This document shows positions 1 through 64,000 of a stretch of 64,000 nt of DNA, piece after piece. Under the pieces are notes generated by a model. That model saw only the letters and a list, made by a program, of their open reading frames with translations, was not told the origin of the DNA and did not search any database. Source of the stretch: Candidatus Micrarchaeota archaeon. GTDB lineage: Archaea; Micrarchaeota; Micrarchaeia; Micrarchaeales; Micrarchaeaceae. Within the stretch, counting starts at the first letter, position 1, and the number at the start of each line of letters is the position of its first letter. Location of the stretch: contig JAJYYC010000002.1 in the NCBI GenBank assembly GCA_021801385.1, positions 45,238-109,237 of the forward strand, in the 5' to 3' direction. The position numbers were made by a program, and so were the translations under genes.

Positions 1-704
1 TTTTTGTGCTCGTCTTCAACCTCCTTGTGTTTGCTAAGCAGCTCTTTTATTTTGGCTTCGATTATCTTCGCCTCCTTATCAAGATCAGACATGTCTACTG
101 TTATTCCTATCATCTTTGTTAGGTAGTTAAGCGCTGTTTCAGCATATATTGGATCAACGATGTTTGGCTGTATAGGTACCATTATGTTTATGTTTTCTGT
201 CTCATTGAGCGCTGATTTTAGGAGCAGCATGGCGCTAACACCTGTTGAAACTCCTTCTGATATCGGCTTTAAACCTGCCTTATCTATCTCTTTTGAGAGC
301 TTTGGGGTTGATGCCACTGCAAATGGGACAGTATCCTGCACAGACGGCTGCTGCGGTATGCCCCCGATAGAATAGATTCTGCTCATCCCTCCTTTCTCAA
401 CGAAATCATATAGTGTCGATGACATCTCCGAAACCATCTGGAGCGGTATCGCGAATTCAGAAAATGCAGTGACGATCTTGTTCTTTTGCGACACGTAGAA
501 TCTAACCAGCGGCATTGGCTGTGCGTTGTGTATTGATACCAGCGGCGGGAAGGAATCGCTTTCGATGTATCCTATGTAATCCATCTTCAGCTTGTTGATC
601 ATATAGCTGACAGCCATCGGACCGACCAGGCCTGCGCCCGGAAAACCCTCGATAAAGTCATACCCATCAAGACTGATTTTCTTCAGCATTTTTATAGCCA
701 TCAT
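1..704 (-). CDS. PAC2-family (proteasome-assembly-chaperone-like, COG1938-type) protein; C-terminus lies outside the window
   Basis: Absent from the ORF track because there is no stop inside the window. My translation of the minus strand from ATG 704-702 gives MMAIKMLKKISLDGYDFIEGFPGAGLVGPMAVSYMINKLKMDYIGYIESDSFPPLV... The frame stays open to position 1. The N-terminal GFPGxGxVG motif is typical of this family. Confidence 0.6.
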   Translation of the reverse strand, partial: MMAIKMLKKISLDGYDFIEGFPGAGLVGPMAVSYMINKLKMDYIGYIESDSFPPLVSIHNAQPMPLVRFYVSQKNKIVTAFSEFAIPLQMVSEMSSTLYDFVEKGGMSRIYSIGGIPQQPSVQDTVPFAVASTPKLSKEIDKAGLKPISEGVSTGVSAMLLLKSALNETENINIMVPIQPNIVDPIYAETALNYLTKMIGITVDMSDLDKEAKIIEAKIKELLSKHKEVEDEHK

Positions 705-815
705 TAAATCAGTAGGTTATCGCTCAAAAGGTTTATAGTTATATACCCCGTTATGTAGAGGGAAAATCGACGATAGATATATAAGCTTATCCAGTTATAT
801 CATTTTGGTGAATTT

Positions 816-1040
816 ATGGCTGAAAGAATCAGCTCTGAAAAGCTGTCGAGAGATGACGGGTATCTCTACTACCTAGGCAAGGATGGTTATGTGTGGAGGA
901 CTCCAATGAAGACGAATTCCCGCGGCAGAAAGGGCAAAGTTGGATCTGAAAAGATAAAGAGAGAGGAGGGATACCTTTACTTCCTTGACAAGGCAGGATA
1001 TGTATCAAGGTCTAAGATGAACAGGAAGGGTAGGAGATAA
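816..1040 (+). CDS. small basic protein with two internal repeats (GYLYYLGKDGYVWR / GYLYFLDKAGYVSR)
   Basis: 74-aa ORF in an intergenic gap between two minus-strand genes. It has a clear two-fold internal repeat and K/R-rich linkers. No family recognised. Confidence 0.55.
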   Translation: MAERISSEKLSRDDGYLYYLGKDGYVWRTPMKTNSRGRKGKVGSEKIKREEGYLYFLDKAGYVSRSKMNRKGRR

Positions 1041-1042
1041 TC

Positions 1043-1432
1043 CTATCCCTTCAAATCTATTTTTTTCCCTTCTTTTATTTTATATTTTTTTACCGAGCCA
1101 GCGGAGAGTTCTATGACGGTATCGGCGGGACGCGTTGGATAATGTATCTTGCCGTCCCGGTTCTTCAGATTTGCTTCTACAGAAACCACTTTCTGCTTGT
1201 CAATCCATATCACATCTATCGGAAATCGCATATTGCGCATCCATATCCCGTATTTTCCGCTTGATCTGAACCTGAACAGCATGCCGGTTCCCGGCTCTAT
1301 GCTTTCACGGTACATCAGGCCAATCGCGCGCTTGAGCATCGTGTCGGCGATGAGCAGGCGTATGCGCCTGCCATTTATCCTAACAGTGGTTGTCGAATAT
1401 TTGAGCCGCTTCTGAATAAGGCCAAAAACCAT
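1043..1432 (-). CDS. DUF192 (COG1430) family protein
   Basis: GLMYRESIEPGTGMLFRF ... MRNMRFPIDVIWID matches the DUF192 pattern GLM..(x)..GMlF ... M.nt..plDiifid. Confidence 0.7.
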   Translation of the reverse strand: MVFGLIQKRLKYSTTTVRINGRRIRLLIADTMLKRAIGLMYRESIEPGTGMLFRFRSSGKYGIWMRNMRFPIDVIWIDKQKVVSVEANLKNRDGKIHYPTRPADTVIELSAGSVKKYKIKEGKKIDLKG

Positions 1433-1436
1433 GCTT

Positions 1437-3104
1437 TCACTTTGAGACTGATATTGATTGCTCCTTCATGAACTGCTGCAGATAGTGTTTGCTGCCAGTG
1501 CCTTTGTTTGTTATGCTGCTGCCCTTCCATCCGACAAAGGAATGCATACCAACCACAGCTCCGGTAGTTGCACTCATCTCACGGTTTATGTAGATCACAC
1601 CTGCCGCTATGTTTTCTGTGAACTGCTTTATCTCTGCGCGCTTGCCGCCGTAGAAACCCGCGGTCAGGCCGAACTCCGTGTCATTTGCCATTGTTATGGC
1701 ATCGTTTAGCTTGGAGAAACTTTCGACAGTGAGTATAGGCAGGAAGAGCTCCTTTTTCACCAGTTCGCTGTCATGCTTAGCCTCTATTATGGTTGGTTCC
1801 ACATAGAGCCCATTGAGTCCTGTCTTAACGGTGTTGCCGCCATAGAGTATCCTGGCGCTCTTGGATGCGATCGATATCGCATCAGTATATTTCTTGTATG
1901 CCGATTGGCTTATGATCGGCCCAAGATAGGTTGACTTCTCGATAGGGTTGCCGATCTTCAGCTCCCTTGTTCGCGCTATTATCTTTGCGATCAGCTCGTC
2001 TTTGAGCGATTCGTGCACATATAAACGTGAGAGAGAGCTGCATTTCTGGCCAGAATACCCAAATGCCGCACTCACGATGCCGTTTGCCGCGACATCAAGA
2101 TTCGCGCCTTTCGATACTATGCATGGGTTTTTACCGCTCATCTCGGTTACAAAGTGGCGGTCTAACCCGAGCGCGATTGACCTTGATACCATTGACATGC
2201 CGACATACCTTGATCCGGTGAAAGCGATTCCTGAAACGTCAGGGTTCTCCACCAGCTCGCTGCCAACAACAGAACCCGGCCCTGTAAGATAATTAAATGC
2301 GCCATCAGGTATGCCCGCCTCCTTGAATATCTCATAGATCCTAAGGCCTGAAAGCATTGACATATTGTCGCTAGATGATGGTTTGAACACCACAGTGTTG
2401 CCTGCGACAAGCGCCGCGCTGCTCATTCCTATAGATATTGATATAGGGAAGTTGAACGGTGCTATCACAGCAAATATGCCAAGCGGTTTGAGCAATAGGG
2501 TTATCTTCTCTGATGACGGCGCGCCCTGAAATCCGACCGCGCCTTTGATGGTATTTCCGGACATCGTGTTGTGCCTAACAAACCCATGGTTTGACTCGAT
2601 CTCATTGGCATAATACCTTAGGAAATCTATACCCTCATCGACCTCGCCGATCGATTCGTATCTGGACTTGCCGTTCTCATAGCTGAGCTCTGCAGCGATA
2701 GTGAACTTGCGCGATGAGAGTATGTCTGCTGCCTTGCGGAGCACTGAGGCGCGCTCCTTGTATGAGGTCTTTGACCATTCCGGAAGCGCGGCCTTGGCCT
2801 TTGCAACAGCAGCAGATGCATGCTCCTTTGTGCCGTTCTGGAATATTCCAATAATTATATTTTTGTCTATCGGTGAACGCTCCTCAAGCTTTTCCGCAGT
2901 ATGTATCGGTTCGCCTCCGAGATAGATCGGATGCTCCTTACCGAAAGAGCTCAGAGCCGCATGCGCCGCGCTCTCGAACAGGCGGTCGAATTCGGCCTCA
3001 TTGCCTGATTCAACGAAGCGTTTGTATGTTGATTCGTTGTTGAACAAATTATCACGTTTATGAGTAATATCCGCCTGTGCTGCTAGACGATGCGCAACTG
3101 CCAT
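1437..3104 (-). CDS. aldehyde dehydrogenase family, 1-pyrroline-5-carboxylate dehydrogenase-like
   Basis: 555 aa. It has the ALDH motifs FTGS, EMSGKNP (general-base region) and the catalytic-Cys motif GYSGQKCSS, which is the GQKCS variant typical of P5CDH. Its start overlaps the upstream Kelch gene by 47 nt, so the true start is uncertain. Confidence 0.85.
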   Translation of the reverse strand: MAVAHRLAAQADITHKRDNLFNNESTYKRFVESGNEAEFDRLFESAAHAALSSFGKEHPIYLGGEPIHTAEKLEERSPIDKNIIIGIFQNGTKEHASAAVAKAKAALPEWSKTSYKERASVLRKAADILSSRKFTIAAELSYENGKSRYESIGEVDEGIDFLRYYANEIESNHGFVRHNTMSGNTIKGAVGFQGAPSSEKITLLLKPLGIFAVIAPFNFPISISIGMSSAALVAGNTVVFKPSSSDNMSMLSGLRIYEIFKEAGIPDGAFNYLTGPGSVVGSELVENPDVSGIAFTGSRYVGMSMVSRSIALGLDRHFVTEMSGKNPCIVSKGANLDVAANGIVSAAFGYSGQKCSSLSRLYVHESLKDELIAKIIARTRELKIGNPIEKSTYLGPIISQSAYKKYTDAISIASKSARILYGGNTVKTGLNGLYVEPTIIEAKHDSELVKKELFLPILTVESFSKLNDAITMANDTEFGLTAGFYGGKRAEIKQFTENIAAGVIYINREMSATTGAVVGMHSFVGWKGSSITNKGTGSKHYLQQFMKEQSISVSK

Positions 3105-4572
3105 AGTAGAATGGTATTGGATAGGAATATGATTGCTGCCAGTTTATCAACGACCCTGGAGGGACGCTTATGATAGTGTTGGAGAGATAGTTAGCAGGTA
3201 CATATGTCTCATTTATTATCTGCCCGTTGGTGTCGTTGACTGTTATGTTGTATGATGGCTGCGGGCCATATCCGTTAGAGTATGTGCCGTTGCTTATGAG
3301 CTGAGTGAAGTAGACCCCGTTTGTATATCCCGAAGTGGATGACCCTATGCAGTATAGGAATGGACCGCTTGTAGTGACGCAGTCTGAAGAAGAGAGCTGT
3401 GCGGGATAAGGATAGGTTAAATTCCACTTTCCTATCCCAGTTTTTGATATCGGAGCATAGTAGACAGCGGTTCGGTTAGAATCTAAGGATTCTGTCTGGT
3501 TTATTATCCCGTATAGCGACTGTTTGGCTATGCTTTCGACCTGTGATTCAGACATGCCGGGCGTTACGCCGAGCGCCGAGGTGTAGTTTATCGACATCAA
3601 CGCTGCGAACGAATCGGACCCTCCTATACAATAGATATACCCAAGGTATGAGTTGCAGCTGTCGTTGTATAGGTTTAACGGATATGCGGTGGTTTTAGTC
3701 CATGGACCTATGCCGGATTGCGAAACAGTGGCATAGTATGAGATCGGTGAAACAGGAAGATATGCTGAATATGCGGATGTTGTGTTCAGGCCGCCTACGC
3801 AGTATATATAGCCGTTGTAGATCGTGCAGCTGGGCCCTGAGATGTTATTAGGATACGGGCTTGTTGCTTTCCATGGACCTATGCCGTTGGGCGAAAGCTT
3901 TGCGTAGTAGGTGGCGTTAGCATAGAGTGAGTTAGAATCGCTTACGCAGTAGATATACCCATTATAAGATGAACATCCGGCCTTTGAGAATGGTACAGGA
4001 TAATTTGTGGTGCTCGTCCAGTTGCCTATGCCGTTGATCGTCACATTGGCGAAGAATGCGGAACTTGTCGATGTTCCATTAGAATATCCGCCTACGCAGT
4101 AGATATAACCGTTTGAGATCGTGCAGCTGGGCCCTATTACACTGATAGGATATGACTGTGTAGCTGTCCATCTGCCTGAGGTTGGGCCATAAAAGTCGAT
4201 CTGAGGCTCGAAAGCGGTATAATACGACTGATTGTATGGATACGTTCCTGAACCGATGCAGTAGGTATAATCGACCGTTGTGGTGGTGCTATTGGCATAT
4301 GACTGCGAAGAGACAGTAGTGTTTGACGTGAGATTGGATTGAGATACTGTTGTGGTAGTGGATGTGCTTGATGATACAGACTTGTTAATAGGTTTATAAC
4401 CGCTTATGGAATTGAAGTTAGTGTAGTTGCTGGAATTATACTGGGGAATTGTTTTGGCGGTTGATGGCGTGCGGTGGTGCGGCAGAAGCAATACCAGTGC
4501 GATCACCGCGATTATAAGCGCGATGATGATTCCCGCAAACAGCTTTTTATCACGCTTGTCCAAAATCTGCAC
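3058..4572 (-). CDS. membrane-anchored extracellular Kelch-like beta-propeller protein
   Basis: N-terminal TM helix (FAGIIIALIIAVIALVLLL), a Ser/Thr-rich stalk, then about six repeats of the GYIYC(V/I)GG ... GIG(P/N/K)W type spaced about 50 aa apart. Many N-x-S/T sequons. Confidence 0.7.
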   Translation of the reverse strand: MQILDKRDKKLFAGIIIALIIAVIALVLLLPHHRTPSTAKTIPQYNSSNYTNFNSISGYKPINKSVSSSTSTTTTVSQSNLTSNTTVSSQSYANSTTTTVDYTYCIGSGTYPYNQSYYTAFEPQIDFYGPTSGRWTATQSYPISVIGPSCTISNGYIYCVGGYSNGTSTSSAFFANVTINGIGNWTSTTNYPVPFSKAGCSSYNGYIYCVSDSNSLYANATYYAKLSPNGIGPWKATSPYPNNISGPSCTIYNGYIYCVGGLNTTSAYSAYLPVSPISYYATVSQSGIGPWTKTTAYPLNLYNDSCNSYLGYIYCIGGSDSFAALMSINYTSALGVTPGMSESQVESIAKQSLYGIINQTESLDSNRTAVYYAPISKTGIGKWNLTYPYPAQLSSSDCVTTSGPFLYCIGSSTSGYTNGVYFTQLISNGTYSNGYGPQPSYNITVNDTNGQIINETYVPANYLSNTIISVPPGSLINWQQSYSYPIPFYYGSCASSSSTGGYYS

Positions 4573-4626
4573 CCTTAATATAGCATCTCATAAAGCATTA
4601 TTATTCTTTTTGATGTCCTGTTGCGC

Positions 4627-5481
4627 TTAACCGATTCCTGTTAGCGCAGTTATTATGCCGCTTAGTATCGCGATTATTCCAAGTATTAATACTATCTTGG
4701 TTATCACGTTTCTACCAGCGAACTTTAAGAGCATGTCTATCAAGAACAGGCTCAGTAACAGCGATGCAACTATGGCTATCGCAATCGTTGAATACCCTAT
4801 GTTTGAGATTGTTGTGGCGATAGGAACAGAGGAGAATAATATTGTAACAAGTGTCGCGCCAATTGTTGCGGGTATTCCTACAATGAATGAGAGCCTGAAT
4901 GCCTCTTCAGGATTGAATCCCATGAAGAGCAATGATGAGACTGTCACGCCTGACCTGCTTATGCCGGGAAATGCTGATATGCCCTGCACTATACCAACAA
5001 CTGCCATCTCGATTGATTTCATTCCGTGTATTGACTTACCTGAGTTGGTCCTAGGCCGTTTTCTGGCTGAATGAACTAATATTCCATCGACGATCAGCAG
5101 CAGGCCCAGCACGATCATAGGTATGCCCACCGCATATCCGCTGATGCTGGTCTCTATAAATTTGTATATTATTACACCGATTATCCCTGTGATCACAGTT
5201 ACAATAACCATATAGCGCAGTAGCTTGTTGTACTCAGGTGTGCCGCGACCCACTAATGCCTTTATAAGATTGTAGATGTCCTTCCTGAAGTATATTATTG
5301 CAGCAAGAACAGTACCGGCCTCAAGAAATAGGCCTATCGCATAGGACTGGGTAAGAGGCAGGTGGTAGAGAAAGGTTGTTGCAAGCATTATCTGCGTCTT
5401 GCTGCTGATCGGAAGCCATTCGCTGATCGCCTGCACTATGCCCAGTATGATGCCATTGATTATATGGGTTAAAGAGAACAT
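4627..5481 (-). CDS. uppP: undecaprenyl-diphosphatase (BacA/UppP family)
   Basis: Polytopic membrane protein with the SEWLPISSKTQI and PGISRSGVT motifs, corresponding to E-x-LP-x-SS and PG-x-SRSG of BacA. Confidence 0.85.
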   Translation of the reverse strand: MFSLTHIINGIILGIVQAISEWLPISSKTQIMLATTFLYHLPLTQSYAIGLFLEAGTVLAAIIYFRKDIYNLIKALVGRGTPEYNKLLRYMVIVTVITGIIGVIIYKFIETSISGYAVGIPMIVLGLLLIVDGILVHSARKRPRTNSGKSIHGMKSIEMAVVGIVQGISAFPGISRSGVTVSSLLFMGFNPEEAFRLSFIVGIPATIGATLVTILFSSVPIATTISNIGYSTIAIAIVASLLLSLFLIDMLLKFAGRNVITKIVLILGIIAILSGIITALTGIG

Positions 5482-5571
5482 ATTTATCGCATTATATTAA
5501 GAGGCAAGCTATTAAAGCGTTCAATATCTCCGCATGCATTCTAGTTGGTGCACAAATTTGAGACAGATTGG

Positions 5572-6189
5572 TTACCCTATTGGTGCCATCGGCGAACCAA
5601 GACCTCCACTCAAAGGCGCAAGAGCTGTTGCGGTGATAAAACCTAAGACGATAAACGCCATGGTTAAGAGAATGCACATGGTTACTATCATGACTACAGC
5701 GGATTCAGTGCGGTTTATCTTGTGTTGAGAAGCGAATGCGATCACAACCATTATGATGCTCCAGACTGCTATTATTCCGGTTATCGGTATCTTCAAAACA
5801 GGTACCTCTCCTATCCAGTACAACGATAAGAACGGAATGACCACAAATGTATAAGCCGCGAAGGATTTTGAATAATCTCCCCTCCATGCTTTGAGAAGGT
5901 ATTTGCCGATAAGATGGTAAATCGCCGCATCAATGAATATACCTATTGGTATTATTATCAGGTAGATTGCAGCAAGCAATATTGTTGTTTTTACATAAGA
6001 ACCGCTATAATTCAAAGCGGTGGAATGAGACATAGATAAGTATCCCATCACAAGCGCAAGGATTAGGCCTATGACAGCCACAGGATAATAGATTGAGAGC
6101 GCCTTTGGTATGCTTATCTTTCCAGAGCTCTCTTCGCCAGGATGGATAAGTGACATGAACCCGCGCTTCATATTATCATACAATCCCAT
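5572..6189 (-). CDS. polytopic membrane protein, Yip1-domain-like
   Basis: 205 aa with about 5 predicted TM helices after a short cytoplasmic N-terminus. The family assignment is tentative. Confidence 0.55.
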   Translation of the reverse strand: MGLYDNMKRGFMSLIHPGEESSGKISIPKALSIYYPVAVIGLILALVMGYLSMSHSTALNYSGSYVKTTILLAAIYLIIIPIGIFIDAAIYHLIGKYLLKAWRGDYSKSFAAYTFVVIPFLSLYWIGEVPVLKIPITGIIAVWSIIMVVIAFASQHKINRTESAVVMIVTMCILLTMAFIVLGFITATALAPLSGGLGSPMAPIG

Positions 6190-6443
6190 TGTAACACCAA
6201 AAATCTAAGCCATGCAAGATTTATATAGATAGAGGTAAGATGCTGCGCCATCTTGGGGAATGCCTTGCGCTGGCAGGATACGAGCACAGGATTTTTGGAA
6301 GATGGCATAGAATCTTTGCGCCAAAATACGCTTGATTTAAATAAATCTGTTTAAAGAGTTTAAAGGCATATATTTGTATAATGCGACAACGCCGCATACT
6401 AAATGTAAATTATAGTAGAGCCCAAACTAAGTAGAGTGATTTC

Positions 6444-6938
6444 ATGGAGGAAATGATAGATATCGTGGATTCAAATGACATAGTCATAGGGAGTGCTCCA
6501 CGCAAGGGTATACATGAAACACCAAAGCTGCACAGGGCTGCACACATATTTCTTTTCAATAGCGAAGGAAAACTCTGGCTGGAAAAGCGCGCGATGCATT
6601 GCGACAATTATCCTGGATATTATAGCTCGTCAGCTGCTGGGCATATAAGCAGTGGTGAGAGCTATCTTGAAGGGGCATCGCGCGAGGCGCAAGAGGAGCT
6701 TGGTATAACCGGACTAGAACTTAAGTTAGTTCATAAATTCCCAGTATCGAAGGAGTCTATTAACGAATTTATCATGCTCTATACTGCAGTGTCAGATAGT
6801 ATTCCGAAGCCATGCAAGGACACCGAACACTTCGATCTTTTTACCATAGATGAGATAAATAATATGATAGATAACAAAACCGAAAAGGTATCAGATTCTT
6901 TCGCAAGGCTGTTTAGATGGTATGTGGCTAAAATGTAG
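6444..6938 (+). CDS. Nudix hydrolase of the IPP-isomerase-like (COG1443) subgroup, lacking the IDI catalytic Cys
   Basis: Nudix box GHISSGESYLEGASREAQEELGI. Upstream, LHRAAHIFLFNSEGKLWLEKRA resembles type-1 IDI, but the IDI C-x-H position reads AAGH. Confidence 0.8.
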   Translation: MEEMIDIVDSNDIVIGSAPRKGIHETPKLHRAAHIFLFNSEGKLWLEKRAMHCDNYPGYYSSSAAGHISSGESYLEGASREAQEELGITGLELKLVHKFPVSKESINEFIMLYTAVSDSIPKPCKDTEHFDLFTIDEINNMIDNKTEKVSDSFARLFRWYVAKM

Positions 6939-7037
6939 CACACAATCAGACAATAATTGTAGGACTTTAGGCGCAATTATGCCAACCAGAACTGGTCTGG
7001 TGATATATACGCTTTATGACGTGGTCGCACAGTTTCT

Positions 7038-7049
7038 ATTTATATAATA
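7038..7049 (+). promoter_or_regulatory. TATA-box-like element upstream of the KaiC-like gene
   Basis: atttatataata lies about 30-40 nt upstream of ATG 7079/7085. Confidence 0.45.
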
Positions 7050-7078
7050 GATTAGTTAGATTTATGCGATCGGTTGGG

Positions 7079-7909
7079 ATGGCCATGGAACGATTAACTA
7101 CAGGAATACCGGGGTTAGACGATATTATGGGAGGCGGGATACCTCCAGGCTTTAACTTGCTTTTAGTTGGAGCTCCAGGAACAGGAAAAACCATAATGGG
7201 ACTTCAATATTTGTGTGGTGGGGCAAAAAAGGGAGAAATAGGCATGTATATTACGCTTGATTCCAGGGCAGACCAGGTAATAGAGCAAGGAAAGCAGTTT
7301 GATTGGGATCTCGAACGGCTCATGGCAGAAGGAAAAATAAGAATGCTCGAGATACCGCTGAACAAGCAGAAAAGAGTAGATATATTCAGAATGATAGAGG
7401 ACAAGGCAAAGGAGTGGGGTGTAAAAAGAATTGTATTTGACAGCCTATCTTCTTTCTTATTCAATATTAATCAATTCATAATAAATCTGCCAAAAATAGA
7501 TGACATGTCGACCATGCCGGAAGATCTCAAGAAATATATAGGAGAGGATCCAGTAACAAAACAGATGATACCTGAAACCCTTCAAAAGGATATGCCAGAC
7601 CCAAAGTTTTATTCAGGAGGAGAAGCAAACTTGGAAAAAAGAATTGTGTATTTAGCACTAAAAGAACTTGTGAAGGTTGGCACTACTAATTTTATAATAA
7701 CAAGTCAAAACACTTCTTCTAGTAATGAAAATCCAATTACAACTGACGGAGTTAGTGAATTTGTATCTGATGGTGTATTACACTTACATGCGGTTGAAGG
7801 TGAAGATGCATTTAATACATTAAATATATTAAAACTAAGACTTACAAAAGTAAATAGAGGCATATATAATTTTGATATATCGGAAAAGGGAATTTCAATT
7901 AAAAATTAA
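7079..7909 (+). CDS. KaiC/RecA-superfamily ATPase (single-domain archaeal KaiC-like)
   Basis: GIPGLDDIMGGGIPPGFNLLLVGAPGTGKT (Walker A) and RIVFDSLSS (Walker B). The ORF track starts at 7016, but I prefer ATG 7079 or 7085 because of the TATA box at 7038-7049. There is a roughly 50-aa insertion after Walker B. Confidence 0.8.
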   Translation: MAMERLTTGIPGLDDIMGGGIPPGFNLLLVGAPGTGKTIMGLQYLCGGAKKGEIGMYITLDSRADQVIEQGKQFDWDLERLMAEGKIRMLEIPLNKQKRVDIFRMIEDKAKEWGVKRIVFDSLSSFLFNINQFIINLPKIDDMSTMPEDLKKYIGEDPVTKQMIPETLQKDMPDPKFYSGGEANLEKRIVYLALKELVKVGTTNFIITSQNTSSSNENPITTDGVSEFVSDGVLHLHAVEGEDAFNTLNILKLRLTKVNRGIYNFDISEKGISIKN

Positions 7910-7931
7910 AACAAATTAGGCTAAGAATTAT

Positions 7932-8507
7932 ATGACAACATACATGTTTGACATGTTTAAGTTCTCACGCATGTTAGACATGAAAGATGGCCAATTAAGT
8001 CTTATGGGAACGCCGATAAGTATTGTGCCAACAGATCTTTTATGTGAACAGCAAAAAATGTTAATAGATACGCTTGGCATAGAAAAGGCATACGATAGTA
8101 TATATTCAGCATCAAAAAAAGGTGCATTTGAATATAATAATGAATTCATAAAAAAACAAAAATTTGAAGACAAAAAGAAAATTATTGACTGGCAAAAAAA
8201 AATTGTTACTTTTGCAGGATGGGGAGAGGTAGAAATAGCTTTATCAGATGTAAAAAATACAAAATTTGTATTTGTATTTAGAAACTCACCATATCCAAAA
8301 TCGTATGGTTCCGCAAAATATGCTGTTGATTTTGTAGCTTCAGGATTTGCAGCTGGGGGTTTAAGTGTTGTTTGTGGAGAGAATCTTGACGCAGTAGAAA
8401 TAAAGTGTATGGCGCGTGGTGATCCATTTTGTCAAATTGTTGTTGATAAACCAGAGATTGTAATGGACACAAAAATTAACCTGTGGAAAACTTGGGGAGT
8501 TCGTTGA
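7932..8507 (+). CDS. V4R-domain (4-vinyl-reductase-like) sensor protein with an XylR-N-like N-terminal part
   Basis: The C-terminal segment ASGFAAGGLSVVCGENLDAVEIKCMARGDPFCQIVVD matches the V4R signature (C...E..C.a.Gd..C.f.v). The gene starts 22 nt after the KaiC-like stop. Confidence 0.75.
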   Translation: MTTYMFDMFKFSRMLDMKDGQLSLMGTPISIVPTDLLCEQQKMLIDTLGIEKAYDSIYSASKKGAFEYNNEFIKKQKFEDKKKIIDWQKKIVTFAGWGEVEIALSDVKNTKFVFVFRNSPYPKSYGSAKYAVDFVASGFAAGGLSVVCGENLDAVEIKCMARGDPFCQIVVDKPEIVMDTKINLWKTWGVR

Positions 8508-9352
8508 GCTCTTTAATAGATATGTTGAAGATTACCGTCCCAGAGTATATGCCAGTTGGATTAATAGCCACATTAGTTGGTATGGCATATACCATTAATT
8601 TAACCTCTTTTAATATAAAAATGGTATATGCACTTTTGTCGGTCGCTTTCATTATTGCAGGTTATAATACTTATAATGCCATTGTGGATTTAGAAATAGA
8701 TAGAATAAATAAGCCAGATAGGCCATTGCCAAAAGCATTATTGACAATAAAAGATGCAAAATATATAACAATTATTTCATTTTTTATTAGTCTTGTATTA
8801 AGTTTATTAATAAATAAAATAGCTTTTCTTATTGCGTTAGTAACAATTACGTTATCGGTTTTATATTCATATAGACCAATTAATCTAAAGGGTAGATTCA
8901 TTTTAGGAACGTTAGCTGCTACAGTTCTTTATACAATTACATTTCCTTTAATCGGGTGGTCAGTTTCACAGTATAGTAAAATACCAATTCAAATAATTTT
9001 TTATCTGTTCGTTTTTGGATTAGTCGTTGCCATACTAAAAGATTTTGAAGATATAATAGGAGACAACCATTATGAAGCACACACAATAATAAGTTATTTA
9101 GGTTATACTAAAACAATAAAATTATTATTGCTACTTATTTTGTTTGGGATTATTTTAGTCATTGGTTTTGTTTATTATGGTTTTCTAAGTATCTATTACT
9201 TAGGTTTGCTAATATTTAGTTTATTATATCTATTAAACTTGTACTATTTAAATATGAATAAAACAACAAAACGTGCAAAACGTGCATTTATTTATAGCAT
9301 GGTTATAATGATCTTTATGGAAATATTTTTAATAGCTCTTAAACTTTTATAA
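8483..9352 (+). CDS. UbiA-family membrane prenyltransferase (DGGGP-synthase / BchG-ChlG-like)
   Basis: First Asp-rich motif NAIVDLEIDRINKPDRPLP and second motif ILKDFEDIIGD, with about 8 TM helices. The internal ATG at 8522 would remove the overlap with the V4R gene. Confidence 0.8.
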   Translation: MENLGSSLSSLIDMLKITVPEYMPVGLIATLVGMAYTINLTSFNIKMVYALLSVAFIIAGYNTYNAIVDLEIDRINKPDRPLPKALLTIKDAKYITIISFFISLVLSLLINKIAFLIALVTITLSVLYSYRPINLKGRFILGTLAATVLYTITFPLIGWSVSQYSKIPIQIIFYLFVFGLVVAILKDFEDIIGDNHYEAHTIISYLGYTKTIKLLLLLILFGIILVIGFVYYGFLSIYYLGLLIFSLLYLLNLYYLNMNKTTKRAKRAFIYSMVIMIFMEIFLIALKLL

Positions 9353-9364
9353 TTCACAATTTTA

Positions 9365-10414
9365 TTACCATGCATATTTCATGCCACCTTTAAATGCACG
9401 GATTATTTTTAGTAGATTAGGTAATAAGGAGGGGTATTTAAGCGCTTTTAGTTTAGTAGTTGTTGGAAGATTTAACAGATCTTTATCGTGAGTAAGTTTG
9501 CCTATTATTTCAAGTTCTTTTTGATTTAATGATAAAATAGTTTTCATCGCTAAACTATAGCTTTTTGAGAATGCAGGATGCGAACGTATTTTTTGTTCAT
9601 AGGAACTAGAAAATCCATTTTTTAAGCAATACGTAAGTATATCAGATGCATAAACGATAGCAGCCAGCCCTCCTTTGCTAAATGCGTTTGCCATACCTGC
9701 AGAATCTCCAACTAAAAAGTATTTGTCTTCGTGTATTTTAGAGCCATTAAATGGTATTGTGTAACCTTCTTTTTTAAGAATTTCTCCAGAAATTTTATAT
9801 TTTTTACAAAAGTTATCTAATTTTTTAAGATTTCCAATTACACCTACATTAAAGTAATCTTTTTTTGGAAAATTCCAACCGTATAAATCAGAGATGTCTA
9901 GATCCCAATAGAATTCTAATAAATCATGATTTTCCCAATCAAGCTTCATTTTATACTGCATTGCTGTACACATATCTACTTTTCCTCCTATTTTTTGTCT
10001 CACTTTTGATATGGGTCCGTCAGCACCAATTATAACGCTTTCGTTTAATTTAGACACATCTTTTATTTCTGAATTAAAAATTACTTGACCACCATTCTTT
10101 TCAAAATGTCTTCTAATTCCATCAATCCATTTTTCACGTTCTAACACATATCCATATTCATACGTAAATGTATAATAGTTACCAGGAAAAATGTTTTTTA
10201 ATCCGTCTATACTAGAAGAAAAATATGGTGCTGAGTCAAATCCTGTATCGTGCCTTAACTTTAAAATTGCAGTGTGTGAAATTCCTTCACCACAAGGTGT
10301 ACTAATAACCCGTTCGTTCTTTTCATATATTGTAACTTTAAAACCTGCTTTAACTAAGTAACTACCGGCTATTACACCGGCCGGTCCCCCGCCAATTATA
10401 CCAATGTCTTTCAT
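9365..10414 (-). CDS. FAD-dependent geranylgeranyl-reductase-family oxidoreductase
   Basis: N-terminal IGIIGGGPAGVIAGSYL (GxGxxG), YGWNFPKKDYFNVGV (GGR-type YxWxFPK motif) and LVGDSAGMANAFSKGG. Confidence 0.8.
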   Translation of the reverse strand: MKDIGIIGGGPAGVIAGSYLVKAGFKVTIYEKNERVISTPCGEGISHTAILKLRHDTGFDSAPYFSSSIDGLKNIFPGNYYTFTYEYGYVLEREKWIDGIRRHFEKNGGQVIFNSEIKDVSKLNESVIIGADGPISKVRQKIGGKVDMCTAMQYKMKLDWENHDLLEFYWDLDISDLYGWNFPKKDYFNVGVIGNLKKLDNFCKKYKISGEILKKEGYTIPFNGSKIHEDKYFLVGDSAGMANAFSKGGLAAIVYASDILTYCLKNGFSSSYEQKIRSHPAFSKSYSLAMKTILSLNQKELEIIGKLTHDKDLLNLPTTTKLKALKYPSLLPNLLKIIRAFKGGMKYAW

Positions 10415-10442
10415 TAGCTCAGTATAAATTAATCAAACTAAA

Positions 10443-10454
10443 CTATATAAATTT
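10443..10454 (+). promoter_or_regulatory. TATA-box-like element upstream of the mini-ORF
   Basis: ctatataaattt lies about 40 nt upstream of ATG 10495. The same CTATATAAAT core is seen upstream of the DUF929 gene. Confidence 0.35.
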
Positions 10455-10494
10455 ACCTGTCAAAATATTATTGAGTGAAATGAGGTGAATATTT

Positions 10495-10542
10495 ATGATA
10501 CTCCAAATGTTCGGTGGAGGTGCTAGTGGACCAGGAGGTTAA
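10495..10542 (+). CDS. 15-codon mini-ORF, MILQMFGGGASGPGG
   Basis: ATG 10495 is preceded by GAGGTGA (10482-10488, 6-nt spacer) and a TATA-like box, and the ORF ends at TAA 10540-10542. It is too short for the ORF track, and expression is unproven. Confidence 0.3.
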   Translation: MILQMFGGGASGPGG

Positions 10543-10554
10543 TTAAGCATAAGA

Positions 10555-11895
10555 TCATTCATATTTTTCTTTTTGACCTAATTTAAGTCCGTAGTTTTTT
10601 GTTAAAATATCGTAAATGTTAGTATAGGTAGGGTCAAAATTTCTATAGCAAAATTCACCTAATATAATATTTGTTACAACTAAACTTTCGGTTCTAGAAC
10701 CGCTAATGTTGCTCAAAATATTATCCGTAGATGCAATATCATGTTCATTAAATATCGGTGTTATATGTAGCACACCATCTGGTATACCAATATCCTCGGC
10801 AAATAAGTACTTGTTTATTATTCCCCGTTTTGATATAAGTTCTAATAGCCATTTTTGACGGGATTCACTAAATAATTTATAATTGTTTATTTTCATTATA
10901 AAAATTCCGTTAAATTTAAAACCTATTGGTTTTATTGTTATTGTTGTTCTGTTAATTATACCCTTGGTTTTTAATTTATAGAAAATATAGTTTGTGTGTC
11001 CGCTTTCCAACCCTAATTTTCGATCGATGTTTCTAAACTCTTCGTTGCCGTTTTTAACTAGCTCGTTCATAACTTTGCATTCTAATTTTCCAAACCATTT
11101 ATTTATTTTGTTTTTTTCCGCGCTTTGTTTAACCATTTCAAGAAACGGGTTGCGAGGCATTATCACACTTGATTCAGAAGTAAATGTTATGCTCAAATAC
11201 ATTTCAGCGGAATAATTTCTTAATATAGTTTGGCTCCTTAGTTCGTAAAAAAATTTAGATAACGATTCGTCTTTTTTCATATAAAAAATAATTATTAGAT
11301 TAAATTCCCCTTTTGTTTCTGCAATTAATATAACATTGGGATTATTTTCAAATTCTGCTTTTAATTCCGAAGGGCTCGGTTTTTGTTCTAAAAATTTAGC
11401 CAATACAACATAAGTATGGTACCCTAGATTAAATGTATTTATATCTGCAAAATATCTTATTTTATATTTAGCCTCCAGCCGCTTAACAAAGTGCCTTGTT
11501 CCTGTCACCGACATTCCAATCCTTTTTGATAGCAGGTTCATGCTCATCCTGCCGTTCATGCTCAGGTTCCTGATTGCTATTTCCTCACGTTTATCATATT
11601 CCTCGTTACCAAAGGTTTGCTGTGTTTTGTTCTTTGATTCCAAACTAGCTAACTGTCGCTGCTCCTTCGATAAGTATTTGCCTTCATTGGTTATGTGTCC
11701 TATGTAGTATGTCTTTACTATTGTCTTTCTTCTGACATTGTCCCTTACTGTTTCATATTCGTAGACGTAGTAATGGTTGTTTATTTTATGCAGCGAAAGT
11801 TTCTTGCCGAGTTCCTGCTTAAGCGCATCAAATGTGTCTTGCACTTCCTTTGGCGTTTCTCTCATTTGCACCATTTTAATTGCATAAATACCCAT
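10555..11895 (-). CDS. large transcription regulator with two Lrp/AsnC-like (HTH + ligand-binding) modules
   Basis: 446 aa. IRNLSMNGRMSMNLLSKRIGMSVTGTRHFVKRLEAKYKIRYFADIN (HTH_AsnC-like) is followed by a RAM-like segment. A second HTH-like segment is VMNELVKNGNEEFRNIDRKLGLESGHTNYIFYKLKTKGII. The N-terminal 90 aa are unassigned. Confidence 0.6.
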   Translation of the reverse strand: MGIYAIKMVQMRETPKEVQDTFDALKQELGKKLSLHKINNHYYVYEYETVRDNVRRKTIVKTYYIGHITNEGKYLSKEQRQLASLESKNKTQQTFGNEEYDKREEIAIRNLSMNGRMSMNLLSKRIGMSVTGTRHFVKRLEAKYKIRYFADINTFNLGYHTYVVLAKFLEQKPSPSELKAEFENNPNVILIAETKGEFNLIIIFYMKKDESLSKFFYELRSQTILRNYSAEMYLSITFTSESSVIMPRNPFLEMVKQSAEKNKINKWFGKLECKVMNELVKNGNEEFRNIDRKLGLESGHTNYIFYKLKTKGIINRTTITIKPIGFKFNGIFIMKINNYKLFSESRQKWLLELISKRGIINKYLFAEDIGIPDGVLHITPIFNEHDIASTDNILSNISGSRTESLVVTNIILGEFCYRNFDPTYTNIYDILTKNYGLKLGQKEKYE

Positions 11896-12267
11896 ATTTA
11901 TGGTTTTTGTGTGAGTTATGATTTAACCAAACATTGTTAATGTAGGAAAAGTTTTGTAAATCTTTTCAGTTTAGTTGAAATTTTGATTTTTGGTTTTTTA
12001 TTTGTGTATTGGGTGGTTGTGTGTTATTTTTCAGAGTATGTAACATAACGGAATTGGACAAAAACTTTATATATGATTCAGGCTACAAATCTTTTGTTAG
12101 TATGTGCCAATATGCCCCTGGAAAAAGTGGAGTACTCATTCTTATCCGCTGGCGTTAGCTACGCTATCGTAACTGAAAGGCGCAATCTTGTAAAATGGCA
12201 TGTCGGAGAGGCATGTTTTCAATTTTAGTGGTTACTTAGCCCCCGAGCTATGCTTTAGTTAGGTGTA

Positions 12268-13536
12268 ATGATGGAAAACAAAAATAACAACAAAAAAATA
12301 TATTCAACAAGTGAAGTATCTGGGATGCTTCGTGGCTTAGGCAGTGGATATCATGGATCGAACAATTTTCCGAATTTTGTTCTTAGAGATTATTTGAGGC
12401 TGAATAAGCCCCTCTCTTTTGAGTTAGGGTATTCGGTTGGGTTATTTGCAATATATCCTGGGAACGCGGCGCTGATGCAGGATAAAAACCTTCAAAACCT
12501 ATTTGGGAAGCCGGAACTTGCTAAGATCCAATCAAATGCACTATTATCCTCACTTTATAACAGAGCAACAATGGAGCACGGGCATGAGCAGCTCGCAGGA
12601 ATTGTGGCATCTGTTATAGATTATGACATAGGTGGCTCTCAACATGTGAAGTTATCTCCTTTATCAGAAGTTGTCTGCGATAATTGTGGGACAGGAGGAG
12701 ATAGGATAGGAACCTTTCACATAAGCACAATTGCTGCGTTTATAGCGGCTGCGCATGGCATGAGAATGGCAAAGCATGGATCACCAGGAAATGCAAGACA
12801 GTCCGGCAGTAGCGATATGATAAACGCACTTGGCATAGACAATATGCCAGAACCAAATAAAGTAGAGCGGGCTATAGATAATGTCGGGTTTGCTTATATA
12901 GAAGCACTGGACACCCGTTATAAAAGTATACACGTACAGACCCATGAATTTGCCAGATTTGCACATATGAACGACATAATAGGGCCAATGACGAATCCCG
13001 TAGACCCATCAAAACTACAGATAAAGCTTTTAGGAACCAACGCCATAGTGAGCCCGATAACGATAGCACTTGCTTATAAGAAGCTGAACGAACTTGGTGT
13101 GACAAACATCAAAAGGGGGCTTTTTGTAAGAGGATACCTTAATGGTGACACTACGATCACAACAGATGAGGTATCAATAATGAGAGGAGGCACGGAGGCG
13201 GCCCTGTTAGATAATGGCAGAATAACCAAAATGCACATTAATTTCAGCTCGTTTGGATTTGAACACCCCGTTCGCGTAGAAGACATACGCCCGAGATATA
13301 ACACGAAAGACGGAAGAATAGGGTATTCGTTAGAAGTTATTAATGGCAATGCACCGAATGGGGCAATCAATACATTGCTGGCCAATTCAGCCGCCATAAT
13401 TGCACTAAACATGGAAAAGATCGATTTTATTGAGGCTACAAAGATGGCTGAAACCGTATTTAAGTCTGGAGGTCATATTGATATAATAAATAGCGTAAAA
13501 ACCGCACTGCCATTGAGGGAAGAGGTTGTTTTGTGA
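12268..13536 (+). CDS. glycosyl-transferase family 3 protein (anthranilate phosphoribosyltransferase-like, divergent)
   Basis: CDNCGTGGDRIGTFHISTIAAFIAAAHGMRMAKHGSPGNARQSGSSDMINALGI aligns with the TrpD core D.xGTGGD..TFNiST...KHGNRs.SS.sGSaD.leaLG. The NRS segment is replaced or expanded. Confidence 0.75.
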   Translation: MMENKNNNKKIYSTSEVSGMLRGLGSGYHGSNNFPNFVLRDYLRLNKPLSFELGYSVGLFAIYPGNAALMQDKNLQNLFGKPELAKIQSNALLSSLYNRATMEHGHEQLAGIVASVIDYDIGGSQHVKLSPLSEVVCDNCGTGGDRIGTFHISTIAAFIAAAHGMRMAKHGSPGNARQSGSSDMINALGIDNMPEPNKVERAIDNVGFAYIEALDTRYKSIHVQTHEFARFAHMNDIIGPMTNPVDPSKLQIKLLGTNAIVSPITIALAYKKLNELGVTNIKRGLFVRGYLNGDTTITTDEVSIMRGGTEAALLDNGRITKMHINFSSFGFEHPVRVEDIRPRYNTKDGRIGYSLEVINGNAPNGAINTLLANSAAIIALNMEKIDFIEATKMAETVFKSGGHIDIINSVKTALPLREEVVL

Positions 13537-14369
13537 ATATCAGAAACATGTTCAGGTCAAAAAAGCCAGTTATAGGAGCCCTGCATTTCATGCCCCTTCT
13601 CGGATATCCAGGGTTCAGAGGTTTGGACATTGTTTTGGCCGCTGCCGTGAAGGATCTGCACGCATTGCAAGATGGAGGTATTGATGGGATAATACTTGAA
13701 AACAACTATGATATACCACACAAGATAAGCGTTGGTCCGGAGACTATTGCTTCAATGACATACCTATGCTCAGAACTCGCCAAGATTTCAACCGTGCCGT
13801 TAGGGGTAAGCGTACTTTGGAATGACTTTAAGGCTGGCTTGGCAATAGCTAAGGTTATTGGAGCAAAGTTTGTGAGGGTTCCAGTATTTGTGGACGACGT
13901 TGAAACGGATTTTGGCATAATATATTGCAACCCGAAGGAGGTTTTAGATTACAGATCCAATTTGGGTGCTGATGATGACATTGCAATTTTTGCAGACATA
14001 CAGGTAAAGCACGCAAGAATGTTAAAGAGCGTGCAGATAGAGGAGTCGGCAGCGTTGGCCCAGTCTCAAGGTGCTGATGCGATAATAGTTACGGGCAAAT
14101 GGACTGGTGATGCACCGTTGGTTGCGGATATTAAAAGGGCAAAATCCGCTGTTAAGATACCAGTACTTGTGGGCAGCGGCATGGATATTAACAATGCTGC
14201 TGAGCTCTTAACATATTCTGATGGGGCGATAGTGAGCACTTCGGTGAAAAATGACGAGATCGCATCTGCGAATGAGAGAAATGTGAAATCATGCAACAGT
14301 AGGGTAAGCAAAGATAAAGTAAAAATGCTCATGAACGAAGTAAAAAGTATTATTCATGCCGATAACTAA
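13533..14369 (+). CDS. BtpA/SgcQ-family predicted TIM-barrel protein
   Basis: KPVIGALHFMPLLGYPGF ... LQDGGIDGIILENNYDIP matches the BtpA signature (iG.vHl.PLpGsP ... GvDgiivEN..D.P). The GTG start overlaps the upstream stop (GTGA). Confidence 0.7.
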   Translation: MNIRNMFRSKKPVIGALHFMPLLGYPGFRGLDIVLAAAVKDLHALQDGGIDGIILENNYDIPHKISVGPETIASMTYLCSELAKISTVPLGVSVLWNDFKAGLAIAKVIGAKFVRVPVFVDDVETDFGIIYCNPKEVLDYRSNLGADDDIAIFADIQVKHARMLKSVQIEESAALAQSQGADAIIVTGKWTGDAPLVADIKRAKSAVKIPVLVGSGMDINNAAELLTYSDGAIVSTSVKNDEIASANERNVKSCNSRVSKDKVKMLMNEVKSIIHADN

Positions 14370-14443
14370 TGCTCTTTTTCATCATCCATTTTATATGATT
14401 TTATTCTGAAGATTTTGGCGTTGGCGATTTACCCTTAACACAA

Positions 14444-15307
14444 TCAGATGTTGCGCTCGCGTATTTTGTGCCCCAGTTCCTTTGCCTTTGCGCGCAGATG
14501 GTGCCTCATTTCCTCTGTCTTGGGTTTTATGTGAATTCCCATGGGCTTTGTTGGTATTCCTTCATCCTCTAACCCTTTTACCTTATTAGGGTTGTTAGTC
14601 ATGAGAAGCACTGAATTGACTCCGATAGATTTAAGCATCTCTGCTGCGATCATGAACGAACGCCCTTCGTTTTTAAGGCCCATTTTTAAGTATGCTTTGT
14701 ATACGCTCAGAGGTTTTCCTGATTTGTCCTTCCTTTCGGTTATGCGTCCTTTGTTCCACTCGAACACCATATTGTAGGCCTTGACCTTTGCAGCCAGCCC
14801 GTATCCTGCGCCCTCCTGGTCCAGATACACCAAAACCCCTCTCCCTTTTCTTCGTATCTGTCGCATCGCCTTATCCAGTTCCTCTCTGCACTCGCAGTTT
14901 GTCGCATGGAAGAGCTCGCTGGTCTCGCACTTCGAATGCACCCTTACCAGTACGTTCTTCCCATCTCCAAGAGAACCGTTCTTGTAGTCCCCGTACACGA
15001 GCGCCGAATGCAGCGCGCCGGTGGTGTAGTCTCCGAATATCAAGTATGTCCAATTACCGAATTGCGTATGAAGGGGTGTCGATGCCAGAAGCTTAGATGC
15101 CCCATGACCTCCTCTTGTCAGGGATAATCTGGCGTTTTCTTCCTTTACCCATGGTTTCTCCCAGCGCACCTCAGTATCAATTATCCATTGCGGTTTGCTT
15201 TTTTCATAGGCCATAAAATCCTTGCAGTAAGATAGTCTTTGCATTAAATAGCTATATGCCTTTACCCATCGGTTTCTTATGGAGGCATAGATATGATCTT
15301 TTGCCAA
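14444..15307 (-). CDS. GTP cyclohydrolase II (RibA)-like protein with a roughly 110-aa N-terminal extension
   Basis: VRVHSKCETSELFHATNCECREELDKAM keeps the three zinc Cys of RibA (HSEC...CDCG.QL). GRGVLVYLDQEGAGYGL and LLMTNNPNKV follow. The sequence is divergent (EGRGIGL becomes EGAGYGL, plus an internal insertion). Confidence 0.7.
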   Translation of the reverse strand: MAKDHIYASIRNRWVKAYSYLMQRLSYCKDFMAYEKSKPQWIIDTEVRWEKPWVKEENARLSLTRGGHGASKLLASTPLHTQFGNWTYLIFGDYTTGALHSALVYGDYKNGSLGDGKNVLVRVHSKCETSELFHATNCECREELDKAMRQIRRKGRGVLVYLDQEGAGYGLAAKVKAYNMVFEWNKGRITERKDKSGKPLSVYKAYLKMGLKNEGRSFMIAAEMLKSIGVNSVLLMTNNPNKVKGLEDEGIPTKPMGIHIKPKTEEMRHHLRAKAKELGHKIRERNI

Positions 15308-15550
15308 AGTCCACTTTATAAAAATAATTTTTATTTATTGTACTTTGAATACTTTAGCTTTTATTCTCTCCATTCTAGCCGAGATACATGAGTGGGCCTA
15401 ACCGCCCTGAACGCCACAGGATACGCGTTTGGTGCTCCTGTTTCCGGCAGATGGAAAGGGCATCCTGCAGCAGTCCGGCGAGTATCAGTTTTAGTTGGGG
15501 TTTCTGTCCACTACCTTTGCCATAATCGCAGGCGCCAGATCGTACGGTTT

Positions 15551-16225
15551 TTAATGCACGCTCTCATCACCAACAGAGCCGTATAACGCATTTGTGCGGT
15601 TGACTGATGCCCATCTTCTGTCACCGTAAGACCAATGCCACCATTCTCTCGGATTTCCGACAAAACCTGCTGATACCATTGTGGTTATCAGCAGCTGACG
15701 GTTTGAGGCCTGGTTTGCGGATAGGCTATCACACACCATATTCGCCATCGGACTTACCGTGTTTATCGGCGTCCCCATATCCAACTCGTTTCCGTTCCCG
15801 TCAAGTATGGTGAGATCCAGCGCTCCGCCCGTTGTATGTGGCGGCACCACCTTTGGGTTTGCAACCCATTTGTCTGTCTCTGTACATAGCTCTTCTTCAC
15901 TCAACTGTGGATTTTTTACCCTTATCTCTTCCATGACCTGGTTGTACAGTTTCTTTTGTGCTTCAATTGGTCTGTATCCGTCTGTAATCCTGAATCTGAA
16001 TCCCTTTGGAAGTGCGATTGCCGCGGATTTTAGCATGATAACCGCAGTTAAGCGCAGCATGCATGTTCCATCTGGTATATTCTGCTCGTTTTTTGATATA
16101 TTTTCTATATCAATCACTGCGTTCCGCACTTTCTCCGCTATGTTTACGAGCGGTTCGCCTGATTCCCTTATTGGAATCCTGATCAGTTCTTCGTTTGTCA
16201 TCACTTTTGCTATCCCTCCAGTCAT
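15551..16225 (-). CDS. D-alanyl-D-alanine dipeptidase (VanX/DdpX, peptidase M15D)
   Basis: PPHTTGGALDLTI (HxxGxAxD zinc motif) and PREWWHWSYGD (E-W-W-H motif), with the DGYRP region upstream. Confidence 0.85.
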   Translation of the reverse strand: MTGGIAKVMTNEELIRIPIRESGEPLVNIAEKVRNAVIDIENISKNEQNIPDGTCMLRLTAVIMLKSAAIALPKGFRFRITDGYRPIEAQKKLYNQVMEEIRVKNPQLSEEELCTETDKWVANPKVVPPHTTGGALDLTILDGNGNELDMGTPINTVSPMANMVCDSLSANQASNRQLLITTMVSAGFVGNPREWWHWSYGDRRWASVNRTNALYGSVGDESVH

Positions 16226-16229
16226 CAGA

Positions 16230-16661
16230 TCATCTCACCGTTCTGAGTAGCACGGCCCTTCTGTGTGCGTGGGTTTTGCCTTCTCTAGTCTTTATCGTTC
16301 CGAACGGAATGCTTAATACCCTGCGGTCTGGGTCCTTAAAACTGAGCTGCTCTCTAAGTCCGGTCAGTGTCAAAAGCGCAACCTCTGCGTCTACGCGCGC
16401 GTGTTCAAGGTGCGCGAATGGATAGATCACTATGTCCATTACCCCTAGTTCCGATGCTATGTTGCTTATTATGCTCGCCGCCCTTATGTGCGACCCATTT
16501 TCCTGGTCTGCTGATTCCACATTGACATAAACTACCAACGAGTTCCCTACTTCAAACAGATTGGAGTTAGTTGTGGGTTTCTGCGGTTCAAATTCGCAGG
16601 GTTTGTCGACCACCTCGCACCTGAAGTATACCATGTGTTCCAGAAGCATCTTCATCTGCAT
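16230..16661 (-). CDS. free-standing archaeal threonyl-tRNA-synthetase editing domain (tRNA-Thr_ED, DTD-like fold)
   Basis: As far as I recall the Pyrococcus ThrRS N-terminal editing domain, it aligns along its whole length: MKMLLEHMVYFRCEV / MRVLLIHSDYIEYEV, SLVVYVNVESADQEN / VLVAFISVEKVDEKN, IVIYPFAHLEH / VFVYPFAHLSS, and IPFG...K...H. Only about 140 aa, with no catalytic or anticodon-binding domain. Confidence 0.75.
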   Translation of the reverse strand: MQMKMLLEHMVYFRCEVVDKPCEFEPQKPTTNSNLFEVGNSLVVYVNVESADQENGSHIRAASIISNIASELGVMDIVIYPFAHLEHARVDAEVALLTLTGLREQLSFKDPDRRVLSIPFGTIKTREGKTHAHRRAVLLRTVR

Positions 16662-17707
16662 CTACCCAATGCGTCTCTTAACAGGACCATCGCCTGGTTT
16701 ATTGTCGGTATTGTGGTTTCGCCGCTTGATGATTTTTTTACTCTCATTTCTGGCATTACTACGAGAGGGGGTATCCTTGCAATCAATCCCTCTTCTTTGA
16801 GCATGGAAGAAACTCCTTCATAGTATGTGTGCATGCACCTTCCGCCTTTCACAATAAACGGATTGAGTGCAAGGCTGGCAAGTACGTATCCGCATAACCT
16901 AGGAGAGCCTCGCTCCGGAGGCTTGCGCTCGGCCGCCTCGCTGCCCATGCGGAAGAGCTCAGCTGATTTGGGCTGCTGCAGCTGCATGCTCAGCGGCACG
17001 TCAATGACGTATTCCGGTATTCTTTGACCCACGGCATCGGATGCAGCATAAAGGAGCGAGAGGTGAATCGCCCTGTTAATCAGGCGCAGCGCCTGCGCAA
17101 AACTGGGCTGTTGGGGCAACGCCGCGATTGCGGCCTCCATCAGCTCCTTTGGTACCTTTAATTCTATGTTCTCAGTATCCCTACGTAGCGCATCCATCTC
17201 ATTAGTACCTAGCGTATTCCTTACCTTGCAGAGCTCCATGCTTCGTTCCTCAGGTTTTAGCGTGCGGCCCAGATCCACTACAGCACCTCCGCATATAAGC
17301 AATCCCGGTTCATAAATGTTGTCTCTACCGACCGTGTTCGTGTCTACTACGGTCCTTAGCTCGGCCATTCTGAGTCCCGGATTTTTGAGAATGAAATTAA
17401 CAGTAGCCGTAACGTCTCCAAGACGAACCAGATCGGTGTTTCCATAGTGCGGGCTGTTATGTATAATCATCCGGTCCTTCATCTCTAATGGTTCTATTTT
17501 TGTTCTTAGCTTTTCCGGGTAAGATGCCTCAATTGCGGGCAGGGTTCTGCAGAGTTCGCCAGTCAGATTCTGGTCTGCTGCCGCTATGAAGCCCGCGCCG
17601 GTTTCTGCGACAAGCTCTCTCATGGTCGCAGCGAACCTGCGCATGGACGATGCTGGATTCTTCCCATTGGTGAAATTTATCGTTTTCATAGTCTCACGGC
17701 TCGGCAT
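16652..17707 (-). CDS. hypothetical 351-aa protein, no family recognised
   Basis: Long ORF translationally coupled to both neighbours (14-nt overlap upstream, about 10-nt overlap downstream). No motif that I can name. Confidence 0.7.
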   Translation of the reverse strand: MPSRETMKTINFTNGKNPASSMRRFAATMRELVAETGAGFIAAADQNLTGELCRTLPAIEASYPEKLRTKIEPLEMKDRMIIHNSPHYGNTDLVRLGDVTATVNFILKNPGLRMAELRTVVDTNTVGRDNIYEPGLLICGGAVVDLGRTLKPEERSMELCKVRNTLGTNEMDALRRDTENIELKVPKELMEAAIAALPQQPSFAQALRLINRAIHLSLLYAASDAVGQRIPEYVIDVPLSMQLQQPKSAELFRMGSEAAERKPPERGSPRLCGYVLASLALNPFIVKGGRCMHTYYEGVSSMLKEEGLIARIPPLVVMPEMRVKKSSSGETTIPTINQAMVLLRDALGRCR

Positions 17708-18083
17708 TGACTTTATTTATGATGCTTAGTATTGTGCTTCCGGATTTTGTCAGAGTAGCTGGCCTGAGGGACCCGCCACCGCTGAATGCTATAAGACCGA
17801 ATTCCCGTAACTTTCTGGCATTGAGCTTTAGGGTGGAAAGAGGTATCTCCTCGGATATGGAAAGCGAACGCAGAACCGAAGTTATGCCTTCGTTTCGGTT
17901 ATAGTAGAGACGCGAGAGTATGATGACCTGTTTCTCGTTTATGGAAGAAAGCAGCAGCTTTGTCAGATCGCCACGCATGCCCATTGGCGTGGCATCACGT
18001 GTTGGCGGTTCATCACTTTTTGATATTGGCTTTTCATCACGCTTCACCTTGACCTTATAGGCATTGTATAAGTTACAGCCCAC
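17694..18083 (-). CDS. winged-helix DNA-binding protein
   Basis: The C-terminal two-thirds (LTKLLLSSINEKQVIILSRLYYNRNEGITSVLRSLSISEEIPLSTLKLNARKLREFGLI) looks like an ArsR/MarR-type wHTH. First gene of the operon. Confidence 0.6.
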   Translation of the reverse strand: MGCNLYNAYKVKVKRDEKPISKSDEPPTRDATPMGMRGDLTKLLLSSINEKQVIILSRLYYNRNEGITSVLRSLSISEEIPLSTLKLNARKLREFGLIAFSGGGSLRPATLTKSGSTILSIINKVNAEP

Positions 18084-18166
18084 ATAATATAAAAGCGTGC
18101 TGGACAGGTTTTTCTGCCCTTCTAACTACGCCCTAAAAGAGACGACTGCAGAGAACCATTATATAA

Positions 18167-18748
18167 TTGGGCGATTACACATATTGCGGTTCTATGCGGC
18201 AAGCAACCAAATCGAACAGAACGGTATATGCGCTGGCGCTCCGCACCCGCGACCTTGTCGCTTACCCGAACGGCTTTGATTTTGCATGCTGCGTCGAATT
18301 CTGGCGTGACGACCTCGCCCGTCCAAAAGTGCACGATGGCATAAGTTCATTGTCGAACGCTCTCGACGCAGTGCCCGGATGGGAGGGCGTTTTTAACGAT
18401 TCGCTGGCTCGAATATCCGAATCGTTCATGAAACTGCTTGACAGTATATCCACTTTTGCAATAGCGCTCGGCGCTACGGGATCCGATGCTGACAGGAGCA
18501 GGATAAGATTTGGCCTCTGCGAAATGGACGATAAGATAGTAACGCCGTTTTGTTCGTTTCTGGTCGAAAGATCTAATGAGATACGCGCAGAAAGTAGAGA
18601 GCACCAATACAATTTCATACCGCCAATCATAAAAAGTGTGTGCACCAATCCGAAATTTGGGGGCTCTGCAAAGATGCACAAACTAAACAGTAAATTAAAC
18701 GCCTTCTCTGCACCTACGCTCCTTAGGCTTGCAAGAGAGAACATCTGA
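18167..18748 (+). CDS. hypothetical protein (strand choice uncertain)
   Basis: The plus-strand 193-aa ORF has a more protein-like composition than the overlapping Ser/Leu-rich minus-strand ORFs (18262..18744, 18347..18679). It starts with TTG, and the first ATG is at 18194. Confidence 0.4.
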   Translation: MGDYTYCGSMRQATKSNRTVYALALRTRDLVAYPNGFDFACCVEFWRDDLARPKVHDGISSLSNALDAVPGWEGVFNDSLARISESFMKLLDSISTFAIALGATGSDADRSRIRFGLCEMDDKIVTPFCSFLVERSNEIRAESREHQYNFIPPIIKSVCTNPKFGGSAKMHKLNSKLNAFSAPTLLRLARENI

Positions 18749-19074
18749 TTCCGATCATTTGGTTAATTATATAAATATAGTTTTTTATATTATTTTTGTT
18801 TAATATATGTTAACCAATTTAAATCTAATCGTTAATTTTGGTTAATTTATTTTGTGGTAGTTTAAAATCTAATTAAAAGCTGCTTTTGCCATAGAAGAAC
18901 CATGTTAATTAACTTATTTTTCACAATACTTATATATATTACACTATCCATATAGTAAGCTGTGGACTGAGGCTATTGGTGCTTAATGCGGTCTTATCAT
19001 ACCATCCAATCCCACCGATTTGCATTGCATTATGCACCTTACCCGGTTCCTCATGTTAAAGTGGTGGAAACAAT

Positions 19075-19356
19075 ATGGCCAATCCGGCAAACAACGCTGG
19101 CAGCGTGAGCTTTAGGAAGGGTTTTTACAGGCTCTACCTGCTAAAGTCGAAGGAGAACATGGATCTGGATCTCTTAGCAAAACGTATAATGTCGCTTGAC
19201 AACGTTTTGGAGGTGTTCCTTACTGACGGAATCGGCGATTACGGCTGTGTTGTGAAGTCCAGAGAGCACGGAAGCACGCCGGCGATGGGAAGCAAAATAT
19301 GCAAAAAGACTGGCATGACAGCGAGCGAGATTATGGCGATATCGTATCGCAGGTAA
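19075..19356 (+). CDS. small stand-alone Lrp/AsnC C-terminal (RAM)-like domain protein
   Basis: LDNVLEVFLTDGIGDYGCVVKSREHG resembles the V.ev..vtG.yD..l.v motif of AsnC_trans_reg domains. A GGTGG lies upstream of the ATG. Confidence 0.45.
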   Translation: MANPANNAGSVSFRKGFYRLYLLKSKENMDLDLLAKRIMSLDNVLEVFLTDGIGDYGCVVKSREHGSTPAMGSKICKKTGMTASEIMAISYRR

Positions 19357-19384
19357 TACTTGGTGTAAATATGGAGTAAACACA

Positions 19385-19825
19385 CTTTATTTAGTAGGCC
19401 TGATATGCGATTCTATTAATCATACTGATACGGCTGATTGTCTAAGGGAATACTCTATCAATCTTGGAATAGCGGGGCAGATAAAGAATGATGTGTATGA
19501 TATTGTCAGGTACTCAAAAACGCGTGGATTGGTGAATCTCCTTAATGGCTACCCGACCTATCCGCTTGCTAAACTACTTGAGCATACTAGCGCAAAAGAG
19601 AAAGATCACCTTGCAGAGCTGTTTAGAGAGGGGAATGCAGAGGAAATAGTTAAATTGATAGAGAAAAGCGGTGTGATAGATGCCTGTGTCACAGACGCAG
19701 AACGGTATGCTGAGAAAGGATACTTGGCAGTGGCTAAATTCCGGCCAGATGAACTAAGGAACGTGCTGCGGCTCTGGATGGAGGGAAACAAGATTAAATT
19801 AGACCGAGGCGAACCAAGTCAATGA
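19385..19825 (+). pseudogene. 3-prime remnant of a trans-polyprenyl diphosphate synthase (IdsA/GGPPS-like)
   Basis: In the frame open from 19319 I read ...LREYSINLGIAGQIKNDVYDIVRYSKTRG..., which matches the lGiAFQi.DD.lD second Asp-rich region (here NDVYD). The C-terminal helices follow. About 200 N-terminal residues, including the first DDxxD motif, are absent, and there is no ATG in frame. Confidence 0.55.
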
Positions 19826-20396
19826 GTAGGGTATCATACGCCTTATAATGAATACATATTATACCTAATCTAGTGGCAGTCTCTATATTTTCTTTGCTGT
19901 CATCTATGAAAACAAGCGATTCTGGGCTGATTCGTATAGATTTTAATATCTCTGTATATATCCTTGGGTCTGGCTTACGAAGAGCCATGTCACAAGACAG
20001 AAATACCCTATCAAAGTTCTTGAAGATCCCACGATCCTCGTTGACCTCCTTATGCGTTTGGTTTGTGTTTGACAGAGCATACACCTTTACAGAGGATCTT
20101 AGCGCGCTTATTAAATTAATCATATTCGCATCGATTTTTGAGTTTATGTGATAGAAGTGTTTATATAGGGATAGAGCCTTTACTGGGTTTATAGCACTGT
20201 CAGCTTGCGTTATCAACATATCCATAGTTTCGAGCATTGTTCCTGTCCCTACCAGTACTTTTTCCTGGTAGAACCTTTTTGTTTCTGGCCCCATTTTTAT
20301 CGAGATTCCAGCTTCGCTCCGCATAGCTTCGTCTATAGCATCCCAGTCAGGTATGAATACAGTGTCCCCCAGATCAAACAGAACCGCTTTTATCAT
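19794..20396 (-). CDS. HAD-superfamily hydrolase (subfamily IA-like)
   Basis: MIKAVLFDLGDTVF (motif I), ALSNT (motif II) and FIDDSKENI (motif IV). Confidence 0.75.
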   Translation of the reverse strand: MIKAVLFDLGDTVFIPDWDAIDEAMRSEAGISIKMGPETKRFYQEKVLVGTGTMLETMDMLITQADSAINPVKALSLYKHFYHINSKIDANMINLISALRSSVKVYALSNTNQTHKEVNEDRGIFKNFDRVFLSCDMALRKPDPRIYTEILKSIRISPESLVFIDDSKENIETATRLGIICIHYKAYDTLLIDLVRLGLI

Positions 20397-20806
20397 AATA
20401 GGTTTGTCTTTTCAAAGCTAATAGAGGTTTGGGCTCAATCTGTAAGGGTTTTGCCATAATCAAGCACATGAGAAATACACTCTTCTAGAAAGGCATGGAT
20501 TTAGGATAAAATACTCTTCTATGGAGCCTTACAATGGCCTTTTCTTTGTCGCCGCAAATAATATACGCTTCATAATGGGCAGTCCACATCAATGAAAAAG
20601 CTATGACCTATTAATTTATCTCCTTGCGCTAGCCTGTGGGATGGCAAGACTTGCCAGCGTATTAAGCTGCAGTATCCAAACCTTATGCGAGATTCTCTCC
20701 TTCGATTGATAAAAATCAGATATTTCGCTTAAAGGATTACGACTTGGATCTTTGTTTTATAGAATCGTCACCTTTTAAAGCATGCTGGACAATAGATATT
20801 GATCTG

Positions 20807-21799
20807 ATGAAAGGGCTCGAATCTCTGGTTAGAAAATATGTGGCCCAGAGGCCTGAGGTATTAGGGTTTACAAGCGACAAACCGGTTCCTGTGCGTATGC
20901 TTCCTAGAACAAGTCACAGCCACGTCAACTTCGTTGCCGGAAGACCGGGAAAGCGTGTTGTCATTAGAGTAAGCGTGCGTTCGGCGAAAAAACATGCGCA
21001 CCTCTCTGATGAGTACAGGGTTCTCAAGGCGATTGAAAGTTATGGAATAGCTCCAAGGCCTGTTGCATTCGTAAGGAACTCTCTTGTCGGGGAACCGTTC
21101 CTCGTGGTGGAGTACATCGAAGGCAATCATATCTCGCACCTAACAGATGCGCGACTTAAGGAGCTTGCTCGGCTCATGTCGCATATTCACCGCATAAAAC
21201 CCGGCAGGCTTGGAAATCTGCGTGACAGAACATCGAAACGAATTGTACTCGCAAGCGCCGAGGTTTGGGCAAGAGAGCTTCCGTTGTATTTTAAGGATAC
21301 AAAAGGAAAAGAATTCGCATCCGTGCTCTCATACATATATGATTCTATTCTTCGCTCTGACAACGGCTTAAGGTACATGATGCGCCTTGTACACCTTGAC
21401 GTCGCATTCGAGAACATACTTGTTTCAAAAGGTAGACTGATGCTTATAGATTGGGAACGATCGTGCATATCTGATCCGTATTATGACATTGCCTCAATGG
21501 TTGACAGGCTCAGCCTTAACGACAGGCAGATAGATCTCTTCCTAAAAGAGTATGGCAGCTCAGGAATGCGTGCTTCACGCAAGAGGCTCGACGCCTTCAT
21601 GAAGATCCTACTCTTGGATCGCATGCTGTGGGCAGTAACCGAGGCCAAGAGGATTAAGTTGAATCTCAAAGGGCCGAATTTCTCAAAAAGCATTAGCTGG
21701 CAGGACTATGAAAGGATCGCAAGGGGCAAGTTCTTCAAGCTGAGGCGCTTTGGTGCGGTTCCTGAGGGTTTGAAGTGGCTGCCCGCCAGGGAATGGTGA
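20807..21799 (+). CDS. aminoglycoside/choline-kinase-type phosphotransferase (APH family)
   Basis: LVHLDVAFENILVSKGRLMLIDWERSCISDPYYDIASM matches the HxDxxxxN ... IDWE ... D catalytic core. The track start at 20744 is TTG, so I prefer ATG 20807. Confidence 0.75.
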   Translation: MKGLESLVRKYVAQRPEVLGFTSDKPVPVRMLPRTSHSHVNFVAGRPGKRVVIRVSVRSAKKHAHLSDEYRVLKAIESYGIAPRPVAFVRNSLVGEPFLVVEYIEGNHISHLTDARLKELARLMSHIHRIKPGRLGNLRDRTSKRIVLASAEVWARELPLYFKDTKGKEFASVLSYIYDSILRSDNGLRYMMRLVHLDVAFENILVSKGRLMLIDWERSCISDPYYDIASMVDRLSLNDRQIDLFLKEYGSSGMRASRKRLDAFMKILLLDRMLWAVTEAKRIKLNLKGPNFSKSISWQDYERIARGKFFKLRRFGAVPEGLKWLPAREW

Positions 21800-21921
21800 A
21801 TTCTTCATTTCTTTCTTGGCAGCAGAACGAGTTATTTATTTGGCTGTACATCCATTTATTTGCAGCCTCTCCTCCTTTAACATCATACATTGGATTTGTG
21901 TTTTCGTTCCTGAAATAATCA

Positions 21922-22788
21922 TCACTTTATCTTGGACGCCCATTCGAGCATTGTCTTTGCCAGCGCCTTTCTCTTCCCTATGAATTGGTGTCCTGTCCCT
22001 TTCATCAGCACTTTTTTGAATGACCTGCTTTTCGTCCTTTTTTCTAGTGTTGAGAGCATCTGATTTACATTTTTGGGGGCGTGCTCCTCTTTTGAGCCGA
22101 ATACCGCAAGTATTGGGCATCTAACAGACGCAAACTCCTCCATTTTTGATTCGTAATTGAAGATTTTTGCTTCTGTGTTGCTTTTTTCCGCATATGATAA
22201 GAACCGCCTTGCGGTATAATATGATATCCATTCTGGCGTCTGCCTCTCCCCTTTGCCGTGCTCTACCATCGCCTTTGCTATCTTTACCGCCTCATTAAAC
22301 CTGTTCCCTAGCTCATTCCTTGTTGAATTGTAATCGTCTACCGGTGCAAGGAGTATAATCCCATTTACCCTTTTATCGTGCGTTTTGCTCATGTAGTATG
22401 TGGCCTTCTGGCATCCTGTGCTATGGCCTGCAAGTATGATTCTTTTGTACTTTAGTTTCTCTGCCACATCTATCGCAGCAGATATGTCATAAATGCAATC
22501 TTCGAACCGTTCTCGTGCTGTGCCAATAAACCTGCTATGCTCGTCGCTTTTGAACGGGAACACAGAGCCGGCTCCCCTATTGTTGGCGCTTAGCACATCT
22601 ATGCTTGTGCGTTGCGCTGTTTTTATCAGCTCATTGATCCATGAAGAGGAGAAGAAGCTTGAGGTCATCCCAAAGATTGTTATTATTACGGTTTGGTTGT
22701 CCTCTCTTGATTTAGATAGTATTCCATGCATCAGCAGGCCGTCCTTTGTTGTGTACTTGACCATTTGGATGTTCTTCAGTATTTGCAC
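21922..22788 (-). CDS. alpha/beta hydrolase (DUF1749-like)
   Basis: Nucleophile elbow GHSTGCQ, with an overall alpha/beta-hydrolase pattern. Confidence 0.75.
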   Translation of the reverse strand: MQILKNIQMVKYTTKDGLLMHGILSKSREDNQTVIITIFGMTSSFFSSSWINELIKTAQRTSIDVLSANNRGAGSVFPFKSDEHSRFIGTARERFEDCIYDISAAIDVAEKLKYKRIILAGHSTGCQKATYYMSKTHDKRVNGIILLAPVDDYNSTRNELGNRFNEAVKIAKAMVEHGKGERQTPEWISYYTARRFLSYAEKSNTEAKIFNYESKMEEFASVRCPILAVFGSKEEHAPKNVNQMLSTLEKRTKSRSFKKVLMKGTGHQFIGKRKALAKTMLEWASKIK

Positions 22789-22806
22789 TTTATCCCTCTT
22801 ATTTTA

Positions 22807-23055
22807 TTATGGACGCCTGTGCTTCTCGCATGAACTTGTTTCCAGGGCGAGATGACGCGCCTCCGATAAACAGAACGGTAGCATTAGATCTGTCCTCATG
22901 TACGCGCCCCTGCGTTCAGATGCAGTCTTTGGCATATTTATCCCGCCAGCAGGTATCACATCGCCGGACAGCTTTGTTACTATTTCCGCTGCTAATTCTA
23001 TCGGTGCTGGGATTAACCGGTTCTCTAAGTGGTTCATGTCCCGAAGTTGATCCAT
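22807..23055 (-). CDS. hypothetical 82-aa protein
   Basis: The minus ORF is preceded by aaaatataataac about 25 nt upstream of its ATG and sits directly upstream of the hydrolase gene. The overlapping plus-strand ORF lacks such signals. Confidence 0.4.
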   Translation of the reverse strand: MDQLRDMNHLENRLIPAPIELAAEIVTKLSGDVIPAGGINMPKTASERRGAYMRTDLMLPFCLSEARHLALETSSCEKHRRP

Positions 23056-23276
23056 ACTGAACCATTGTCAAGGAGCGTTATTATATTTTGGCTTTAGTTC
23101 ATCGGTTCATGCGACATGTTGCTCTGCCACGATAACCATGTCCAGAAGGCATGCGGCATAGCAATAGGTATGCTGTGGTATTGGGCCTCGAACAAATTTA
23201 TCTTTTGCGATTTCTAGATGCCTAACATGTACAGAAGTTTTAAGTAACTAGCCTGGTTCCATTAATAGGTAATTGA

Positions 23277-24002
23277 ATGAAAAAGAGCATGCTATATAAG
23301 GAGCTCGCAGAGTACTACGATCTTATCTATTCATGGAAGGACTACAAGGGAGAGGCAGAAAAGGTCAGGCGGCTGATTGATTCTTACAAGATGAGCGATG
23401 GGAACGAGCTTCTTGAGGTCGCATGTGGAACAGGAAGGCATTTGCAGTACATGAAGCGCTGGTTTGACTGCACCGGTGTTGACAACAGCCGCAGCATGAT
23501 TGATATTGCAAGGAGTAGAGTGAAGGGAGTTAGGTTCGCAGTTGCGGATATGACGACCCTCAGTCTGGGCAGGAAGTTCGACGTTGTATCATGTCTGTTC
23601 AGCTCTATCGGATACGTAAAGAGCTACAAAAACCTGAATAGGACTATTAGCAACTTTTCTGCACACCTTAAAAATGGCGGTGTCTTGGTTGTGGAGCCGT
23701 GGTTTACCAGAAGCAATTATCACCCTGGCATACCGCATATGACCACCTATAATGGAAAACACATAAAAATTGCAAGAGTGAACACCTCCAAAATTGTTGG
23801 GGACCTATCAATAACAGACATGCATTACCTTGTGGCCAGAGACCATAGAGAGGTGAAGCACCTGGTAGACAGGCACGAGATCGGCCTGTTTGACACGCGC
23901 ATAACCCTGCAGTATATGAAGGAAGCTGGACTGGATGTGCGCTACCTGAAGAATGGGCTGATGAAGGATCGTGGATTGTTTGTAGGCACTAAGCGCTCAT
24001 AG
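23277..24002 (+). CDS. class I SAM-dependent methyltransferase, TylM1/DesVI-like
   Basis: LLEVACGTGRH (motif I), VVSCLFSSIGYV and GGVLVVEPWF are the family-typical FSSIG and EPW motifs of sugar N,N-dimethyltransferase-like enzymes. Confidence 0.8.
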   Translation: MKKSMLYKELAEYYDLIYSWKDYKGEAEKVRRLIDSYKMSDGNELLEVACGTGRHLQYMKRWFDCTGVDNSRSMIDIARSRVKGVRFAVADMTTLSLGRKFDVVSCLFSSIGYVKSYKNLNRTISNFSAHLKNGGVLVVEPWFTRSNYHPGIPHMTTYNGKHIKIARVNTSKIVGDLSITDMHYLVARDHREVKHLVDRHEIGLFDTRITLQYMKEAGLDVRYLKNGLMKDRGLFVGTKRS

Positions 24003-24041
24003 TCTATGATTCGGCTACTGCAGCCGATTGCGTTTTAGGTT

Positions 24042-24178
24042 TGGGGTTGCAGGGATTTGAACCCTGACCAACAGGTTACTTCATATTATCCGACTTCCAG
24101 ATTACTGTCATCGCTTTTCGCTCGCATGTCAAATAAACATCTGGAGCCTGCTACGCTGCCAAGTTACGCCACAACCCC
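24042..24178 (-). tRNA. tRNA-Trp (anticodon CCA) with an intron of about 64 nt at the canonical 37/38 position
   Basis: Read by hand. The acceptor is GGGGTTG/CAACCCC, the T arm is CAGGG-TTCAAAT-CCCTG, the anticodon stem is GCAGG/CCTGT and the loop is CU-CCA-G. Intron CTGGA pairs with TCCAG of the anticodon loop, as in bulge-helix-bulge substrates. No encoded CCA. Confidence 0.85.
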
Positions 24179-24191
24179 GTGGATAACACCA

Positions 24192-24203
24192 CTATATAAA
24201 TAG
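24192..24203 (+). promoter_or_regulatory. TATA-box-like element upstream of the DUF929 gene
   Basis: ctatataaatag lies about 30 nt upstream of ATG 24232, consistent with a leaderless or very short leader transcript. Confidence 0.45.
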
Positions 24204-24231
24204 TTTATTTCTTAATAAACCTTGTGATTTG

Positions 24232-25032
24232 ATGGATCCCAAAAAGATTCGTACTTATATAATTTACATCGCATTTGCAATGGTGCTCATTGCGCTGGTG
24301 CTATACCTTACGGTCGGCAGAGCGTCCCAGAATTCCGCAGTATACGGCACCTACGTCGGCCCTGCTGAGTTATCTGCGCTTTATGCCCTATCCCACAATA
24401 CCACCCTTGCGAATGCAGATGGCACTTCTCTATATTCAGGCCTTAACCTTAGCAGTTACTTCAGGCACGTAAGCAACAATCTGACTGCGCCTAGCGTGCC
24501 GACGCTCACCTATGTCGGTGCTGAATACTGCCCATATTGTGCGACCGCACGCTGGGGCCTTATCCTTGCGATGATGCGCTTTGGCAACTTCACAGGCATA
24601 GAATATATGGCGTCAAGCCCAACTGACGTCTATGCTGACACGCCTACGTTCAGCTTTGTTAATGCAAGCTATTCTAGCAAGTATTTCAAGTTCGTCAGCT
24701 ATGAGATAGAGACTCGGAATGAGACCGCGCTTCAGAAGCCTAACGGAACAGCGCTTGCGCTCTTCGACACTTATTCTAACGGCATCCCATTCCTTGCGTT
24801 TGACAACAATATCGTTGCGGACGGCACCCTGATCGACCCAACGATACTCGATGGCCACAACTGGGGCGCCATAACAAGCTCTGCTGCTGTAAAGAACACC
24901 ACAATATCTGATGCGGTGATAGGCGCGGCGAACATCTACACTGCTGAGATATGTAACATGATAAACAACACCGATACCAACGTGTGCGCCCAGAGCTACG
25001 TCAAATCGGTTCAATCGAAGATGGCGCAGTAG
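24232..25032 (+). CDS. DUF929-family membrane-anchored protein with a thioredoxin-like CPYC motif
   Basis: N-terminal TM helix, then YVGAEYCPYCATARWGLILAMMRFGNF, which is typical of DUF929. Confidence 0.7.
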   Translation: MDPKKIRTYIIYIAFAMVLIALVLYLTVGRASQNSAVYGTYVGPAELSALYALSHNTTLANADGTSLYSGLNLSSYFRHVSNNLTAPSVPTLTYVGAEYCPYCATARWGLILAMMRFGNFTGIEYMASSPTDVYADTPTFSFVNASYSSKYFKFVSYEIETRNETALQKPNGTALALFDTYSNGIPFLAFDNNIVADGTLIDPTILDGHNWGAITSSAAVKNTTISDAVIGAANIYTAEICNMINNTDTNVCAQSYVKSVQSKMAQ

Positions 25033-26439
25033 TCATTTTGCCTGTGCGGCCATCTTTATTGCCAGGGCCCTATTCACATCTATCACGTTGTGCTCCTCTT
25101 CGGGATCGTTATCAAGGTCGTACATCGAGTCTTTCCTTTCTCCGAAGTAGTGCATGAGCTTCATGTTTCCGCAGTAAACCGCAGTAACGCGCTTGTTGTT
25201 CATGTGCTTCGCCTCGTATATGCGCGCCGCGCTCTTCGATCTTGGTTTTAGCATCCTTAGGAGCGTTTCGTCCCACCCTTCGCTTATTCCTGTGTGCTCC
25301 GAAACTGTGTAACGTGCGCCTTTCAGCTGGCCGTCAAGCGCCTCTGTCCGGCCCGATGCAAGGTCACTGATTGCACCATGCAATTTGTTCATTGGAACAG
25401 GCCCGTCAAAACGCTCGCTTTCGGAATCTATCTTCCCGTTGGTGTAATTAACAGCGATGAGCGGCACTCGCGCTATCCCCTCATAAGGCTGCAGTGAATG
25501 GTATAGCATATGGTGCTCGCCGAACATCTGTCCGTGGTCTGATGTTATTATCAGCGTCGCGTTGTCAAGGACCCCTGATTTTTTCATCGTTGTTATAGCT
25601 TCAGATATCTTTCTGTCAAGATATCTTATCCTTTTAATGTATCCATTGTAAAGCGCTCTTGCCGCCCTTTCGTCTAGATCCAGTATCCCACTCATATAGA
25701 GCCATTTGTCCTGGGCGACGCGTGCGGGATAGTTCTCGTGCGCCTCTATGTAATTCATGAATATGAACTGCGGACCGTAGTTATATCTCTGCTCAAGATA
25801 CTTTCTGAGTGCCGCATTCGCATCGCTTGCGCCCTTGTCAAGCCTGTTCCTGCCCTCCGCTTTGCTCACACCTTCGTTAAGCCTGTTCCTCAGTTCCATA
25901 TAAAGCCAGTCAAGAGCCCCTTTTGGCAACAAGCGCGTGCACACATAGCTTGCCAGATACATCTTATGCCGGGCAGATTGGCCGCCATTGATTATCACTG
26001 ACAGCTTTTCAGCCAATCCTTTGTTGTATTTTATGTTCGATTCCTTCCACACATCATAGATGTTTTCGAACCCCAAACCAAGGTTCGTTGTGCTTGTTAG
26101 GAACGGGTTGTTGGAGAGCAGCGTGGTCTGATATCCGATTCTTGATAGCCGCGATGCGATTGTTGTTTCTCCGCCGTTAAGGAACCTATTCTTTACCATC
26201 CATGGGTCTATCTCCTCCCTTCCGAAGAAATCCTTTGATACGCCAGGTATCTCGGTAACGCGCTTGTTTGTGAATAGCGACGCGTGAGATGGTGCGGTCC
26301 ACGTTCCAGGCGCAACAGCCGCGCTGTAGTACGTACCGCGCTTCGCCAGACTACGCAGTACCGGAATTCCGGACTCGCGCATAGCTGACGCTCGCACCGT
26401 GTCAAGCAACAGAACAACCACGTTCCTCTTGCCCTGCAT
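25033..26439 (-). CDS. sulfatase-fold (alkaline-phosphatase superfamily, PF00884-like) enzyme with a Thr nucleophile
   Basis: VVVLLLDTVRA (metal-binding Asp), TAPSHASLFT where sulfatases have C/S-x-P-S-R-A-S-L-x-T, and ITSDHGQMFGEHH. I prefer ATG 26439, with a TATA-like box upstream, over the TTG at 26496. Confidence 0.8.
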   Translation of the reverse strand: MQGKRNVVVLLLDTVRASAMRESGIPVLRSLAKRGTYYSAAVAPGTWTAPSHASLFTNKRVTEIPGVSKDFFGREEIDPWMVKNRFLNGGETTIASRLSRIGYQTTLLSNNPFLTSTTNLGLGFENIYDVWKESNIKYNKGLAEKLSVIINGGQSARHKMYLASYVCTRLLPKGALDWLYMELRNRLNEGVSKAEGRNRLDKGASDANAALRKYLEQRYNYGPQFIFMNYIEAHENYPARVAQDKWLYMSGILDLDERAARALYNGYIKRIRYLDRKISEAITTMKKSGVLDNATLIITSDHGQMFGEHHMLYHSLQPYEGIARVPLIAVNYTNGKIDSESERFDGPVPMNKLHGAISDLASGRTEALDGQLKGARYTVSEHTGISEGWDETLLRMLKPRSKSAARIYEAKHMNNKRVTAVYCGNMKLMHYFGERKDSMYDLDNDPEEEHNVIDVNRALAIKMAAQAK

Positions 26440-26685
26440 ATTAATGCGTCGCCGAAATGGTTTAAATACTTTATCAGGAAACGGTTTCAGGCCCAATTGA
26501 GAGGCTTGTACTATTGGATATCTATTGCAATGCGATGATGATTTAGTGCGGTTAATATGTATTTGGTGAAAAAATAGGTTAAATAGCTGGGCTTCTTCTA
26601 ACGTTAGCGGTGCGTTATTTGCAGAACTTTTAGCTTAAAGCCAAATCTAAATGTTGTTAAACTTTCTGCTCTAAACAGTATTGCA

Positions 26686-27822
26686 ATGGAAATTTGTGTA
26701 TTGAACCCCTACTTTTATCCGTATAAGGGGGGGACAGAGAAGGTTCTGTTCGAGGTCTATCGTAGGCTCGCCAAACGGCACAATATAACTGTGCTCACCT
26801 CTGATTTCGGATCGAAGTGCGGAACGACCGAATTGGAGGGAATCAATGTAAAGCGGATTCGTTCCAAAAGCCTCTACATACCTGGCGCACCGCTCAACTT
26901 TCAGTCGTTCTCGAACCTTGGCGGAGAGATACGAAAGGCGGCTGCGGATTTGTACCACATAAACAACAGGTACCAATATTTTTATCCCGACATATCTGCG
27001 ATTCCGTCTCGGAGCAAGATCGCTCTGACCATTCACAACTCGCTCCCCAAGAACATCGACATTCTGACCGACACAGCCGGGTTGTTTTATGACATTGTAT
27101 GGGGCAGAAGGATAATGAAGCGCGTGGACTTGATCACAGGCGTATCAAGAAATGCGATAGACACAACGGTGCCTAACGAGTTCTCGCACAAATCTTACGT
27201 AGTATACAACGGTGTTAATTATAACGTGCTAAGGAACCGCGGTAGAAACAGCAGACGTGTCTCATCGATTAGGCGCGAGCTGCATATAGATGCAGACCAT
27301 GTAGTTGTTTGCAATGGCAGGCTTGTGCCGCAGAAAGGCCAGCGCTACCTGATTGAGGCGATGCGTAATCTAAGGCGCCGAAGCGCCAGCCTTCTGCTGA
27401 TAGGCAGCGGTCCGCAGGAGTCTGAGTTGCGCAGGCTTGCACAGAAGGCAAACATACCTATCGCGATAACGTCAGGCCTCGATGACCTTGGGCTTGCCTA
27501 TCATTATTCAGCCGCTGACGTTGCCGTTGCCCCATCTCTCTACGAACCAGCATCTATGGCTGCGCTTGAGAGCATGTCATGCGAACTTCCGGTCGTGGCG
27601 TCTAAAATCGGAGGCCTTCCCGAGATGGTTGGCGAATGCGGCATATATGCTGAGACCAGAAACGTGAACCAGATACATGATGGGATAAAATCGCTCTTTG
27701 ATTCTCGCGCTGATGCTATCGCGCGCGGCAGGTGCGGAAGGAATAGGGTAATAAAAAGACACTCTTGGGATTCGATAGCGAAACGTTATGAGGAGCTATT
27801 TTTAAATACGATTAGATACTAA
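26686..27822 (+). CDS. glycosyltransferase family 4 (GT-B, Glycos_transf_1)
   Basis: EPASMAALESMSCELPVVASKIGGLPEMV is the E-x7-E region typical of GT4. Confidence 0.85.
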   Translation: MEICVLNPYFYPYKGGTEKVLFEVYRRLAKRHNITVLTSDFGSKCGTTELEGINVKRIRSKSLYIPGAPLNFQSFSNLGGEIRKAAADLYHINNRYQYFYPDISAIPSRSKIALTIHNSLPKNIDILTDTAGLFYDIVWGRRIMKRVDLITGVSRNAIDTTVPNEFSHKSYVVYNGVNYNVLRNRGRNSRRVSSIRRELHIDADHVVVCNGRLVPQKGQRYLIEAMRNLRRRSASLLLIGSGPQESELRRLAQKANIPIAITSGLDDLGLAYHYSAADVAVAPSLYEPASMAALESMSCELPVVASKIGGLPEMVGECGIYAETRNVNQIHDGIKSLFDSRADAIARGRCGRNRVIKRHSWDSIAKRYEELFLNTIRY

Positions 27823-27827
27823 CTCAA

Positions 27828-28892
27828 GTGATTGCAGTGTCTGTGCGACCGGTTAAAGCCGAAAGTCATGAACGCATCGACAGAGCAGAGTATCTCAAAA
27901 GGGTGCGCAGGTTCAGGAACATTGTTGTATATGTGCTCATCGGTAGCATCGCTGTTTTTGTTGGCATATCTGTTGTGTTTGGCGGAATAGACAAAGTTAT
28001 CGGCGAGATCGCAAAGGTAAATCCATGGATATACCTTCTCGCTTTTGTCTGCGTGTTCGCAAGCTACCTCGTAAGGTTCGGGAAATGGTCTTTCTATCTC
28101 AAGATGCTCAAGGTCAAGATACCTTGGTGGGAGAGCCTATCGATATACCTGTCTTTAGGTTCTATGAACATAACACCTGGTAGGGTTGGCCGAATACTCG
28201 GTGGCTATACGCTAGAGAAGGTGAGCGGCAAGAAGTTCATGACTGTCGCTCCCGCGGTCACGATGGATATCTTTTCAGACTTCCTTGGTTTTGCGTTCTT
28301 CGCAGGAGCTACAGCGATATTTTTCCACAAATACGTCATCTATGTGCTCTTCATCATCGTGCTGCTGTCGGTATCGTTCTGGGTCGTGCTTGATGACAGG
28401 TTCTACAGGTGGCTGAGTAGGGGCAGGGGTGGCATATTCAAACGTTTCACCCCTCATGCGAACATGTACTTCAAGTCCCAAGGGGCACTCAACAAACGCT
28501 GGATATACGCTTTTTCGTTCGTGTATACATTACCTGCTGATTTCCTCAACTCCCTTGCGCTCTATTTCACGCTCCTCGCATTAGGTATACACCCGAGCCT
28601 TGGCCTTGTGATATTCATATTCGCTACGGCGCACATATTCGGCATGGCGTCGTTCGTGCCAGGAAGCATAGGCGTGACAGATGTGACGATTGTTGTGCTC
28701 TCAGAAGCCGCATTCGGGATAAACGGAGCGCTTAGCGCCGCTGTCGCAATACTCACAAGGCTCGCTTCGCTCTGGTTCGTGGTAGGATTAGGGGCGTTCT
28801 TCCTGTTCTACACAATGAGATACTGGATAAGAGCAGAAGCTAAGTCGAAAAACAGCGCCTTGGCGAAAGGCCAAGGATTAAAGAAAAAATAG
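27828..28892 (+). CDS. flippase-like polytopic membrane protein (UPF0104 / LPG-synthase-TM-like)
   Basis: About 8 TM helices, adjacent to and in the same direction as the GT4 gene. Family call is tentative. Confidence 0.6.
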   Translation: MIAVSVRPVKAESHERIDRAEYLKRVRRFRNIVVYVLIGSIAVFVGISVVFGGIDKVIGEIAKVNPWIYLLAFVCVFASYLVRFGKWSFYLKMLKVKIPWWESLSIYLSLGSMNITPGRVGRILGGYTLEKVSGKKFMTVAPAVTMDIFSDFLGFAFFAGATAIFFHKYVIYVLFIIVLLSVSFWVVLDDRFYRWLSRGRGGIFKRFTPHANMYFKSQGALNKRWIYAFSFVYTLPADFLNSLALYFTLLALGIHPSLGLVIFIFATAHIFGMASFVPGSIGVTDVTIVVLSEAAFGINGALSAAVAILTRLASLWFVVGLGAFFLFYTMRYWIRAEAKSKNSALAKGQGLKKK

Positions 28893-28900
28893 AGCTGAGA

Positions 28901-29242
28901 TTACATCTCATCTTCAGGCATCGGTTCGCTCTCTTCATCAGAGCCTTCTCCCTTCTCGATTACCTTGACCTTGCCGAACTTGCCTGTTGCGAGCTGCGGA
29001 GTGCCGCGGAACTCGTTCACATAGCCATTCTCGACTTCTATTGTGTCGCCCATATTGACGGCGCTTATGTCGTTGCCCCATAAGGACATCGCAATGCTGC
29101 CGCTGTCATCCTTTATAGTTATGTTTGCGACACTGAGTCTCTTTCCATACTTCGACGTTACTTCGCGCGGGGCGTCCTTCTGGGTTACTTTACCCTGAAC
29201 CGTGACGTTGCTCGCACCAACCTTAAGCTCGCTTATTTTCAT
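28901..29242 (-). CDS. single OB-fold nucleic-acid-binding protein (RPA/SSB-like) with an acidic tail
   Basis: ISELKVGASNVTVQGKV ... ITIKDDSGSIAMSLWGNDI ... IEVENGYVNEFRG has the OB-fold (tRNA_anti-like) pattern. The C-terminus is EGSDEESEPMPEDEM. Confidence 0.65.
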   Translation of the reverse strand: MKISELKVGASNVTVQGKVTQKDAPREVTSKYGKRLSVANITIKDDSGSIAMSLWGNDISAVNMGDTIEVENGYVNEFRGTPQLATGKFGKVKVIEKGEGSDEESEPMPEDEM

Positions 29243-29427
29243 TTACTGCACCGATAACAAGTAGTTTAGATTATGTTTAGAAAGTTATTTAACAGTATAT
29301 TATGCGCCAGCCATTTGTTGCGGTGCTGGTTCTGCAGTGCCTTGTTTTGACGCGCTTTCCGGTATCGCATATCATGGATTTCCATAAATATAGTTTTATA
29401 GGTGCGCTACGATATCTATGCGATATA

Positions 29428-30201
29428 ATGGCAGAACAGATGCACCCCTCATTTATGAACGTTATCAAGCAGAAGGAGCGTATCCGCGGCAAGATGGCCG
29501 GAGTGAAACACAGGATAGGCGTATACAGCGCTAAGGGCGGTGTCGGCAAAACCACCGTTTCGGTAAATCTGGCGTATACGCTGGCTGGTTCCGGAAGACG
29601 CGTCGGCCTGCTCGATGCTGACATCGACTGCCCAAATATATCGATGTTCCTTGGGATTAGTGAACGCATGGACACATCTTCATTACCGCTCAAGCCTATC
29701 GTCAAAAACGGAATAAAGGTGGCGTCAACCGCGATGCTCGTCGATGATGAGAAGAGGCCGATCATATGGCGTGGCCCTATGGTCGCGAAGATGATAGCTG
29801 ACTTCTTTGAAAACACAGAATGGGGGGAGCTAGATTACCTCATAATCGACCTCAGCCCTGGCACCTCTGACAGCCCGTTAAGTCTGATGCAGCTCCTTGA
29901 TCTTGACGGCATATTAATAGTCACAACGCCGCAGCGAATAGCCGGTATAAACTCTTTGCGTTCAGGTCTTATGGCGAAGCGGATGAACGTCCCCATCCTT
30001 GGGGTTGTTGAGAACATGTCATCCGGTCAGATAAGCGAAAGCACCAAGGACCTGATCAGCAGACTAGACACTGTATTGCTTGGAACCGTTGCGATGAACA
30101 GCGCGCATAATGCGGCGAGCGATTCCGGAAGGCCTTCTGTTTTATCAGACAAAAAGTCGAAGGAGGAATTCTTATCGATATCTGAAAGGATTCTTGGCTG
30201 A
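29428..30201 (+). CDS. Mrp/NBP35/ApbC-family Fe-S cluster carrier ATPase
   Basis: IGVYSAKGGVGKTTVSVNLA (deviant Walker A) and LIIDLSPGTSD. The track start at 29302 adds a hydrophobic, unlikely N-terminus, so I prefer ATG 29428. Confidence 0.85.
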   Translation: MAEQMHPSFMNVIKQKERIRGKMAGVKHRIGVYSAKGGVGKTTVSVNLAYTLAGSGRRVGLLDADIDCPNISMFLGISERMDTSSLPLKPIVKNGIKVASTAMLVDDEKRPIIWRGPMVAKMIADFFENTEWGELDYLIIDLSPGTSDSPLSLMQLLDLDGILIVTTPQRIAGINSLRSGLMAKRMNVPILGVVENMSSGQISESTKDLISRLDTVLLGTVAMNSAHNAASDSGRPSVLSDKKSKEEFLSISERILG

Positions 30202-31338
30202 TCAGAACCTTCCCGGAGTCGTGGTTGCCATACCTGAATATGTAAAGTCATACATGTCGTTTGAGTACGAGGACTTTTCATCAATCATAACCCGTGTCGC
30301 TATGGCATGCACAGATATCGTGAACGCCAAGAATTCAACCATTGAGATGAGTGCTATCAGCGATTCGAACTGCGCTCCGAATTGGTATGTGAAGAACTGG
30401 TAGCTCATAAATACGACAGCTATTATGGTAACAATAATGTTGGTGATCGAGCTATTCCTCGATTGGGATATGGCGTATGTCGCGGTGAGCATGTTTATAA
30501 GCAAAATCAATACGTCAGCTAATATGAATTTAGACGCATTTGTCGCAGATATCACAAAAGAGACTATCCCGCTCTGCCATATGTATGCGGCTATGCCGGC
30601 AAGCGTGTTGCTCGAATAGTATATCATTCCGAGCATCAGAGACATTATGAGCAGCGCCGGCACAAGGTTCGAAAGACCATACTCTGATGCCAGCCTCGCC
30701 TTGTACTGGTTTGATATCTTTGCCATGTCGTTTGAGCAGTAATAACCCTTTTTGTATTCCACGATGTCCTCGAAGCAGAAGGGCCTGTGGCAGGTGAAGC
30801 AGACCGCATATGCGTGGCGCCATGGGTGATTTATGCATGTCAGCTTAGCCGCGATCTCCCTGCTCTGCGCTTTGTTCCTGATATCCCTGAGCTTGCCGTA
30901 GCCGCTCCTGTACTTTGTCTGCTGTACATCGCTAGTGAAATACACGCCTGGATCAGGAAACGCTTCGCTCTGGGCGAATGATGTGGTCTCCTCTGCCCTG
31001 ATTGTGTATGGTTGGTACTGCGATATGGTGTAGGTTTCATCAGATATCTTAAGCTTTGGTTCCGTGTCCTTGTGTCCCACATTGCCAAGAACACTGCTCT
31101 CCCTGGTCTTTGTCTCGCTCTGATTTTGCTGAGCCTTTGTGGTAGCTTGTTGTTTTTCAGCAGGCGCCGGCGCAATCGCTGGCTTCGCCTGTATTATTGT
31201 CTCTGTTGCTTTAGCAGTTTTATTTGCAGCAGTTGCCGCTTGCGCATTTGTTGGTGTCGGCGCAGATGCCTGCGTTGGCGCTGACACTCCCTTCTCCCTC
31301 AATTTGAATATGAGAAGGTTGTCAGGGTCCACCATCAA
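30202..31338 (-). CDS. membrane protein with a low-complexity N-terminus and a B-box-like zinc-binding motif
   Basis: An A/T/P/Q-rich region, then CINHPWRHAYAVCFTCHRPFCFEDIVEYKKGYYC (C-x2-H-x8-C-x2-C-x4-C), then about 5 TM helices. Confidence 0.6.
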   Translation of the reverse strand: MMVDPDNLLIFKLREKGVSAPTQASAPTPTNAQAATAANKTAKATETIIQAKPAIAPAPAEKQQATTKAQQNQSETKTRESSVLGNVGHKDTEPKLKISDETYTISQYQPYTIRAEETTSFAQSEAFPDPGVYFTSDVQQTKYRSGYGKLRDIRNKAQSREIAAKLTCINHPWRHAYAVCFTCHRPFCFEDIVEYKKGYYCSNDMAKISNQYKARLASEYGLSNLVPALLIMSLMLGMIYYSSNTLAGIAAYIWQSGIVSFVISATNASKFILADVLILLINMLTATYAISQSRNSSITNIIVTIIAVVFMSYQFFTYQFGAQFESLIALISMVEFLAFTISVHAIATRVMIDEKSSYSNDMYDFTYSGMATTTPGRF

Positions 31339-31342
31339 ACCA

Positions 31343-31582
31343 CTAGAACCGCTTTGATTTTGCGATCGCGCGCTGTTTTAGCTTCTCGAATATGCCCCTG
31401 TGCTTCGCACAGCTTATGCAATACTGTGTCTTGAGCCTCTCAAAGAACCTTACGTCCTGTGTCGTTCTAGTCTCAGTGCTGAAACTTACTGGGCGCTCAT
31501 AGACCACTGCTTTGCTCCTTGGCACCTTCCTGCCACACTGGTCGCATGTGACTAAAGTGTCTTTTCCTCTCAACCATAACAC
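31343..31582 (-). CDS. rps26e: ribosomal protein S26e-like
   Basis: VTCDQCGRKVPRSKAV ... YCISCAKHRG matches the S26e pattern C-x2-C-x-x-VPKDKA ... YC-x-SCA-x-H. GTG start, with an N-terminus shorter than usual. Confidence 0.6.
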   Translation of the reverse strand: MLWLRGKDTLVTCDQCGRKVPRSKAVVYERPVSFSTETRTTQDVRFFERLKTQYCISCAKHRGIFEKLKQRAIAKSKRF

Positions 31583-31648
31583 CTTTGATTATTACTATTA
31601 TGTATAAAAAGATTAATAGCCATAATAGATAACGTATAGGGGGATAGA

Positions 31649-32170
31649 TTGAAGGTACTCATAGTCGGAGCAGACAAGGACGCATGTATCGAGTTTGCGA
31701 ATGCGCTCAATTCGTCCGAGTCGGGTGCGACAGCGATAATAGGCGGTTCTGATTATTCTGATGCGACAGGTAAGCTTGGCAGGGATGTCGATGCGATAGC
31801 CCTCATCTCGCAAAAGCCGATAGCTGATGCGATAGAAGCAAACAGGAACCAGAAGGTCCGTGCTGCTGTCTGCAGAAATGCTGGCGATGTGAGAGACGCG
31901 ATCAGCTGCGGAACCAACATTTTTGTGGTATCGGCGTTTGACGCGCAGAGGCACCAGACCGCTGCTGTCGCTGCGATGATAGGAAAGCAGAACGGCGGGT
32001 TTACTCACGCCGCAGCTCCTGAGAGGAAAAAGACCTCGCCTGTGGCTCCAGTGAAGCAGCAGAAGAAGCAGGAGCAACAACCTCAATATGAAGAGAACAA
32101 TAATGATGGTGGATCTGATGACGATCCTGGCATAAAGTCAAAGCTACGCAATATATTTGGGATTGAGTGA
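31649..32170 (+). CDS. RpiB/LacAB-like domain protein with a K/Q/E-rich tail
   Basis: KVLIVGADKD ... ANRNQKVRAAVCRNAGDVRDAISCGTNIFVVSA resembles ANK..GIRAAlC.d...A...R.HNdaNvL of RpiB. TTG start. The opposite-strand ORF 31613..32086 is low-complexity. Confidence 0.45.
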   Translation: MKVLIVGADKDACIEFANALNSSESGATAIIGGSDYSDATGKLGRDVDAIALISQKPIADAIEANRNQKVRAAVCRNAGDVRDAISCGTNIFVVSAFDAQRHQTAAVAAMIGKQNGGFTHAAAPERKKTSPVAPVKQQKKQEQQPQYEENNNDGGSDDDPGIKSKLRNIFGIE

Positions 32171-32171
32171 T

Positions 32172-32537
32172 ATGGAGCTGGATTGTGAAAATGTTGGCAA
32201 GATCGTTCTCCCTGCAATGCGGAGAGCTGTTGCGAAGGAGCTGACAGACAGATACAACATGAAACAGGATGCGATTGCCGCACTTCTGGATGTTAAACAG
32301 GCCTCTGTGAGCAACTACAACAGAAGGTTCAGCTCGCCAAGAGTGGCGATGGTCGAGAAGTTCCTTGAAAGGAGCGGCGTTGCCTCAAGAATAGCTAAGA
32401 TGGCCGCATCAGGTGTGCCAAAGCAGCGCATATTAGCGGCTATGGAGGGCGCGATAGCGGAACCGCTCATGATGGAGATAGCGCTAGAGCTGCGCGACCC
32501 GAACCGACGTAGCGGCGCCAAATTTGGAAGGAAGTAA
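32172..32537 (+). CDS. small HTH transcription regulator (COG2522-like)
   Basis: MKQDAIAALLDVKQASVSNYNRR is an XRE-type helix-turn-helix. ATG 32172 follows the upstream stop by 1 nt. Confidence 0.55.
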   Translation: MELDCENVGKIVLPAMRRAVAKELTDRYNMKQDAIAALLDVKQASVSNYNRRFSSPRVAMVEKFLERSGVASRIAKMAASGVPKQRILAAMEGAIAEPLMMEIALELRDPNRRSGAKFGRK

Positions 32538-32599
32538 AATTTGGTTTGTGCAACCTTTTTATACCTTCCCGGAACGACTTCTATTGCTGGTGTATAATA

Positions 32600-34570
32600 A
32601 TGCCGAATAGTCCGCAGCATAGGGTAGAGACAGGTTCATGGGAAGTGCTCATTGAGATCAATAGCAAAAGGCCTGAGGACACATCCGCAGATCCTTCTGA
32701 GAAGGTGCTTGCGCCTTATCACAGGACCATGGAGGAGATCGAGCGCATGCCGGTTGTAGAGAAGACCATGACCGTCTGCCCTGAATGCAAGCTCGTCATA
32801 AATGGCATACTGTACAAGGACGGAGATAACGTAATGATAAGGAAGTTCTGCCCGGAACACAAGTGGACTGTTGAGAAGTACTGGGAGGACTATGATATGT
32901 ATATGAAGATGAAGCGCTACAACTATTTCGGAAGAGGCTTCGAGAATCCTAATTATATAACAGAGACGAAGGGTGCGAACTGCCCATTTGACTGCGGCAT
33001 GTGCGAAAGGCACAAGTCGCACACCGGCCTTGCGAATGTAGTGATAACGAACAGATGCCACTTATCGTGCTGGTACTGCTTCTTCTATGCGAAGGAAGGA
33101 GAGCCGATCTACGAACCCGGCCTTGACGAGATCAGAAAGACGTTCAGGAACCTGCGCAGCCAGAAGCCGATACCTGCGAATGCGATACAGATAACAGGCG
33201 GCGAACCGATGATGCACCCGCACATCATAGATGTGGTGAAGATGGCAAAAGAGGAAGGATTTGACCAGATACAGCTAAACACCACAGGTATAATAATAGG
33301 ACAGAATCCCGAGATGGCATACCAGCTCAAGCACGCTGGCGTTAGCACACTCTACATGAGCTTTGACGGTGTCAGCAAGAGGGCCAACCCGAAGAACCAC
33401 TGGGAGGTTCCCCTAACGCTTGAGGCGATGAGGAAAGCGGGCGGCAACGTGGTTATGGTGCCTACGGTAATAAGGACCATAAACGACCATGAGCTTGGGG
33501 CGATGATAAACTTCGCAATCAACAACATAGACGTTGTCAGGGCGGTGAACTTCCAGCCTGTTTCGCTTGTGGGCCGTATGCCAACAAGGCTAAGGGAGAA
33601 GCAGCGCATAACGATACCTGGAGCGATAAAACTGATCGAGGAGCAGACCAACGGCGTGATAAGGAAGGAACACTGGTTCTCTGTCCCTTATGTCGGAGGA
33701 CTTAACAAGTTCATAGAGGCGCTCACCGGCGAATTCAAGTACGATCTCTCTATACACTTCGCATGCGGCGCTGGCGCATACATATTCATCGATAGCGACA
33801 ATAAGATAGTGCCGCTCACAGAATTCCTCGATGCGCCTGGCCTGCTCGAACACCTGCAGAAGGCGATAAACGAGATGGATGGAAAGGGCAAGATTATGAG
33901 ACGTGCGATCGCAGTCAGGGCGCTCCTCGGAGTTGGCAAGTTCATAGACAAGAAGAAGCAGCCAAAGAGCGTCAACTTTATGAAGATGCTCATGTCGCTC
34001 TTCCTGAAGCATGACTTCGCAACGATGGGTAAGATACAGATGAAGAGCCTCTTCCTTGGCATGATGCACTTCCAGGATGAATACACCTATGATATACACA
34101 GGGTCGAGAAGTGTGACATACACTATGCGATGCCTGATGGAGAAGTGCTGCCATTCTGCACGTTCAACGTATTCCCTGAGGTATACAGAGACAAGGTACA
34201 GAAGCAGTACAGCATACCGACCAGCGAATGGCAGAAGACGCACAATAACTGGACGTATTCAAAGGACAAATACATGAGGGACGTCAAGGCGCTAGAGCAG
34301 ACACCGCAGTACATCAAGACCTATGGGAGCCTTATAGATTACTTTGCTCTTCCGGTGAACGGAGGCAAGGCGGTCAGTTCATTCAGCAGGCCGACAGAGC
34401 CGCAGAAGGTTGCGGTTGTCGCGACAAACGCTGGAAAGACCGAGCAGGTCGAAGAGACTGCCTCACCAGCACAGGCGGTCCATTCGGATCATGCAGAAGG
34501 CGATTCGTGTGGATGCGGATCTGGTGGTTGCGGCTGCGGAAATGACAGCTGCGGATGTGGCAGCTGTTAA
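32600..34570 (+). CDS. radical SAM enzyme homologous to tetraether lipid synthase (Tes / GDGT-MAS, MJ0619 family) with a C-terminal (Cys-Gly)n tail
   Basis: N-terminal zinc ribbon CPECKLV...KFCPEHKW, then CPFDCGMCERHKSHT and the radical-SAM site NRCHLSCWYC (CxxxCxxC). The tail is DSCGCGSGGCGCGNDSCGCGSC. The Tes assignment rests on remembered family architecture. Confidence 0.7.
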   Translation: MPNSPQHRVETGSWEVLIEINSKRPEDTSADPSEKVLAPYHRTMEEIERMPVVEKTMTVCPECKLVINGILYKDGDNVMIRKFCPEHKWTVEKYWEDYDMYMKMKRYNYFGRGFENPNYITETKGANCPFDCGMCERHKSHTGLANVVITNRCHLSCWYCFFYAKEGEPIYEPGLDEIRKTFRNLRSQKPIPANAIQITGGEPMMHPHIIDVVKMAKEEGFDQIQLNTTGIIIGQNPEMAYQLKHAGVSTLYMSFDGVSKRANPKNHWEVPLTLEAMRKAGGNVVMVPTVIRTINDHELGAMINFAINNIDVVRAVNFQPVSLVGRMPTRLREKQRITIPGAIKLIEEQTNGVIRKEHWFSVPYVGGLNKFIEALTGEFKYDLSIHFACGAGAYIFIDSDNKIVPLTEFLDAPGLLEHLQKAINEMDGKGKIMRRAIAVRALLGVGKFIDKKKQPKSVNFMKMLMSLFLKHDFATMGKIQMKSLFLGMMHFQDEYTYDIHRVEKCDIHYAMPDGEVLPFCTFNVFPEVYRDKVQKQYSIPTSEWQKTHNNWTYSKDKYMRDVKALEQTPQYIKTYGSLIDYFALPVNGGKAVSSFSRPTEPQKVAVVATNAGKTEQVEETASPAQAVHSDHAEGDSCGCGSGGCGCGNDSCGCGSC

Positions 34571-34581
34571 GGTGCATATAG

Positions 34582-35259
34582 ATGGATCACAGCTCAGGCC
34601 ATTCTGCACATGAGGCAACGATAAACGAGTCTTTCGACCCTTATGTTGTTGAAAATGGCAAAAGGTATATGGTTCCATACAGGATCATAAAGCGCGCTGT
34701 TTTCGAAAACATCGAGAGGGCTCAGCTTATTGACATACCCCACGCGGCTAGGCTTCAGTACAGGCTTATGCTCATGGACCCTGTCATAAAGGCGAGCGTC
34801 GATTTCACCAAAGCGAAGATAACCATATTGTACAACCATATTGGCGCAGACAACAACAAGGAGAAGATAAGCATAGAAGAGCTCACCGCCTTCCTCGCGA
34901 AAGAGGGGGTCATGACAAACCCTTCATACACGATAATCGAGGATTATGATTATTACAAGAACTTCTACTCTTATGCTTATAACCCTGCCAAAATCAGGGA
35001 GCGCGCTCCTTACGGATATACGATGGAGCAGTGGCAGAAGATGAAGCCGGATTGGGAGATCAAGATGGTCGAGGGCGAGGCGGCAAAGAAGGCTAAATTC
35101 AAGGCGTTCCAAGAGTCATATCTTGACTCTAACCCTGATGCGGCCGCAGTGGTTGAACCTGGCAGAGCCCCTAAGAAGAAGCAGAAGCCCACGCTGAAGG
35201 AGCGCATATTCGGAAAGAATAACTCCAACGGCAAGGGATTCTGGTTCCACGGGATCTAA
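34582..35259 (+). CDS. hypothetical protein, His-rich N-terminus, possible degenerate HMA-like fold
   Basis: MDHSSGHSAHE..., and VIKASVDFTKAKITILYN resembles the beta-strand pattern of heavy-metal-associated domains but has no CxxC. Starts 11 nt after the radical SAM gene. Confidence 0.55.
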   Translation: MDHSSGHSAHEATINESFDPYVVENGKRYMVPYRIIKRAVFENIERAQLIDIPHAARLQYRLMLMDPVIKASVDFTKAKITILYNHIGADNNKEKISIEELTAFLAKEGVMTNPSYTIIEDYDYYKNFYSYAYNPAKIRERAPYGYTMEQWQKMKPDWEIKMVEGEAAKKAKFKAFQESYLDSNPDAAAVVEPGRAPKKKQKPTLKERIFGKNNSNGKGFWFHGI

Positions 35260-35269
35260 TTGTGAGTTT

Positions 35270-35917
35270 ATGTCGGCGGAGGCACTCATCGTAGATATTG
35301 ACGCTTTCTTCGCGGAGACCAAGGACATAAGGGATTATTATACCGAGAACATAAGGAGCGTATATGGGCCTTATATCAGCGATATAGATCTATCGAAATA
35401 TGATGGCACAGTAAAAGAGATTGTCACTCAGATATTCAAAGACCATGAAATACACGAGGATGTAGACGCGAAGATAGAGACATTCTCGGACGAGCTCCCA
35501 TATGCGTATTACAATGTCGCAGGGCATGACAACATCATTGTCAGGCCGGGCGTAAAGGATCTCATATCAAAATCAGAAAAGGGCGGATTCATTGTAGGAG
35601 TTGGTACCAACTGCCTTAGCGAGATAGCAAAGATAAAGTTCGACCGTGCAGGCATAGCATCAGATGCGTTCAAGTTCTATGAATACGGAAGCGCATCAAG
35701 AAGATCTTCTGATGTGATAAACGCCGCGCTTGCGGATGTTGATGCGCAGGGCATAGAGAGGTCATACGCGGTACTGGCCAGCGCATCGCAATCGATGATA
35801 AACGCCGCAGCGTCGCTAGGGGTCAGAACGATAGGCATAGGCAACAAATCGCTTTCAGGAACCACTGCTGCGATCCCTGACTTCAGGAATATCATTGGCA
35901 TTACATTGAAAATGTAG
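35270..35917 (+). CDS. hypothetical protein, weakly HAD-like
   Basis: LIVDIDAFF could be a degenerate HAD motif I. Otherwise unassigned. Confidence 0.5.
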   Translation: MSAEALIVDIDAFFAETKDIRDYYTENIRSVYGPYISDIDLSKYDGTVKEIVTQIFKDHEIHEDVDAKIETFSDELPYAYYNVAGHDNIIVRPGVKDLISKSEKGGFIVGVGTNCLSEIAKIKFDRAGIASDAFKFYEYGSASRRSSDVINAALADVDAQGIERSYAVLASASQSMINAAASLGVRTIGIGNKSLSGTTAAIPDFRNIIGITLKM

Positions 35918-35919
35918 CG

Positions 35920-37557
35920 CTACAGCGCAGCCATCAGGCTTCCTATGTTTATCTCTGCGATCGATACCGGCTCCTCTATCTTGAAGTTGTTAAGCACCAT
36001 AGGATTGACCTCGCCTATTACGCCTATCTCCTTATTGTTGACGTAGACCTTCGCCTGCCTGCCCTTTATCATGCGCTCTGATGAGGAATCCTTGAAGCTT
36101 ATATCCGGGTTACCAAGCGGTTTAAGCAAACCTACAAGATGAGATTTTATTGATGCAAAGTCCGCCTTTGGCCCGCATGACGCAAAACATGCCATCATAA
36201 TTTCATACACTTTTGTGTCCCTGACTGAGAATACGTGGCCCGCCTCAAATATGTTCTGAGGCATCGGATCGTGCGCCGATGCTGAGATCGTTGCCAGCAC
36301 AGATGGCATAAGAGAGCTCCTGAGTATCGATCCGCTCTTCGAATTGGCCAGCACAACGCTCTTTTTTTCGTCGAAATTCTCTCCCATCGATTCGAATTCG
36401 TCTTTCTCTGTTGTGATGTACATGCCCATCGATTCGGTGAACCCCATCCCGATCAACAATAAGGATAATTTTTCTACGAATTCGTTAATCTCCTCCTGCT
36501 TTCCGATGGAATTACCGAATACCGGTTGTGGTTTTATGTTTTCATATCCGTAGGAGATCGCTATGTCCTCTACGATGTCCTGGCTTGATATTACATCTGC
36601 GCGGTACTGAGGTATCATCACCATTATTGACCGTCCGTATTTTGCGGTCACATAACCCATTCTGCCTGCGAGCGCCATGATGCGCTCATCGTCTATCTCG
36701 ATCCCGAGCGTGCGCTCCACATCTGACCTGCGCAGGTTTATTATCCTCACTGACATATCTGGAGTGGGCTGATCTTTCCGTTTTGAGACAATGCAAGGAT
36801 ACACATCTGCTCCCGCATCGATCATGCTGCATGCTATCATTCTCGCTGCCTGGTTTATCGCTGGGTAGGTTCCGGTTATGTCTATGAACAGGTTGCGCGT
36901 CCTGCTCGTTACCTTTGTGGTATCAGAATTAAGTATCGGTATCAGTGCGATTGTGGTCTCACCGGCCTTCAGCACAGGATATCTCTTTTTGTCTAACAGT
37001 GCACCGAACTCTATCCCTTTTTCATGAGTATTGACTATTGTCGTGTAATCTTGACTGGATGTTGCACCCAATGGCACCATGGATCCGTGTGTCTCTGCCG
37101 CATAGGTTACCTCGCCCTTTACCATGTCAAGGTCATGCAGCCCCACAGACATCTTGCGCCTCTTTCTCCCGAAGGTCGCTGAGAGCTTCTCAGTGAATGC
37201 GATAAGGTCATCGGCCTTGCTCCCAGAGAGATCTATGTTCCTTACCACAATACCCGATATTTGCGGCATCGTTTTAGATATGGTTCTATCCACATTTATG
37301 CGCAGCGCAGGATCCTGCTTCAGCGTATATTCTTTATCCTTTGGCCTGCGCTTTCCTGAGAAAAGCTTGAGCGCACGTATCATCCCGGTTGTGTCCATGA
37401 GGTCCATTCTGTTGGGTGTGAACTCTATTGTTATGCTCTCCTTGTCTGTGGACTCGACAGACATGCCAATCCTGTCTATCATAGATTTTATCTCATCTTC
37501 TGTCGCTCCGGATTCCTTGAGCCTTGTCATGCTTAGCGTAATCGTTGGCACATTCAC
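35920..37557 (-). CDS. pheT: phenylalanine--tRNA ligase beta subunit (archaeal type)
   Basis: 545 aa with B3/4 and B5 domain patterns. It overlaps pheS by 4 nt. Confidence 0.9.
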   Translation of the reverse strand: MNVPTITLSMTRLKESGATEDEIKSMIDRIGMSVESTDKESITIEFTPNRMDLMDTTGMIRALKLFSGKRRPKDKEYTLKQDPALRINVDRTISKTMPQISGIVVRNIDLSGSKADDLIAFTEKLSATFGRKRRKMSVGLHDLDMVKGEVTYAAETHGSMVPLGATSSQDYTTIVNTHEKGIEFGALLDKKRYPVLKAGETTIALIPILNSDTTKVTSRTRNLFIDITGTYPAINQAARMIACSMIDAGADVYPCIVSKRKDQPTPDMSVRIINLRRSDVERTLGIEIDDERIMALAGRMGYVTAKYGRSIMVMIPQYRADVISSQDIVEDIAISYGYENIKPQPVFGNSIGKQEEINEFVEKLSLLLIGMGFTESMGMYITTEKDEFESMGENFDEKKSVVLANSKSGSILRSSLMPSVLATISASAHDPMPQNIFEAGHVFSVRDTKVYEIMMACFASCGPKADFASIKSHLVGLLKPLGNPDISFKDSSSERMIKGRQAKVYVNNKEIGVIGEVNPMVLNNFKIEEPVSIAEINIGSLMAAL

Positions 37558-38978
37558 ACCTTTAGCTCTTCCCTGTTATTCAGCCAGCCTATGTCGTTAT
37601 GGTATAGATCGCTAAGCGAATCTATCTTTATTGAGCGCATGATGAGCCGTTCTATCCCCATGCCCCAAGCAAGCACCGCCTTGTCGGTTCCCATCGCCTT
37701 TGTTATCTCATGTCGCATGACCCCTGCACCTGCGAGCTCAACCTCGCTTCCAAGGTCCTCATTGAAGTAGTGTATCTCCAATCCTGGTTCCACGAACGGG
37801 AAGTATGATGGCTTGAGCCTTGCCTTTGGAAGTCCAATCTGGTCCATGAACTCCTTCAGCGTGTATATCAGGTTAGATAGTGTGAGTCCGTCTCCGATCA
37901 TTATGCCGTCGACCATATGCAGCTCCGCAAGGTGTTTGTAATCTATAGCTTCGTTCCTGAACACCTTGCCTATCGAGAAGAGCTTTACAGGTTCGCTTGC
38001 GGTGACCATCTTTGCGAATTTCCTTACATTTCTAACAGATACGCTTGTGGTATGGGTGCGAAGCAGCGCGTGCTTTGATATTTCGGTGTTGAACTGATCC
38101 GACCAGCCTTTCTCATGGCTCGATTTTATCGAATTGAGCGCTTCGACATCTTCGACATCCATCTCTTTCGGATTTGATAGGAAGAACGTGTCCTGCATGT
38201 CCCTCGCGGGATGGTCCTGCGGTACGAAGAGCGCATCGAAGTTCCAGAACGCGGGCTCTATCATAGGGCCGGAAACCTCTATGAAACCCATGCGCAGCCA
38301 AACATCTCTAATCCTATTTATGAATTCGCGCATTGGATGCCTTCTGGCAGGGAATGTGCGGCCAGAATCTACTGTCACATCGTAAGGCCTTAGCTTTGTG
38401 TGTTTCCATCTTCCGGTTGTTATCATCTCGCGAGTTAACGCGCCGGCTCCTGAGGCTTCGATACTCAGATCCGCCTTGCCTAAAGAGACTATCGGATCAG
38501 AATGTGATATCTCCTCTGTCGCAAGACCGCGCTTAATTGCGAGATTAATCATTACATTGTCCGCATGCTTGCCTTCAGAGATTGATTTCAACGCGTTTCT
38601 GAGCTCATACGATCGCATAGATCTGCCATCTGCTGTTGGTTTTATCACGCCTTCTGATATTGTTATCCAATTGTTCTTCTTCGCCCACATCAGACCTATC
38701 TTGTCTGTATTTTTATTGACAGTCTGCTTGCCAGAGATAGCCGATTTGAGGAGCGATTCCTCCGGGAATTCTCCTTCCAGATAGCCCTGCGCCTCTTTTG
38801 TGAGCGTGTATGAGATTGATTCGCTTCTCTCAACCTTCGCCGCGCCGCTAGAGGATAGGTTTTCTACAGCCCACATCACTTTGTCACGCGAAAGCCCTGT
38901 CTTTTTTTCCAGCTCTGTTACGCTCATACGCTGGCTCTCCTTTAGCGCCTTAAGCACAGCGGATTCGTATTCATGCAT
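37554..38978 (-). CDS. pheS: phenylalanine--tRNA ligase alpha subunit
   Basis: Class II motifs: FRNEAIDYKHLAELHMVDG (motif 2) and GMGIERL (motif 3). N-terminal wHTH repeats. Confidence 0.9.
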   Translation of the reverse strand: MHEYESAVLKALKESQRMSVTELEKKTGLSRDKVMWAVENLSSSGAAKVERSESISYTLTKEAQGYLEGEFPEESLLKSAISGKQTVNKNTDKIGLMWAKKNNWITISEGVIKPTADGRSMRSYELRNALKSISEGKHADNVMINLAIKRGLATEEISHSDPIVSLGKADLSIEASGAGALTREMITTGRWKHTKLRPYDVTVDSGRTFPARRHPMREFINRIRDVWLRMGFIEVSGPMIEPAFWNFDALFVPQDHPARDMQDTFFLSNPKEMDVEDVEALNSIKSSHEKGWSDQFNTEISKHALLRTHTTSVSVRNVRKFAKMVTASEPVKLFSIGKVFRNEAIDYKHLAELHMVDGIMIGDGLTLSNLIYTLKEFMDQIGLPKARLKPSYFPFVEPGLEIHYFNEDLGSEVELAGAGVMRHEITKAMGTDKAVLAWGMGIERLIMRSIKIDSLSDLYHNDIGWLNNREELKV

Positions 38979-38990
38979 ATGATCAACTAT

Positions 38991-39818
38991 TTATCTGGCT
39001 CCTACCTTCAGGTAGATATAGAATATTATGGCGAGTATCACTATCGCAATGACTAGGTAGGAGTATATCCCTGCTTCCCCATATACCGCACTAAAGAATG
39101 ATGTGACCTCGCCGCCTATGCTCTGCTTTATCACGAAGTCAAAAGTGAATTTTGATAGCGGCTCTCCGGAGTCCCACGAAACTGTTGTTACATTCTTGTA
39201 TCCGTTTGTGAACGCATACGGAGGCAGGTCTGGGAGCGGATATACTGATTTTATCTCTGCTCCCTGCGGTATCGTCAGGGTGAGTGTGGTATTTGGCGGC
39301 AGGAACTGGCCGTTCGCTCCGTTCGCAAAGTTGAACACAGAGGTATTAAACTTGTATTCGAAAGTGCGTGGGGCGGTCTGGTTCAATGATGTTACGTTCT
39401 TGACTACGTATTGGAGCACCACATATGATATGTTCTTGCCATATTGTTGTATGATAGGACCAGGCAGCAGCCTGAAGTCATAGCTCCCGGCTTTTGGATT
39501 TATTATGTTGCGCTGTAGCTCCGGACCGATTATCTGCTGCCATCTGCTTAGCGTCAGATTGAGCGCCTCTCTGCTCGTAAGGTACTGATTCACGGATTGG
39601 GGGCTCACTATTACCTCGAATGACTCGTTTACAGAAGCTGTGGTGTTGGAATTTAGGGTTACGTTCACCTTTATCCCAGATACCGTATATGAGGCTGATG
39701 CTGTGTGTATAAGCGCGGCAGCCATTACCGCTAGTATTACGTATAAAATCGCATGCCTGCCCATTAGCCCACTAAATCCTCTTTTACGAGCTTCTATAAA
39801 TAGGTTGTGTGGGCTCAT
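38991..39818 (-). CDS. surface protein with N- and C-terminal TM anchors and many N-glycosylation sequons
   Basis: TM at ILYVILAVMAAALI and at the C-terminus (YSYLVIAIVILAIIFYIYL), with more than 10 N-x-S/T sites between them. Confidence 0.65.
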   Translation of the reverse strand: MSPHNLFIEARKRGFSGLMGRHAILYVILAVMAAALIHTASASYTVSGIKVNVTLNSNTTASVNESFEVIVSPQSVNQYLTSREALNLTLSRWQQIIGPELQRNIINPKAGSYDFRLLPGPIIQQYGKNISYVVLQYVVKNVTSLNQTAPRTFEYKFNTSVFNFANGANGQFLPPNTTLTLTIPQGAEIKSVYPLPDLPPYAFTNGYKNVTTVSWDSGEPLSKFTFDFVIKQSIGGEVTSFFSAVYGEAGIYSYLVIAIVILAIIFYIYLKVGAR

Positions 39819-40597
39819 GCCATCTCGGATAATATAGATTTTATGAACGACGCTGTGTCGTTTGGGTTACCCACCTGCACTGTCTGCACGCCGGTCTTCT
39901 TCACTTCATAATCGTTGCCCCCTTCGAAGAGAGCGTCGCCTATGAATATTATGTCTGAAACAGTGACTCTGAGGTTTTCGCATATCATCGCGATCCCGTA
40001 TGCCTTGTCCTGACCTTTGCGCGTTACGTCGATTGATGTTGTGCCGCCAATCTTCGCTTCAAACCTGCCTCCAAGGTGCTCGTCTATTTTTGCGAGTATC
40101 GATCTTCTTTTTTCGTGCTTCGGATCCCATTTATACTTCTTATCTGCAGGCGCTGACTGGCCGAGCGCAGAAAAGGTTATCTGCGATCCCCTGTCCTCTA
40201 TCTGCTTGCCGTAGACTTCCCCTGTAATTTTTACCCCTGATGCCTTAACCGCAGCCTCAAGCGCGAGCGTTATCACCCTCTTTTCATCTTCTGTGAGGTC
40301 GTGCGAATAGACCTGTGAGAAATCGTGATTGGAGCTATCATATCGGTACATCTGGGTGCCTGATGTCGGGAATAGATATAGGTTTGAGAGCTCATCCGGA
40401 TTAGCCTTTATCGGCTTCACTAGCTTATCAATAAATTGGGAATATGTGCTGCCGCTTATGACAGCGACCTTTCTCTTTCGCAATAATTGGCGTAACACCG
40501 AAATTACCGGCTCTTCAATAGATGACTTGGATTTTGTTAGAGTTCCGTCAAGGTCGAAGACGAATACGCGCTTAGATGATGCAGATTTTATGTCCAT
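39815..40597 (-). CDS. HAD-IIB hydrolase, phosphomannomutase (eukaryotic PMM)-like
   Basis: VFVFDLDGTLT, VAVISGSTYSQF and FIGDALFEGGNDYEV parallel the PMM motifs FDVDGTLT, VGGSD and GGNDxEI. Confidence 0.75.
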   Translation of the reverse strand: MDIKSASSKRVFVFDLDGTLTKSKSSIEEPVISVLRQLLRKRKVAVISGSTYSQFIDKLVKPIKANPDELSNLYLFPTSGTQMYRYDSSNHDFSQVYSHDLTEDEKRVITLALEAAVKASGVKITGEVYGKQIEDRGSQITFSALGQSAPADKKYKWDPKHEKRRSILAKIDEHLGGRFEAKIGGTTSIDVTRKGQDKAYGIAMICENLRVTVSDIIFIGDALFEGGNDYEVKKTGVQTVQVGNPNDTASFIKSILSEMA

Positions 40598-40746
40598 TAC
40601 TTCGCCGCGTGCGCTTGCGCGCCACGTGGATTTATCGCCATTTAGCTATTTATAATGTTGCGATGAACCGAATGGTTGTAACCCGCATGTGCGGCCCAGT
40701 CATCATATTATAAATACTTTCCCGAGAGAGATAGGATAGTGGTTTT

Positions 40747-41199
40747 ATGATAACCGGACTTACGGTTCTGAACGTCAGCGGAAGGGTAGATTCAGCTCAG
40801 GCACTAGGAAGGCAGAGATTCCCAAGGCTGAACATAAATATAGACAAAGTGGAAGGATCAGGCGAACGTATTAACGTTGGTTTCTCGTTCGTTGCGGACT
40901 ACATGGACGGCGACTCAAAGGAGGCGAAGAAGGTCGCTGAGATAAAGCTTGACGGCACCGTAGAGGTATCCGACACAAAGGAGAATACCAAGGCGATGCT
41001 GGCCAAATGGGAGAAGGAACACATGCTCCCAGTAGATATCGCAGAGGAGCTCATAAACGGGCTAAACTTCAGGTGCAGCTCAGCTGGCACACTCGTCGCT
41101 TATTCGATTGGTTTGATACCTCCAATGGTTATCAGCACGACCAAGATACAGGGCGCTTCCCCTGCCCCAGGCACCGGCCAGGGCACAGCAAAGCGCTGA
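40747..41199 (+). CDS. hypothetical 150-aa protein coupled to polB (possibly SecB-like fold)
   Basis: The stop at 41197-41199 is 1 nt before the polB ATG. The C-terminal LVAYSIGLIPPMVIS loosely recalls SecB gfPPl.L. Confidence 0.6.
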   Translation: MITGLTVLNVSGRVDSAQALGRQRFPRLNINIDKVEGSGERINVGFSFVADYMDGDSKEAKKVAEIKLDGTVEVSDTKENTKAMLAKWEKEHMLPVDIAEELINGLNFRCSSAGTLVAYSIGLIPPMVISTTKIQGASPAPGTGQGTAKR

Positions 41200-41200
41200 T

Positions 41201-43642
41201 ATGCTGATGAAAAAAGATAAGCAGCACGAACGCACGATAGATGGCGCACTGCTGGACGTCGATTACATAAATGTCGGCGACCGTTCTAAGATAAGGCTCA
41301 CCCTGAAGTCTTCAGATGGCAAGACATATGAGATATTCGATGAGTCTTTCAGGCCATATTTCTACCTGGTTCATGATGGCACGGTAAGCGACTTCTCATC
41401 TTTTGATAGCTCTGGCAAACAGATACGCCCAGCAAACGTAGAGTTATGTGCCCGCTCGCTCTTTGGCAAAGCGATAAATGCAAGCAAGATAATGCTCGAC
41501 AATGCATCGGATGTTCCGCGGCTGAGTTCTTCGCTTGCGAGCATCGGCACACCTTACGAGAACGACATACCATTCGCAAAACGCTATATAATCGACAAAA
41601 GCATAGTTCCGATGAACCCATACAGGTTCTCTTTTATTGAGAGCGATAACACGTTGTCGCTTTCTGATGTCGATAACTCAGATCTCCCTGCACCGGTTTT
41701 CAGCGTGATGTTCTTTGACATAGAGGTATACAACCCGCTAGGGGCTGTCAGGGCGGATAAGGATCCTGTAATAATGATAAGCTATGCGTTCAGGTCGGGA
41801 GACAAGAGAAAAGAGGGAGTGCTCACAACCAAACGCATAGGGCTTGATTATGTGTCTACGCATGCGACTGAGACGGAACTGATAAAAGGTTTCATGGCGC
41901 TCGTGAAGGAGCTTGACCCTGACATCATAGTCGGTTACAACTCTAGCGGATTCGACATAAAGTATCTTCTTGACAGGTCCGCTGTGCTGAAGATCGATTT
42001 CAACCTCGGAAGGTTCAGTGGTCAGACAAGGATAGAGAGCCACGGGCTGGTCACCAAAGTGAAGATTCCGGGCCGAATACACGTAGACATGTTTGTAGTG
42101 GTCAAGTTCATATCGGTGGTTGGTGCCTCTGAGAGCATATTAAAGATAAACAGCAAGACGCTCAAGAACGTCTATGAGGCGATAACAGGAGAAAGGAAGT
42201 TCGCTGTGGAGAAGCTTGACATATTCAAGCTCTGGGACGGTACTGATGATGACCTTAAGACGCTCGCGACGTACAACATGGCAGACACCTATGCGCTTGA
42301 GAAGGTATATGATACCTTCATACCTATCATGATGGAGCTTAGCAGGATCACATATAATGTGCTGAGCGACGTATGCGTTTCTACCACTGGGCAGCTGGTG
42401 GAATTTATGCTGATGCATAGTTCAAGGCTCGCGAACGAGATCATACCGAACAAGCCAAGCGAGGGCGAATCCAAAGCCAGGCTTTCTGATCCGATAGAGG
42501 GCGCATATGTTAAGACCCCTGAACCAGGCATATATGACAACCTTGTGATGTTCGACTTCAGGGGGCTGTACCCTTCGATAATCATCGCATACAACATAGA
42601 TCCGTCTAATATATGCACCGATTGCTCAGACTACTACGAATCGCCTGACGGAGTGAGGTTCAGTAAGGCAAGGAAGAGCATCATGCCAGAGCTGCTCCAG
42701 ATGATGATAAACCAGCGCGCAGAGGTCAAGAAAGCTTACAAAAAGGATCCGAAGAACATATTTTTAGGATCGCGTTCTATGGCGCTCAAGATCGTCTCAA
42801 ATTCATTCTACGGATATTTAGGCTATGCTAGGTCGCGTTGGTACTCGCGGGCGTGCGCCTCCAGTGTGACCGCATACGGAAGGCAGTACATAAAGGATGT
42901 TATGGCACGTGCGGATGCGCAGGGAATGAGAGTTATATATGGAGACACAGACAGCCTTGTCATGCTTATGGGCGGCAAGAGCAAAGAGGATGCGTTAAGG
43001 TTCATGAAGGAGTATAACACAACGCTTCCAGGCTCGATGGAGCTGGAGCTCGAGGACTTTTACAGGCGAGGGGTCTTCGTTGGCAAGAAGACAGACAAGA
43101 CAGAGTCGGGCGCGAAGAAGAAGTATGCGCTGATATCCGAGTCTGGCAAGATAAAGATACGCGGTTTTGAACTTGTCAGGAGGGACTGGTCGAAGATAGC
43201 CAGGGACACCCAGCGCATGGTGCTTGAGGCGATACTTAAAGAGGGTGACAAGAATGTTGCGGCTGGCATAGTCACCAAAGCGGTTGAGGCTTTGAGGAAA
43301 GGAACCGTACCGATGTCAGATCTTGTGATAAATACGCAGCTCAGGAAAAGCATAGAGGGATACGACCTTAAATCGCCTGAGCTTGCGGCCGCAAGGAGGG
43401 CCGTTAAAGAGGGGCTGAAACGCCGCGACGAGGTGGAGGGTGCGGTTATAGGCTACATCATAACGAAGCGCGGCGGTAGCGCGATATCCGACAGGGCTGT
43501 GCTGGCGGAGTTTGCGACAGACTATGACCCTGATTATTATATAAACAAGCAGGTGATACCTGCTACGATGAGGATACTCAAGGAGCTCAACTTCAATGAA
43601 GACGAACTGAAGGGGCTTGGTACGCAGAAGAAACTGATGTAG
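41201..43642 (+). CDS. polB: family B DNA polymerase
   Basis: Exo I FDIEV, DFRGLYPSIII (SLYPSII motif A), LKIVSNSFYGYLG (motif B) and VIYGDTDSL (motif C). Confidence 0.92.
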   Translation: MLMKKDKQHERTIDGALLDVDYINVGDRSKIRLTLKSSDGKTYEIFDESFRPYFYLVHDGTVSDFSSFDSSGKQIRPANVELCARSLFGKAINASKIMLDNASDVPRLSSSLASIGTPYENDIPFAKRYIIDKSIVPMNPYRFSFIESDNTLSLSDVDNSDLPAPVFSVMFFDIEVYNPLGAVRADKDPVIMISYAFRSGDKRKEGVLTTKRIGLDYVSTHATETELIKGFMALVKELDPDIIVGYNSSGFDIKYLLDRSAVLKIDFNLGRFSGQTRIESHGLVTKVKIPGRIHVDMFVVVKFISVVGASESILKINSKTLKNVYEAITGERKFAVEKLDIFKLWDGTDDDLKTLATYNMADTYALEKVYDTFIPIMMELSRITYNVLSDVCVSTTGQLVEFMLMHSSRLANEIIPNKPSEGESKARLSDPIEGAYVKTPEPGIYDNLVMFDFRGLYPSIIIAYNIDPSNICTDCSDYYESPDGVRFSKARKSIMPELLQMMINQRAEVKKAYKKDPKNIFLGSRSMALKIVSNSFYGYLGYARSRWYSRACASSVTAYGRQYIKDVMARADAQGMRVIYGDTDSLVMLMGGKSKEDALRFMKEYNTTLPGSMELELEDFYRRGVFVGKKTDKTESGAKKKYALISESGKIKIRGFELVRRDWSKIARDTQRMVLEAILKEGDKNVAAGIVTKAVEALRKGTVPMSDLVINTQLRKSIEGYDLKSPELAAARRAVKEGLKRRDEVEGAVIGYIITKRGGSAISDRAVLAEFATDYDPDYYINKQVIPATMRILKELNFNEDELKGLGTQKKLM

Positions 43643-43649
43643 TGGTATT

Positions 43650-44564
43650 ATGGATGAAGAGAATGTTGATGATCTGAAGCTGAATGAAGAGGTAGGCAGG
43701 GTTTCTGTTGATGCGATACTCCACGCCGCGAAGCTTGTCAAGCCTGGCGCAAGCCTCCTCGATGTTGCAGTAGCAAGCGAGAAGTACCTTGCTGATATTG
43801 GCTACTCTCCAGCGTTTCCGATAAACCTATCGATAAATCAGAGGGCCGCACATTACACGCCGACGTTCGAGGATATGACTCTGTTCGGTGAAAACGACGT
43901 TGTTAAGGTCGACTTCGGCGCAGAAAAGAACGGGATTCTCGGGGATGGCGCGCTCACTGTTGACCTATCGGGCAACCATTCAGAGATGATCGATGCTGCA
44001 GAGAATGCGCTCGAGGCGGCAATCTCCAAGGTGAAGGTCGGAGTAGAGGTGCGCGAGATAGGTAGGGAGATAGAGAGGGTTGTGAGCTCTGCGGGCTTTT
44101 CACCAATACGGAACCTTGGCGGGCACGGGATAGGCGTGAATGAGCTGCACGAAGGCGTATTCATACCTAACTATGACAATGGCGACACCACCAGGCTCGA
44201 GGAGGGTCAGACTGTTGCTATAGAGCCCTTTGTGACCGATGGCAAGGGCATGGTCAGGGATGAGGCGGTGTGCGAGATATACACGTTCGTTGGCCATGCG
44301 GGTGTGAGGAGCCCTGTCGCGAGGAATGTGCTTGCCGAGATAGAGAAAAGTTACGGTCAAAATCCTTTCGCTGCTCGCTGGCTTGCTCGCATTGCTGGTT
44401 CGAAGTTCGGGCTCTACGCCTCTATGTCGGAACTGGTACGGGTTGGTGCGATAGAGCCAAATCCTGTTCTGATCGAATCTGGCAACGGGATAGTTACGCA
44501 GGCAGAGGCCGAACTCGTTGTTGAGAAGGATGGTTGCAGGATTCTCACGATGGTAAAGCGATAG
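43650..44564 (+). CDS. map: methionine aminopeptidase, type 2 (archaeal)
   Basis: INQRAAHYTP, GGHGIG, and a pita-bread-fold pattern at about 300 aa. Confidence 0.9.
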   Translation: MDEENVDDLKLNEEVGRVSVDAILHAAKLVKPGASLLDVAVASEKYLADIGYSPAFPINLSINQRAAHYTPTFEDMTLFGENDVVKVDFGAEKNGILGDGALTVDLSGNHSEMIDAAENALEAAISKVKVGVEVREIGREIERVVSSAGFSPIRNLGGHGIGVNELHEGVFIPNYDNGDTTRLEEGQTVAIEPFVTDGKGMVRDEAVCEIYTFVGHAGVRSPVARNVLAEIEKSYGQNPFAARWLARIAGSKFGLYASMSELVRVGAIEPNPVLIESGNGIVTQAEAELVVEKDGCRILTMVKR

Positions 44565-44583
44565 CAGATGTTGGGGCTCTTAC

Positions 44584-44613
44584 GACGACAACCACTACCA
44601 GTTGTTGTTTTTT
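44584..44613 (+). terminator. hairpin plus T-run after map
   Basis: gacgacaac-(8 nt loop)-gttgttgtt forms about a 9-bp stem (with G-U pairs) and runs into tttttt (44608-44613). Confidence 0.45.
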
Positions 44614-44652
44614 ACAGAATCTGATATAGTAGTAACCTGATTTATTCATACG

Positions 44653-44662
44653 GTATAAAAAG
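44653..44662 (+). promoter_or_regulatory. TATA box of the ribonucleotide reductase operon
   Basis: gtataaaaag is centred about 22 nt upstream of ATG 44679, implying a leaderless mRNA. Confidence 0.5.
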
Positions 44663-44678
44663 GTTCACTGAATATAAG

Positions 44679-47516
44679 ATGTCGCTTGGTGGATTTATGG
44701 CGAATAAAATAAGGAAAAGGGACGGCTCTGTTGTTGATTTTGACGCTTCTAAGATAAAAGCAGCTGTTGCTAAGGCTATCGGCGCGGTCCGCGGCGGCGT
44801 TGTGGATGCCGAGCTGAACAAGATCATGTCGCTTGTGATATCAGACATCGACGCCACATATAAGTCCTCTAACGTTGAGGTGGAGGGCGTTCAGGATATA
44901 GTTGAGCAGTGCCTGATGAAAGCCGGTTACTATGACGTGGCAAAGGCATACATACTATATAGGGAGAGGCATGCCGAGATCCGCAAGGAGAGGAGAAACG
45001 AGACGCTTAAGAGCATTGAGGAGAAGCGCATGTTTGTCGTCAATGCGGATGGTCAGAGAGAGCTTTTCGACGAGCAGCGGCTGAGGCGCTTCATCAGCGA
45101 GGCTTGTGCAGGATACGAAGGCGTTGTTAATGTCGAGGAGATATTAGTACAGTGCGAATCAGGTGTGCATGACGGCATGCACACAAAGGATGTCGCAGAG
45201 CTCGCTGTTATGACAGCGCGCGGCTTTATAGAGCGCAATCCTTTATACGATACAATCACATCACGCCTGTTCCTTTCGAATCTATATTATGAAGCGACAG
45301 GAAAGAGAGAGCATGACCCTGCTGCGGCTTTCGCTTCCAACATAAGGCTTGCTGTGAGTCAGGGCAGGCTGGATCCTGAGATTCTTAAGTTCGACCTTGA
45401 TAGGCTCTCCAAGGAGCTGGTGGTTGAAAGGGATGAGCTCATACCTTACAGGGGTCTGCAGACGCTATATGACAGGTATTTCATCTCAGACATATCAAAT
45501 AAACGCGTTATAGAGACGCCGCAGTCGTTCTGGATGCGCGTTGCTATGGGTCTGGCGATTAATGAGAAGAACAGAGACGATCGTGCTATAGAGTTTTATG
45601 GTGTGCTCTCAAGGATAGAGTTTGTGAGCTCCACTCCGACGCTCTTCCATTCGGGCACGATGCACCCTCAGATGAGCTCATGTTACCTGACGACCATACA
45701 GGATGACCTTGTTGACATATTCAAGTCGTATTCTGATAACGCACAGCTTTCGAAGTGGTCCGGAGGTGTCGCAAACGACTGGGGCAACATAAGGGCTACG
45801 GGCGCATACATAAAGTCAACGGGCGTAGAGAGCCAGGGTGTCATACCGTTCCTTAAGATCGCAAATGATGTGACGGTGGCGATAAACAGGAGCGGAAAGC
45901 GGCGCGGTGCGACATGCTCATACATAGAGGCATGGCACGCAGACGTTGAGGATTTCATAGACCTGCGCAGGAACACGGGAGACGAGCGCAGAAGGACGCA
46001 TGACATGAACATTGCATTGTGGGTGCCTGACCTTCTTGTCAAGCGCGTGATCTCCGATGGCGAATGGACTCTGTTCTCGCCCGATGAGGTGCCTGAGCTA
46101 CACCACATATACGGACGTAAGTTTGAGGACGCATATTCAGAATACGAGAAGGCGGCTGGCGAGGGCAGGATAAGACTGTTCAAGCGCATGAAGGCGAGGG
46201 ATATCTGGAAGAAGATACTCACACAGCTTTACGAGACTGGCCATCCATGGATAACGTTCAAGGATCCTTCCAACATAAGGTCTCCGCAAGACCATGTTGG
46301 GGTTGTGCACAACTCTAACCTCTGCACAGAGATAACATTAAACACCTCTAAGGATGAAACAGCTGTCTGCAACCTGGGGTCGCTCAACCTATCAAAGCAC
46401 ATAACAGATGGCAAGCTGGACATGGAAAAGATCGCGAGAAGCGTAAAGACCGCTATGCGCATGCTCGACAACGTGATAGACCTTAATTATTACCCAACGG
46501 TTGAGGCAAAAAGATCTAACATGAGGCACAGGCCGGTAGGTCTGGGTATCATGGGCTTCCAGGATGCGCTCTACATGATGGGTATAAACTTCGCATCCGA
46601 AGATGCTGTCAAATTCGCTGATGAGAGTATGGAGCTCATATCATACCATGCTATAATGGCATCTTCAGAGCTTGCTGCTGAACGTGGTGCATACGAAACA
46701 TTCAAGGGATCGAAGTGGGATAGGGGCATATTCCCTATAGACACATTAGACCTGCTCGAACAGGAACGTGGCATAAAGATAAATGTGGCAAGGACATCCA
46801 CGCTTAATTGGGAGCCTGTGCGCGAATCGGTCAAAAAGAATGGCATGAGGAACTCAAACTGCATGGCGATAGCACCAACAGCTACAATATCTAACATCGC
46901 TGGCTGCTTCCCATCAATAGAGCCGATATACAACGAGGTATATGTGAAATCCAACATGAGCGGGGAGTTCACAGTGGTTGACAGGTATCTTGTGGAGGAC
47001 CTCAAGAAAGAGGGCCTATGGAACAAACACATTCTCGAAGAGATAAAAGCCAGCGACGGCACGATACAGAACATAAACGCAATACCTACACGGATAAAGG
47101 AGAGGCACAAGAACGCTTTTGAGATCGAGCCTGAGTGGCTGATAAAGATAGCCGCATATAGGGGTAAGTGGATAGACCAGAGCCAATCCCTAAACATATT
47201 CACCAACACCACATCGGGCAAAAGGCTTTCTGAGATCTACCTGAATGCATGGATGATGGGGCTTAAGACCACCTATTATCTTAGGACGCTCGCAGCATCT
47301 TCTATAGAGAAGAGCACGGTCAGCATAAACAGGCAGACAACCAAGGCTGCTGGCACCCAAGAAGCAGAGGCCGTAGCGCAGATTGTCGTAGAATCGGTGA
47401 GCGGGGCAACAGAGGATGTTCACCAATCAGTAGAAGAAAAGAAGCTTGATGCTTCTGAGGGCTTTGAGATAAAGGCTTGTAAGATAGAAGATCCGGATTG
47501 CGAAGCATGCCAATAG
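44679..47516 (+). CDS. nrdA: class I ribonucleotide reductase alpha subunit with an N-terminal ATP-cone
   Basis: ATP-cone IRKRDGSVVDFDASKI, active-site SNLCTEI, and C-terminal Cys pairs (ACKIEDPDCEAC). Confidence 0.9.
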   Translation: MSLGGFMANKIRKRDGSVVDFDASKIKAAVAKAIGAVRGGVVDAELNKIMSLVISDIDATYKSSNVEVEGVQDIVEQCLMKAGYYDVAKAYILYRERHAEIRKERRNETLKSIEEKRMFVVNADGQRELFDEQRLRRFISEACAGYEGVVNVEEILVQCESGVHDGMHTKDVAELAVMTARGFIERNPLYDTITSRLFLSNLYYEATGKREHDPAAAFASNIRLAVSQGRLDPEILKFDLDRLSKELVVERDELIPYRGLQTLYDRYFISDISNKRVIETPQSFWMRVAMGLAINEKNRDDRAIEFYGVLSRIEFVSSTPTLFHSGTMHPQMSSCYLTTIQDDLVDIFKSYSDNAQLSKWSGGVANDWGNIRATGAYIKSTGVESQGVIPFLKIANDVTVAINRSGKRRGATCSYIEAWHADVEDFIDLRRNTGDERRRTHDMNIALWVPDLLVKRVISDGEWTLFSPDEVPELHHIYGRKFEDAYSEYEKAAGEGRIRLFKRMKARDIWKKILTQLYETGHPWITFKDPSNIRSPQDHVGVVHNSNLCTEITLNTSKDETAVCNLGSLNLSKHITDGKLDMEKIARSVKTAMRMLDNVIDLNYYPTVEAKRSNMRHRPVGLGIMGFQDALYMMGINFASEDAVKFADESMELISYHAIMASSELAAERGAYETFKGSKWDRGIFPIDTLDLLEQERGIKINVARTSTLNWEPVRESVKKNGMRNSNCMAIAPTATISNIAGCFPSIEPIYNEVYVKSNMSGEFTVVDRYLVEDLKKEGLWNKHILEEIKASDGTIQNINAIPTRIKERHKNAFEIEPEWLIKIAAYRGKWIDQSQSLNIFTNTTSGKRLSEIYLNAWMMGLKTTYYLRTLAASSIEKSTVSINRQTTKAAGTQEAEAVAQIVVESVSGATEDVHQSVEEKKLDASEGFEIKACKIEDPDCEACQ

Positions 47517-47523
47517 TGATTTG

Positions 47524-48522
47524 ATGAAGAAGCAGATACTGAATTCCTCCGATACTGACCCGAACAAGATACTTCCGATAAAATATCCTTGGGCTAGGGC
47601 ATATTACAAGACGGGCGTAGCGAACAACTGGGTGCCGGAAGAGATACCGATGATGGATGACATAGAGCTATGGAAGAACAAGACCCTACTGAATGAGGAT
47701 GAGAGGCGCATGGTGCTCTGGAACCTTGGGTTCTTTTCCACCGCAGAGAGCCTTACGGCGAACAACATAGTGCTTTCCATATACAAGCATATCACGAACC
47801 CTGAATGCAGACAGTATCTGCTCAGGCAGGCTTATGAAGAGGCTGTGCACACCGAGACGTTCATATACAGCTGCGATTCGCTAGGTCTCGACCCGGATCA
47901 CATATACAATATGTATATCAACATACCTAGCATAAAGAAGAAGGACGATTTTGTCGTAGAGATAACTCGCTCGCTGTTAGACCCGGGATTCAGCACTATC
48001 GGAAAGGAGAATATTTCAAAGTTCGTGAACGACCTTGTGGGTTACTATGTGATCATGGAGGGCATATTCTTCTATGCGGGGTTTGCGATGATGCTCTCTT
48101 TCAAGAGGAGCAACAAGATGATAGGCATAGGCGAGCAGTTCCAGTACATACTGCGCGACGAATCAGTACATCTTGCTTTCGGTACAGACCTAATAAACGC
48201 AATAGTGTCAGAGAACCCTGACATCTGGACAGAGCAGTTCAGAGACAGTATAGTGGAGAGCATAAAGAAGGCGGTGGAGTTGGAGTCGGAATACGCAAGG
48301 GACTGCCTGCCAAAGGGATTGCTGGGTATGAACGCGGATACGATATCACAATATGTGAGGTACATCGCAGACAGAAGGCTGGAGCGTCTGAACCTGCCAA
48401 TAGTTTATAACGATTCTAACCCGTTCCCGTGGCTTAGTGAGATAATAGACATTAGAAAGGAGAAGAATTTCTTCGAAACAAGGGTAACAGAATACAAGAC
48501 AGGAGGGCAGCTAGAGTGGTAA
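47524..48522 (+). CDS. nrdB: class I ribonucleotide reductase beta subunit (di-iron, ferritin-like)
   Basis: The EEAVHTETF and RDESVHLAF iron-ligand motifs. The gene lies immediately downstream of nrdA. Confidence 0.9.
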   Translation: MKKQILNSSDTDPNKILPIKYPWARAYYKTGVANNWVPEEIPMMDDIELWKNKTLLNEDERRMVLWNLGFFSTAESLTANNIVLSIYKHITNPECRQYLLRQAYEEAVHTETFIYSCDSLGLDPDHIYNMYINIPSIKKKDDFVVEITRSLLDPGFSTIGKENISKFVNDLVGYYVIMEGIFFYAGFAMMLSFKRSNKMIGIGEQFQYILRDESVHLAFGTDLINAIVSENPDIWTEQFRDSIVESIKKAVELESEYARDCLPKGLLGMNADTISQYVRYIADRRLERLNLPIVYNDSNPFPWLSEIIDIRKEKNFFETRVTEYKTGGQLEW

Positions 48523-48524
48523 AA

Positions 48525-48974
48525 TCATAATCTGGAGCTGACCATATTGATGTGACCGTCGCATTCGGTGTTAAGCTCCTGCCTGAGCTTGCACCATGCC
48601 TCTCTGTATATCGTCTTCTTTTCCTTAACTGCATTAAAGTTGAGCCATGCTGAGAAGAGCATTTCTGGCATTTCTATCTGCGCGACCTCGTTGATGTCTG
48701 TGCTTCGGACCTTCTTCCACTTCCATTTCTCTGCCTGGACATATTCCTCTTTTACTATAGGAGAGCGCAACGAGTTGGGATTCTTGCTTATTATGCACTT
48801 GTATGTCTGCCACGAATGGGCAGATGAGAATGAGCTGATTAGTACCGCTTCAGCGATCCTAATCGCGTCGCCTGAAGTTATGCTTGCTTCCGGCTTCAGT
48901 GACACTTCACGAAACATCGACACGAGTTCGTCGTTTCTGGTGAGGTTAATCTTTGTAGGCATCCCACATCCCAA
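48525..48974 (-). CDS. hypothetical protein
   Basis: 149-aa ORF filling the gap. The overlapping plus-strand ORF 48568..49011 is hydrophobic, low-complexity and less likely. No family recognised. Confidence 0.5.
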   Translation of the reverse strand: MGCGMPTKINLTRNDELVSMFREVSLKPEASITSGDAIRIAEAVLISSFSSAHSWQTYKCIISKNPNSLRSPIVKEEYVQAEKWKWKKVRSTDINEVAQIEMPEMLFSAWLNFNAVKEKKTIYREAWCKLRQELNTECDGHINMVSSRL

Positions 48975-49028
48975 CCAACACTTTTATATCATTAACATGT
49001 TAAGTATATAAATAGAGAAGGTGACTTG

Positions 49029-49442
49029 ATGGGTCTGTTAAACATTTTTGGAAAGAAGGATTCGATTGATGACATAGGTAAACGCGTGCCGTTTTCTATA
49101 TCGACAGAACTTGTTCCGTACAAGCTTTATGCGAGAAGAAAAAGCTCTGCTATGCTCAGAGTGAAGGTTGCGAACCTAACAAATGACGTACTGCTCACTT
49201 CGATTGTTGCGGAGACTCCTGGCAAGATAGGTTTTGATGAAATCGGAATGTCAAAGCAGCGCGAGATACGCATAGGCGAGATGCAACCGAAAGAGAAGAA
49301 GGAGGTTGTGTTTGAAGTGTTTAGCGGAGTGGGATCTGAGGCTGGTGATTACACCGTTGGACTCACTGCGATAGCGCACTACAGGGATTATGGCCATGTT
49401 CTAAACGCGGTGAAGCGGCGCATATCAATAGGCGTGGTGTAG
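49029..49442 (+). CDS. hypothetical protein (beta-sandwich-like composition)
   Basis: 137-aa ORF with the ATG just after a TTG. No family recognised. Confidence 0.55.
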   Translation: MGLLNIFGKKDSIDDIGKRVPFSISTELVPYKLYARRKSSAMLRVKVANLTNDVLLTSIVAETPGKIGFDEIGMSKQREIRIGEMQPKEKKEVVFEVFSGVGSEAGDYTVGLTAIAHYRDYGHVLNAVKRRISIGVV

Positions 49443-49444
49443 TT

Positions 49445-49750
49445 TCAGGTTTGCGCCTTTGGGGCTGGCGCATTTGAAGGCTGAGGAGAAGGAGACATGA
49501 GCGCGTATATCTCAGATAGATGGTCAGCGATTTTCTTTCCCTTATCAGTAAGACGGTAGATTTTGGTCTTTCCGTGCTGCTCGTTTTTAACTATTCCGCG
49601 CGCATCGCAAGAGGATAGGAATGTGCTTGCATGTACATACGTTGTGCCTGTAGCTCGTGCTAGCGATGATATGCTGATATCCTGAGATGAGTCATTTATC
49701 GCAAGCAATAGTTTTGCCTGCTTGTCTTTTAGTAGCAATGAACCAGGCAT
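49445..49750 (-). CDS. winged-helix transcription regulator
   Basis: ISISSLARATGTTYVHASTFLSSCDARGIVKNEQHGKTKIYRLTDKG has an HTH-plus-wing pattern. Confidence 0.65.
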   Translation of the reverse strand: MPGSLLLKDKQAKLLLAINDSSQDISISSLARATGTTYVHASTFLSSCDARGIVKNEQHGKTKIYRLTDKGKKIADHLSEIYALMSPSPQPSNAPAPKAQT

Positions 49751-49818
49751 GAAAACACCATATGAAGGTTTTTATAGCTCAAATTATATTAATATTGTGC
49801 CGAAGGTGTGGTTCACAT

Positions 49819-50322
49819 ATGGCTGTACTAAGCAGGCTTGCGCTTTTTGACCTAATCATAGGTGCGATTATAATTGTTGGCGCGCTGATATCAGCAGGAG
49901 CTATGGCTCTCACAATAACAAAAGGCATTCAGACGCACACGTACGATGTGCTAAGAGTTTATGTTGACAGGATCGTATTGGACATACTGGTACCTCTGGT
50001 TGGCGGCATAGCGCTAGTTTTTACAGGATATAGGATGATTAAGACCGCAGAACATTCGATAACAATTGATAGGAAGAAAGAGATAAGAAACAGCACGAGC
50101 ATTACGCGCAACCGTGTTATAGACACTGTCCTATCAAATGATGAAAAGAGGATATTTAACCTTATAAAAGAAAGCAAAGGAGGAGCTCTGCAGTCCGACA
50201 TAGTTGTTTACACAGGATTCTCAAAGGTAAAAGTCCACAGGATACTGAAGAGCTTGGAGAATAAGGAGCTTATAAGACGCGGAAGGTTCGGGATAACAAA
50301 CAAAGTAATGTTAAAGAAATAA
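49819..50322 (+). CDS. membrane-anchored winged-helix protein
   Basis: Two TM helices, then RIFNLIKESKGGALQSDIVVYTGFSKVKVHRILKSLENKELIRR. I prefer ATG 49819 to the track start at 49762. Confidence 0.6.
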   Translation: MAVLSRLALFDLIIGAIIIVGALISAGAMALTITKGIQTHTYDVLRVYVDRIVLDILVPLVGGIALVFTGYRMIKTAEHSITIDRKKEIRNSTSITRNRVIDTVLSNDEKRIFNLIKESKGGALQSDIVVYTGFSKVKVHRILKSLENKELIRRGRFGITNKVMLKK

Positions 50323-50323
50323 C

Positions 50324-50396
50324 GGGGCTGTACGCTAACCTGGCAGACTACCGCGTTCGGGTCGCGGCTATCCGAGTTCGAATCTCGGCAGCCCCA
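50324..50396 (+). tRNA. tRNA-Pro (anticodon CGG)
   Basis: The acceptor GGGGCTG/CAGCCCC is perfect, the anticodon stem is CCGCG/CGCGG with loop TT-CGG-GT, and the T arm is CCGAG-TTCGAAT-CTCGG. I could not draw a clean 4-bp D stem by eye. Confidence 0.7.
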
Positions 50397-50456
50397 TTCT
50401 GTTTATTTTTTAGATAGGCGTAAATATCTTTTCTGAATAATTATATTGATGATAAT

Positions 50457-50696
50457 ATGAAGGATGAGATATCTGAATTTCACGCAAAGAAGATGGAGAT
50501 GTGGAAAAGAAAGGAGGAGATGTTGAATTCGATGAGCGAGAAGGAGCTTCGCGCATACATAAAGGGTTACATGATGGGCCAAAGGTCAGTATTCAAGCAT
50601 CTAGATATGATAAGCGGAAACGGCTGTGGTTGTGGCTGCAATGGAGGGCAATCGTGCGGATGCGGAGGCAGCAGCTGCAACTGCGGAAAGGAATAA
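50457..50696 (+). CDS. small helical protein with a C-terminal (Cys-Gly)n tail
   Basis: 79 aa. The N-terminal 50 aa are charged and helical, and the tail is GNGCGCGCNGGQSCGCGGSSCNCGKE. Confidence 0.6.
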   Translation: MKDEISEFHAKKMEMWKRKEEMLNSMSEKELRAYIKGYMMGQRSVFKHLDMISGNGCGCGCNGGQSCGCGGSSCNCGKE

Positions 50697-50734
50697 TCTT
50701 AGCGGTTTATCTAAAACCGCTAAGATTCAGCGGT

Positions 50735-50947
50735 TTAATCTCTTTTCCTCAGCAGCTTATTTGATATAAAACCATCATCTCGCAGAAGCCAACCTACCGC
50801 GGTACTGCCCGGAATATATGATAATAGTATTCCTGCTACTGCAAGGGTTTTTTCTGTATCTTGACCTTTAACGATAAATGATCCTGTAATAGCCGCTCCG
50901 GCTAGTATACCTGTTGCTATTGAGGCTTTCGTCTTTGTTGACACCAT
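50735..50947 (-). CDS. small two-TM membrane protein
   Basis: 70-aa ORF with two hydrophobic segments, downstream of the pilin-like gene on the same strand. Confidence 0.45.
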   Translation of the reverse strand: MVSTKTKASIATGILAGAAITGSFIVKGQDTEKTLAVAGILLSYIPGSTAVGWLLRDDGFISNKLLRKRD

Positions 50948-50998
50948 ATTATCACAGTCATATTTCGCGTACCAAATATAAGTATTAGTATGGAATTT

Positions 50999-51586
50999 CT
51001 ACCTTGATGCGGTTACGCTGAATGTCGCCACTTCGGTCACAGCATTTACTGCTGTTGGGGTGTCATACATCGCCCATATGCTACCCTGGAATTGTGAACC
51101 GACATGATCTCCCGTTATACCAGGATTAACACATATTGACATTGTTTGCTCTTCGCCTTGAGTAAATGTGTTGAACTGCGCTGCAACGCCGGTAAGCGTA
51201 CTCCAATAAAAGAAATCGTTTTTGTTTCCTTCGTCAGCAAAACTTGTGTCTGTTATTATTTGCCCATAAGGCATTACCGCAAAACGGGCGTTTGTCCAAT
51301 CAGAGGATGTACTACCAATTGTCACGTTTATTGATGGATAATTATAATATTCGTTATTTAACCCACAGTGGTCTTTTAGGTTCGTGCTGAATTTTATGCC
51401 TGTGCACAGATATCCTGGCGTAGCTATGCAGCTTGACGGACTGATGATCGAACTAAAAACCCCTAAAAAATATAATGATGCCAGAACAACTGCCAGGATG
51501 AGTATTGACCATCCATAGGTCATCAAGTATTCCATTGCTGACTGGGCTTTGCTAATTCTGGATTTATACTTTCCAAGAGTTGCCAT
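50999..51586 (-). CDS. archaeal type IV pilin-like protein (class III signal peptide)
   Basis: SKAQSAMEYLMTYGWSILILAVVLASLYF is a prepilin-peptidase-type leader plus hydrophobic helix. The start could be 51607 or 51586. Confidence 0.75.
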   Translation of the reverse strand: MATLGKYKSRISKAQSAMEYLMTYGWSILILAVVLASLYFLGVFSSIISPSSCIATPGYLCTGIKFSTNLKDHCGLNNEYYNYPSINVTIGSTSSDWTNARFAVMPYGQIITDTSFADEGNKNDFFYWSTLTGVAAQFNTFTQGEEQTMSICVNPGITGDHVGSQFQGSIWAMYDTPTAVNAVTEVATFSVTASR

Positions 51587-53264
51587 CCACACCCTTATTG
51601 ATGCCACAATTGTTGTTTATGACGATAGTTCCCGTTGCGGTCAAGTTGTCTTTGTTGCCAAAGCAAAAGATGTTGTTAATGGTGCCACCAAATGCGAATA
51701 TATTATTGTTCCTACCGATATACGTCTCTATTATATTTCCATCATAGGTGTCAACATTTTCATTGCTACCGAATGAATTAATTTGCAGTTTGTTTTGTGA
51801 AGTTATGTTTAGGTTATTTAGCGAACCAAATGATAATATGGTAGTGTTTCCAGTATTAATCGATGTGAGATTGTCCATACTTCCATGAAGTGATAGATAC
51901 TGATAGCCTTGAGTGTTTGTTTTTAGGATGTTGTGGCTGCCATTTGAATCGACGTATATTAGTCCGTTTCCAATTTCATTTGCGATTATCGTATCGAAGC
52001 TCCCTTGTGATGAGATTGATAACGCACCGCCACTTGAATTTACATATAAGCAGGATTTCGCTCCGTTTATATTTATCGATACAGGCCACATAGTTTTTTT
52101 GTTGATGTTGAGGTTGATGCCGCTACCTGAATAGTGGATGAATTCATATTTCATGTAATCGTTATTGGTTACAGTTATGTTTATTGGAGATCCACCTGTA
52201 CAACCTTGCTGCTGTTGCTCAGTTACCATAATAATTGCATTAGAAGTGGCAGTATTTGATGCTGAATCTGTTGCTGTCTCTGAAATTTCGTAAGTTCCCG
52301 GCTCTGTGAACGTGAATATGTTGTTACCAGTATATATCGCATTTTGTGGGATAGAATAGGAATACGAATATGGAGGTATTCCGCCAGATGTTGTGTTTGT
52401 GATTATTACATTGCCGCCAACATAGACATCTTTTTGGTATGAATTGATAGCAAAAGATAGCTGTGGTATTGTTGTGGAAGATGAGATTGTGGAGGTTGAT
52501 GTTGATGAGGAAGATGTTGTTGATGATGTTGATGTTGTTGTGGAAGATGAGGTTGTGGAGGTTGATGTTGATGAGGAAGATGTTGTTGATGATGTTGATG
52601 TTGTTGTGGAAGATGAGGTTGTGGAGGTTGATGTTGATGAGGAAGATGTTGTTGGCAGCACATTTATTGTTGCGTTCGCGGTCGCGTGTGCACCGTTCGT
52701 ATCGGTTACTGTCTCAGATATCACGTAAGTTCCCGGCTCTGTGAACGTGAATCCGTTTCCGCTCTCAATAACATTGTTTGGGATGTTTGTGTAATCAAAT
52801 GAATATGGTGGCAGACCTGTTAGAGTTATGCTTCCGTTTGCGGTGTTGTTGGTGAATGATACGCTTCCACCTGAATCTATTGTTGTTGCAGATGGAATTA
52901 AATGAAGTACAAGCTGGTAGTACAAAGAGATTAATGTAGATCCAGTACCAGTATCGCCTGCTATATCATTCACTGCCACTGATATCCCATCTGGTGAATT
53001 AGCAAACGTTGAACTGTTCGCATAGAACTTCGCTGTGCAGGATTCGTTTCCAAGGTATATTGGTGTTGATGGATTGTAAAAAGACTGGTAAGACCACAGG
53101 CAGGTATATGCACCATTCCCCCCTTGTACACTCGCTGTTATAATTGAATTTTGCCCTACATCCATTGTTGGCCTTTGTGCGGTTACAGATACTAATAGTG
53201 TCGACGCATGAACAGCATTAAACATTATGACCGATATAATAGCGATGTACAAGACATTCTTCAT
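51564..53264 (-). CDS. secreted adhesin-like protein: PKD/Ig-like modules, Ser/Thr linker repeats, beta-helix-like C-terminus
   Basis: Signal peptide MKNVLYIAIISVIMFNAVHA, duplicated FTEPGTY(V/E)ISET(V/A)TD modules, three copies of an S/T 22-aa unit, and a C-terminal N/G-rich repetitive region. Confidence 0.75.
   Translation of the reverse strand: MKNVLYIAIISVIMFNAVHASTLLVSVTAQRPTMDVGQNSIITASVQGGNGAYTCLWSYQSFYNPSTPIYLGNESCTAKFYANSSTFANSPDGISVAVNDIAGDTGTGSTLISLYYQLVLHLIPSATTIDSGGSVSFTNNTANGSITLTGLPPYSFDYTNIPNNVIESGNGFTFTEPGTYVISETVTDTNGAHATANATINVLPTTSSSSTSTSTTSSSTTTSTSSTTSSSSTSTSTTSSSTTTSTSSTTSSSSTSTSTISSSTTIPQLSFAINSYQKDVYVGGNVIITNTTSGGIPPYSYSYSIPQNAIYTGNNIFTFTEPGTYEISETATDSASNTATSNAIIMVTEQQQQGCTGGSPINITVTNNDYMKYEFIHYSGSGINLNINKKTMWPVSININGAKSCLYVNSSGGALSISSQGSFDTIIANEIGNGLIYVDSNGSHNILKTNTQGYQYLSLHGSMDNLTSINTGNTTILSFGSLNNLNITSQNKLQINSFGSNENVDTYDGNIIETYIGRNNNIFAFGGTINNIFCFGNKDNLTATGTIVINNNCGINKGVDGNSWKV
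52477..52654. repeat. 66-nt tandem repeat, about 2.7 copies, inside the adhesin-like gene
   Basis: Units start at 52477, 52543 and 52609 (gaagatgagRttgtggaggttgatgttgatgaggaagatgttgttgatgatgttgatgttgttgtg). On the minus strand they encode the Ser/Thr linker. Confidence 0.85.
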
Positions 53265-53378
53265 TAAACCGTCTTAAAATAACATTTAAGTTTTAATAAC
53301 CTTTGTCTGCATCACCGCAATCACCTAAGTGTTGTTTGTTTTTAGTTTGTGTATTTAGTCTTATTCTAATAAAATGAT

Positions 53379-54080
53379 ATGAATTTGATGGTAGCTCATT
53401 CTGTTGTTGTTGAAAACATATCAAAAGTATACGAGACGGGAGATATAAGAGTAAATGCGCTCAAGGATGTATCATTTGCACTTGAAAAGGGTGAATTTGC
53501 AGCCATCGTAGGGCCTTCGGGCAGTGGAAAATCCACACTTATGCACATACTAGGTACGATTGACAAACCAAGCTCAGGAGAGGTTTATATCGATGGGATA
53601 GCCACCTCAAAGATGGACGGCAACAAGCTTGCAGAATTCAGGAATGGAAAACTGGGCTTCGTATTCCAGGCATTCAACCTCGTTAATGGACTTACTGCGG
53701 AGATGAACGTCGAGTTGCCGCTCATGGTTAATCCTATGCCCTCATCAGAACGGAAGAACAAAGCCAGACAGCTTCTAGATTACCTTGGCCTGCACGACAG
53801 GGCATACCTTAAGCCGACACAGCTTTCTGGCGGCCAGCAACAGAGAGTTGCGGTGGCTCGTGCATTGGTCAATAACCCGTCACTCGTGCTCGCAGATGAA
53901 CCAACAGGCAATCTTGATACAAAATCTGGGGATGAAGTTATAAAGCTCTTCAAAGATATATGCAAAGACAAGAACGTTACGATTGTCATGGTCACACACA
54001 ACCCTGATATAACGAGGAAGTGTGACCGTGTCATCCATATAAAGGATGGAAGACTGGACAAAAACGAGGTTTTAAAATGA
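53379..54080 (+). CDS. ABC transporter ATP-binding protein (MacB/LolD-like)
   Basis: Walker A GPSGSGKST, signature LSGGQQQRVAVARAL and Walker B LVLADEPTGNLD. Confidence 0.9.
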   Translation: MNLMVAHSVVVENISKVYETGDIRVNALKDVSFALEKGEFAAIVGPSGSGKSTLMHILGTIDKPSSGEVYIDGIATSKMDGNKLAEFRNGKLGFVFQAFNLVNGLTAEMNVELPLMVNPMPSSERKNKARQLLDYLGLHDRAYLKPTQLSGGQQQRVAVARALVNNPSLVLADEPTGNLDTKSGDEVIKLFKDICKDKNVTIVMVTHNPDITRKCDRVIHIKDGRLDKNEVLK

Positions 54081-55330
54081 AAAATTTTTCCCCTGCACTG
54101 CTGTTTCTGTTGATCTTGCCGTCTTTGGCATTTGCCGGTACTAATGGCCCTTCTCCTGTGCCTAATCCGCCGAACTTCCAGATATCAACAACAGCGACCA
54201 CGCTTTGCAGGGGCCAACTTAATTATATACCTGTCACTGTGACAAACAAAGGCTCCGCCGCAAGCCTCGACGCACAGATGCAGAATGTCCAACTTAGCGT
54301 TACGGATAATCAATATCTACACACCTTAATCAACGGCAGCGCAAATGACGGAACGATAAACAACGGCACCAGCGCAAGCACATACATACCAGTTTTTGTT
54401 TCCTCAAACGCGAGCGCAATAATCAACATCGAGTTCAACATCAATTATTATTACTATGTTTACTATTCTGATTCCGAATCGAGAAACATGAGCTTCGGAG
54501 TACAGAGCTGCCCTTCACAGCTTTTAGTTAAAATCCCTTCAACAGAACTGATCTCAGGTGTGATTCAGAATACCAGCATAGACCTGTTTAACAATGGAAT
54601 CACTACACTCCGTAACATATCAGTCTATGTTTCGATACCGCAGACAGATGGCGCTGTGCTTACAATGCAACCGACCCAGATAAATGAAATACCAGCTAAG
54701 GGGTCTGTCTATGTGAAAGAATCGACATACATACTAAGGAACGCAAGCCAGACGTTCCCTGTGAACATAACGGTAAACTACTATAACAATTCTGTTTTGG
54801 GGCAAGTTTCTAACCAGCAAATGTTCCTTTCAAGCGGAATAATAGACATAAGCCCATCTAGCATAACAGTTTCACCTGAAACACCTTCACCCGGAAGCAT
54901 ATTCTCTGCGTCTTTCGTACTAACTGATGTCGGAACTGCTAGCGCATCTGCCGTATCTGCGACTGCCCTTCCAAAATCAGGCATATCACCATTCGGTTCT
55001 AATACCACTTTTATAGGGGATATGGCTATTGACAGCCAAACCCCTGTTACGCTGACACTCCAGGCGTCAAAAACGCTTGCCTATGGCAATTATACAATAC
55101 CAGTTATGATAACATACCTAAATGCGCTAAGACAGAATATGAGCACAATGATATATATACCGATTAAAATTGCATCTAACACCAGCGTTTCGATCGGTGC
55201 AGCATATGCAGGTAAAGGCACCCCAACGGGCAGACATGGCGGTGGAATTTTTGTGCTGCTTTTGATAATTCTTGTGATTGTGCTTGCTGTGCTCCTGTAT
55301 AGAGAGAGGAAGGCACGCCACAAAAAGTGA
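54077..55330 (+). CDS. secreted, C-terminally anchored beta-rich protein (COG1361/CARDB-like) encoded between the ABC ATPase and permease
   Basis: Signal peptide, many N-x-S/T sites, a C-terminal TM helix plus RERKARHKK. The start overlaps the ATPase stop by 4 nt. Confidence 0.65.
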   Translation: MKNFSPALLFLLILPSLAFAGTNGPSPVPNPPNFQISTTATTLCRGQLNYIPVTVTNKGSAASLDAQMQNVQLSVTDNQYLHTLINGSANDGTINNGTSASTYIPVFVSSNASAIINIEFNINYYYYVYYSDSESRNMSFGVQSCPSQLLVKIPSTELISGVIQNTSIDLFNNGITTLRNISVYVSIPQTDGAVLTMQPTQINEIPAKGSVYVKESTYILRNASQTFPVNITVNYYNNSVLGQVSNQQMFLSSGIIDISPSSITVSPETPSPGSIFSASFVLTDVGTASASAVSATALPKSGISPFGSNTTFIGDMAIDSQTPVTLTLQASKTLAYGNYTIPVMITYLNALRQNMSTMIYIPIKIASNTSVSIGAAYAGKGTPTGRHGGGIFVLLLIILVIVLAVLLYRERKARHKK

Positions 55331-55337
55331 GTGTTTA

Positions 55338-56624
55338 ATGGACTTGCAAGATGTACTTTGGCTCAGTTTGAAAGACCTCAGCGAAAAAAAGGTCAGGACA
55401 GCACTGACCATAGTAATGGTTGTCATCGGCATAGCTGCAATCATAGCACTCACTTCGCTCACAGCAGGAATAAGCAAAAGTATTGGTAGCTCGCTGTCAA
55501 CTCTAGGCCCTACATCGATAATCGTAGTACCGTCCAGCACTGAGACATTTACGGCCAGTGACGTTTCACTGCTCTCTTCGCTCCCTAATGTTACAAGCGT
55601 AACGCCTGTGATAGAAGGTTCGGCTAACCTTTATTCTGGAAACCAGAACGAATCTGTTACTGTTATAGGGGTGAGCTCAGCAGGGACGTCACACTTGTTA
55701 GGTCAAAATGAAAGCATATACCAAGGTTCCCTGTACAAGGACACGATAAACCCTTCTGCGGATATAGGATACAGCCTAGCATTCCCATCAGGTTATTCAG
55801 GTGTACAGCAGATTAATGTTGGCGAGCCTGCGACTCTCAGGATTCTAGGAAAGAATGGTGGAACAGTAAGTATATCGATAATAGGTATAATGCCTTCTGT
55901 AAGCAGCTTTATAGTGCCAGTAAATACCGGTGTATTTGTATCGCTTCAGGCGGCGGAGGTGCTGTTGCATAGATCGTCATATAGTTCCATACTTGTGACC
56001 GCTTCAAATCTAAGCTCTGTTAATGCCACTTCATCATTAATAGGCACGATATATGGAAAGGGCGCTACCGTAATAACAACATCACAGATACTTTCAACGG
56101 TCTCTTCAGTGATAGGGGGACTTGGTTTGTTGTTTGGCGCGATAGCAGGAGTATCGCTGCTTGTTGCGGCAATTGGTATAATGAACGTAATGCTGATAGC
56201 GGTTTATGAGAGAACGCACGAGATAGGAATACTTAAGGCGCTCGGTTTCAAGAGCAATAACATACTACTAATATTCATGTTCCAAGCGCTGATTATTGGA
56301 TTAATTGGCGGCGTTATAGGTATAGGCCTTGGTGCAGGCGCCGCCTACGGGTTGGCTGGCGCGCTGAGTGGCGGCTCCCCACATAATTCTACTTCTACTC
56401 ATTCAACAGCATTTTCCAATCAGCGTGGAAGCGGCGGAAATATATTTGGAGGTGGATCAGGAGGATCCGGTGGCAGTTCATCGCTACAGTTCACACCTGT
56501 ATTCCCGATTACGACAATCGTAGAGGCAATTGTTGTATCTATGATCGTGAGCGTTATTGCAGGAGTATACCCAGCATGGCGCGCCTCAAAGATGGAGCCA
56601 ATTGATGCACTTAGGGAGCTCTGA
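55338..56624 (+). CDS. ABC transporter permease, FtsX/MacB-like, with a Gly/Ser-rich insertion
   Basis: N-terminal TM, a periplasmic-type domain, then FtsX-type TM helices. The insertion GGSPHNSTSTHSTAFSNQRGSGGNIFGGGSGGSGGSSS lies before the last TM. I prefer ATG 55338. Confidence 0.85.
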   Translation: MDLQDVLWLSLKDLSEKKVRTALTIVMVVIGIAAIIALTSLTAGISKSIGSSLSTLGPTSIIVVPSSTETFTASDVSLLSSLPNVTSVTPVIEGSANLYSGNQNESVTVIGVSSAGTSHLLGQNESIYQGSLYKDTINPSADIGYSLAFPSGYSGVQQINVGEPATLRILGKNGGTVSISIIGIMPSVSSFIVPVNTGVFVSLQAAEVLLHRSSYSSILVTASNLSSVNATSSLIGTIYGKGATVITTSQILSTVSSVIGGLGLLFGAIAGVSLLVAAIGIMNVMLIAVYERTHEIGILKALGFKSNNILLIFMFQALIIGLIGGVIGIGLGAGAAYGLAGALSGGSPHNSTSTHSTAFSNQRGSGGNIFGGGSGGSGGSSSLQFTPVFPITTIVEAIVVSMIVSVIAGVYPAWRASKMEPIDALREL

Positions 56625-56686
56625 AGAGCCCAGCCTAGCAGGTTTTTATTACTTTACTGCGATATTATTACACTTATTGTGGTAGT

Positions 56687-57430
56687 ATGTTTGACATAAA
56701 GATAGATGATGCGCGTTACTGGAAGAGTTGCGTAGACTCGATTGTGAACCTTATAGATGAAGGTACGTTCAACATAACTAAAGAGGGCATAAATCTTAAG
56801 GCGCTGGATCCTTTCAGCATAAGCATGGTCTCTTTCAATATCCCAAACAAGGCTTTTTCAAAATATGAGGTTGAAAAGTCTGTAAGCGTTGGGCTTAACC
56901 TGGAAAACCTTGGCAAGATACTCTCTAGCTCAAGGCAGGGAGAATCGCTTGTGATGAAGGAGAGCACAGGAAAGCTGCTTTTGGAATTCATCGGACCGCA
57001 TAGTAAAAGGAGATACAAACTTCCGATAATAGAGGTCAAAAAGGGCGGAGAAAAGGAGCTAAATATAGAATTTGAATCCATAGTAGAGGTTAAATCTGAC
57101 TCACTTAGGGAAATTCTCAAAGATGCAAGCCTGCTATCAAAACATGTGGGCTTCAGCACTGACAAGGAATCATTTAAGGTCATAGCAAAAGGCGATGCAG
57201 GTGAACTTGAGGAGGAGCATGTTAATAATGCAGACGCTGTAAAGAAGATGAAGGTAACAAAGCCATCCAGTGTGTCATTCGATCTTGACTATCTGGAAAG
57301 GATGATCAGCGCCTGCCCTGCAGGGACTACGATGACGCTCTCGATAAAGAGCGAAGATCCTATAAAGGTTGATTATAACATCGGGGATGCACAGGTTTCA
57401 TATTTCCTGGCTCCATACATGGAAAGCTGA
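56687..57430 (+). CDS. pcn: DNA polymerase sliding clamp (PCNA)
   Basis: 247 aa. The N-terminus FDIKIDDARYWKSCVDSIVNLIDEGTFNITKEGINLKALDP follows the archaeal PCNA pattern. Confidence 0.9.
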   Translation: MFDIKIDDARYWKSCVDSIVNLIDEGTFNITKEGINLKALDPFSISMVSFNIPNKAFSKYEVEKSVSVGLNLENLGKILSSSRQGESLVMKESTGKLLLEFIGPHSKRRYKLPIIEVKKGGEKELNIEFESIVEVKSDSLREILKDASLLSKHVGFSTDKESFKVIAKGDAGELEEEHVNNADAVKKMKVTKPSSVSFDLDYLERMISACPAGTTMTLSIKSEDPIKVDYNIGDAQVSYFLAPYMES

Positions 57431-57945
57431 TGATGATGAGATTTGCTGTGTTCGTTCCTTCTAAGGATTTCAAAGACGAGTCGCTCAACATAGTAAAACT
57501 CATACTTTCTAAATCAGGAATACAGTATAGCATAGCATCTTACAGTCGCGCGTGCGTGGGCTCGCACGGAGCTTTTTGCAGATCTGATATAAATCCATCG
57601 AATGTTGTACCTTCTGAATATGATGGTTTTGTAATCATAGATGGACCAGGAATAGATGAGAGCGCCGCGTATGATTACAGGCCGCTGCTTGATACTGTTA
57701 CTGCTATGAATTCTGCTCGAAAGTACATAGTCATCATAGGAAATGCGATAAAAATACCGGCCAGAGCAAATATAATAAAGGGCAAGAAGGTTACTGTTCC
57801 TGATATAGATTCTAAACGCTTTGTGGTGCTGTTCTACGGCATACCTTCTGCTTCAGGTATTGAGATATCAGGAAACCTGATAACCGCAAAGGATTCTAAG
57901 TCTTTGGAAGCGGGAGCAGAGCAGATAATGAACGTCCTGGGGTAA
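57430..57945 (+). CDS. DJ-1/PfpI-family-like protein lacking the nucleophile Cys
   Basis: EYDGFVIIDGPG and KYIVIIGNAIKIPARANIIKGKKVT align with yDalviPGG and vaaIChgp.vLa..G..vT, so the Cys-His is replaced by Gly-Asn. The ATG overlaps the PCNA stop (TGATG). Confidence 0.55.
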   Translation: MMMRFAVFVPSKDFKDESLNIVKLILSKSGIQYSIASYSRACVGSHGAFCRSDINPSNVVPSEYDGFVIIDGPGIDESAAYDYRPLLDTVTAMNSARKYIVIIGNAIKIPARANIIKGKKVTVPDIDSKRFVVLFYGIPSASGIEISGNLITAKDSKSLEAGAEQIMNVLG

Positions 57946-58000
57946 TCCGCTGCACGGACAGAAAAGGATAGTCGTTGAGATTGCCTCTGAACGAATAAAT

Positions 58001-58261
58001 TTGCTGTTTGGCTTCGCCAACAAGGAATTAAGGCAAAGCCCTAAACTGTCAAATGCTTATATACGAACGCTTGTTAGGATAAGCGAACATTACCATATAC
58101 GAATACCTGATGATATTAGGTCGCACATATGCAAACGCTGCATGCTTCCGCTGGTTCCGGGATATAATGCTTCTTTACGAATCATTGCGTCACAGAAAAG
58201 ATGTATAATAAGATGTTCTGCATGCGGCAGAGTCATATCATCAGGTTTCAGGCACCCTTGA
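58001..58261 (+). CDS. rnp4: RNase P protein component 4 (Rpp21/Rpr2)
   Basis: Zinc ribbon CKRCMLPLVPGYN...IRCSACGRV. The conserved N-terminal helix (IASERINLLFGFA) begins upstream of the track TTG start, so the true start is unresolved. Confidence 0.75.
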   Translation: MLFGFANKELRQSPKLSNAYIRTLVRISEHYHIRIPDDIRSHICKRCMLPLVPGYNASLRIIASQKRCIIRCSACGRVISSGFRHP

Positions 58262-58970
58262 GCATCCTGCGCCTCTGCTTATAATCAGGTATGACCCTTG
58301 ATACCAACGCCCAGAACCTCTTGCCATGCCCCCTCACTTTTGTATGTGACAATTCATGCACCATAACATACTCCAACAGCTCTGGCTGCATGAATAATAG
58401 GCGCATGCTCAAGGTTATATCGTTGTTGCATGAACATACGCCCCATGTTGCAATGTTGTCTCGTATCTTTACTTTGCCTATGATGCTAGAAAACCATTTT
58501 CTGTTTATGTCCTCAAGCATATTTTTAAGATCTGGCTCGTATCGCTTTGAGATCAGCCTTCGAGCCAATATTGTGATTTTGTCCTCCCGTTTTGATTGCT
58601 CCATGCCTGCCGGAATCGATATTCTGATGTCTCCATCAAAGACCGCTGTTGCACGTTTCCTGCTCTCTTCGCTTATCAATATCTTTACCGGGCTGCCGAG
58701 CGGATATATGGTTTCTCCTTCCTTGAATACCATGTGTTCTCTTTTCTTAACAAAAGCAAGTTCAGGATGCCTCTCTACCATGCGTTTCATACGCATATGC
58801 AGCTTCTGTGCGGATTCCATCGCAATGGATCGGTTCCATGATACGGGTATCTTTATAACTACATGTCCGTCAATGATTCTGGCTCGCATGGTTCGTGAGC
58901 GTGATTCTTCTACCAATATGCCTAATTTCTTATCCGTACCAGGCACCGGTATAGGCTCGAATTCGAACAT
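58248..58970 (-). CDS. YgjP-like metal-dependent hydrolase (DUF45/COG1451)
   Basis: YVMVHELSHTKVRGHGKRFWALV matches the HExxH...H..FW motif. Confidence 0.75.
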   Translation of the reverse strand: MFEFEPIPVPGTDKKLGILVEESRSRTMRARIIDGHVVIKIPVSWNRSIAMESAQKLHMRMKRMVERHPELAFVKKREHMVFKEGETIYPLGSPVKILISEESRKRATAVFDGDIRISIPAGMEQSKREDKITILARRLISKRYEPDLKNMLEDINRKWFSSIIGKVKIRDNIATWGVCSCNNDITLSMRLLFMQPELLEYVMVHELSHTKVRGHGKRFWALVSRVIPDYKQRRRMLKGA

Positions 58971-58993
58971 CGAATCACTTCAAAAAATTAGAG

Positions 58994-59389
58994 CTATGAA
59001 AGTCTCTTTATCAAATCTTTTGCATGCTCTGCGCTTAACTCTTTGTGCACCAAAAAACCCTTCTTTGGTGTGGCGTATCTAGGCGTAACATGAATGTGAA
59101 AGTGGTCTATTATCTGACCCGCCTCTTTGCCTATATTAGTAGATACGTTAACCCCGTCTGCGCCAAGCCTTTGCTTGGCGCGTAAGGCCATCCGCTTTGC
59201 AAGTAGGAACATTTTAGATATGACTATGTCTTCCGCATCAAGCATGCTTGTGCTATGGTTCTTTGATATGATAAGCATATGACCGTCAGAAGATGGGTAT
59301 TTGTCAAGTATTACGAATGCGTTTTCGTCCTCTGTTATTATGCTCTCCTTCTGATTGTCTCGAATCTCACAAAATATGCAGGTTTGCAT
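58994..59389 (-). CDS. HIT-family nucleotide hydrolase/transferase
   Basis: Histidine triad HFHIHVTPR, plus an N-terminal C-x-F-C. Confidence 0.85.
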   Translation of the reverse strand: MQTCIFCEIRDNQKESIITEDENAFVILDKYPSSDGHMLIISKNHSTSMLDAEDIVISKMFLLAKRMALRAKQRLGADGVNVSTNIGKEAGQIIDHFHIHVTPRYATPKKGFLVHKELSAEHAKDLIKRLS

Positions 59390-59437
59390 TGAATCTAATT
59401 TATATGTGTGTTCAGCTTATAAATTTGTGTTTTTAAG

Positions 59438-59512
59438 TGGGCCTGGAGAGATTTGAACTCTCGACATCTGGCTTATAAGACCAGCGCTCTAACCAAGCTG
59501 AGCTACAAGCCC
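59438..59512 (-). tRNA. tRNA-Ile with genomic anticodon UAU
   Basis: Read by hand: GGGCTTG-TA-GCTC-AGCTTGGTTA-GAGC-G-CTGGT-CT TAT AA-GCCAG-ATGTC-GAGAG-TTCAAAT-CTCTC-CAGGCCC-A. All four stems pair. Confidence 0.85.
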
Positions 59513-59592
59513 GTTTTAGATATTATTATACGTTATGATTTAAAGTCTTCTCGGATTTAGCCCTAATCATATAATCTTCTTGATCTAGCACA

Positions 59593-62500
59593 CTATGGCA
59601 TTATGTCATTGTTGACAATCCATGACGGCTTTGGTGGTACGCCCGGCGCTCCACCAGTATAGTTGTTTATCGCATAGATTCTTATCGGATCGGTGAAGTT
59701 TACGAAGTTTGTGCCGCTAGTGTAGTTCGGATATACCTGTGTGAACCCTGGCATCTGCCCTGTGAAGAAGCCTTTGTAGTATGTGGATGTGTAGAACTGT
59801 GAAGGGGCATCGGTTATAACCCCGTTGGCCGAGTTTGGTGTATATATAACCATGTATTCGACATATGGTGCTGTTCCGGTCGCTGTCTGTATCTCCTGCA
59901 CACCAAGATAATTGTTTGCCTGAATATATGCATTCATTTTCCCGCCAGTTGAATTGTAGAGTTGCAGCGCGCCTGTCTTTGAATTAACCAGATTTAGACA
60001 TAATGTCTGGTTTGATACCTGCTGGCCTACAACCACGAAGGTCTTTGCATATGTGGTTGTGTTTGTGGATATGCTGCAATAGTCTGAAATTGATGGTTGG
60101 GATGAATTTGATGGCGACAGTACGCTGAGAGGAACGAGCGCGAACTGAGGGTCATGCTGCAGCTCGCACTGCGATGTTCCAAGCGCATAAGGCGCAGGAG
60201 GATTCTGCAATGCGCCCTGGGCTTTGGCATAACTCTCGCTCGTCAGGTTGTCATTAATGCATGCAAGGAAGTTGAGCGCACCCCATTTTGGTATAAGGTC
60301 CTGGTCAAATAGTACATATTTGGTCTGGTTGGCATTCATATATTTGGAGAGTGTCTCAGGGGTTGCGTTGTAATTTGGCCCAAGCACATACTGCGCAGCG
60401 ACTGCATAGTCTTCTTGAGCTACGGCATTATCACCGCGTAGTACCGCGTTGCTGTTACCGAACCAGTTTATCCAGTCGCCATAGTCCCACCACGCGAGCA
60501 CGCGCGGACCATATGGGCCGACGTTGCCGCGTATCCAGCTCATAGCTGAGAGCCAATATTGTGAGATTGTGTTGCAGTAGAGTGTCTGTCCCATGCCGTT
60601 GCCTGTTGTGGTGAACGTGCTGCACGCGGTCGATGGGGATTGCGCATATACGTATGCTGCACGTATGGAAGAATATACTGAACTCATCTCTCCTAATATG
60701 AACGTTGTCCAGAATAATGCGATTATTATCAACGCCAATGAGAGCGCCGCAAGTTTCGTGTCAGAGTCTATGAACTTGCCGCGTTTTGTATATCCATATA
60801 TTACAAGCGCGATCATTGCTATTGGTGCGATCACTCCGAAGAGGAAGTAAAGTCCGATCAGCAGGATAGAAAGAGCTGCGAACCTGTGGGTTGTGTATGT
60901 GGCAGGGTTTATCGACCTTGTCTTCTTGAGCTCGCTTAATTTGCGCTCAGACTGCACAAAATATAGTGCCTCTCCCATTATAATACAGAAGAGCATGATA
61001 TATGCGACGCCGAAATGTGGCAGATACTTTACTTCGAGCATACCTGCGACCATTAGAGGAATAGCTACGGATAGATAGAGCACAGCTGTTCTGCTGTTCC
61101 TTACTACGATTGATATCATTATTAGCGCATACGCCAGACCTAGCACCACCAGCACCACCAGCGGAATCCCGAATAGCGACGCGCCTATAGTTCCAAACCC
61201 GTTGGCCGCATAGTTATAGAATATACCTGTAGGTATGTATTCCTGCACTGTCATGAAGAGCGGCTTTGAAGGCGTTGTGAACCTTGCGCTTAGGTTTATG
61301 TAATTCATTATAGAATGGCGCACAGGGCTTATCATAACGATTGCGAATACCACTATGAAGAATAGCAACATTACTCCGAACCTACTTAGATATGATTCGC
61401 GTTTGACGACCTTGCGTTTGTGAGCCTCTCGGATTACAAGCTGGGTTATCCCGATCAATATGAGCGAATACATTGGCGCAGAAAGAGTGAATGGTATCCC
61501 AAGTATCGAGGGAACCCTGTTCTGCAGCGTTGACTGGTATGGCAGGAAGATTGCAAGGAAGATTGCTATGATCGCAAGTATTATCGCATTCATCTTGTAG
61601 AAGTCAGTTAGGTCGCTGCCTTTTATGAGCTCTATGCTACCCTGTATGATTATATAAAGAGCGAGCACGCCGGTAGTGACGGTGTAGTAGTGCGCTCCAA
61701 GAAACGTTGATACGAATGCTATTCCTGCAAGAACAGCTAGGCGTTTGTCCTTCATGTTCCTTATCGCAATCATGTATGCTGCAAAGAAGAAGAAGAGCGT
61801 CATTATTCCCCATGATTCAACTAGCTGTTCGCCAGATATGAATGTCGCTATCAGCGTAGGCATCGCCGCTGTGAATCCTGCGCCGATTAACCCTATCTTT
61901 GCATCGTATTCATGGAAGAGCAGCAAAAATATGATAAATACCAGCAACGCCGCAGTTATCGGCGGGTATAGACTTCCGATATAGGACATCAGGTTCGTGC
62001 TGAAAGAGCTATAGTGGAATTTCAAGCTGTTGACGAGATCATACCAGTAGGCCTCCAAATAAGGCACAATCGGCTCTATCCTATGGTTTGTCCCTCCTGC
62101 GACCACAGGCCATGCTGATGGATCATTAAGAAGCTGGCCGCCATATGCTAATATGTAATGCGCGTCTACCATGTCGAAATATGGGTCGAACTCGAAGAAG
62201 GACGGTGCTACGACAATGCTCTGAAGCCTGTTGAATAGAGTGAATAGCATTATCGCAGTAAGTATTACCCATACGGCCCAGTGTGGCTTGTGGGTTGCCT
62301 GAGATTTGTTGCCCTCAATCTCGAGTGTAAGTGTGCTCTCCTCTCGTGCGTGAGCGCGTGAAAGTGATATTAAGGCATCCCTATGGCTCGCCTTTACCGT
62401 CTCGCGCTCCTCGGGCTTGAGATTAGCATTCGCGAGCTCCTCTGCCTGTTTTGACCTTAATGAGCTCTCTTCTGCATCGTGCTCCCGGATTATCTCGGCT

Positions 62501-62895
62501 CCGCGCGGATATGCGCTAAGCCTTGAGCGTACCGATTCTATGTCGCGCTTTATCACTTTTTCAGGATTAGATACCGTTGAGATTAGATTGGCGCAAAATA
62601 TCTTGAAGCTCTTCAGGCTACCGTCTTTATATGCGAGTGCTAGACCGATGATTGTTAGTACAGCTGAATTTGCCTCGAATAGCATGAGAGAGAATGCGAA
62701 AGCGTGTATGTATGTCATCAGATAGCTCTCCGCCCATGTCATCGTTGCTGGAAATATCAGACCGAATATTATACCTATTGCAAATATCTCGTAGTTCAGG
62801 AGCTCGGTCCGCCTAAGAAGCGAAAATGCTAGCAGTTCTCCTGGCAGTAGTAGCGTTATTGAAGCTATTATTATCGCTGCTATTATGCCAAGCAT
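59593..62895 (-). CDS. aglB: archaeal oligosaccharyltransferase AglB (STT3 family), long form with an N-terminal extension
   Basis: WWDYGDWI (WWDYG motif, about 60470-60497), EFDPYFDMVDAHY (EL1 acidic motif), and more than 13 TM helices. 1100 aa. Confidence 0.9.
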   Translation of the reverse strand: MLGIIAAIIIASITLLLPGELLAFSLLRRTELLNYEIFAIGIIFGLIFPATMTWAESYLMTYIHAFAFSLMLFEANSAVLTIIGLALAYKDGSLKSFKIFCANLISTVSNPEKVIKRDIESVRSRLSAYPRGAEIIREHDAEESSLRSKQAEELANANLKPEERETVKASHRDALISLSRAHAREESTLTLEIEGNKSQATHKPHWAVWVILTAIMLFTLFNRLQSIVVAPSFFEFDPYFDMVDAHYILAYGGQLLNDPSAWPVVAGGTNHRIEPIVPYLEAYWYDLVNSLKFHYSSFSTNLMSYIGSLYPPITAALLVFIIFLLLFHEYDAKIGLIGAGFTAAMPTLIATFISGEQLVESWGIMTLFFFFAAYMIAIRNMKDKRLAVLAGIAFVSTFLGAHYYTVTTGVLALYIIIQGSIELIKGSDLTDFYKMNAIILAIIAIFLAIFLPYQSTLQNRVPSILGIPFTLSAPMYSLILIGITQLVIREAHKRKVVKRESYLSRFGVMLLFFIVVFAIVMISPVRHSIMNYINLSARFTTPSKPLFMTVQEYIPTGIFYNYAANGFGTIGASLFGIPLVVLVVLGLAYALIMISIVVRNSRTAVLYLSVAIPLMVAGMLEVKYLPHFGVAYIMLFCIIMGEALYFVQSERKLSELKKTRSINPATYTTHRFAALSILLIGLYFLFGVIAPIAMIALVIYGYTKRGKFIDSDTKLAALSLALIIIALFWTTFILGEMSSVYSSIRAAYVYAQSPSTACSTFTTTGNGMGQTLYCNTISQYWLSAMSWIRGNVGPYGPRVLAWWDYGDWINWFGNSNAVLRGDNAVAQEDYAVAAQYVLGPNYNATPETLSKYMNANQTKYVLFDQDLIPKWGALNFLACINDNLTSESYAKAQGALQNPPAPYALGTSQCELQHDPQFALVPLSVLSPSNSSQPSISDYCSISTNTTTYAKTFVVVGQQVSNQTLCLNLVNSKTGALQLYNSTGGKMNAYIQANNYLGVQEIQTATGTAPYVEYMVIYTPNSANGVITDAPSQFYTSTYYKGFFTGQMPGFTQVYPNYTSGTNFVNFTDPIRIYAINNYTGGAPGVPPKPSWIVNNDIMP

Positions 62896-62910
62896 CTTTG
62901 ATCATCCATA

Positions 62911-63534
62911 CTAACTATTCATTATCGACTTTGGCAGTTCCAGGGCGCGCATGACCCTGTCTGGGAAGACTGTTCCAGGAGGAACGAGCCTGACGGTTAT
63001 GCCGATCGCCCCATATTTCGGATATGCGGTCGCATGCGCCTCTCGCACTAACTCTGTTAGGTTACCGGCCTTTGGCAGGTAGCCGAGGCTCTTGCGTATC
63101 TTCTTCTTCCTTGCACCCTTCGCGGCCAGCTTTCCTGCCGCGACGATCTCTGCGCCGAGCGCGCCGTTCTGTATTATCTCCTTTAACGTTGACTGTATGA
63201 TTCTGCGTGCGTTGATGCCGCGCTCAAGCCTGTCCGTTATGCTCTTCGCAACAAGCCTTGGCTCAAGCATTCTGTTTTCTATCTCCATCACGTTTATTTG
63301 GGGGTTCTCAACCTTGAAGTTAGCCCTTATCGCATCTGTTATCTCATTGACCGTCTTTCCGCTGCGGCCTATCACTCTCCCAGGGTTCAGCACATAGACT
63401 GTTATTCTTGTAAGAACAGGGGTCTTCTGTATTTCAACACGTGAGAATCCGGCTCGAACCAGTTCCTTCTCAAGATATCTTGATATTTTCAGCTTAACAA
63501 TCGAATCCTCTATGAACTTAGTCTCTATCGCCAA
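62911..63534 (-). CDS. rps3: 30S ribosomal protein S3
   Basis: KH-domain motif PGRVIGRSGKTVNEITD, with an overall S3 pattern. It abuts the L22 stop. Confidence 0.9.
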   Translation of the reverse strand: MAIETKFIEDSIVKLKISRYLEKELVRAGFSRVEIQKTPVLTRITVYVLNPGRVIGRSGKTVNEITDAIRANFKVENPQINVMEIENRMLEPRLVAKSITDRLERGINARRIIQSTLKEIIQNGALGAEIVAAGKLAAKGARKKKIRKSLGYLPKAGNLTELVREAHATAYPKYGAIGITVRLVPPGTVFPDRVMRALELPKSIMNS

Positions 63535-64000
63535 TCAATTCACCTTTTGTGTCTTTTCCTCCGAGTGGGTGCGCTCTGCGTGCTGTGCCGGTGCTGTCTT
63601 CGGTTTTTGTTTCGGTTTCTGTTTTCCCTTATTATCATTATTAGATGTGCGCTTAGGTTCGGACTTTGCGATCGCTTCTATAACCCTGGCTGTGCGATTG
63701 CCTATACCTTTTGTTCCGCGATATGCAAGACCTATTTCTATCTTCGCGAGCTCGATGTTACTTCGCCTCGCGCTTCCGTAACCGTATCCTCCGCTCATGG
63801 AGCGAACGCCTTTCGGTGGCGATCTCGGAACGATTATGGTCTTGTTAGCTGCTGCGTGCACGATGTACATTGAATCGGGATCCTCGCCGACATTCCTTGC
63901 GTTTGCGATGGCGTTGACAACAACCTTCCTAACCATCGCAGCGCATTTCATAGGATAACGCCCTTTTTTCCCGCCGAGTTCATGTCGTGAACCCATGTAT
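63535..64000 (-). CDS. rpl22: 50S ribosomal protein L22 (N-terminus outside the window) with a Lys-rich C-terminal extension
   Basis: GRYPMKCAAMVRKVVVNAIANARNVGEDPDSMYIVHAAANK... matches the L22 core GRYPvKaAk.f.klL.NA.aNAe. The Met at 63996 is probably internal. The tail is KRTSNNDNKGKQKPKQKPK. Confidence 0.8.
   Translation of the reverse strand, partial: YMGSRHELGGKKGRYPMKCAAMVRKVVVNAIANARNVGEDPDSMYIVHAAANKTIIVPRSPPKGVRSMSGGYGYGSARRSNIELAKIEIGLAYRGTKGIGNRTARVIEAIAKSEPKRTSNNDNKGKQKPKQKPKTAPAQHAERTHSEEKTQKVN

Follow-up and report, generated by a model that had tools for sequence, protein, structure and literature searches.

Introduction

The archaeol pathway of archaea uses DGGGP synthase (DGGGPS) and geranylgeranyl reductase (GGR), which belong to the same superfamilies, UbiA and GGR, as two enzymes encoded in the AT-rich block analysed here. 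To our knowledge, no V4R or KaiC partners have been described for this pathway. In the (bacterio)chlorophyll system, BchJ is a V4R protein, BchG/ChlG are UbiA proteins and BchP is of the GGR family, and BchJ was proposed as a substrate carrier and not as an enzyme. The same three families are encoded together in the block, and the carrier proposal parallels the role suggested below for its V4R protein. The block also encodes a KaiC-like ATPase, which the (bacterio)chlorophyll system lacks, and it is carried by non-phototrophic DPANN archaea, which are small symbionts.

The V4R protein has described relatives of its own. Stand-alone V4R proteins such as MJ1460, with homology to Bet3/TRAPP, have a fold that is regarded as hydrophobic-ligand binding (PMC2253512). 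The sensor domain of the phenol sensors PoxR, MopR and DmpR aligns with the whole V4R protein of the module, which stands alone and lacks their AAA+ or HTH output. Both have the metal-site spacing E-x2-C-x7-C, whereas the first metal ligand is a Cys in the phenol sensors and an Asp in the module protein. KaiC-like ATPases were proposed as archaeal 'signal transduction hubs' (Makarova, Galperin & Koonin 2017, cited in PMC5847659). As far as the hubs are characterised in that citation, the module resembles them in having a single-domain KaiC/RecA ATPase that is encoded next to an input domain for small molecules (V4R) or fused with it. It differs in its output, which appears to be a membrane prenyltransferase and not a transcriptional, two-component or motility output. 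Micrarchaeota have an incomplete lipid synthesis. They rely on the lipids of their hosts and gained lipid genes through transfer (PMC8975820).

An earlier note on this DNA knew of no described cassette in which a KaiC-like ATPase and a V4R protein precede a prenyl-transfer and prenyl-reduction pair. Likewise, we found no description of a KaiC-V4R-UbiA-reductase module in the searchable literature, and the block is apparently an undescribed variant assembled from known families.

Composition of the block

The window, i.e. the whole 64-kb stretch of DNA that was analysed, was examined with a likelihood-ratio scan, 60-nt bins, GC profiles and GC3. An AT-rich segment was delimited at 7422..12103 (without strand) with a GC content of about 0.31, compared to 0.46 in the rest of the window, and its deepest core extended from about 7424 to 11445. 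Per 1 kb, the GC content was 0.28-0.36 over positions 7001-12000 and 0.40-0.53 elsewhere in the window, and the lowest-GC 5-kb interval of the 64 kb started at 7251 (GC 0.317). The 60-nt bins had a mean of 18.7 G+C inside the block and 27.8 outside (Mann-Whitney p = 8e-36). The five block genes showed a GC3 of 0.21-0.32, which is 3-4 standard deviations below the 55 other ORFs of the window (0.52±0.07, minimum 0.365). At both block edges GC3 grades into the host values, and the left compositional break lies within the KaiC gene, downstream of its start. The sharp break that had been proposed from hand counts was therefore borne out by the GC windows, GC3 and the 60-nt bins, and the counts themselves were exact (15/60 at 9061-9120 and 9/60 at 10861-10920 inside; 32/60 at 33001-33060 and 30/60 at 45001-45060 outside).

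The island and its junctions were compared with an NCBI MAG and with contigs of five sequencing runs; wherever these cover them, they are identical to the window, except for one MAG mismatch in 20.4 kb. The island plus both junctions is spanned by three of the contigs (L001, L002 and L004). The 5-kb block of AT-rich DNA was confirmed, and an assembly artefact is excluded by six independent assemblies with identical junctions.

Genes of the block

Domain and profile searches confirmed the family assignments of all five proteins. The first gene (7064..7909, + strand) encodes a single-domain KaiC-like P-loop ATPase of the RecA superfamily with 281 residues (PF06745, 158 bits) and the motifs GAPGTGKT (Walker A) and RIVFD (Walker B). 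KaiC was matched at 1e-60 in a PDB profile search, where its FEE aligned to LDS, so that Asp-Ser occupies the position of the catalytic Glu-Glu. The KaiC protein of another carrier, L029, has a Lys at this site. Because the catalytic Glu-Glu is replaced in both, ATP hydrolysis may be weak or absent. A TATA-box-like element, TTTATATAA, was read at 7039..7047 (+ strand) as a putative promoter element and lies 16 nt before the ATG. Such a short distance suggests that a KaiC-V4R-UbiA operon is transcribed with a short leader or none, and the position of the box makes the start at 7064, which the gene callers also took, likelier than one at 7016.

The KaiC gene ends with its stop codon at 7909 and the V4R gene (7932..8507, + strand) runs from its ATG at 7932 to the end of its stop codon at 8507, exactly as had been noted. 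It encodes a stand-alone V4R protein of 191 residues (PF02830, 34.8 bits, cut-off 31). In the PDB profile search the full length resembled the sensor domains of PoxR (5fru, 2e-5) and MopR. Of the metal-site-like residues, E156, C159 and C167 were invariant and D133 nearly invariant across the compared lineages. From the alignment we infer a PoxR/MopR-like pocket; the predicted structure of the protein had a pLDDT of 33. Members of this subfamily are rare: at E<=1e-30, 5 representative clusters were found among 1.84 billion. Neither the V4R protein nor the KaiC-like ATPase of the window has a DNA-binding domain in the domain search. Elsewhere KaiC and V4R are fused in single proteins (P0319, P0229 and P0254), which makes a physical pairing of the two probable.

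The UbiA-superfamily membrane prenyltransferase (8522..9352, + strand; PF01040, 112 bits) has 276 residues from the ATG at 8522 or starts at an alternative GTG at 8483. These were the two candidates of the earlier note, and they hold against the gene caller's start at 8549, which was rejected because the codons of a conserved VPEY(I/M)P motif lie 5' of it. The protein belongs to a distinct clade with constant linkage to V4R. The stop codon ends at 9352 and the reductase stop codon begins at 9365 on the other strand, so the two genes converge across the 12-nt gap that had been reported.

The reductase gene (9365..10414, - strand) encodes a compact GGR-family flavoprotein of 349 residues (TIGR02032, 116.7 bits, cut-off 158.8) that is 40-100 residues shorter than the characterised GGRs. 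Its conserved motifs are GxGxxG, PCGEG, YxWxFP and GDxAG. The AF2 model (pLDDT 91.7) had archaeal GGRs as its seven top structural matches, and the modelled fold matched Ta0516 and the Sulfolobus GGR at TM-scores of 0.72-0.80 (0.80 to 3oz2). A second TATA-box-like element with a putative promoter role, TTTATATA (10444..10451, - strand), was read 29 nt before the ATG of the reductase gene and implies that this gene has its own promoter, separate from the upstream regulator gene.

The regulator gene (10555..11895, - strand) encodes an HTH/Lrp-like protein of 446 residues (HTH_24, 31 bits) which also matched the NCBIfam Lrp profile (2.8e-11) and the Lrp/AsnC structure 2w25 in the PDB search (3.5e-6). 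A split-domain scan assigned residues 96-260 to an Lrp/AsnC-like unit with a winged HTH and a weak ligand-binding domain, and residues 261-446 to a second, weak TrmB/AsnC-like winged-HTH module; residues 1-95 matched no known domain. Of the two Lrp modules claimed before, the first is clear and the second only weak.

A KaiC-V4R-UbiA core recurs in other lineages

KaiC, V4R and UbiA genes were found adjacent in about 14 independent lineages, each time with unrelated flanks, and the conserved core consists of the KaiC-like ATPase, the stand-alone V4R protein and a distinct UbiA clade. The layout KaiC>V4R>UbiA was observed in L007, L011, L014 and L016-L020, the last group including Micrarchaeota and Iainarchaeum MAGs. 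The order is V4R>UbiA><KaiC in L110, where a polyprenyl synthase adjoins, and UbiA>V4R in L113. With the reductase, the module reads KaiC>V4R>UbiA><GGR in the window, KaiC>UbiA>V4R>V4R>GGR in L025/26, UbiA<V4R<V4R<|>GGR|<KaiC in L027/28 and KaiC>V4R>GGR>UbiA in L029, and it is also present on two short contigs, L030 and L060. The V4R paralogue pairs of L025 and L027 may be likened to the heterodimers of the Bet3 family.

Besides the window, at least five lineages thus have the reductase with the module, in shuffled order and strand. Wherever reductase relatives (≥49% identity) were readable, KaiC, V4R and UbiA were present too. In about nine module lineages the reductase was not found within the available flanks, so it is either not obligatory or sited elsewhere in the genome. 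The association that had been noticed in the single locus is therefore not random, and the KaiC-V4R adjacency is conserved elsewhere, whereas the reductase belongs to a subset only. Catalytic or ligand residues are conserved in all four module proteins; Walker A and Walker B are maintained in the module KaiC proteins, for which invariant residues were read across 12 lineages, and both Asp-rich motifs of UbiA are intact in the window and across the module UbiAs.

The regulator did not follow this pattern. Beyond the window, a related copy was found near just one other module, as a partial ORF in L026 (29% identity, E 1e-16 to 1e-19), and a small Lrp-type gene lies near the module in L019. The regulator is lineage-specific and not, as first thought, a dedicated member.

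Function of the module

We lean towards the reading that this is a DPANN gene module of low-GC DPANN origin, centred on the membrane UbiA prenyltransferase, that carries out prenyl transfer and saturation and in which V4R and KaiC gate or feed this enzyme. Within the membrane, UbiA would move a polyprenyl chain from its diphosphate onto a hydrophobic acceptor. The nearest characterised relatives, DGGGPS and chlorophyll synthase, make a C20 chain probable, and the reductase may then saturate this chain. With its putative pocket and metal site, V4R could bind the hydrophobic substrate, the product or a related signal and, paired with the KaiC-like ATPase, gate or feed the prenyltransferase. The Lrp-like regulator would be a lineage-specific transcriptional add-on. 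The most plausible role of the module is to complete or remodel isoprenoid compounds, similar to ether lipids, starting from scavenged precursors.

The same enzymes could be housekeeping lipid genes, with UbiA as the DGGGPS of the host, the reductase as its lipid GGR and KaiC/V4R as incidental or loosely regulatory neighbours. Much of the similarity points this way: the best PDB match of UbiA is the M. jannaschii DGGGPS (6m31, 1e-24), its best NCBIfam matches are DGGGPS-like prenyltransferases, and both Asp-rich motifs, the GGR Cys, YxWxFP, the FAD motifs and the GGR fold are shared with the archaeol enzymes. A genuine lipid cluster, L046, has a DGGGPS-like UbiA and a GGR gene in the same convergent geometry, and no second UbiA or GGR-family gene occurs within the 64-kb window. 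However, the window UbiA lies below every NCBIfam cut-off and reached 93 with the DGGGPS equivalog model (cut-off 296), and the reductase reached 45 with the DGGGPL reductase equivalog (cut-off 580), whereas in the true lipid cluster UbiA reaches 238 and the GGR is above the TIGR02032 cut-off. In NJ trees the module UbiAs form their own clade apart from the reference groups including the DGGGPS-like one, and the module reductases a clade apart from the lipid-cluster GGRs. GGGPS, GGPPS or CarS genes do not accompany the modules, L110 excepted, the linkage to V4R/KaiC survives repeated shuffling of the gene order, and for a housekeeping enzyme the family has very few members. We therefore regard this reading as unlikely. 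Still less likely is the attachment of a tail to a ring compound, where V4R would carry a tetrapyrrole, quinone or aromatic compound, UbiA would prenylate or esterify it and the reductase would saturate the tail, as in BchJ/BchG/BchP. Chlorophyll synthase is the second-best PDB match of UbiA (8e-19), the ChlG model scores at least as high as DGGGPS in L025 (106 vs 89) and L019 (104 vs 102.5), the reductase matches the BchP/ChlP models at 75-77 bits, and V4R resembles aromatic-ligand sensors. But the ChlG, BchG and BchP scores are all far below the cut-offs, and none of the about 14 modules has an adjoining tetrapyrrole or quinone biosynthesis gene. DPANN archaea have a reduced metabolism, and we know of no phototroph among them. 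Since UbiA scores chlorophyll synthase nearly as well as DGGGPS, similarity does not reveal the acceptor. The superfamilies that had been named for the two enzymes were right, and orthology to DGGGPS and lipid GGR or to BchG and BchP is not supported by the curated cut-offs and the separate clades.

A pure signalling cassette, in which V4R and KaiC would detect a hydrophobic signal and, by way of the Lrp-like regulator, control the transcription of UbiA and the reductase as mere targets, also appears improbable. It would fit the hub proposal for KaiC-like ATPases, at least as cited in PMC5847659, the KaiC-V4R fusions, the Lrp-type genes near three modules and the use of V4R as the sensor domain of regulators such as PoxR/MopR and the TrmB-V4R fusion P0310. 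Yet most modules have no regulator, whereas a module-clade UbiA almost always adjoins V4R. The two proposed sensors lack a domain for binding DNA, and the genes are closely spaced or overlap, which suggests that their products form a stoichiometric complex with UbiA.

Origin of the module

The AT-rich composition suggests that the block came to a genome of about 46% GC from a lower-GC DPANN relative, and it is plausible that a low-GC donor passed it on between DPANN genomes. In four hosts of moderate GC (the window, L011, L025/26 and L027) the module has a higher AT content than its flanks, and it matches its host in composition in three DPANN contigs of low GC (L016, L019 and L020) and in L029 (GC about 0.50). 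In L007 the module is GC-richer than its flanks. As first stated, integrase, tRNA target and flanking repeat are all absent: no tRNA lies within 12 kb of the block, its edges have no convincing repeat, and no integrase, plasmid relative, phage or viral relative or empty site was found for it. These negative results leave a transfer unproven.

Since all named carriers share one superphylum, vertical inheritance with rearrangement has to be considered. The module could be an old Micrarchaeota/DPANN trait in a rearrangement-prone region, with weak codon selection, low expression or mutation bias causing its AT-richness. We consider this possible though rather doubtful. The lack of mobility signs and the gradation of GC3 at both edges would agree with it, and so would the closest named relatives of the reductase, which are from Micrarchaeota like the host. 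Moreover, the low GC is kept where the reductases have diverged to 55-78% identity, which would be odd for independent recent arrivals. Against it stand the GC3 deficit of the block relative to all 55 other ORFs, the unrelated flanks in every lineage, the restriction of the composition match to four contigs and a HerA/TraG-type ATPase that directly abuts the module in two lineages. The host is probably a Micrarchaeota-type DPANN archaeon, as judged from one flanking protein, and any transfer was therefore probably within DPANN. Among the flanking genes, whose nearest relatives are 46-52% identical, the one for a TrpD-like protein has its nearest named relatives in Micrarchaeota.

Conservation of the gene module in other lineages

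The families that the earlier note had assigned to the five genes of the AT-rich block were confirmed with Pfam and NCBIfam: a KaiC-like ATPase, a V4R protein, a UbiA-family prenyltransferase, a reductase of the GGR family and a regulator. A survey of gene neighbourhoods showed that the adjacency of KaiC and V4R is conserved beyond the window, in multiple lineages. In every readable neighbourhood of the UbiA relatives (the loci L007, L011 and L014 from other genomes), the order KaiC>V4R>UbiA was observed on one strand and with tight spacing. When species-representative genomes were scanned with a V4R alignment, five more loci were found, all with the same KaiC-V4R-UbiA triad; their carriers include one Micrarchaeota MAG and one Iainarchaeum MAG. 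At locus L110, the V4R is 37% identical to that of the window and the arrangement is V4R>UbiA><KaiC, where >< marks a convergent pair. This module directly adjoins a polyprenyl diphosphate synthase gene (L110 2258-4669) that is split by an intein containing a LAGLIDADG endonuclease. Another V4R relative adjoins UbiA (L113, 30% identity), and one stands alone (L112, 34% identity).

The members of the reductase family with readable flanks all adjoin the other three genes, in differing arrangements. The layout is KaiC>V4R>UbiA><GGR in the window, KaiC>UbiA>V4R>V4R>GGR in L025/26 and KaiC>V4R>GGR>UbiA in L029. In L027/28, UbiA and two V4R genes lie on one strand, followed by GGR on the opposite strand and by KaiC on the first strand again; the short contigs L030 and L060 carry fragments of the L027 layout. 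That the linkage persisted through inversion and reordering is strong evidence for a functional coupling of the genes. Since about nine triads had no reductase in the available flanks, the reductase is an optional or separable fourth member. No second copy of UbiA, GGR, V4R or KaiC was found in the window.

The earlier note knew of no described cassette of this kind, and in agreement with this our full-text searches found none that pairs KaiC with UbiA or with a prenyltransferase. They also found no paper that brings V4R together with a prenyltransferase in the relevant sense; an earlier mention in the literature on KaiC neighbourhoods is possible. The association of the genes thus appears to be undescribed, with parts that are known families.

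The KaiC-like ATPase and the V4R protein

The KaiC-like ATPase (7064-7909, plus strand) has 281 amino acid residues and a single KaiC domain, which scored 158.4 bits for PF06745 (cut-off 26.6). The start at 7064 is favoured because of a TTTATATAA box at 7039-7047. When the profile of the protein was compared with solved structures, KaiC was matched at 1e-60. The Walker A (GxxGxGKT) and Walker B (hhhhD) motifs are present as GAPGTGKT and RIVFD, and the residues G36, G39 and K42 of Walker A, D126 of Walker B, K257 and R259 are invariant in the KaiC-like ATPases of 12 lineages. The window protein is not a circadian-clock KaiC proper, as it has neither the two tandem domains nor the catalytic Glu-Glu nor an equivalog score; with NF006799 it reached 122 bits for a cut-off of 408. 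The FEE of KaiC is aligned to LDS in the window protein. Across the lineages, the Glu-Glu position is occupied by Glu in most, by Asp-Ser in the subclade of the window and by Lys in L029. From these residues, the window ATPase is likely to bind ATP, and the rate at which it might hydrolyse ATP is uncertain.

The stand-alone V4R protein (7932-8507, plus strand, 191 residues) scored 34.8 bits for PF02830 (cut-off 31), and its homologues in the other modules scored similarly. Its amino- and carboxy-terminal parts align to 5fru (E 2e-5) and 5kbe (E 4e-3), which are sensor structures of the PoxR/MopR type. A comparison of 12-16 lineages showed no variation in G96-W97-G98, E156, C159 and C167 and almost none in D133. 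In the alignment, E156, C159 and C167 fall on the E-x2-C-x7-C part of the PoxR/MopR zinc site (Cys/Glu/Cys/Cys) and Asp133 stands in place of the first Cys. A single-sequence AlphaFold2 model of the V4R protein had a pLDDT of 32.6 and was discarded. The V4R fold is considered to bind hydrophobic ligands, and Bet3, a lipid-binding subunit of TRAPP, is a homologue (PMC2253512).

An exhaustive search also gave more distant V4R homologues, several of which are fusion proteins. P0319 consists of KaiC and V4R, and P0229 and P0254 consist of KaiC and two V4R domains, a counterpart to L025 and L027 with their KaiC+V4R+V4R sets of genes. These fusions are Rosetta-stone evidence that KaiC and V4R form a physical or functional pair, and this evidence is independent of UbiA. 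Tandem V4R paralogues are found in two lineages (L025 8759-9934 and L027 8728-9875). Between L025 and the window, the V4Rs share just 21-24% identity, though the reductases share 78%; this divergence points to either rapid change after duplication or a mosaic history.

The prenyltransferase and the reductase

The UbiA-family prenyltransferase (plus strand), identified with Pfam and NCBIfam, starts at 8483 or 8522, because the homologues keep a VPEY(I/M)P motif that is truncated by the start of the gene caller at 8549. The protein scored 112 bits for PF01040 (cut-off 34.2). Both Asp-rich motifs (NxxxDxxxD and DxxDxxxD) are present, with N52, D56 and D60 of the one and D174, D177 and D181 of the other invariant in 14 lineages. 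For the DGGGP synthase models, the window UbiA reached 93 bits against a cut-off of 296 (NF009521) and 72 against 353 (NF009522), and the other module UbiAs scored 83-103 bits. For the chlorophyll and bacteriochlorophyll synthase models, it reached 74 against 313 (NF005742) and 61 against 212 (TIGR01476), with 79-106 bits for the other module UbiAs. The DGGGPS-like and ChlG models score the module UbiAs alike, at 83-121 bits. In a rough neighbour-joining tree without bootstrap, the module UbiAs form a single clade apart from the DGGGPS-like, 4-hydroxybenzoate and homogentisate prenyltransferases. The protein is rare, and only five clusters with more than 35% identity were found among 5.8 billion proteins.

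The flavoprotein of the GGR family (9365-10414, minus strand) has its own upstream TATA-like box. Its motifs GxGxxG, PCGEG (xCGEG with the catalytic Cys), YxWxFP and GDxAG show little or no variation among 13 reductase sequences. An AlphaFold2 model based on the family alignment had a pLDDT of 91.7 and a pTM of 0.90. With Foldseek, its seven best matches were archaeal GGRs with TM-scores of 0.72-0.80, of which 0.80 was reached with Ta0516; generic flavin monooxygenases were below these at about 0.6. The window reductase scored 116.7 bits for the subfamily model TIGR02032, which has a cut-off of 158.8, and its module relatives scored about 120 bits, whereas the GGR of a lipid gene cluster at locus L046 passed with 184. 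The scores for the digeranylgeranylglycerophospholipid reductase models were 45 against 580 (NF041080) and 42 against 780 bits (NF041160). The module reductases also form one clade apart from the lipid-cluster and stand-alone GGRs, again in a rough neighbour-joining tree without bootstrap. With identities of 49-87%, about 14 clusters make up the family, among them one labelled Micrarchaeota; below them there is a gap to 36% identity or less.

The ether-lipid cluster of L046 (4865-13104; also seen in L051, L055 and L044) carries FakA/DegV and PlsY (bacterial-type) together with genes for GGR, a DGGGPS-like UbiA, a polyprenyl synthase and PcrB/GGGPS. In L046, the UbiA and polyprenyl synthase genes are separated by an inserted IS605 OrfB/TnpB gene. 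A mixed bacterial and archaeal set of lipid genes like that of L046 has been reported for bacteria of the FCB group (PMC7852524).

The regulator

The regulator (10555-11895, minus strand, 446 residues) had been described as a double Lrp protein, for which only one of its two modules gave support. Residues 96-260 are Lrp/AsnC-like: HTH_24 scored above its cut-off, AsnC_trans_reg reached only 13.7 bits against 25, and the alignment with PDB Lrp proteins extends over 134 residues (E 3.5e-6). Residues 261-446 showed only a weak wHTH of the TrmB/AsnC type with 18-20 bits, and residues 1-95 gave no match to any domain. An internal duplication was rejected, as the two halves have no significant similarity to each other. 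Near other modules, a partial homologue of the regulator was found by the L026 cluster (29% identity, E 1e-16 to 1e-19), as was a small gene of the Lrp/AsnC type 1 kb from the L019 triad. Of the proposed five-gene cassette with a dedicated regulator, a core of three to four genes stands and the regulator is not conserved.

Proposed function of the module

The four families are co-inherited, KaiC and V4R occur as fusions, and the catalytic motifs are intact. On balance, we favour a general mechanism in which V4R and KaiC gate or feed a prenyl transfer by UbiA and the reductase saturates the chain. UbiA would take the chain of a polyprenyl diphosphate and attach it to a hydrophobic acceptor in the membrane. 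The chain is probably C20, because the nearest characterised relatives are DGGGPS, chlorophyll synthase and homogentisate phytyltransferase, and the polyprenyl synthase adjoining the L110 module would fit a polyprenyl-diphosphate donor. The reductase would saturate this chain, and V4R would bind a substrate, a product or a related signal and, with the KaiC-like ATPase, gate or feed the enzyme. That the acceptor is specifically a glycerol ether is possible but doubtful. Micrarchaeota have an incomplete lipid synthesis, share lipids of their host and have gained lipid-pathway genes by transfer (PMC8975820). Given this lipid dependence, the finishing or remodelling of isoprenoid lipids from scavenged precursors is the most economical reading.

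A plain housekeeping pair of DGGGPS and GGR is unlikely, since the UbiA and the reductase score below the DGGGPS and lipid-reductase cut-offs, unlike the pair of L046, where the distant UbiA reaches 238 bits for DGGGPS and the GGR passes its cut-off; the module proteins do neither. The ChlG scores of the module UbiAs, which are comparable to their DGGGPS scores, would agree with an attachment of a tail to a ring compound as by BchJ, BchG and BchP, a reading to which we give little credence. The chances that the genes are a purely transcriptional signalling cassette are similarly slim. A defence system was rejected, with PADLOC giving weak P-loop and HTH matches, and so was phage cargo, for which the PHROGs matches showed generic RecA/DnaB similarity only.

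It is conceivable, though improbable, that the KaiC-like ATPase and the Bet3-like V4R are an ATP-driven device that captures host-derived isoprenoid or lipid intermediates and loads them onto a dedicated membrane prenyltransferase and reductase. If true, DPANN symbionts that are auxotrophic for lipids would have in this hand-off device a lipid-finishing kit that can be transferred and with which they could make or modify membranes of their own. Stand-alone archaeal V4R proteins, from which the eukaryotic TRAPP subunit Bet3 has been proposed to descend, would then have a first concrete function. The module touches on the open problems of how DPANN archaea get or complete their membranes without full lipid pathways, what role stand-alone V4R (Bet3-like) proteins have and which signalling targets the abundant archaeal single-domain KaiC-like ATPases have. 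Because it connects V4R and KaiC, members of two poorly understood archaeal protein classes, with a defined enzymatic output in the form of a membrane prenyltransferase, alone or with a prenyl reductase, it makes all three problems testable in a concrete system. The module also sets apart one clade of UbiA and one of GGR enzymes, both uncharacterised, whose products may be unknown isoprenoid lipids.

Composition and origin of the AT-rich block

A sharp compositional break had been proposed for the block on the basis of four 60-nt hand counts of G+C, which were exact on recount, as were the gene coordinates and the 12-nt gap between the convergent UbiA and reductase genes. In 1-kb bins, the GC content is 0.28-0.36 in 7001-12000 and 0.40-0.53 in the rest of the window, and the mean G+C per 60-nt bin is 18.7 in the block versus 27.8 outside (p = 8e-36). 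By a likelihood-ratio scan, the AT-rich segment extends over 7422-12103. The anomaly is visible at the third codon positions: GC3 is 0.21-0.32 in the five block genes versus 0.52±0.07 in the other 55 ORFs of the 64-kb window, where the minimum is 0.365, and in this respect the block deviates in composition as a genomic island does. An assembly chimera was ruled out by six independent contigs, five from sequencing runs and one from the NCBI MAG GCA_027340205.1, which cover parts of the island and its junctions. Over these parts, the five are identical to the window and the MAG contig has one mismatch; both junctions are spanned by three of the six.

An acquisition of the block from a DPANN relative with lower GC is fairly probable in our estimate. 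The large GC3 deviation of the block genes argues for it, as do the flanks of the module, which are unrelated in every lineage compared. In four hosts of moderate GC (the window, L011 with 0.40 vs 0.62, L025/26 and L027), the AT content of the module exceeds that of its flanks; in the low-GC DPANN contigs L016, L019 and L020, the module has the composition of the host. In addition, two unrelated lineages have an ATPase of the HerA/TraG type (DUF87) directly upstream of the module (L019 254-2509 and L025 5439-6785), which may hint at a tie to conjugative or integrated elements. Against a transfer stands that the named module carriers all belong to one superphylum and that the block has no recombinase, attachment site or repeats. 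As the earlier note had stated, there is no integrase (none of the five block genes is a recombinase), no tRNA target (the nearest tRNA is 12 kb away) and no flanking direct repeat, since the boundary search gave only short AT-rich chance matches. Should the compositional signs of a transfer hold up, the block would be an example of the exchange of metabolic gene cassettes among episymbiotic archaea. An origin from a mobile element was rejected, as no V4R relative was found in viral contigs or phages; a plasmid search gave one partial V4R, on a Peribacillus plasmid.

At the edges of the block, GC3 approaches host values in the outermost ~120 codons of KaiC (7064-7423) and ~150 codons of the regulator (11446-11895), and the independent contig L005 ends at window position 7409, with the computed break in composition 13 nt away. 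These graded edges and the L005 end could be recombination junctions where the core of the cassette was replaced. In a segment-wise comparison of KaiC, the nearest relative switches near residue 200, whereas GC3 breaks near codon 120. As an alternative to a recombination inside KaiC, the carboxy-terminus of the L025 KaiC may simply be fast-evolving.

Neighbouring genes and host

The gene abutting the island encodes a TrpD-like protein of the glycosyltransferase-3 family and is paired with BtpA (12325-15307). This pair is conserved across DPANN archaea and Patescibacteria and here adjoins a GTP-cyclohydrolase-II-like gene. The nearest named relatives of the TrpD-like protein are Candidatus Micrarchaeota/Micrarchaeales with 47-49% identity, other relatives reach 52%, and other DPANN archaea and Patescibacteria are next in order. 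Its closest orthologues, 46-52% identical, share only the TrpD-like/BtpA pair with the window, a distance too large for an empty site of the block to be recognised among them. At L021 (2611-6370), a locus of a related archaeon, a HincII-like restriction endonuclease, an N6 methyltransferase and a DDE transposase lie beside the pair; the region is rearrangement-prone in relatives.

To the left of the island, genes of host composition (4627-6938) encode an undecaprenyl-diphosphatase (BacA/UppP), a Yip1-domain membrane protein and an IDI/YfcD-like Nudix protein, which scored under the IPP-isomerase cut-off. With BacA/UppP and the Nudix protein on its left flank, the island adjoins isoprenoid-related genes.

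A second, milder GC dip (50000-53300, 0.40-0.42) adjoins a tRNA-Pro gene (50324-50396). It contains an ORF of 566 residues (51564-53264) that has no Pfam match, as is also the case for an ORF of 1100 residues at 59593-62895. From the relatives of the TrpD-like protein and the archaeal hallmarks of the window, we take the host, with moderate confidence, to be a DPANN archaeon of the Micrarchaeota type with a GC of about 46%. A tRNA of 137 nt on the minus strand (24042-24178), found with Rfam at 48 bits and missed by ARAGORN, is probably an intron-containing archaeal tRNA; other archaeal hallmarks in the window include a ThrRS editing-domain protein, PAC2 and a family B DNA polymerase.

Follow-up and report, generated by a model that had tools for sequence, protein, structure and literature searches.

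The four minus-strand genes analyzed here may represent, in its Micrarchaeota form, a compact cassette, distributed across DPANN archaea, for handling D-amino acids or their dipeptides; a 351-residue protein would act in it as the analogue of an amino-acid-activating ligase. We infer this mechanism, and the reading is tentative, its chances falling a little short of even. The enzymology of D-amino acids and D-Ala-D-Ala is usually tied to bacterial murein, which the host archaeon is not expected to make. A VanX-type cassette that spans DPANN, its partners including racemase, epimerase and Ddl-type proteins, implies a metabolism of D-amino acids or dipeptides in archaea without expected murein; a search of the full-text literature found no description of a DPANN VanX-type dipeptidase cassette. 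The cassette also contains a paralogue of the ThrRS editing domain (ED), which offers the proofreading field a natural experiment: it has left ThrRS and lost its alpha-amino anchor. Such paralogues have entered peptidase operons at least twice, with M15 and with ArgE/DapE. Moreover, two uncharacterized enzyme families, the 351-residue "orphan" and c2/c6, occupy the peptide-ligase position, and a new, highly derived class I aaRS-like protein may be among them. With four small, soluble-looking proteins, these hypotheses are directly testable in vitro.

Organization of the gene cluster

The window, i.e., the whole stretch of 64,000 nucleotides of Candidatus Micrarchaeota DNA that was analyzed, carries at positions 15551-18083 a block of four minus-strand genes, its junctions lying between -4 and +4 nt, with one TATA-like box at its head. 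The ORF list of the window contains all four reading frames at the coordinates given by an earlier, sequence-only reading.

18086..18093, minus strand: TATA-like box TTTATATT heading the four genes, putative single promoter
17694..18083, minus strand: TK0271-like small winged-helix protein (wHTH), 129 aa as annotated
16652..17707, minus strand: orphan, 351 aa, rare Micrarchaeota family, predicted enzyme
17435..17461, minus strand: orphan motif H-N-S-P-H-Y-G-N-T, orphan residues 83-91
16230..16661, minus strand: stand-alone ThrRS-editing-domain (ED) paralogue, 141 aa from ATG 16655
15551..16225, minus strand: M15D (VanX/DdpX-type) zinc D,D-dipeptidase, 224 aa

Two of the junctions are exactly as had been claimed. 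The orphan stop codon (TGA, 16654-16652) shares an ATGA with the ED start at ATG 16655, an overlap of 4 nt (a second in-frame ATG of the ED lies at 16661), and the ED stop (16232-16230) is followed by "tctg" and then by the M15 ATG at 16225, a gap of 4 nt. The third claim, an overlap between the wHTH and the orphan, holds for one start codon only. The wHTH stop reads TGA at 17696-17694; the overlap is 14 nt if ATG 17707 is used, but becomes a 4-nt gap if the orphan starts at Met7 (ATG 17689), the choice of homologues and gene callers, which gives a protein of 345 aa.

The TATA-like box would serve as a single promoter for the four genes. It is the sole minus-strand match of a motif scan from 15.3 to 18.7 kb, and the motif is enriched across the window (18 observed vs 8.6 expected). 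A box of the same form also stands just upstream of an intron-containing tRNA at 24.2 kb. Since the GTG annotated as the wHTH start (18083) lies immediately next to the box, the real start is probably downstream, at Met34 (17984), with a product of about 96 aa.

The block had also been described as richer in GC than its surroundings. The count of 34/60 at 17041-17100 is correct, but the enrichment is only mild and not anomalous (0.491, as against 0.453 in the window as a whole, which ranks at the 86th percentile among stretches of the same size). The long antisense ORFs are likewise real, reaching 163 aa, yet purifying selection acts on the sense frames: the C-terminal 26 aa of the ED are the same as in the related locus L001 despite 14 synonymous differences in 84 nt. 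Searches of the window revealed neither a Ddl or racemase nor a ThrRS core.

Conservation in Micrarchaeota and sister cassettes across DPANN

The gene order is not unique to this genome, and the cluster constitutes a conserved, translationally coupled unit, as the sequence-only reading had supposed. Orphan, ED and M15 occur together in four loci (the window, L001, L005 and L108), orphan and M15 without the ED in two (L003 and L006), and orphan and ED without an adjacent M15 in one (L114); the ED is missing from 2/7 orphan loci and M15 from 1/7. The 351-aa protein is the constant element (7/7), in keeping with its proposed role as the core, and the ED has been lost in two sub-lineages that retain orphan and M15. 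Among the Micrarchaeota loci, the orphan is 32-51% identical to its window copy, the ED 45-57% and M15 50-62%, and the repetition of the order in independent loci that are 32-62% identical puts the arrangement far beyond chance. Among the orphan-type loci, the wHTH is at the head position in the window only and does not keep this place in the others.

In the M15 tree, a single DPANN clade is found, the sub-clades of which match the operon types, and the orthologues of this clade are always the last gene of a compact co-directional cassette. The clade seems to have descended vertically within DPANN and not to be a recent acquisition from bacteria. The partners of M15, among them racemase/epimerase-fold proteins of the PLP-independent kind, are swapped between lineages and comprise a DAP-epimerase-fold protein (PF01678, 1.5e-33 and about 3e-12; TIGR00652, 8.7e-22), an Asp/Glu-type racemase, a Ddl-type ATP-grasp ligase (PF07478, 8.8e-20; NF002378, 2.4e-39), a GNAT protein and another uncharacterized family. 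In L006 an amino-acid racemase overlaps the end of M15 (PF01177, 1.2e-25; NF052483, 204 bits, above its cut-off). The Ddl-type ligase fills the large slot in one lineage (L019/L021), together with GNAT, and in most lineages this slot is filled by uncharacterized families, either the orphan or the c2/c6 proteins, which lie in the large upstream slot and are unrelated to the orphan. A wHTH analogous to that of the window (c3) heads the Woese/Pace/Nanoarchaeota cassettes. The ED is absent from all cassettes of types A, B and C. No transporter was found to be conserved with any cassette type, and the cassettes have no linked Mur ligases, MraY or further wall genes.

The D-amino-acid theme of the sequence-only reading is strengthened by the sister cassettes, in which a racemase, a DAP-epimerase-fold protein and a Ddl-type D-Ala-D-Ala ligase join the orthologous M15. 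Its detoxification or scavenging idea survives as regards the handling of D-amino acids, but not as the sole role: the Ddl-type ligase that fills the corresponding slot elsewhere also points to synthesis or utilization. A link to the peptidoglycan of a bacterial partner is speculation.

The dipeptidase and the winged-helix protein

The profile searches kept both family assignments made earlier, VanX and editing domain. The M15 protein matches PF01427 (2.2e-25, 90 bits vs a Pfam gathering cut-off of 27) and the VanX structure 1r44 (9.7e-11). The zinc ligands His116, Asp123 and His184, as well as Glu181 and Arg71 (VanX numbering), all align to 1r44 within the motifs DGYRP (R71), PPHTTGGALD (H116/D123) and EWWH (E181/H184), and all of them are invariant in three homologues. 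From its sequence, the protein is an intact VanX/DdpX-type zinc dipeptidase with predicted activity, and it appears to be cytoplasmic, judging by eye from an N-terminus that shows no signal peptide. Its score is 99.9 bits (1.4e-28) against the NCBIfam DdpX model and 46.1 bits against the VanX model, below the equivalog cut-offs of 176 and 320, respectively; with both cut-offs missed and a separate DPANN clade in the tree, it was rejected as an orthologue of either DdpX or VanX.

The wHTH matches the NCBIfam model TK0271_fam (NF053753, winged-helix transcriptional activators) over residues 40-124 and profile positions 2-85 of 89 (1.6e-16); the c3 protein matches this model as well. The score of the window protein, 60 bits, is under the cut-off of 130 bits, and by this measure it is a relative and not a curated member. 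It also matches the C-terminal wHTH of Csa3 in PADLOC (0.003).

The diverged editing domain

The ED matches PF08915 over profile positions 1-133 of 137 (4.1e-16, 59.8 bits vs 30.2) and the N-terminal domain of Pab ThrRS (PDB 1y2q) over its full length (1.6e-9). Stand-alone EDs are not odd per se in DPANN, where they usually serve ThrRS as its split-off editing subunit; the unusual point here is a diverged paralogue that carries, as read from the alignment, Glu134->Val. In the archaeal ThrRS editing domain, PFAH and Lys121 surround the scissile bond, the side chains of Tyr120 and the cross-subunit Glu134 contact the seryl moiety, and Glu134 anchors the alpha-amino group (PMC4491819). The window ED keeps PFAH (Pro80-Phe81-Ala82-His83), the FG motif and Lys121, and is substituted at Tyr119->Thr, Tyr120->Ile and Glu134->Val. 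Throughout the cassette clade, the aromatic 119/120 pair is gone (Tyr/Trp119->Thr/Ala/Cys, Tyr120->Ile/Ser/Thr) and Val134 is present in 6/6, whereas EDs of fused and split ThrRS retain Glu134. The latter include the stand-alone EDs of L112 (Aenigmarchaeota) and L113 (Micrarchaeota), which lie beside an ED-less ThrRS core. The cassette EDs form a clade separate from the ThrRS-linked copies, to which they are about 27-30% identical, and their sister clade carries Val/Ile134 and adjoins an ArgE/DapE N-acyl-amino-acid deacylase. In 5/5 loci the ED comes directly after the orphan (4-nt overlap to 5-nt gap) and adjoins no ThrRS core. This location, the change of Glu134 to Val and the lost aromatic pair make a role as a trans-editing subunit of ThrRS very unlikely.

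In the Pyrococcus editing domain, deacylation survives the mutations Tyr120Ala and Glu134Ala (PMC4491819), and the substitutions of the cassette clade thus prove divergence and not a new substrate. The ThrRS editing domain has a DTD-like fold (PMC4491819), and the ED had accordingly been taken for a possible D-aminoacyl-tRNA deacylase. This part of the sequence-only reading finds no support: the ED has no match to the DTD family PF02580 at E <= 0.1, and its 141-aa sequence contains no Gly-Pro dipeptide and therefore no DTD-type Gly-cisPro motif.

The 351-residue protein

The "orphan" is not one in the strict sense, as seven clusters exist in public data, the only credible ones among 1.84 billion (1.84e9) representatives. 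It has no matches in Pfam, NCBIfam, PDB, PADLOC or PHROG; a Pfam search with all seven family members and an HMM search against PDB sequences likewise returned nothing. The alignment of the seven sequences is rich in invariant polar residues, as is typical of enzymes.

The AF2 model of the protein, a confident one (pLDDT 81, pTM 0.86), weakly resembles class I aaRS catalytic domains. In three Foldseek searches, class I aaRS, MshC or CDPS came top by probability (1.00, 0.89 and 0.82 at most), and nearly all matches with a probability of 0.6 or above were class I aaRS or MshC, yet these matches are weak (E >= 1.5e-3, TM 0.26-0.37, RMSD above 10 Å). The likeness did not become stronger with a better model, and hhalign against an archaeal TyrRS profile gave a probability of 0.14%. 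Within the motif at residues 83-91, N84, S85, P86, H87, G89, N90 and T91 are invariant, His83 being replaced by Trp in P0007. The invariant H87-x-G89-N90 lies in the model in a loop between strand 80-85 (strand 1) and helix 96-108, and the motif is a candidate nucleotide-binding "HIGH-like" signature. As for KMSKS, the window copy has "KKSSS", in a stretch that is not conserved in P0003-P0007.

Proposed function and alternative explanations

In the proposed cassette, M15 would interconvert or clear D,D-dipeptides and thereby yield free D-amino acid, which a racemase, where present, would likewise supply. The 351-aa protein would be an ATP-dependent amino-acid-activating ligase, a non-homologous analogue of the Ddl-type ligase and perhaps a class I aaRS-like (HUP) catalytic domain in very derived form, with the H-x-G-N loop as its nucleotide site. 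The ED paralogue would be its partner hydrolase, directed not at Ser-tRNA(Thr) but at an off-pathway ester, aminoacyl or N-acyl-aminoacyl, carried by a terminal adenosine, and the TK0271-like wHTH would regulate the unit from the single promoter. That the same slot means the same function for the orphan and the Ddl-type ligase is an argument by analogy; a precedent is a class I aaRS paralogue, a predicted peptide ligase, whose place is taken in analogous operons by ATP-grasp ligases (PMC2922099). As a counterpoint, a ligase and a dipeptidase encoded together would seem to undo each other's work if they did not differ in specificity.

The scavenging or detoxification module of the sequence-only reading, in which M15 splits D-Ala-D-Ala or other D,D-dipeptides imported from the surroundings, a racemase, where there is one, converts D- to usable L-forms, the ED, in the manner of a D-aminoacyl-tRNA deacylase, protects translation against the D-amino acids set free and the 351-aa protein is a non-ligase accessory, is a possibility that we consider rather unlikely. 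It is in line with the intact catalytic residues of the dipeptidase, the racemase or epimerase partners in sister cassettes, the nature of DPANN archaea as auxotrophic symbionts and the role of E. coli DdpX in D-Ala-D-Ala catabolism. The altered amino-acid pocket of an ED with a DTD-like fold (PMC4491819) would also suit it, but the ED lacks the DTD hallmarks and is missing from types A, B and C and from 2/7 orphan loci, although the same D-amino acids would be released there. The lack of a conserved transporter, the persistence of the orphan-ED pair without an adjacent M15 in L114 and the Ddl-type ligase of L019/L021, which is out of place in pure catabolism, further argue against it. Even less probable, and very unlikely, is that the ED is a housekeeping trans-editing subunit of a split ThrRS, here by chance beside an unrelated dipeptidase operon. 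Such subunits exist in DPANN (L112, L113), PFAH and Lys121 are kept, and Tyr120 and Glu134 are dispensable in vitro (PMC4491819); however, the fixed place behind the orphan and never by a ThrRS core, the separate Val134 clade, the loss of the ED in two sub-lineages keeping orphan and M15, and a sister clade that is peptidase-linked too all speak against it.

A tRNA-dependent route is a more specific version of the preferred cassette reading that requires more assumptions. Here the 351-aa protein, as a minimal aaRS/CDPS-like enzyme, would either load a D- or an unusual amino acid onto tRNA (or onto another acceptor that ends in adenosine) or make a dipeptide from aminoacyl-tRNAs; the ED would be its dedicated editing domain in trans, and M15 would remove wrong or surplus dipeptide. 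The orphan-ED pairing (5/7 loci) mirrors the logic of a core plus editing domain, including split ThrRS gene pairs, the fold matches are TyrRS, TrpRS, MshC and CDPS, the orphan is basic (pI 8.8) in window-proximal members, and an ED that has lost its alpha-amino anchor would be suited to an N-acylated (dipeptidyl) ester. On the other hand, the fold evidence is weak, the model ends in a single C-terminal helix with no anticodon-binding domain, no tRNA gene was found linked to the cluster, and the pI is not conserved (6.1 in P0007). We regard this route as unlikely. The same low standing is given to its boldest form, a long shot in which orphan and Val134 ED would be a minimal "synthetase plus editing domain" pair outside translation, the VanX-type dipeptidase clearing released dipeptide, in a tRNA-linked D-amino-acid pathway specific to DPANN. 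The orphan, as a very derived class I aaRS-like enzyme, would then use tRNA or a similar acceptor with a terminal adenosine to esterify or ligate a D-amino acid, or to build a dipeptide, and the re-tuned ED would hydrolyze N-acylated or D-configured aminoacyl esters.

Comparison with known systems

The cassette M15 has its fold family, zinc ligands and catalytic residues in common with VanX/DdpX (MEROPS M15D, PF01427; vanHAX, E. coli ddpXABCDF), and L019/L021, with the M15 orthologue beside a Ddl-type ligase, recall the ligase-plus-dipeptidase logic of van operons. Unlike these operons, the cassette contains no VanH/VanA, two-component regulator or Ddp transporter, and its M15 belongs to a DPANN-specific clade below the DdpX and VanX equivalog cut-offs.

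The archaeal ThrRS N-terminal editing domain (PF08915) is also known as DPANN split-ThrRS subunits and as the separate editing ThrRS of Crenarchaeota. The cassette ED matches it over the full length, with PFAH, the FG motif and Lys121 in common, but is neither fused nor adjacent to a ThrRS core and lies between orphan and dipeptidase. DTD (PF02580) and the ThrRS editing domain share a general fold (PMC4491819), whereas the cassette ED shows no sequence match or Gly-Pro and keeps Lys where DTD has Met.

The orphan may be akin to the class I aaRS-like non-ribosomal ligases (CDPS, MshC and the MetRS paralogue system; Aravind et al. 2010), and its top structural matches by probability are TyrRS, TrpRS, ArgRS, MshC and CDPS. 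The orphan has its invariant H-x-G-N loop after strand 1, putatively equivalent to HIGH, but no profile similarity, a TM of about 0.3 and no conserved KMSKS; in CDPSs, HIGH is missing altogether. In the MetRS paralogue system (PMC2922099), a synthetase-like protein and an ATP-grasp ligase can stand in for each other, as in the operon logic of the cassettes. Compared to the peptidoglycan D-Ala branch (Alr/DapF-type racemase, Ddl and VanX/DdpX), wall genes are not linked and the ligase is mostly replaced by the orphan or c2/c6, yet the DPANN cassette variants jointly hold the same three predicted activities.

Organization and surroundings of the four-gene block

The four minus-strand ORFs described in the sequence-only reading are all present, with coordinates exactly as it gave them.

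Genes of the block, as ORFs read from the sequence
15551-16225, minus strand: M15, an M15D VanX/DdpX-type dipeptidase
16230-16661, minus strand: ED, a stand-alone ThrRS editing domain
16652-17707, minus strand: the orphan, a 351-aa protein without a family
17694-18083, minus strand: a small wHTH protein

The genes are tightly coupled: the TGA that ends the orphan (16654-16652) shares the sequence ATGA with the start codon at 16655, and 4 nt separate the ED stop from the M15 ATG. The orphan overlaps the wHTH stop by 14 nt if it starts at ATG 17707, or leaves a 4-nt gap if it starts at the second ATG (17689), where its homologues begin; gene callers on contig DAHWNC010000062.1 (MAG GCA_027340205.1) give an orphan of 345 aa and an ED of 141 aa. 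The wHTH protein belongs near the TK0271 family (1.6e-16), scoring 60 bits against a 130-bit cut-off, and the profile match starts at its residue 40. A TATA-like box, TTTATATT, at 18086-18093 is the only minus-strand match between 15.3 and 18.7 kb. The motif is enriched across the window (18 matches vs 8.6 expected) and also precedes an intron-containing tRNA at 24.2 kb. Since the annotated GTG (18083) lies directly against this box, the true wHTH start probably lies downstream, at Met34 (17984).

Several other readings of the block and its spacer were considered and rejected. The GC richness noted earlier is correct as a hand count (34/60), yet the enrichment of the block as a whole is unremarkable (0.491 vs 0.453 for the window, the 86th percentile), and a horizontal-transfer island judged by GC was rejected. 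Likewise, the long antisense ORFs are real, but conservation and synonymous substitution both sit in the sense frames, and they are therefore by-products rather than genes. A defence-system or phage origin was rejected with zero PADLOC matches; the sole PHROG signal was a marginal endolysin-type match for M15 (0.003). The 243-nt spacer separating the M15 stop from the neighbouring gene (15308-15550) is gene-free and fairly GC-rich; a structured RNA there was rejected, as Rfam gave no match at E <= 1, the fold z-score is -1.65 and related loci do not conserve the spacer.

Beyond this spacer, window 12268-15307 codes for a TrpD-like Glycos_transf_3 protein (422 aa), BtpA (278 aa) and GTP cyclohydrolase II (287 aa), an enzyme uncommon in archaea, whose gene has its own TATA-like sequence near 15325. 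This trio is complete on 3/4 of the other contigs retrieved for the organism, and the fourth contig ends inside the cluster. Further off, GC is low in window 7000-12000 (0.28-0.36, where the window averages 0.45), which may mark an island or another class of genes, and the intron-containing tRNA (24042-24178, minus strand; Rfam 48 bits, 137 nt), missed by ARAGORN, has a TTTATATA box just upstream, at 24193-24200.

M15 cassettes in DPANN archaea

The M15 protein matches PF01427 (E 2.2e-25) and the NCBIfam DdpX model (1.4e-28, yet under the equivalog cut-off). Its alignment to VanX (1r44, E 9.7e-11) covers Arg71, His116, Asp123, Glu181 and His184, the motifs of which are invariant among homologues; by this alignment the catalytic residues are intact. 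Among 185,579 species genomes, its closest relatives are nearly all from DPANN, the archaeal group that includes Micrarchaeota (17/19 loci, 38-57% identity), namely from Micrarchaeota, Woese-, Pace- and Nanoarchaeota and Marsarchaeota; the other two loci belong to one actinomycete and one Saccharibacteria MAG. Most of the other metagenome sequences, which are taxonomically unassigned, show <= 36% identity; the values are higher, 38-47%, for four loci of DPANN type (L024-L027). Neighbour-joining groups the DPANN sequences in a single clade whose sub-clades match the operon types.

Operon types of the DPANN M15 cassettes
Type A, 9 loci: wHTH - c2 (~394 aa) - DAP-epimerase-fold protein - M15 (wHTH or c2 cut off or unclustered in L013 and L007-L009)
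Type B, 5 loci: c6 (436-483 aa) - M15
Type C, L019 and L021: MazG - Ddl-type ATP-grasp ligase - DAP-epimerase fold - GNAT - M15
Type D, orphan family: (wHTH) - orphan - (ED) - M15 - (racemase)

The type A wHTH is also TK0271-like (1.2e-5), and the epimerase-fold protein beside it matches PF01678 and TIGR00652 (8.7e-22); its type C counterpart scores 1.5e-33, next to a ligase matching PF07478 (8.8e-20) and NF002378 (2.4e-39). The c6 protein is homologous to c2 (hhalign 97%, E 1e-10), and together they take the position immediately upstream of the epimerase or M15 in most of the remaining DPANN cassettes (L007-L018, L024 and L027, e.g. L011:4132-5316 and L014:4489-5940). This family has zero matches in Pfam, NCBIfam or PDB, and homology of the orphan to it was rejected. 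Around the cassettes no conserved outer neighbours, such as transporters, were found, and within the window there are no homologues of ThrRS, Ddl, racemase or c2/c6. A full-text literature search returned no description of such a DPANN module.

The orphan family is rare. A word-indexed search of 5.8 billion clusters gave 3 matches, a profile run exhaustively against 1.84 billion 50% representatives gave 7 credible clusters, and the alignment used as a pattern scan of genome and metagenome contigs gave zero relatives; relatives among contigs surfaced only with M15 as the search anchor. The L114 context was predicted from its ED sequence alone, which is how that locus was found.

Loci of the orphan family
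Window: orphan-ED-M15
L001/L002: orphan-ED-M15
L005 (Micrarchaeota MAG JOPF124): orphan-ED-M15
L108: orphan-ED-M15
L003: orphan-M15
L006 (Micrarchaeota DBS2-1.bin171): orphan-M15, then an overlapping amino-acid racemase gene (PF01177 1.2e-25; NF052483 204 bits, over its cut-off)
L114: orphan-ED, then a convergent gene

Identity to the window proteins is 32-51% for the orphan, 45-57% for ED and 50-62% for M15, and the gene order represents long-standing co-inheritance rather than chance adjacency. The orphan is the constant element of these loci, and the central place that the sequence-only reading gave it holds. In the M15 tree, each of the two sub-branches of the orphan-type clade contains loci with an ED; ED was therefore probably ancestral to the clade and lost twice. 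The L001 cassette is flanked by two TK0271-family wHTH genes (L001:322-627, plus strand; L001:6388-6708, minus strand), and its orphan is immediately preceded by an 86-aa ORF that gave no match in a family search, so that a regulator lies near this cassette but its position is not conserved.

A diverged editing domain

The ED matches PF08915 (E 4.1e-16) and, over its full length, the N-terminal domain of Pyrococcus abyssi ThrRS (1y2q, E 1.6e-9). With a profile built from the four stand-alone copies, 29 proteins were found, each of them short and PF08915-only; they occur in different settings.

Other stand-alone ED settings
L112:3319-5405 (Aenigmarchaeota, ED P0023) and L113:3044-4709 (Micrarchaeota, ED P0028): split ThrRS, in which the ED directly follows a class II core (tRNA-synt_2b + HGTP_anticodon; 561 or 411 aa) without an editing domain
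L110:5001-9599: tight cluster of ED P0020 (first), ArgE/DapE M20 deacylase (TIGR01910, 213 bits), 458-aa protein, Amidohydro_2 protein and 292-aa protein
L111:4621-6171 (Hydrothermarchaeota): two tandem ED-only genes (123 and 137 aa), then CN-hydrolase

In L110, whose ED belongs to the sister clade of the cassette ED, an ED paralogue has for a second time been recruited into an amide-hydrolase operon; homology of its 458-aa protein to the orphan was rejected. The sole copy examined of the L111 pair (P0022) is of the Glu134 type, and a PALP enzyme and ThiS adjoin the pair.

Around the scissile bond of the ThrRS editing domain lie Pro80, Phe81, Ala82, His83, Tyr120, Lys121 and the cross-subunit Glu134, of which only Tyr120 and Glu134 contact the aminoacyl moiety through side chains, Glu134 holding the alpha-amino group (Ahmad et al. 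2015, PMC4491819). In our alignment and tree, every ThrRS-type ED has Glu134 and is aromatic at position 119; the six EDs of the cassette clade carry Val134, Thr/Ala/Cys119 and Ile/Ser/Thr120, and their M20-linked sister clade carries Val/Ile134. Because the Tyr120Ala and Glu134Ala mutants remain active (PMC4491819), these substitutions indicate divergence and are not proof of a new substrate. The cassette ED appears to be a diverged, neofunctionalised paralogue for which a change of substrate is possible. Suggestively, the two peptidases that accompany ED paralogues, M15D and ArgE/DapE, both break an amide bond at the alpha-amino group of a free amino acid. Aminoacyl esters that are N-acylated or D-configured would suit an ED lacking the alpha-amino anchor. 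The EDs of the window and L001 share exactly the same last 26 residues, although 14/84 nucleotides differ, all synonymously. This shows strong purifying selection, and because of these differences recent DNA exchange was rejected as the cause of the identity.

The nature of the orphan protein

Scans of Pfam, NCBIfam, PADLOC and PHROGs gave zero matches for the orphan, as did phmmer and hmmsearch searches of PDB; comparison by hhalign with a profile of six archaeal TyrRS sequences gave 0.14% probability. Its seven-sequence alignment shows invariant N84-S85-P86-H87-x-G89-N90-T91, R95, D98, E116, R118, T119, D129 and Y132, with His83 replaced by Trp in the homologue P0007, and nearly invariant KGG(R/Q)xMHxY and MPE motifs on the C-terminal side; so many invariant polar residues are typical of an enzyme. 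The KMSKS-like 'KKSSS' is unconserved in the family.

An AlphaFold2 model from this alignment (pLDDT 81, pTM 0.86) shows a fold in which five strands and helices alternate, with a long insertion that is itself helical. With a first model, the top 31 Foldseek matches in PDB were all TyrRS or TrpRS (best E 1.5e-3, TM about 0.3). A better model did not sharpen the assignment: against PDB it gave probabilities of 0.89 for TyrRS, 0.85 for TrpRS, 0.66 for MshC and about 0.3 for CDPS, all other matches being <= 0.35 (best E 1.5e-2, TM about 0.3), and against a viral library 0.60 for both ArgRS and TyrRS (TM 0.28-0.29; best E 2.9e-2, for ArgRS), with one unnamed protein at 0.82 (TM 0.37). A derived class I aaRS-like (HUP) catalytic domain, with chances that we place at about even, is a lead suggested by these models rather than a finding; the hhalign result and the unconserved 'KKSSS' speak against it. 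A ligase role has independent contextual support in the Ddl-type ATP-grasp ligase that occupies the equivalent slot of type C. There is also a precedent in the literature: ATP-grasp ligases take the place of a class I aaRS paralogue, a predicted peptide ligase, in analogous operons (PMC2922099).

A proposed D-amino-acid cassette and its relation to known systems

The best-supported explanation of the four-gene block is a D-amino-acid or dipeptide cassette. The sequence-only reading had proposed a D-amino-acid theme, and M15 orthologues indeed occur alongside racemases or epimerases and, in a single lineage, a bona fide D-Ala-D-Ala-ligase-family enzyme; these partner families across lineages support the theme far better than the two folds visible to that reading. 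Its more specific suggestions, D-aminoacyl-tRNA detoxification and use of material from a bacterial partner, are not favoured. In the D-amino-acid cassette, M15, together with a racemase where present, would manage a D-amino-acid or dipeptide pool, the orphan may act as an amino-acid-activating ligase analogue with the Val134 ED paralogue as its partner ester hydrolase, and the wHTH protein would regulate the unit. Gene order, orthology of the M15 anchor, its partner families, its intact catalytic residues and the divergence of the ED are established; every catalytic role of the orphan, and the ED substrate, is what we infer.

The split ThrRS gene pairs, a core followed by its editing domain, are echoed by the orphan-ED pair, which persists without an adjacent M15 in L114. 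The logic of racemase, ligase and VanX-type enzyme is already known; what is new here is a proofreading domain put to another use, together with one uncharacterised protein family, or arguably two.
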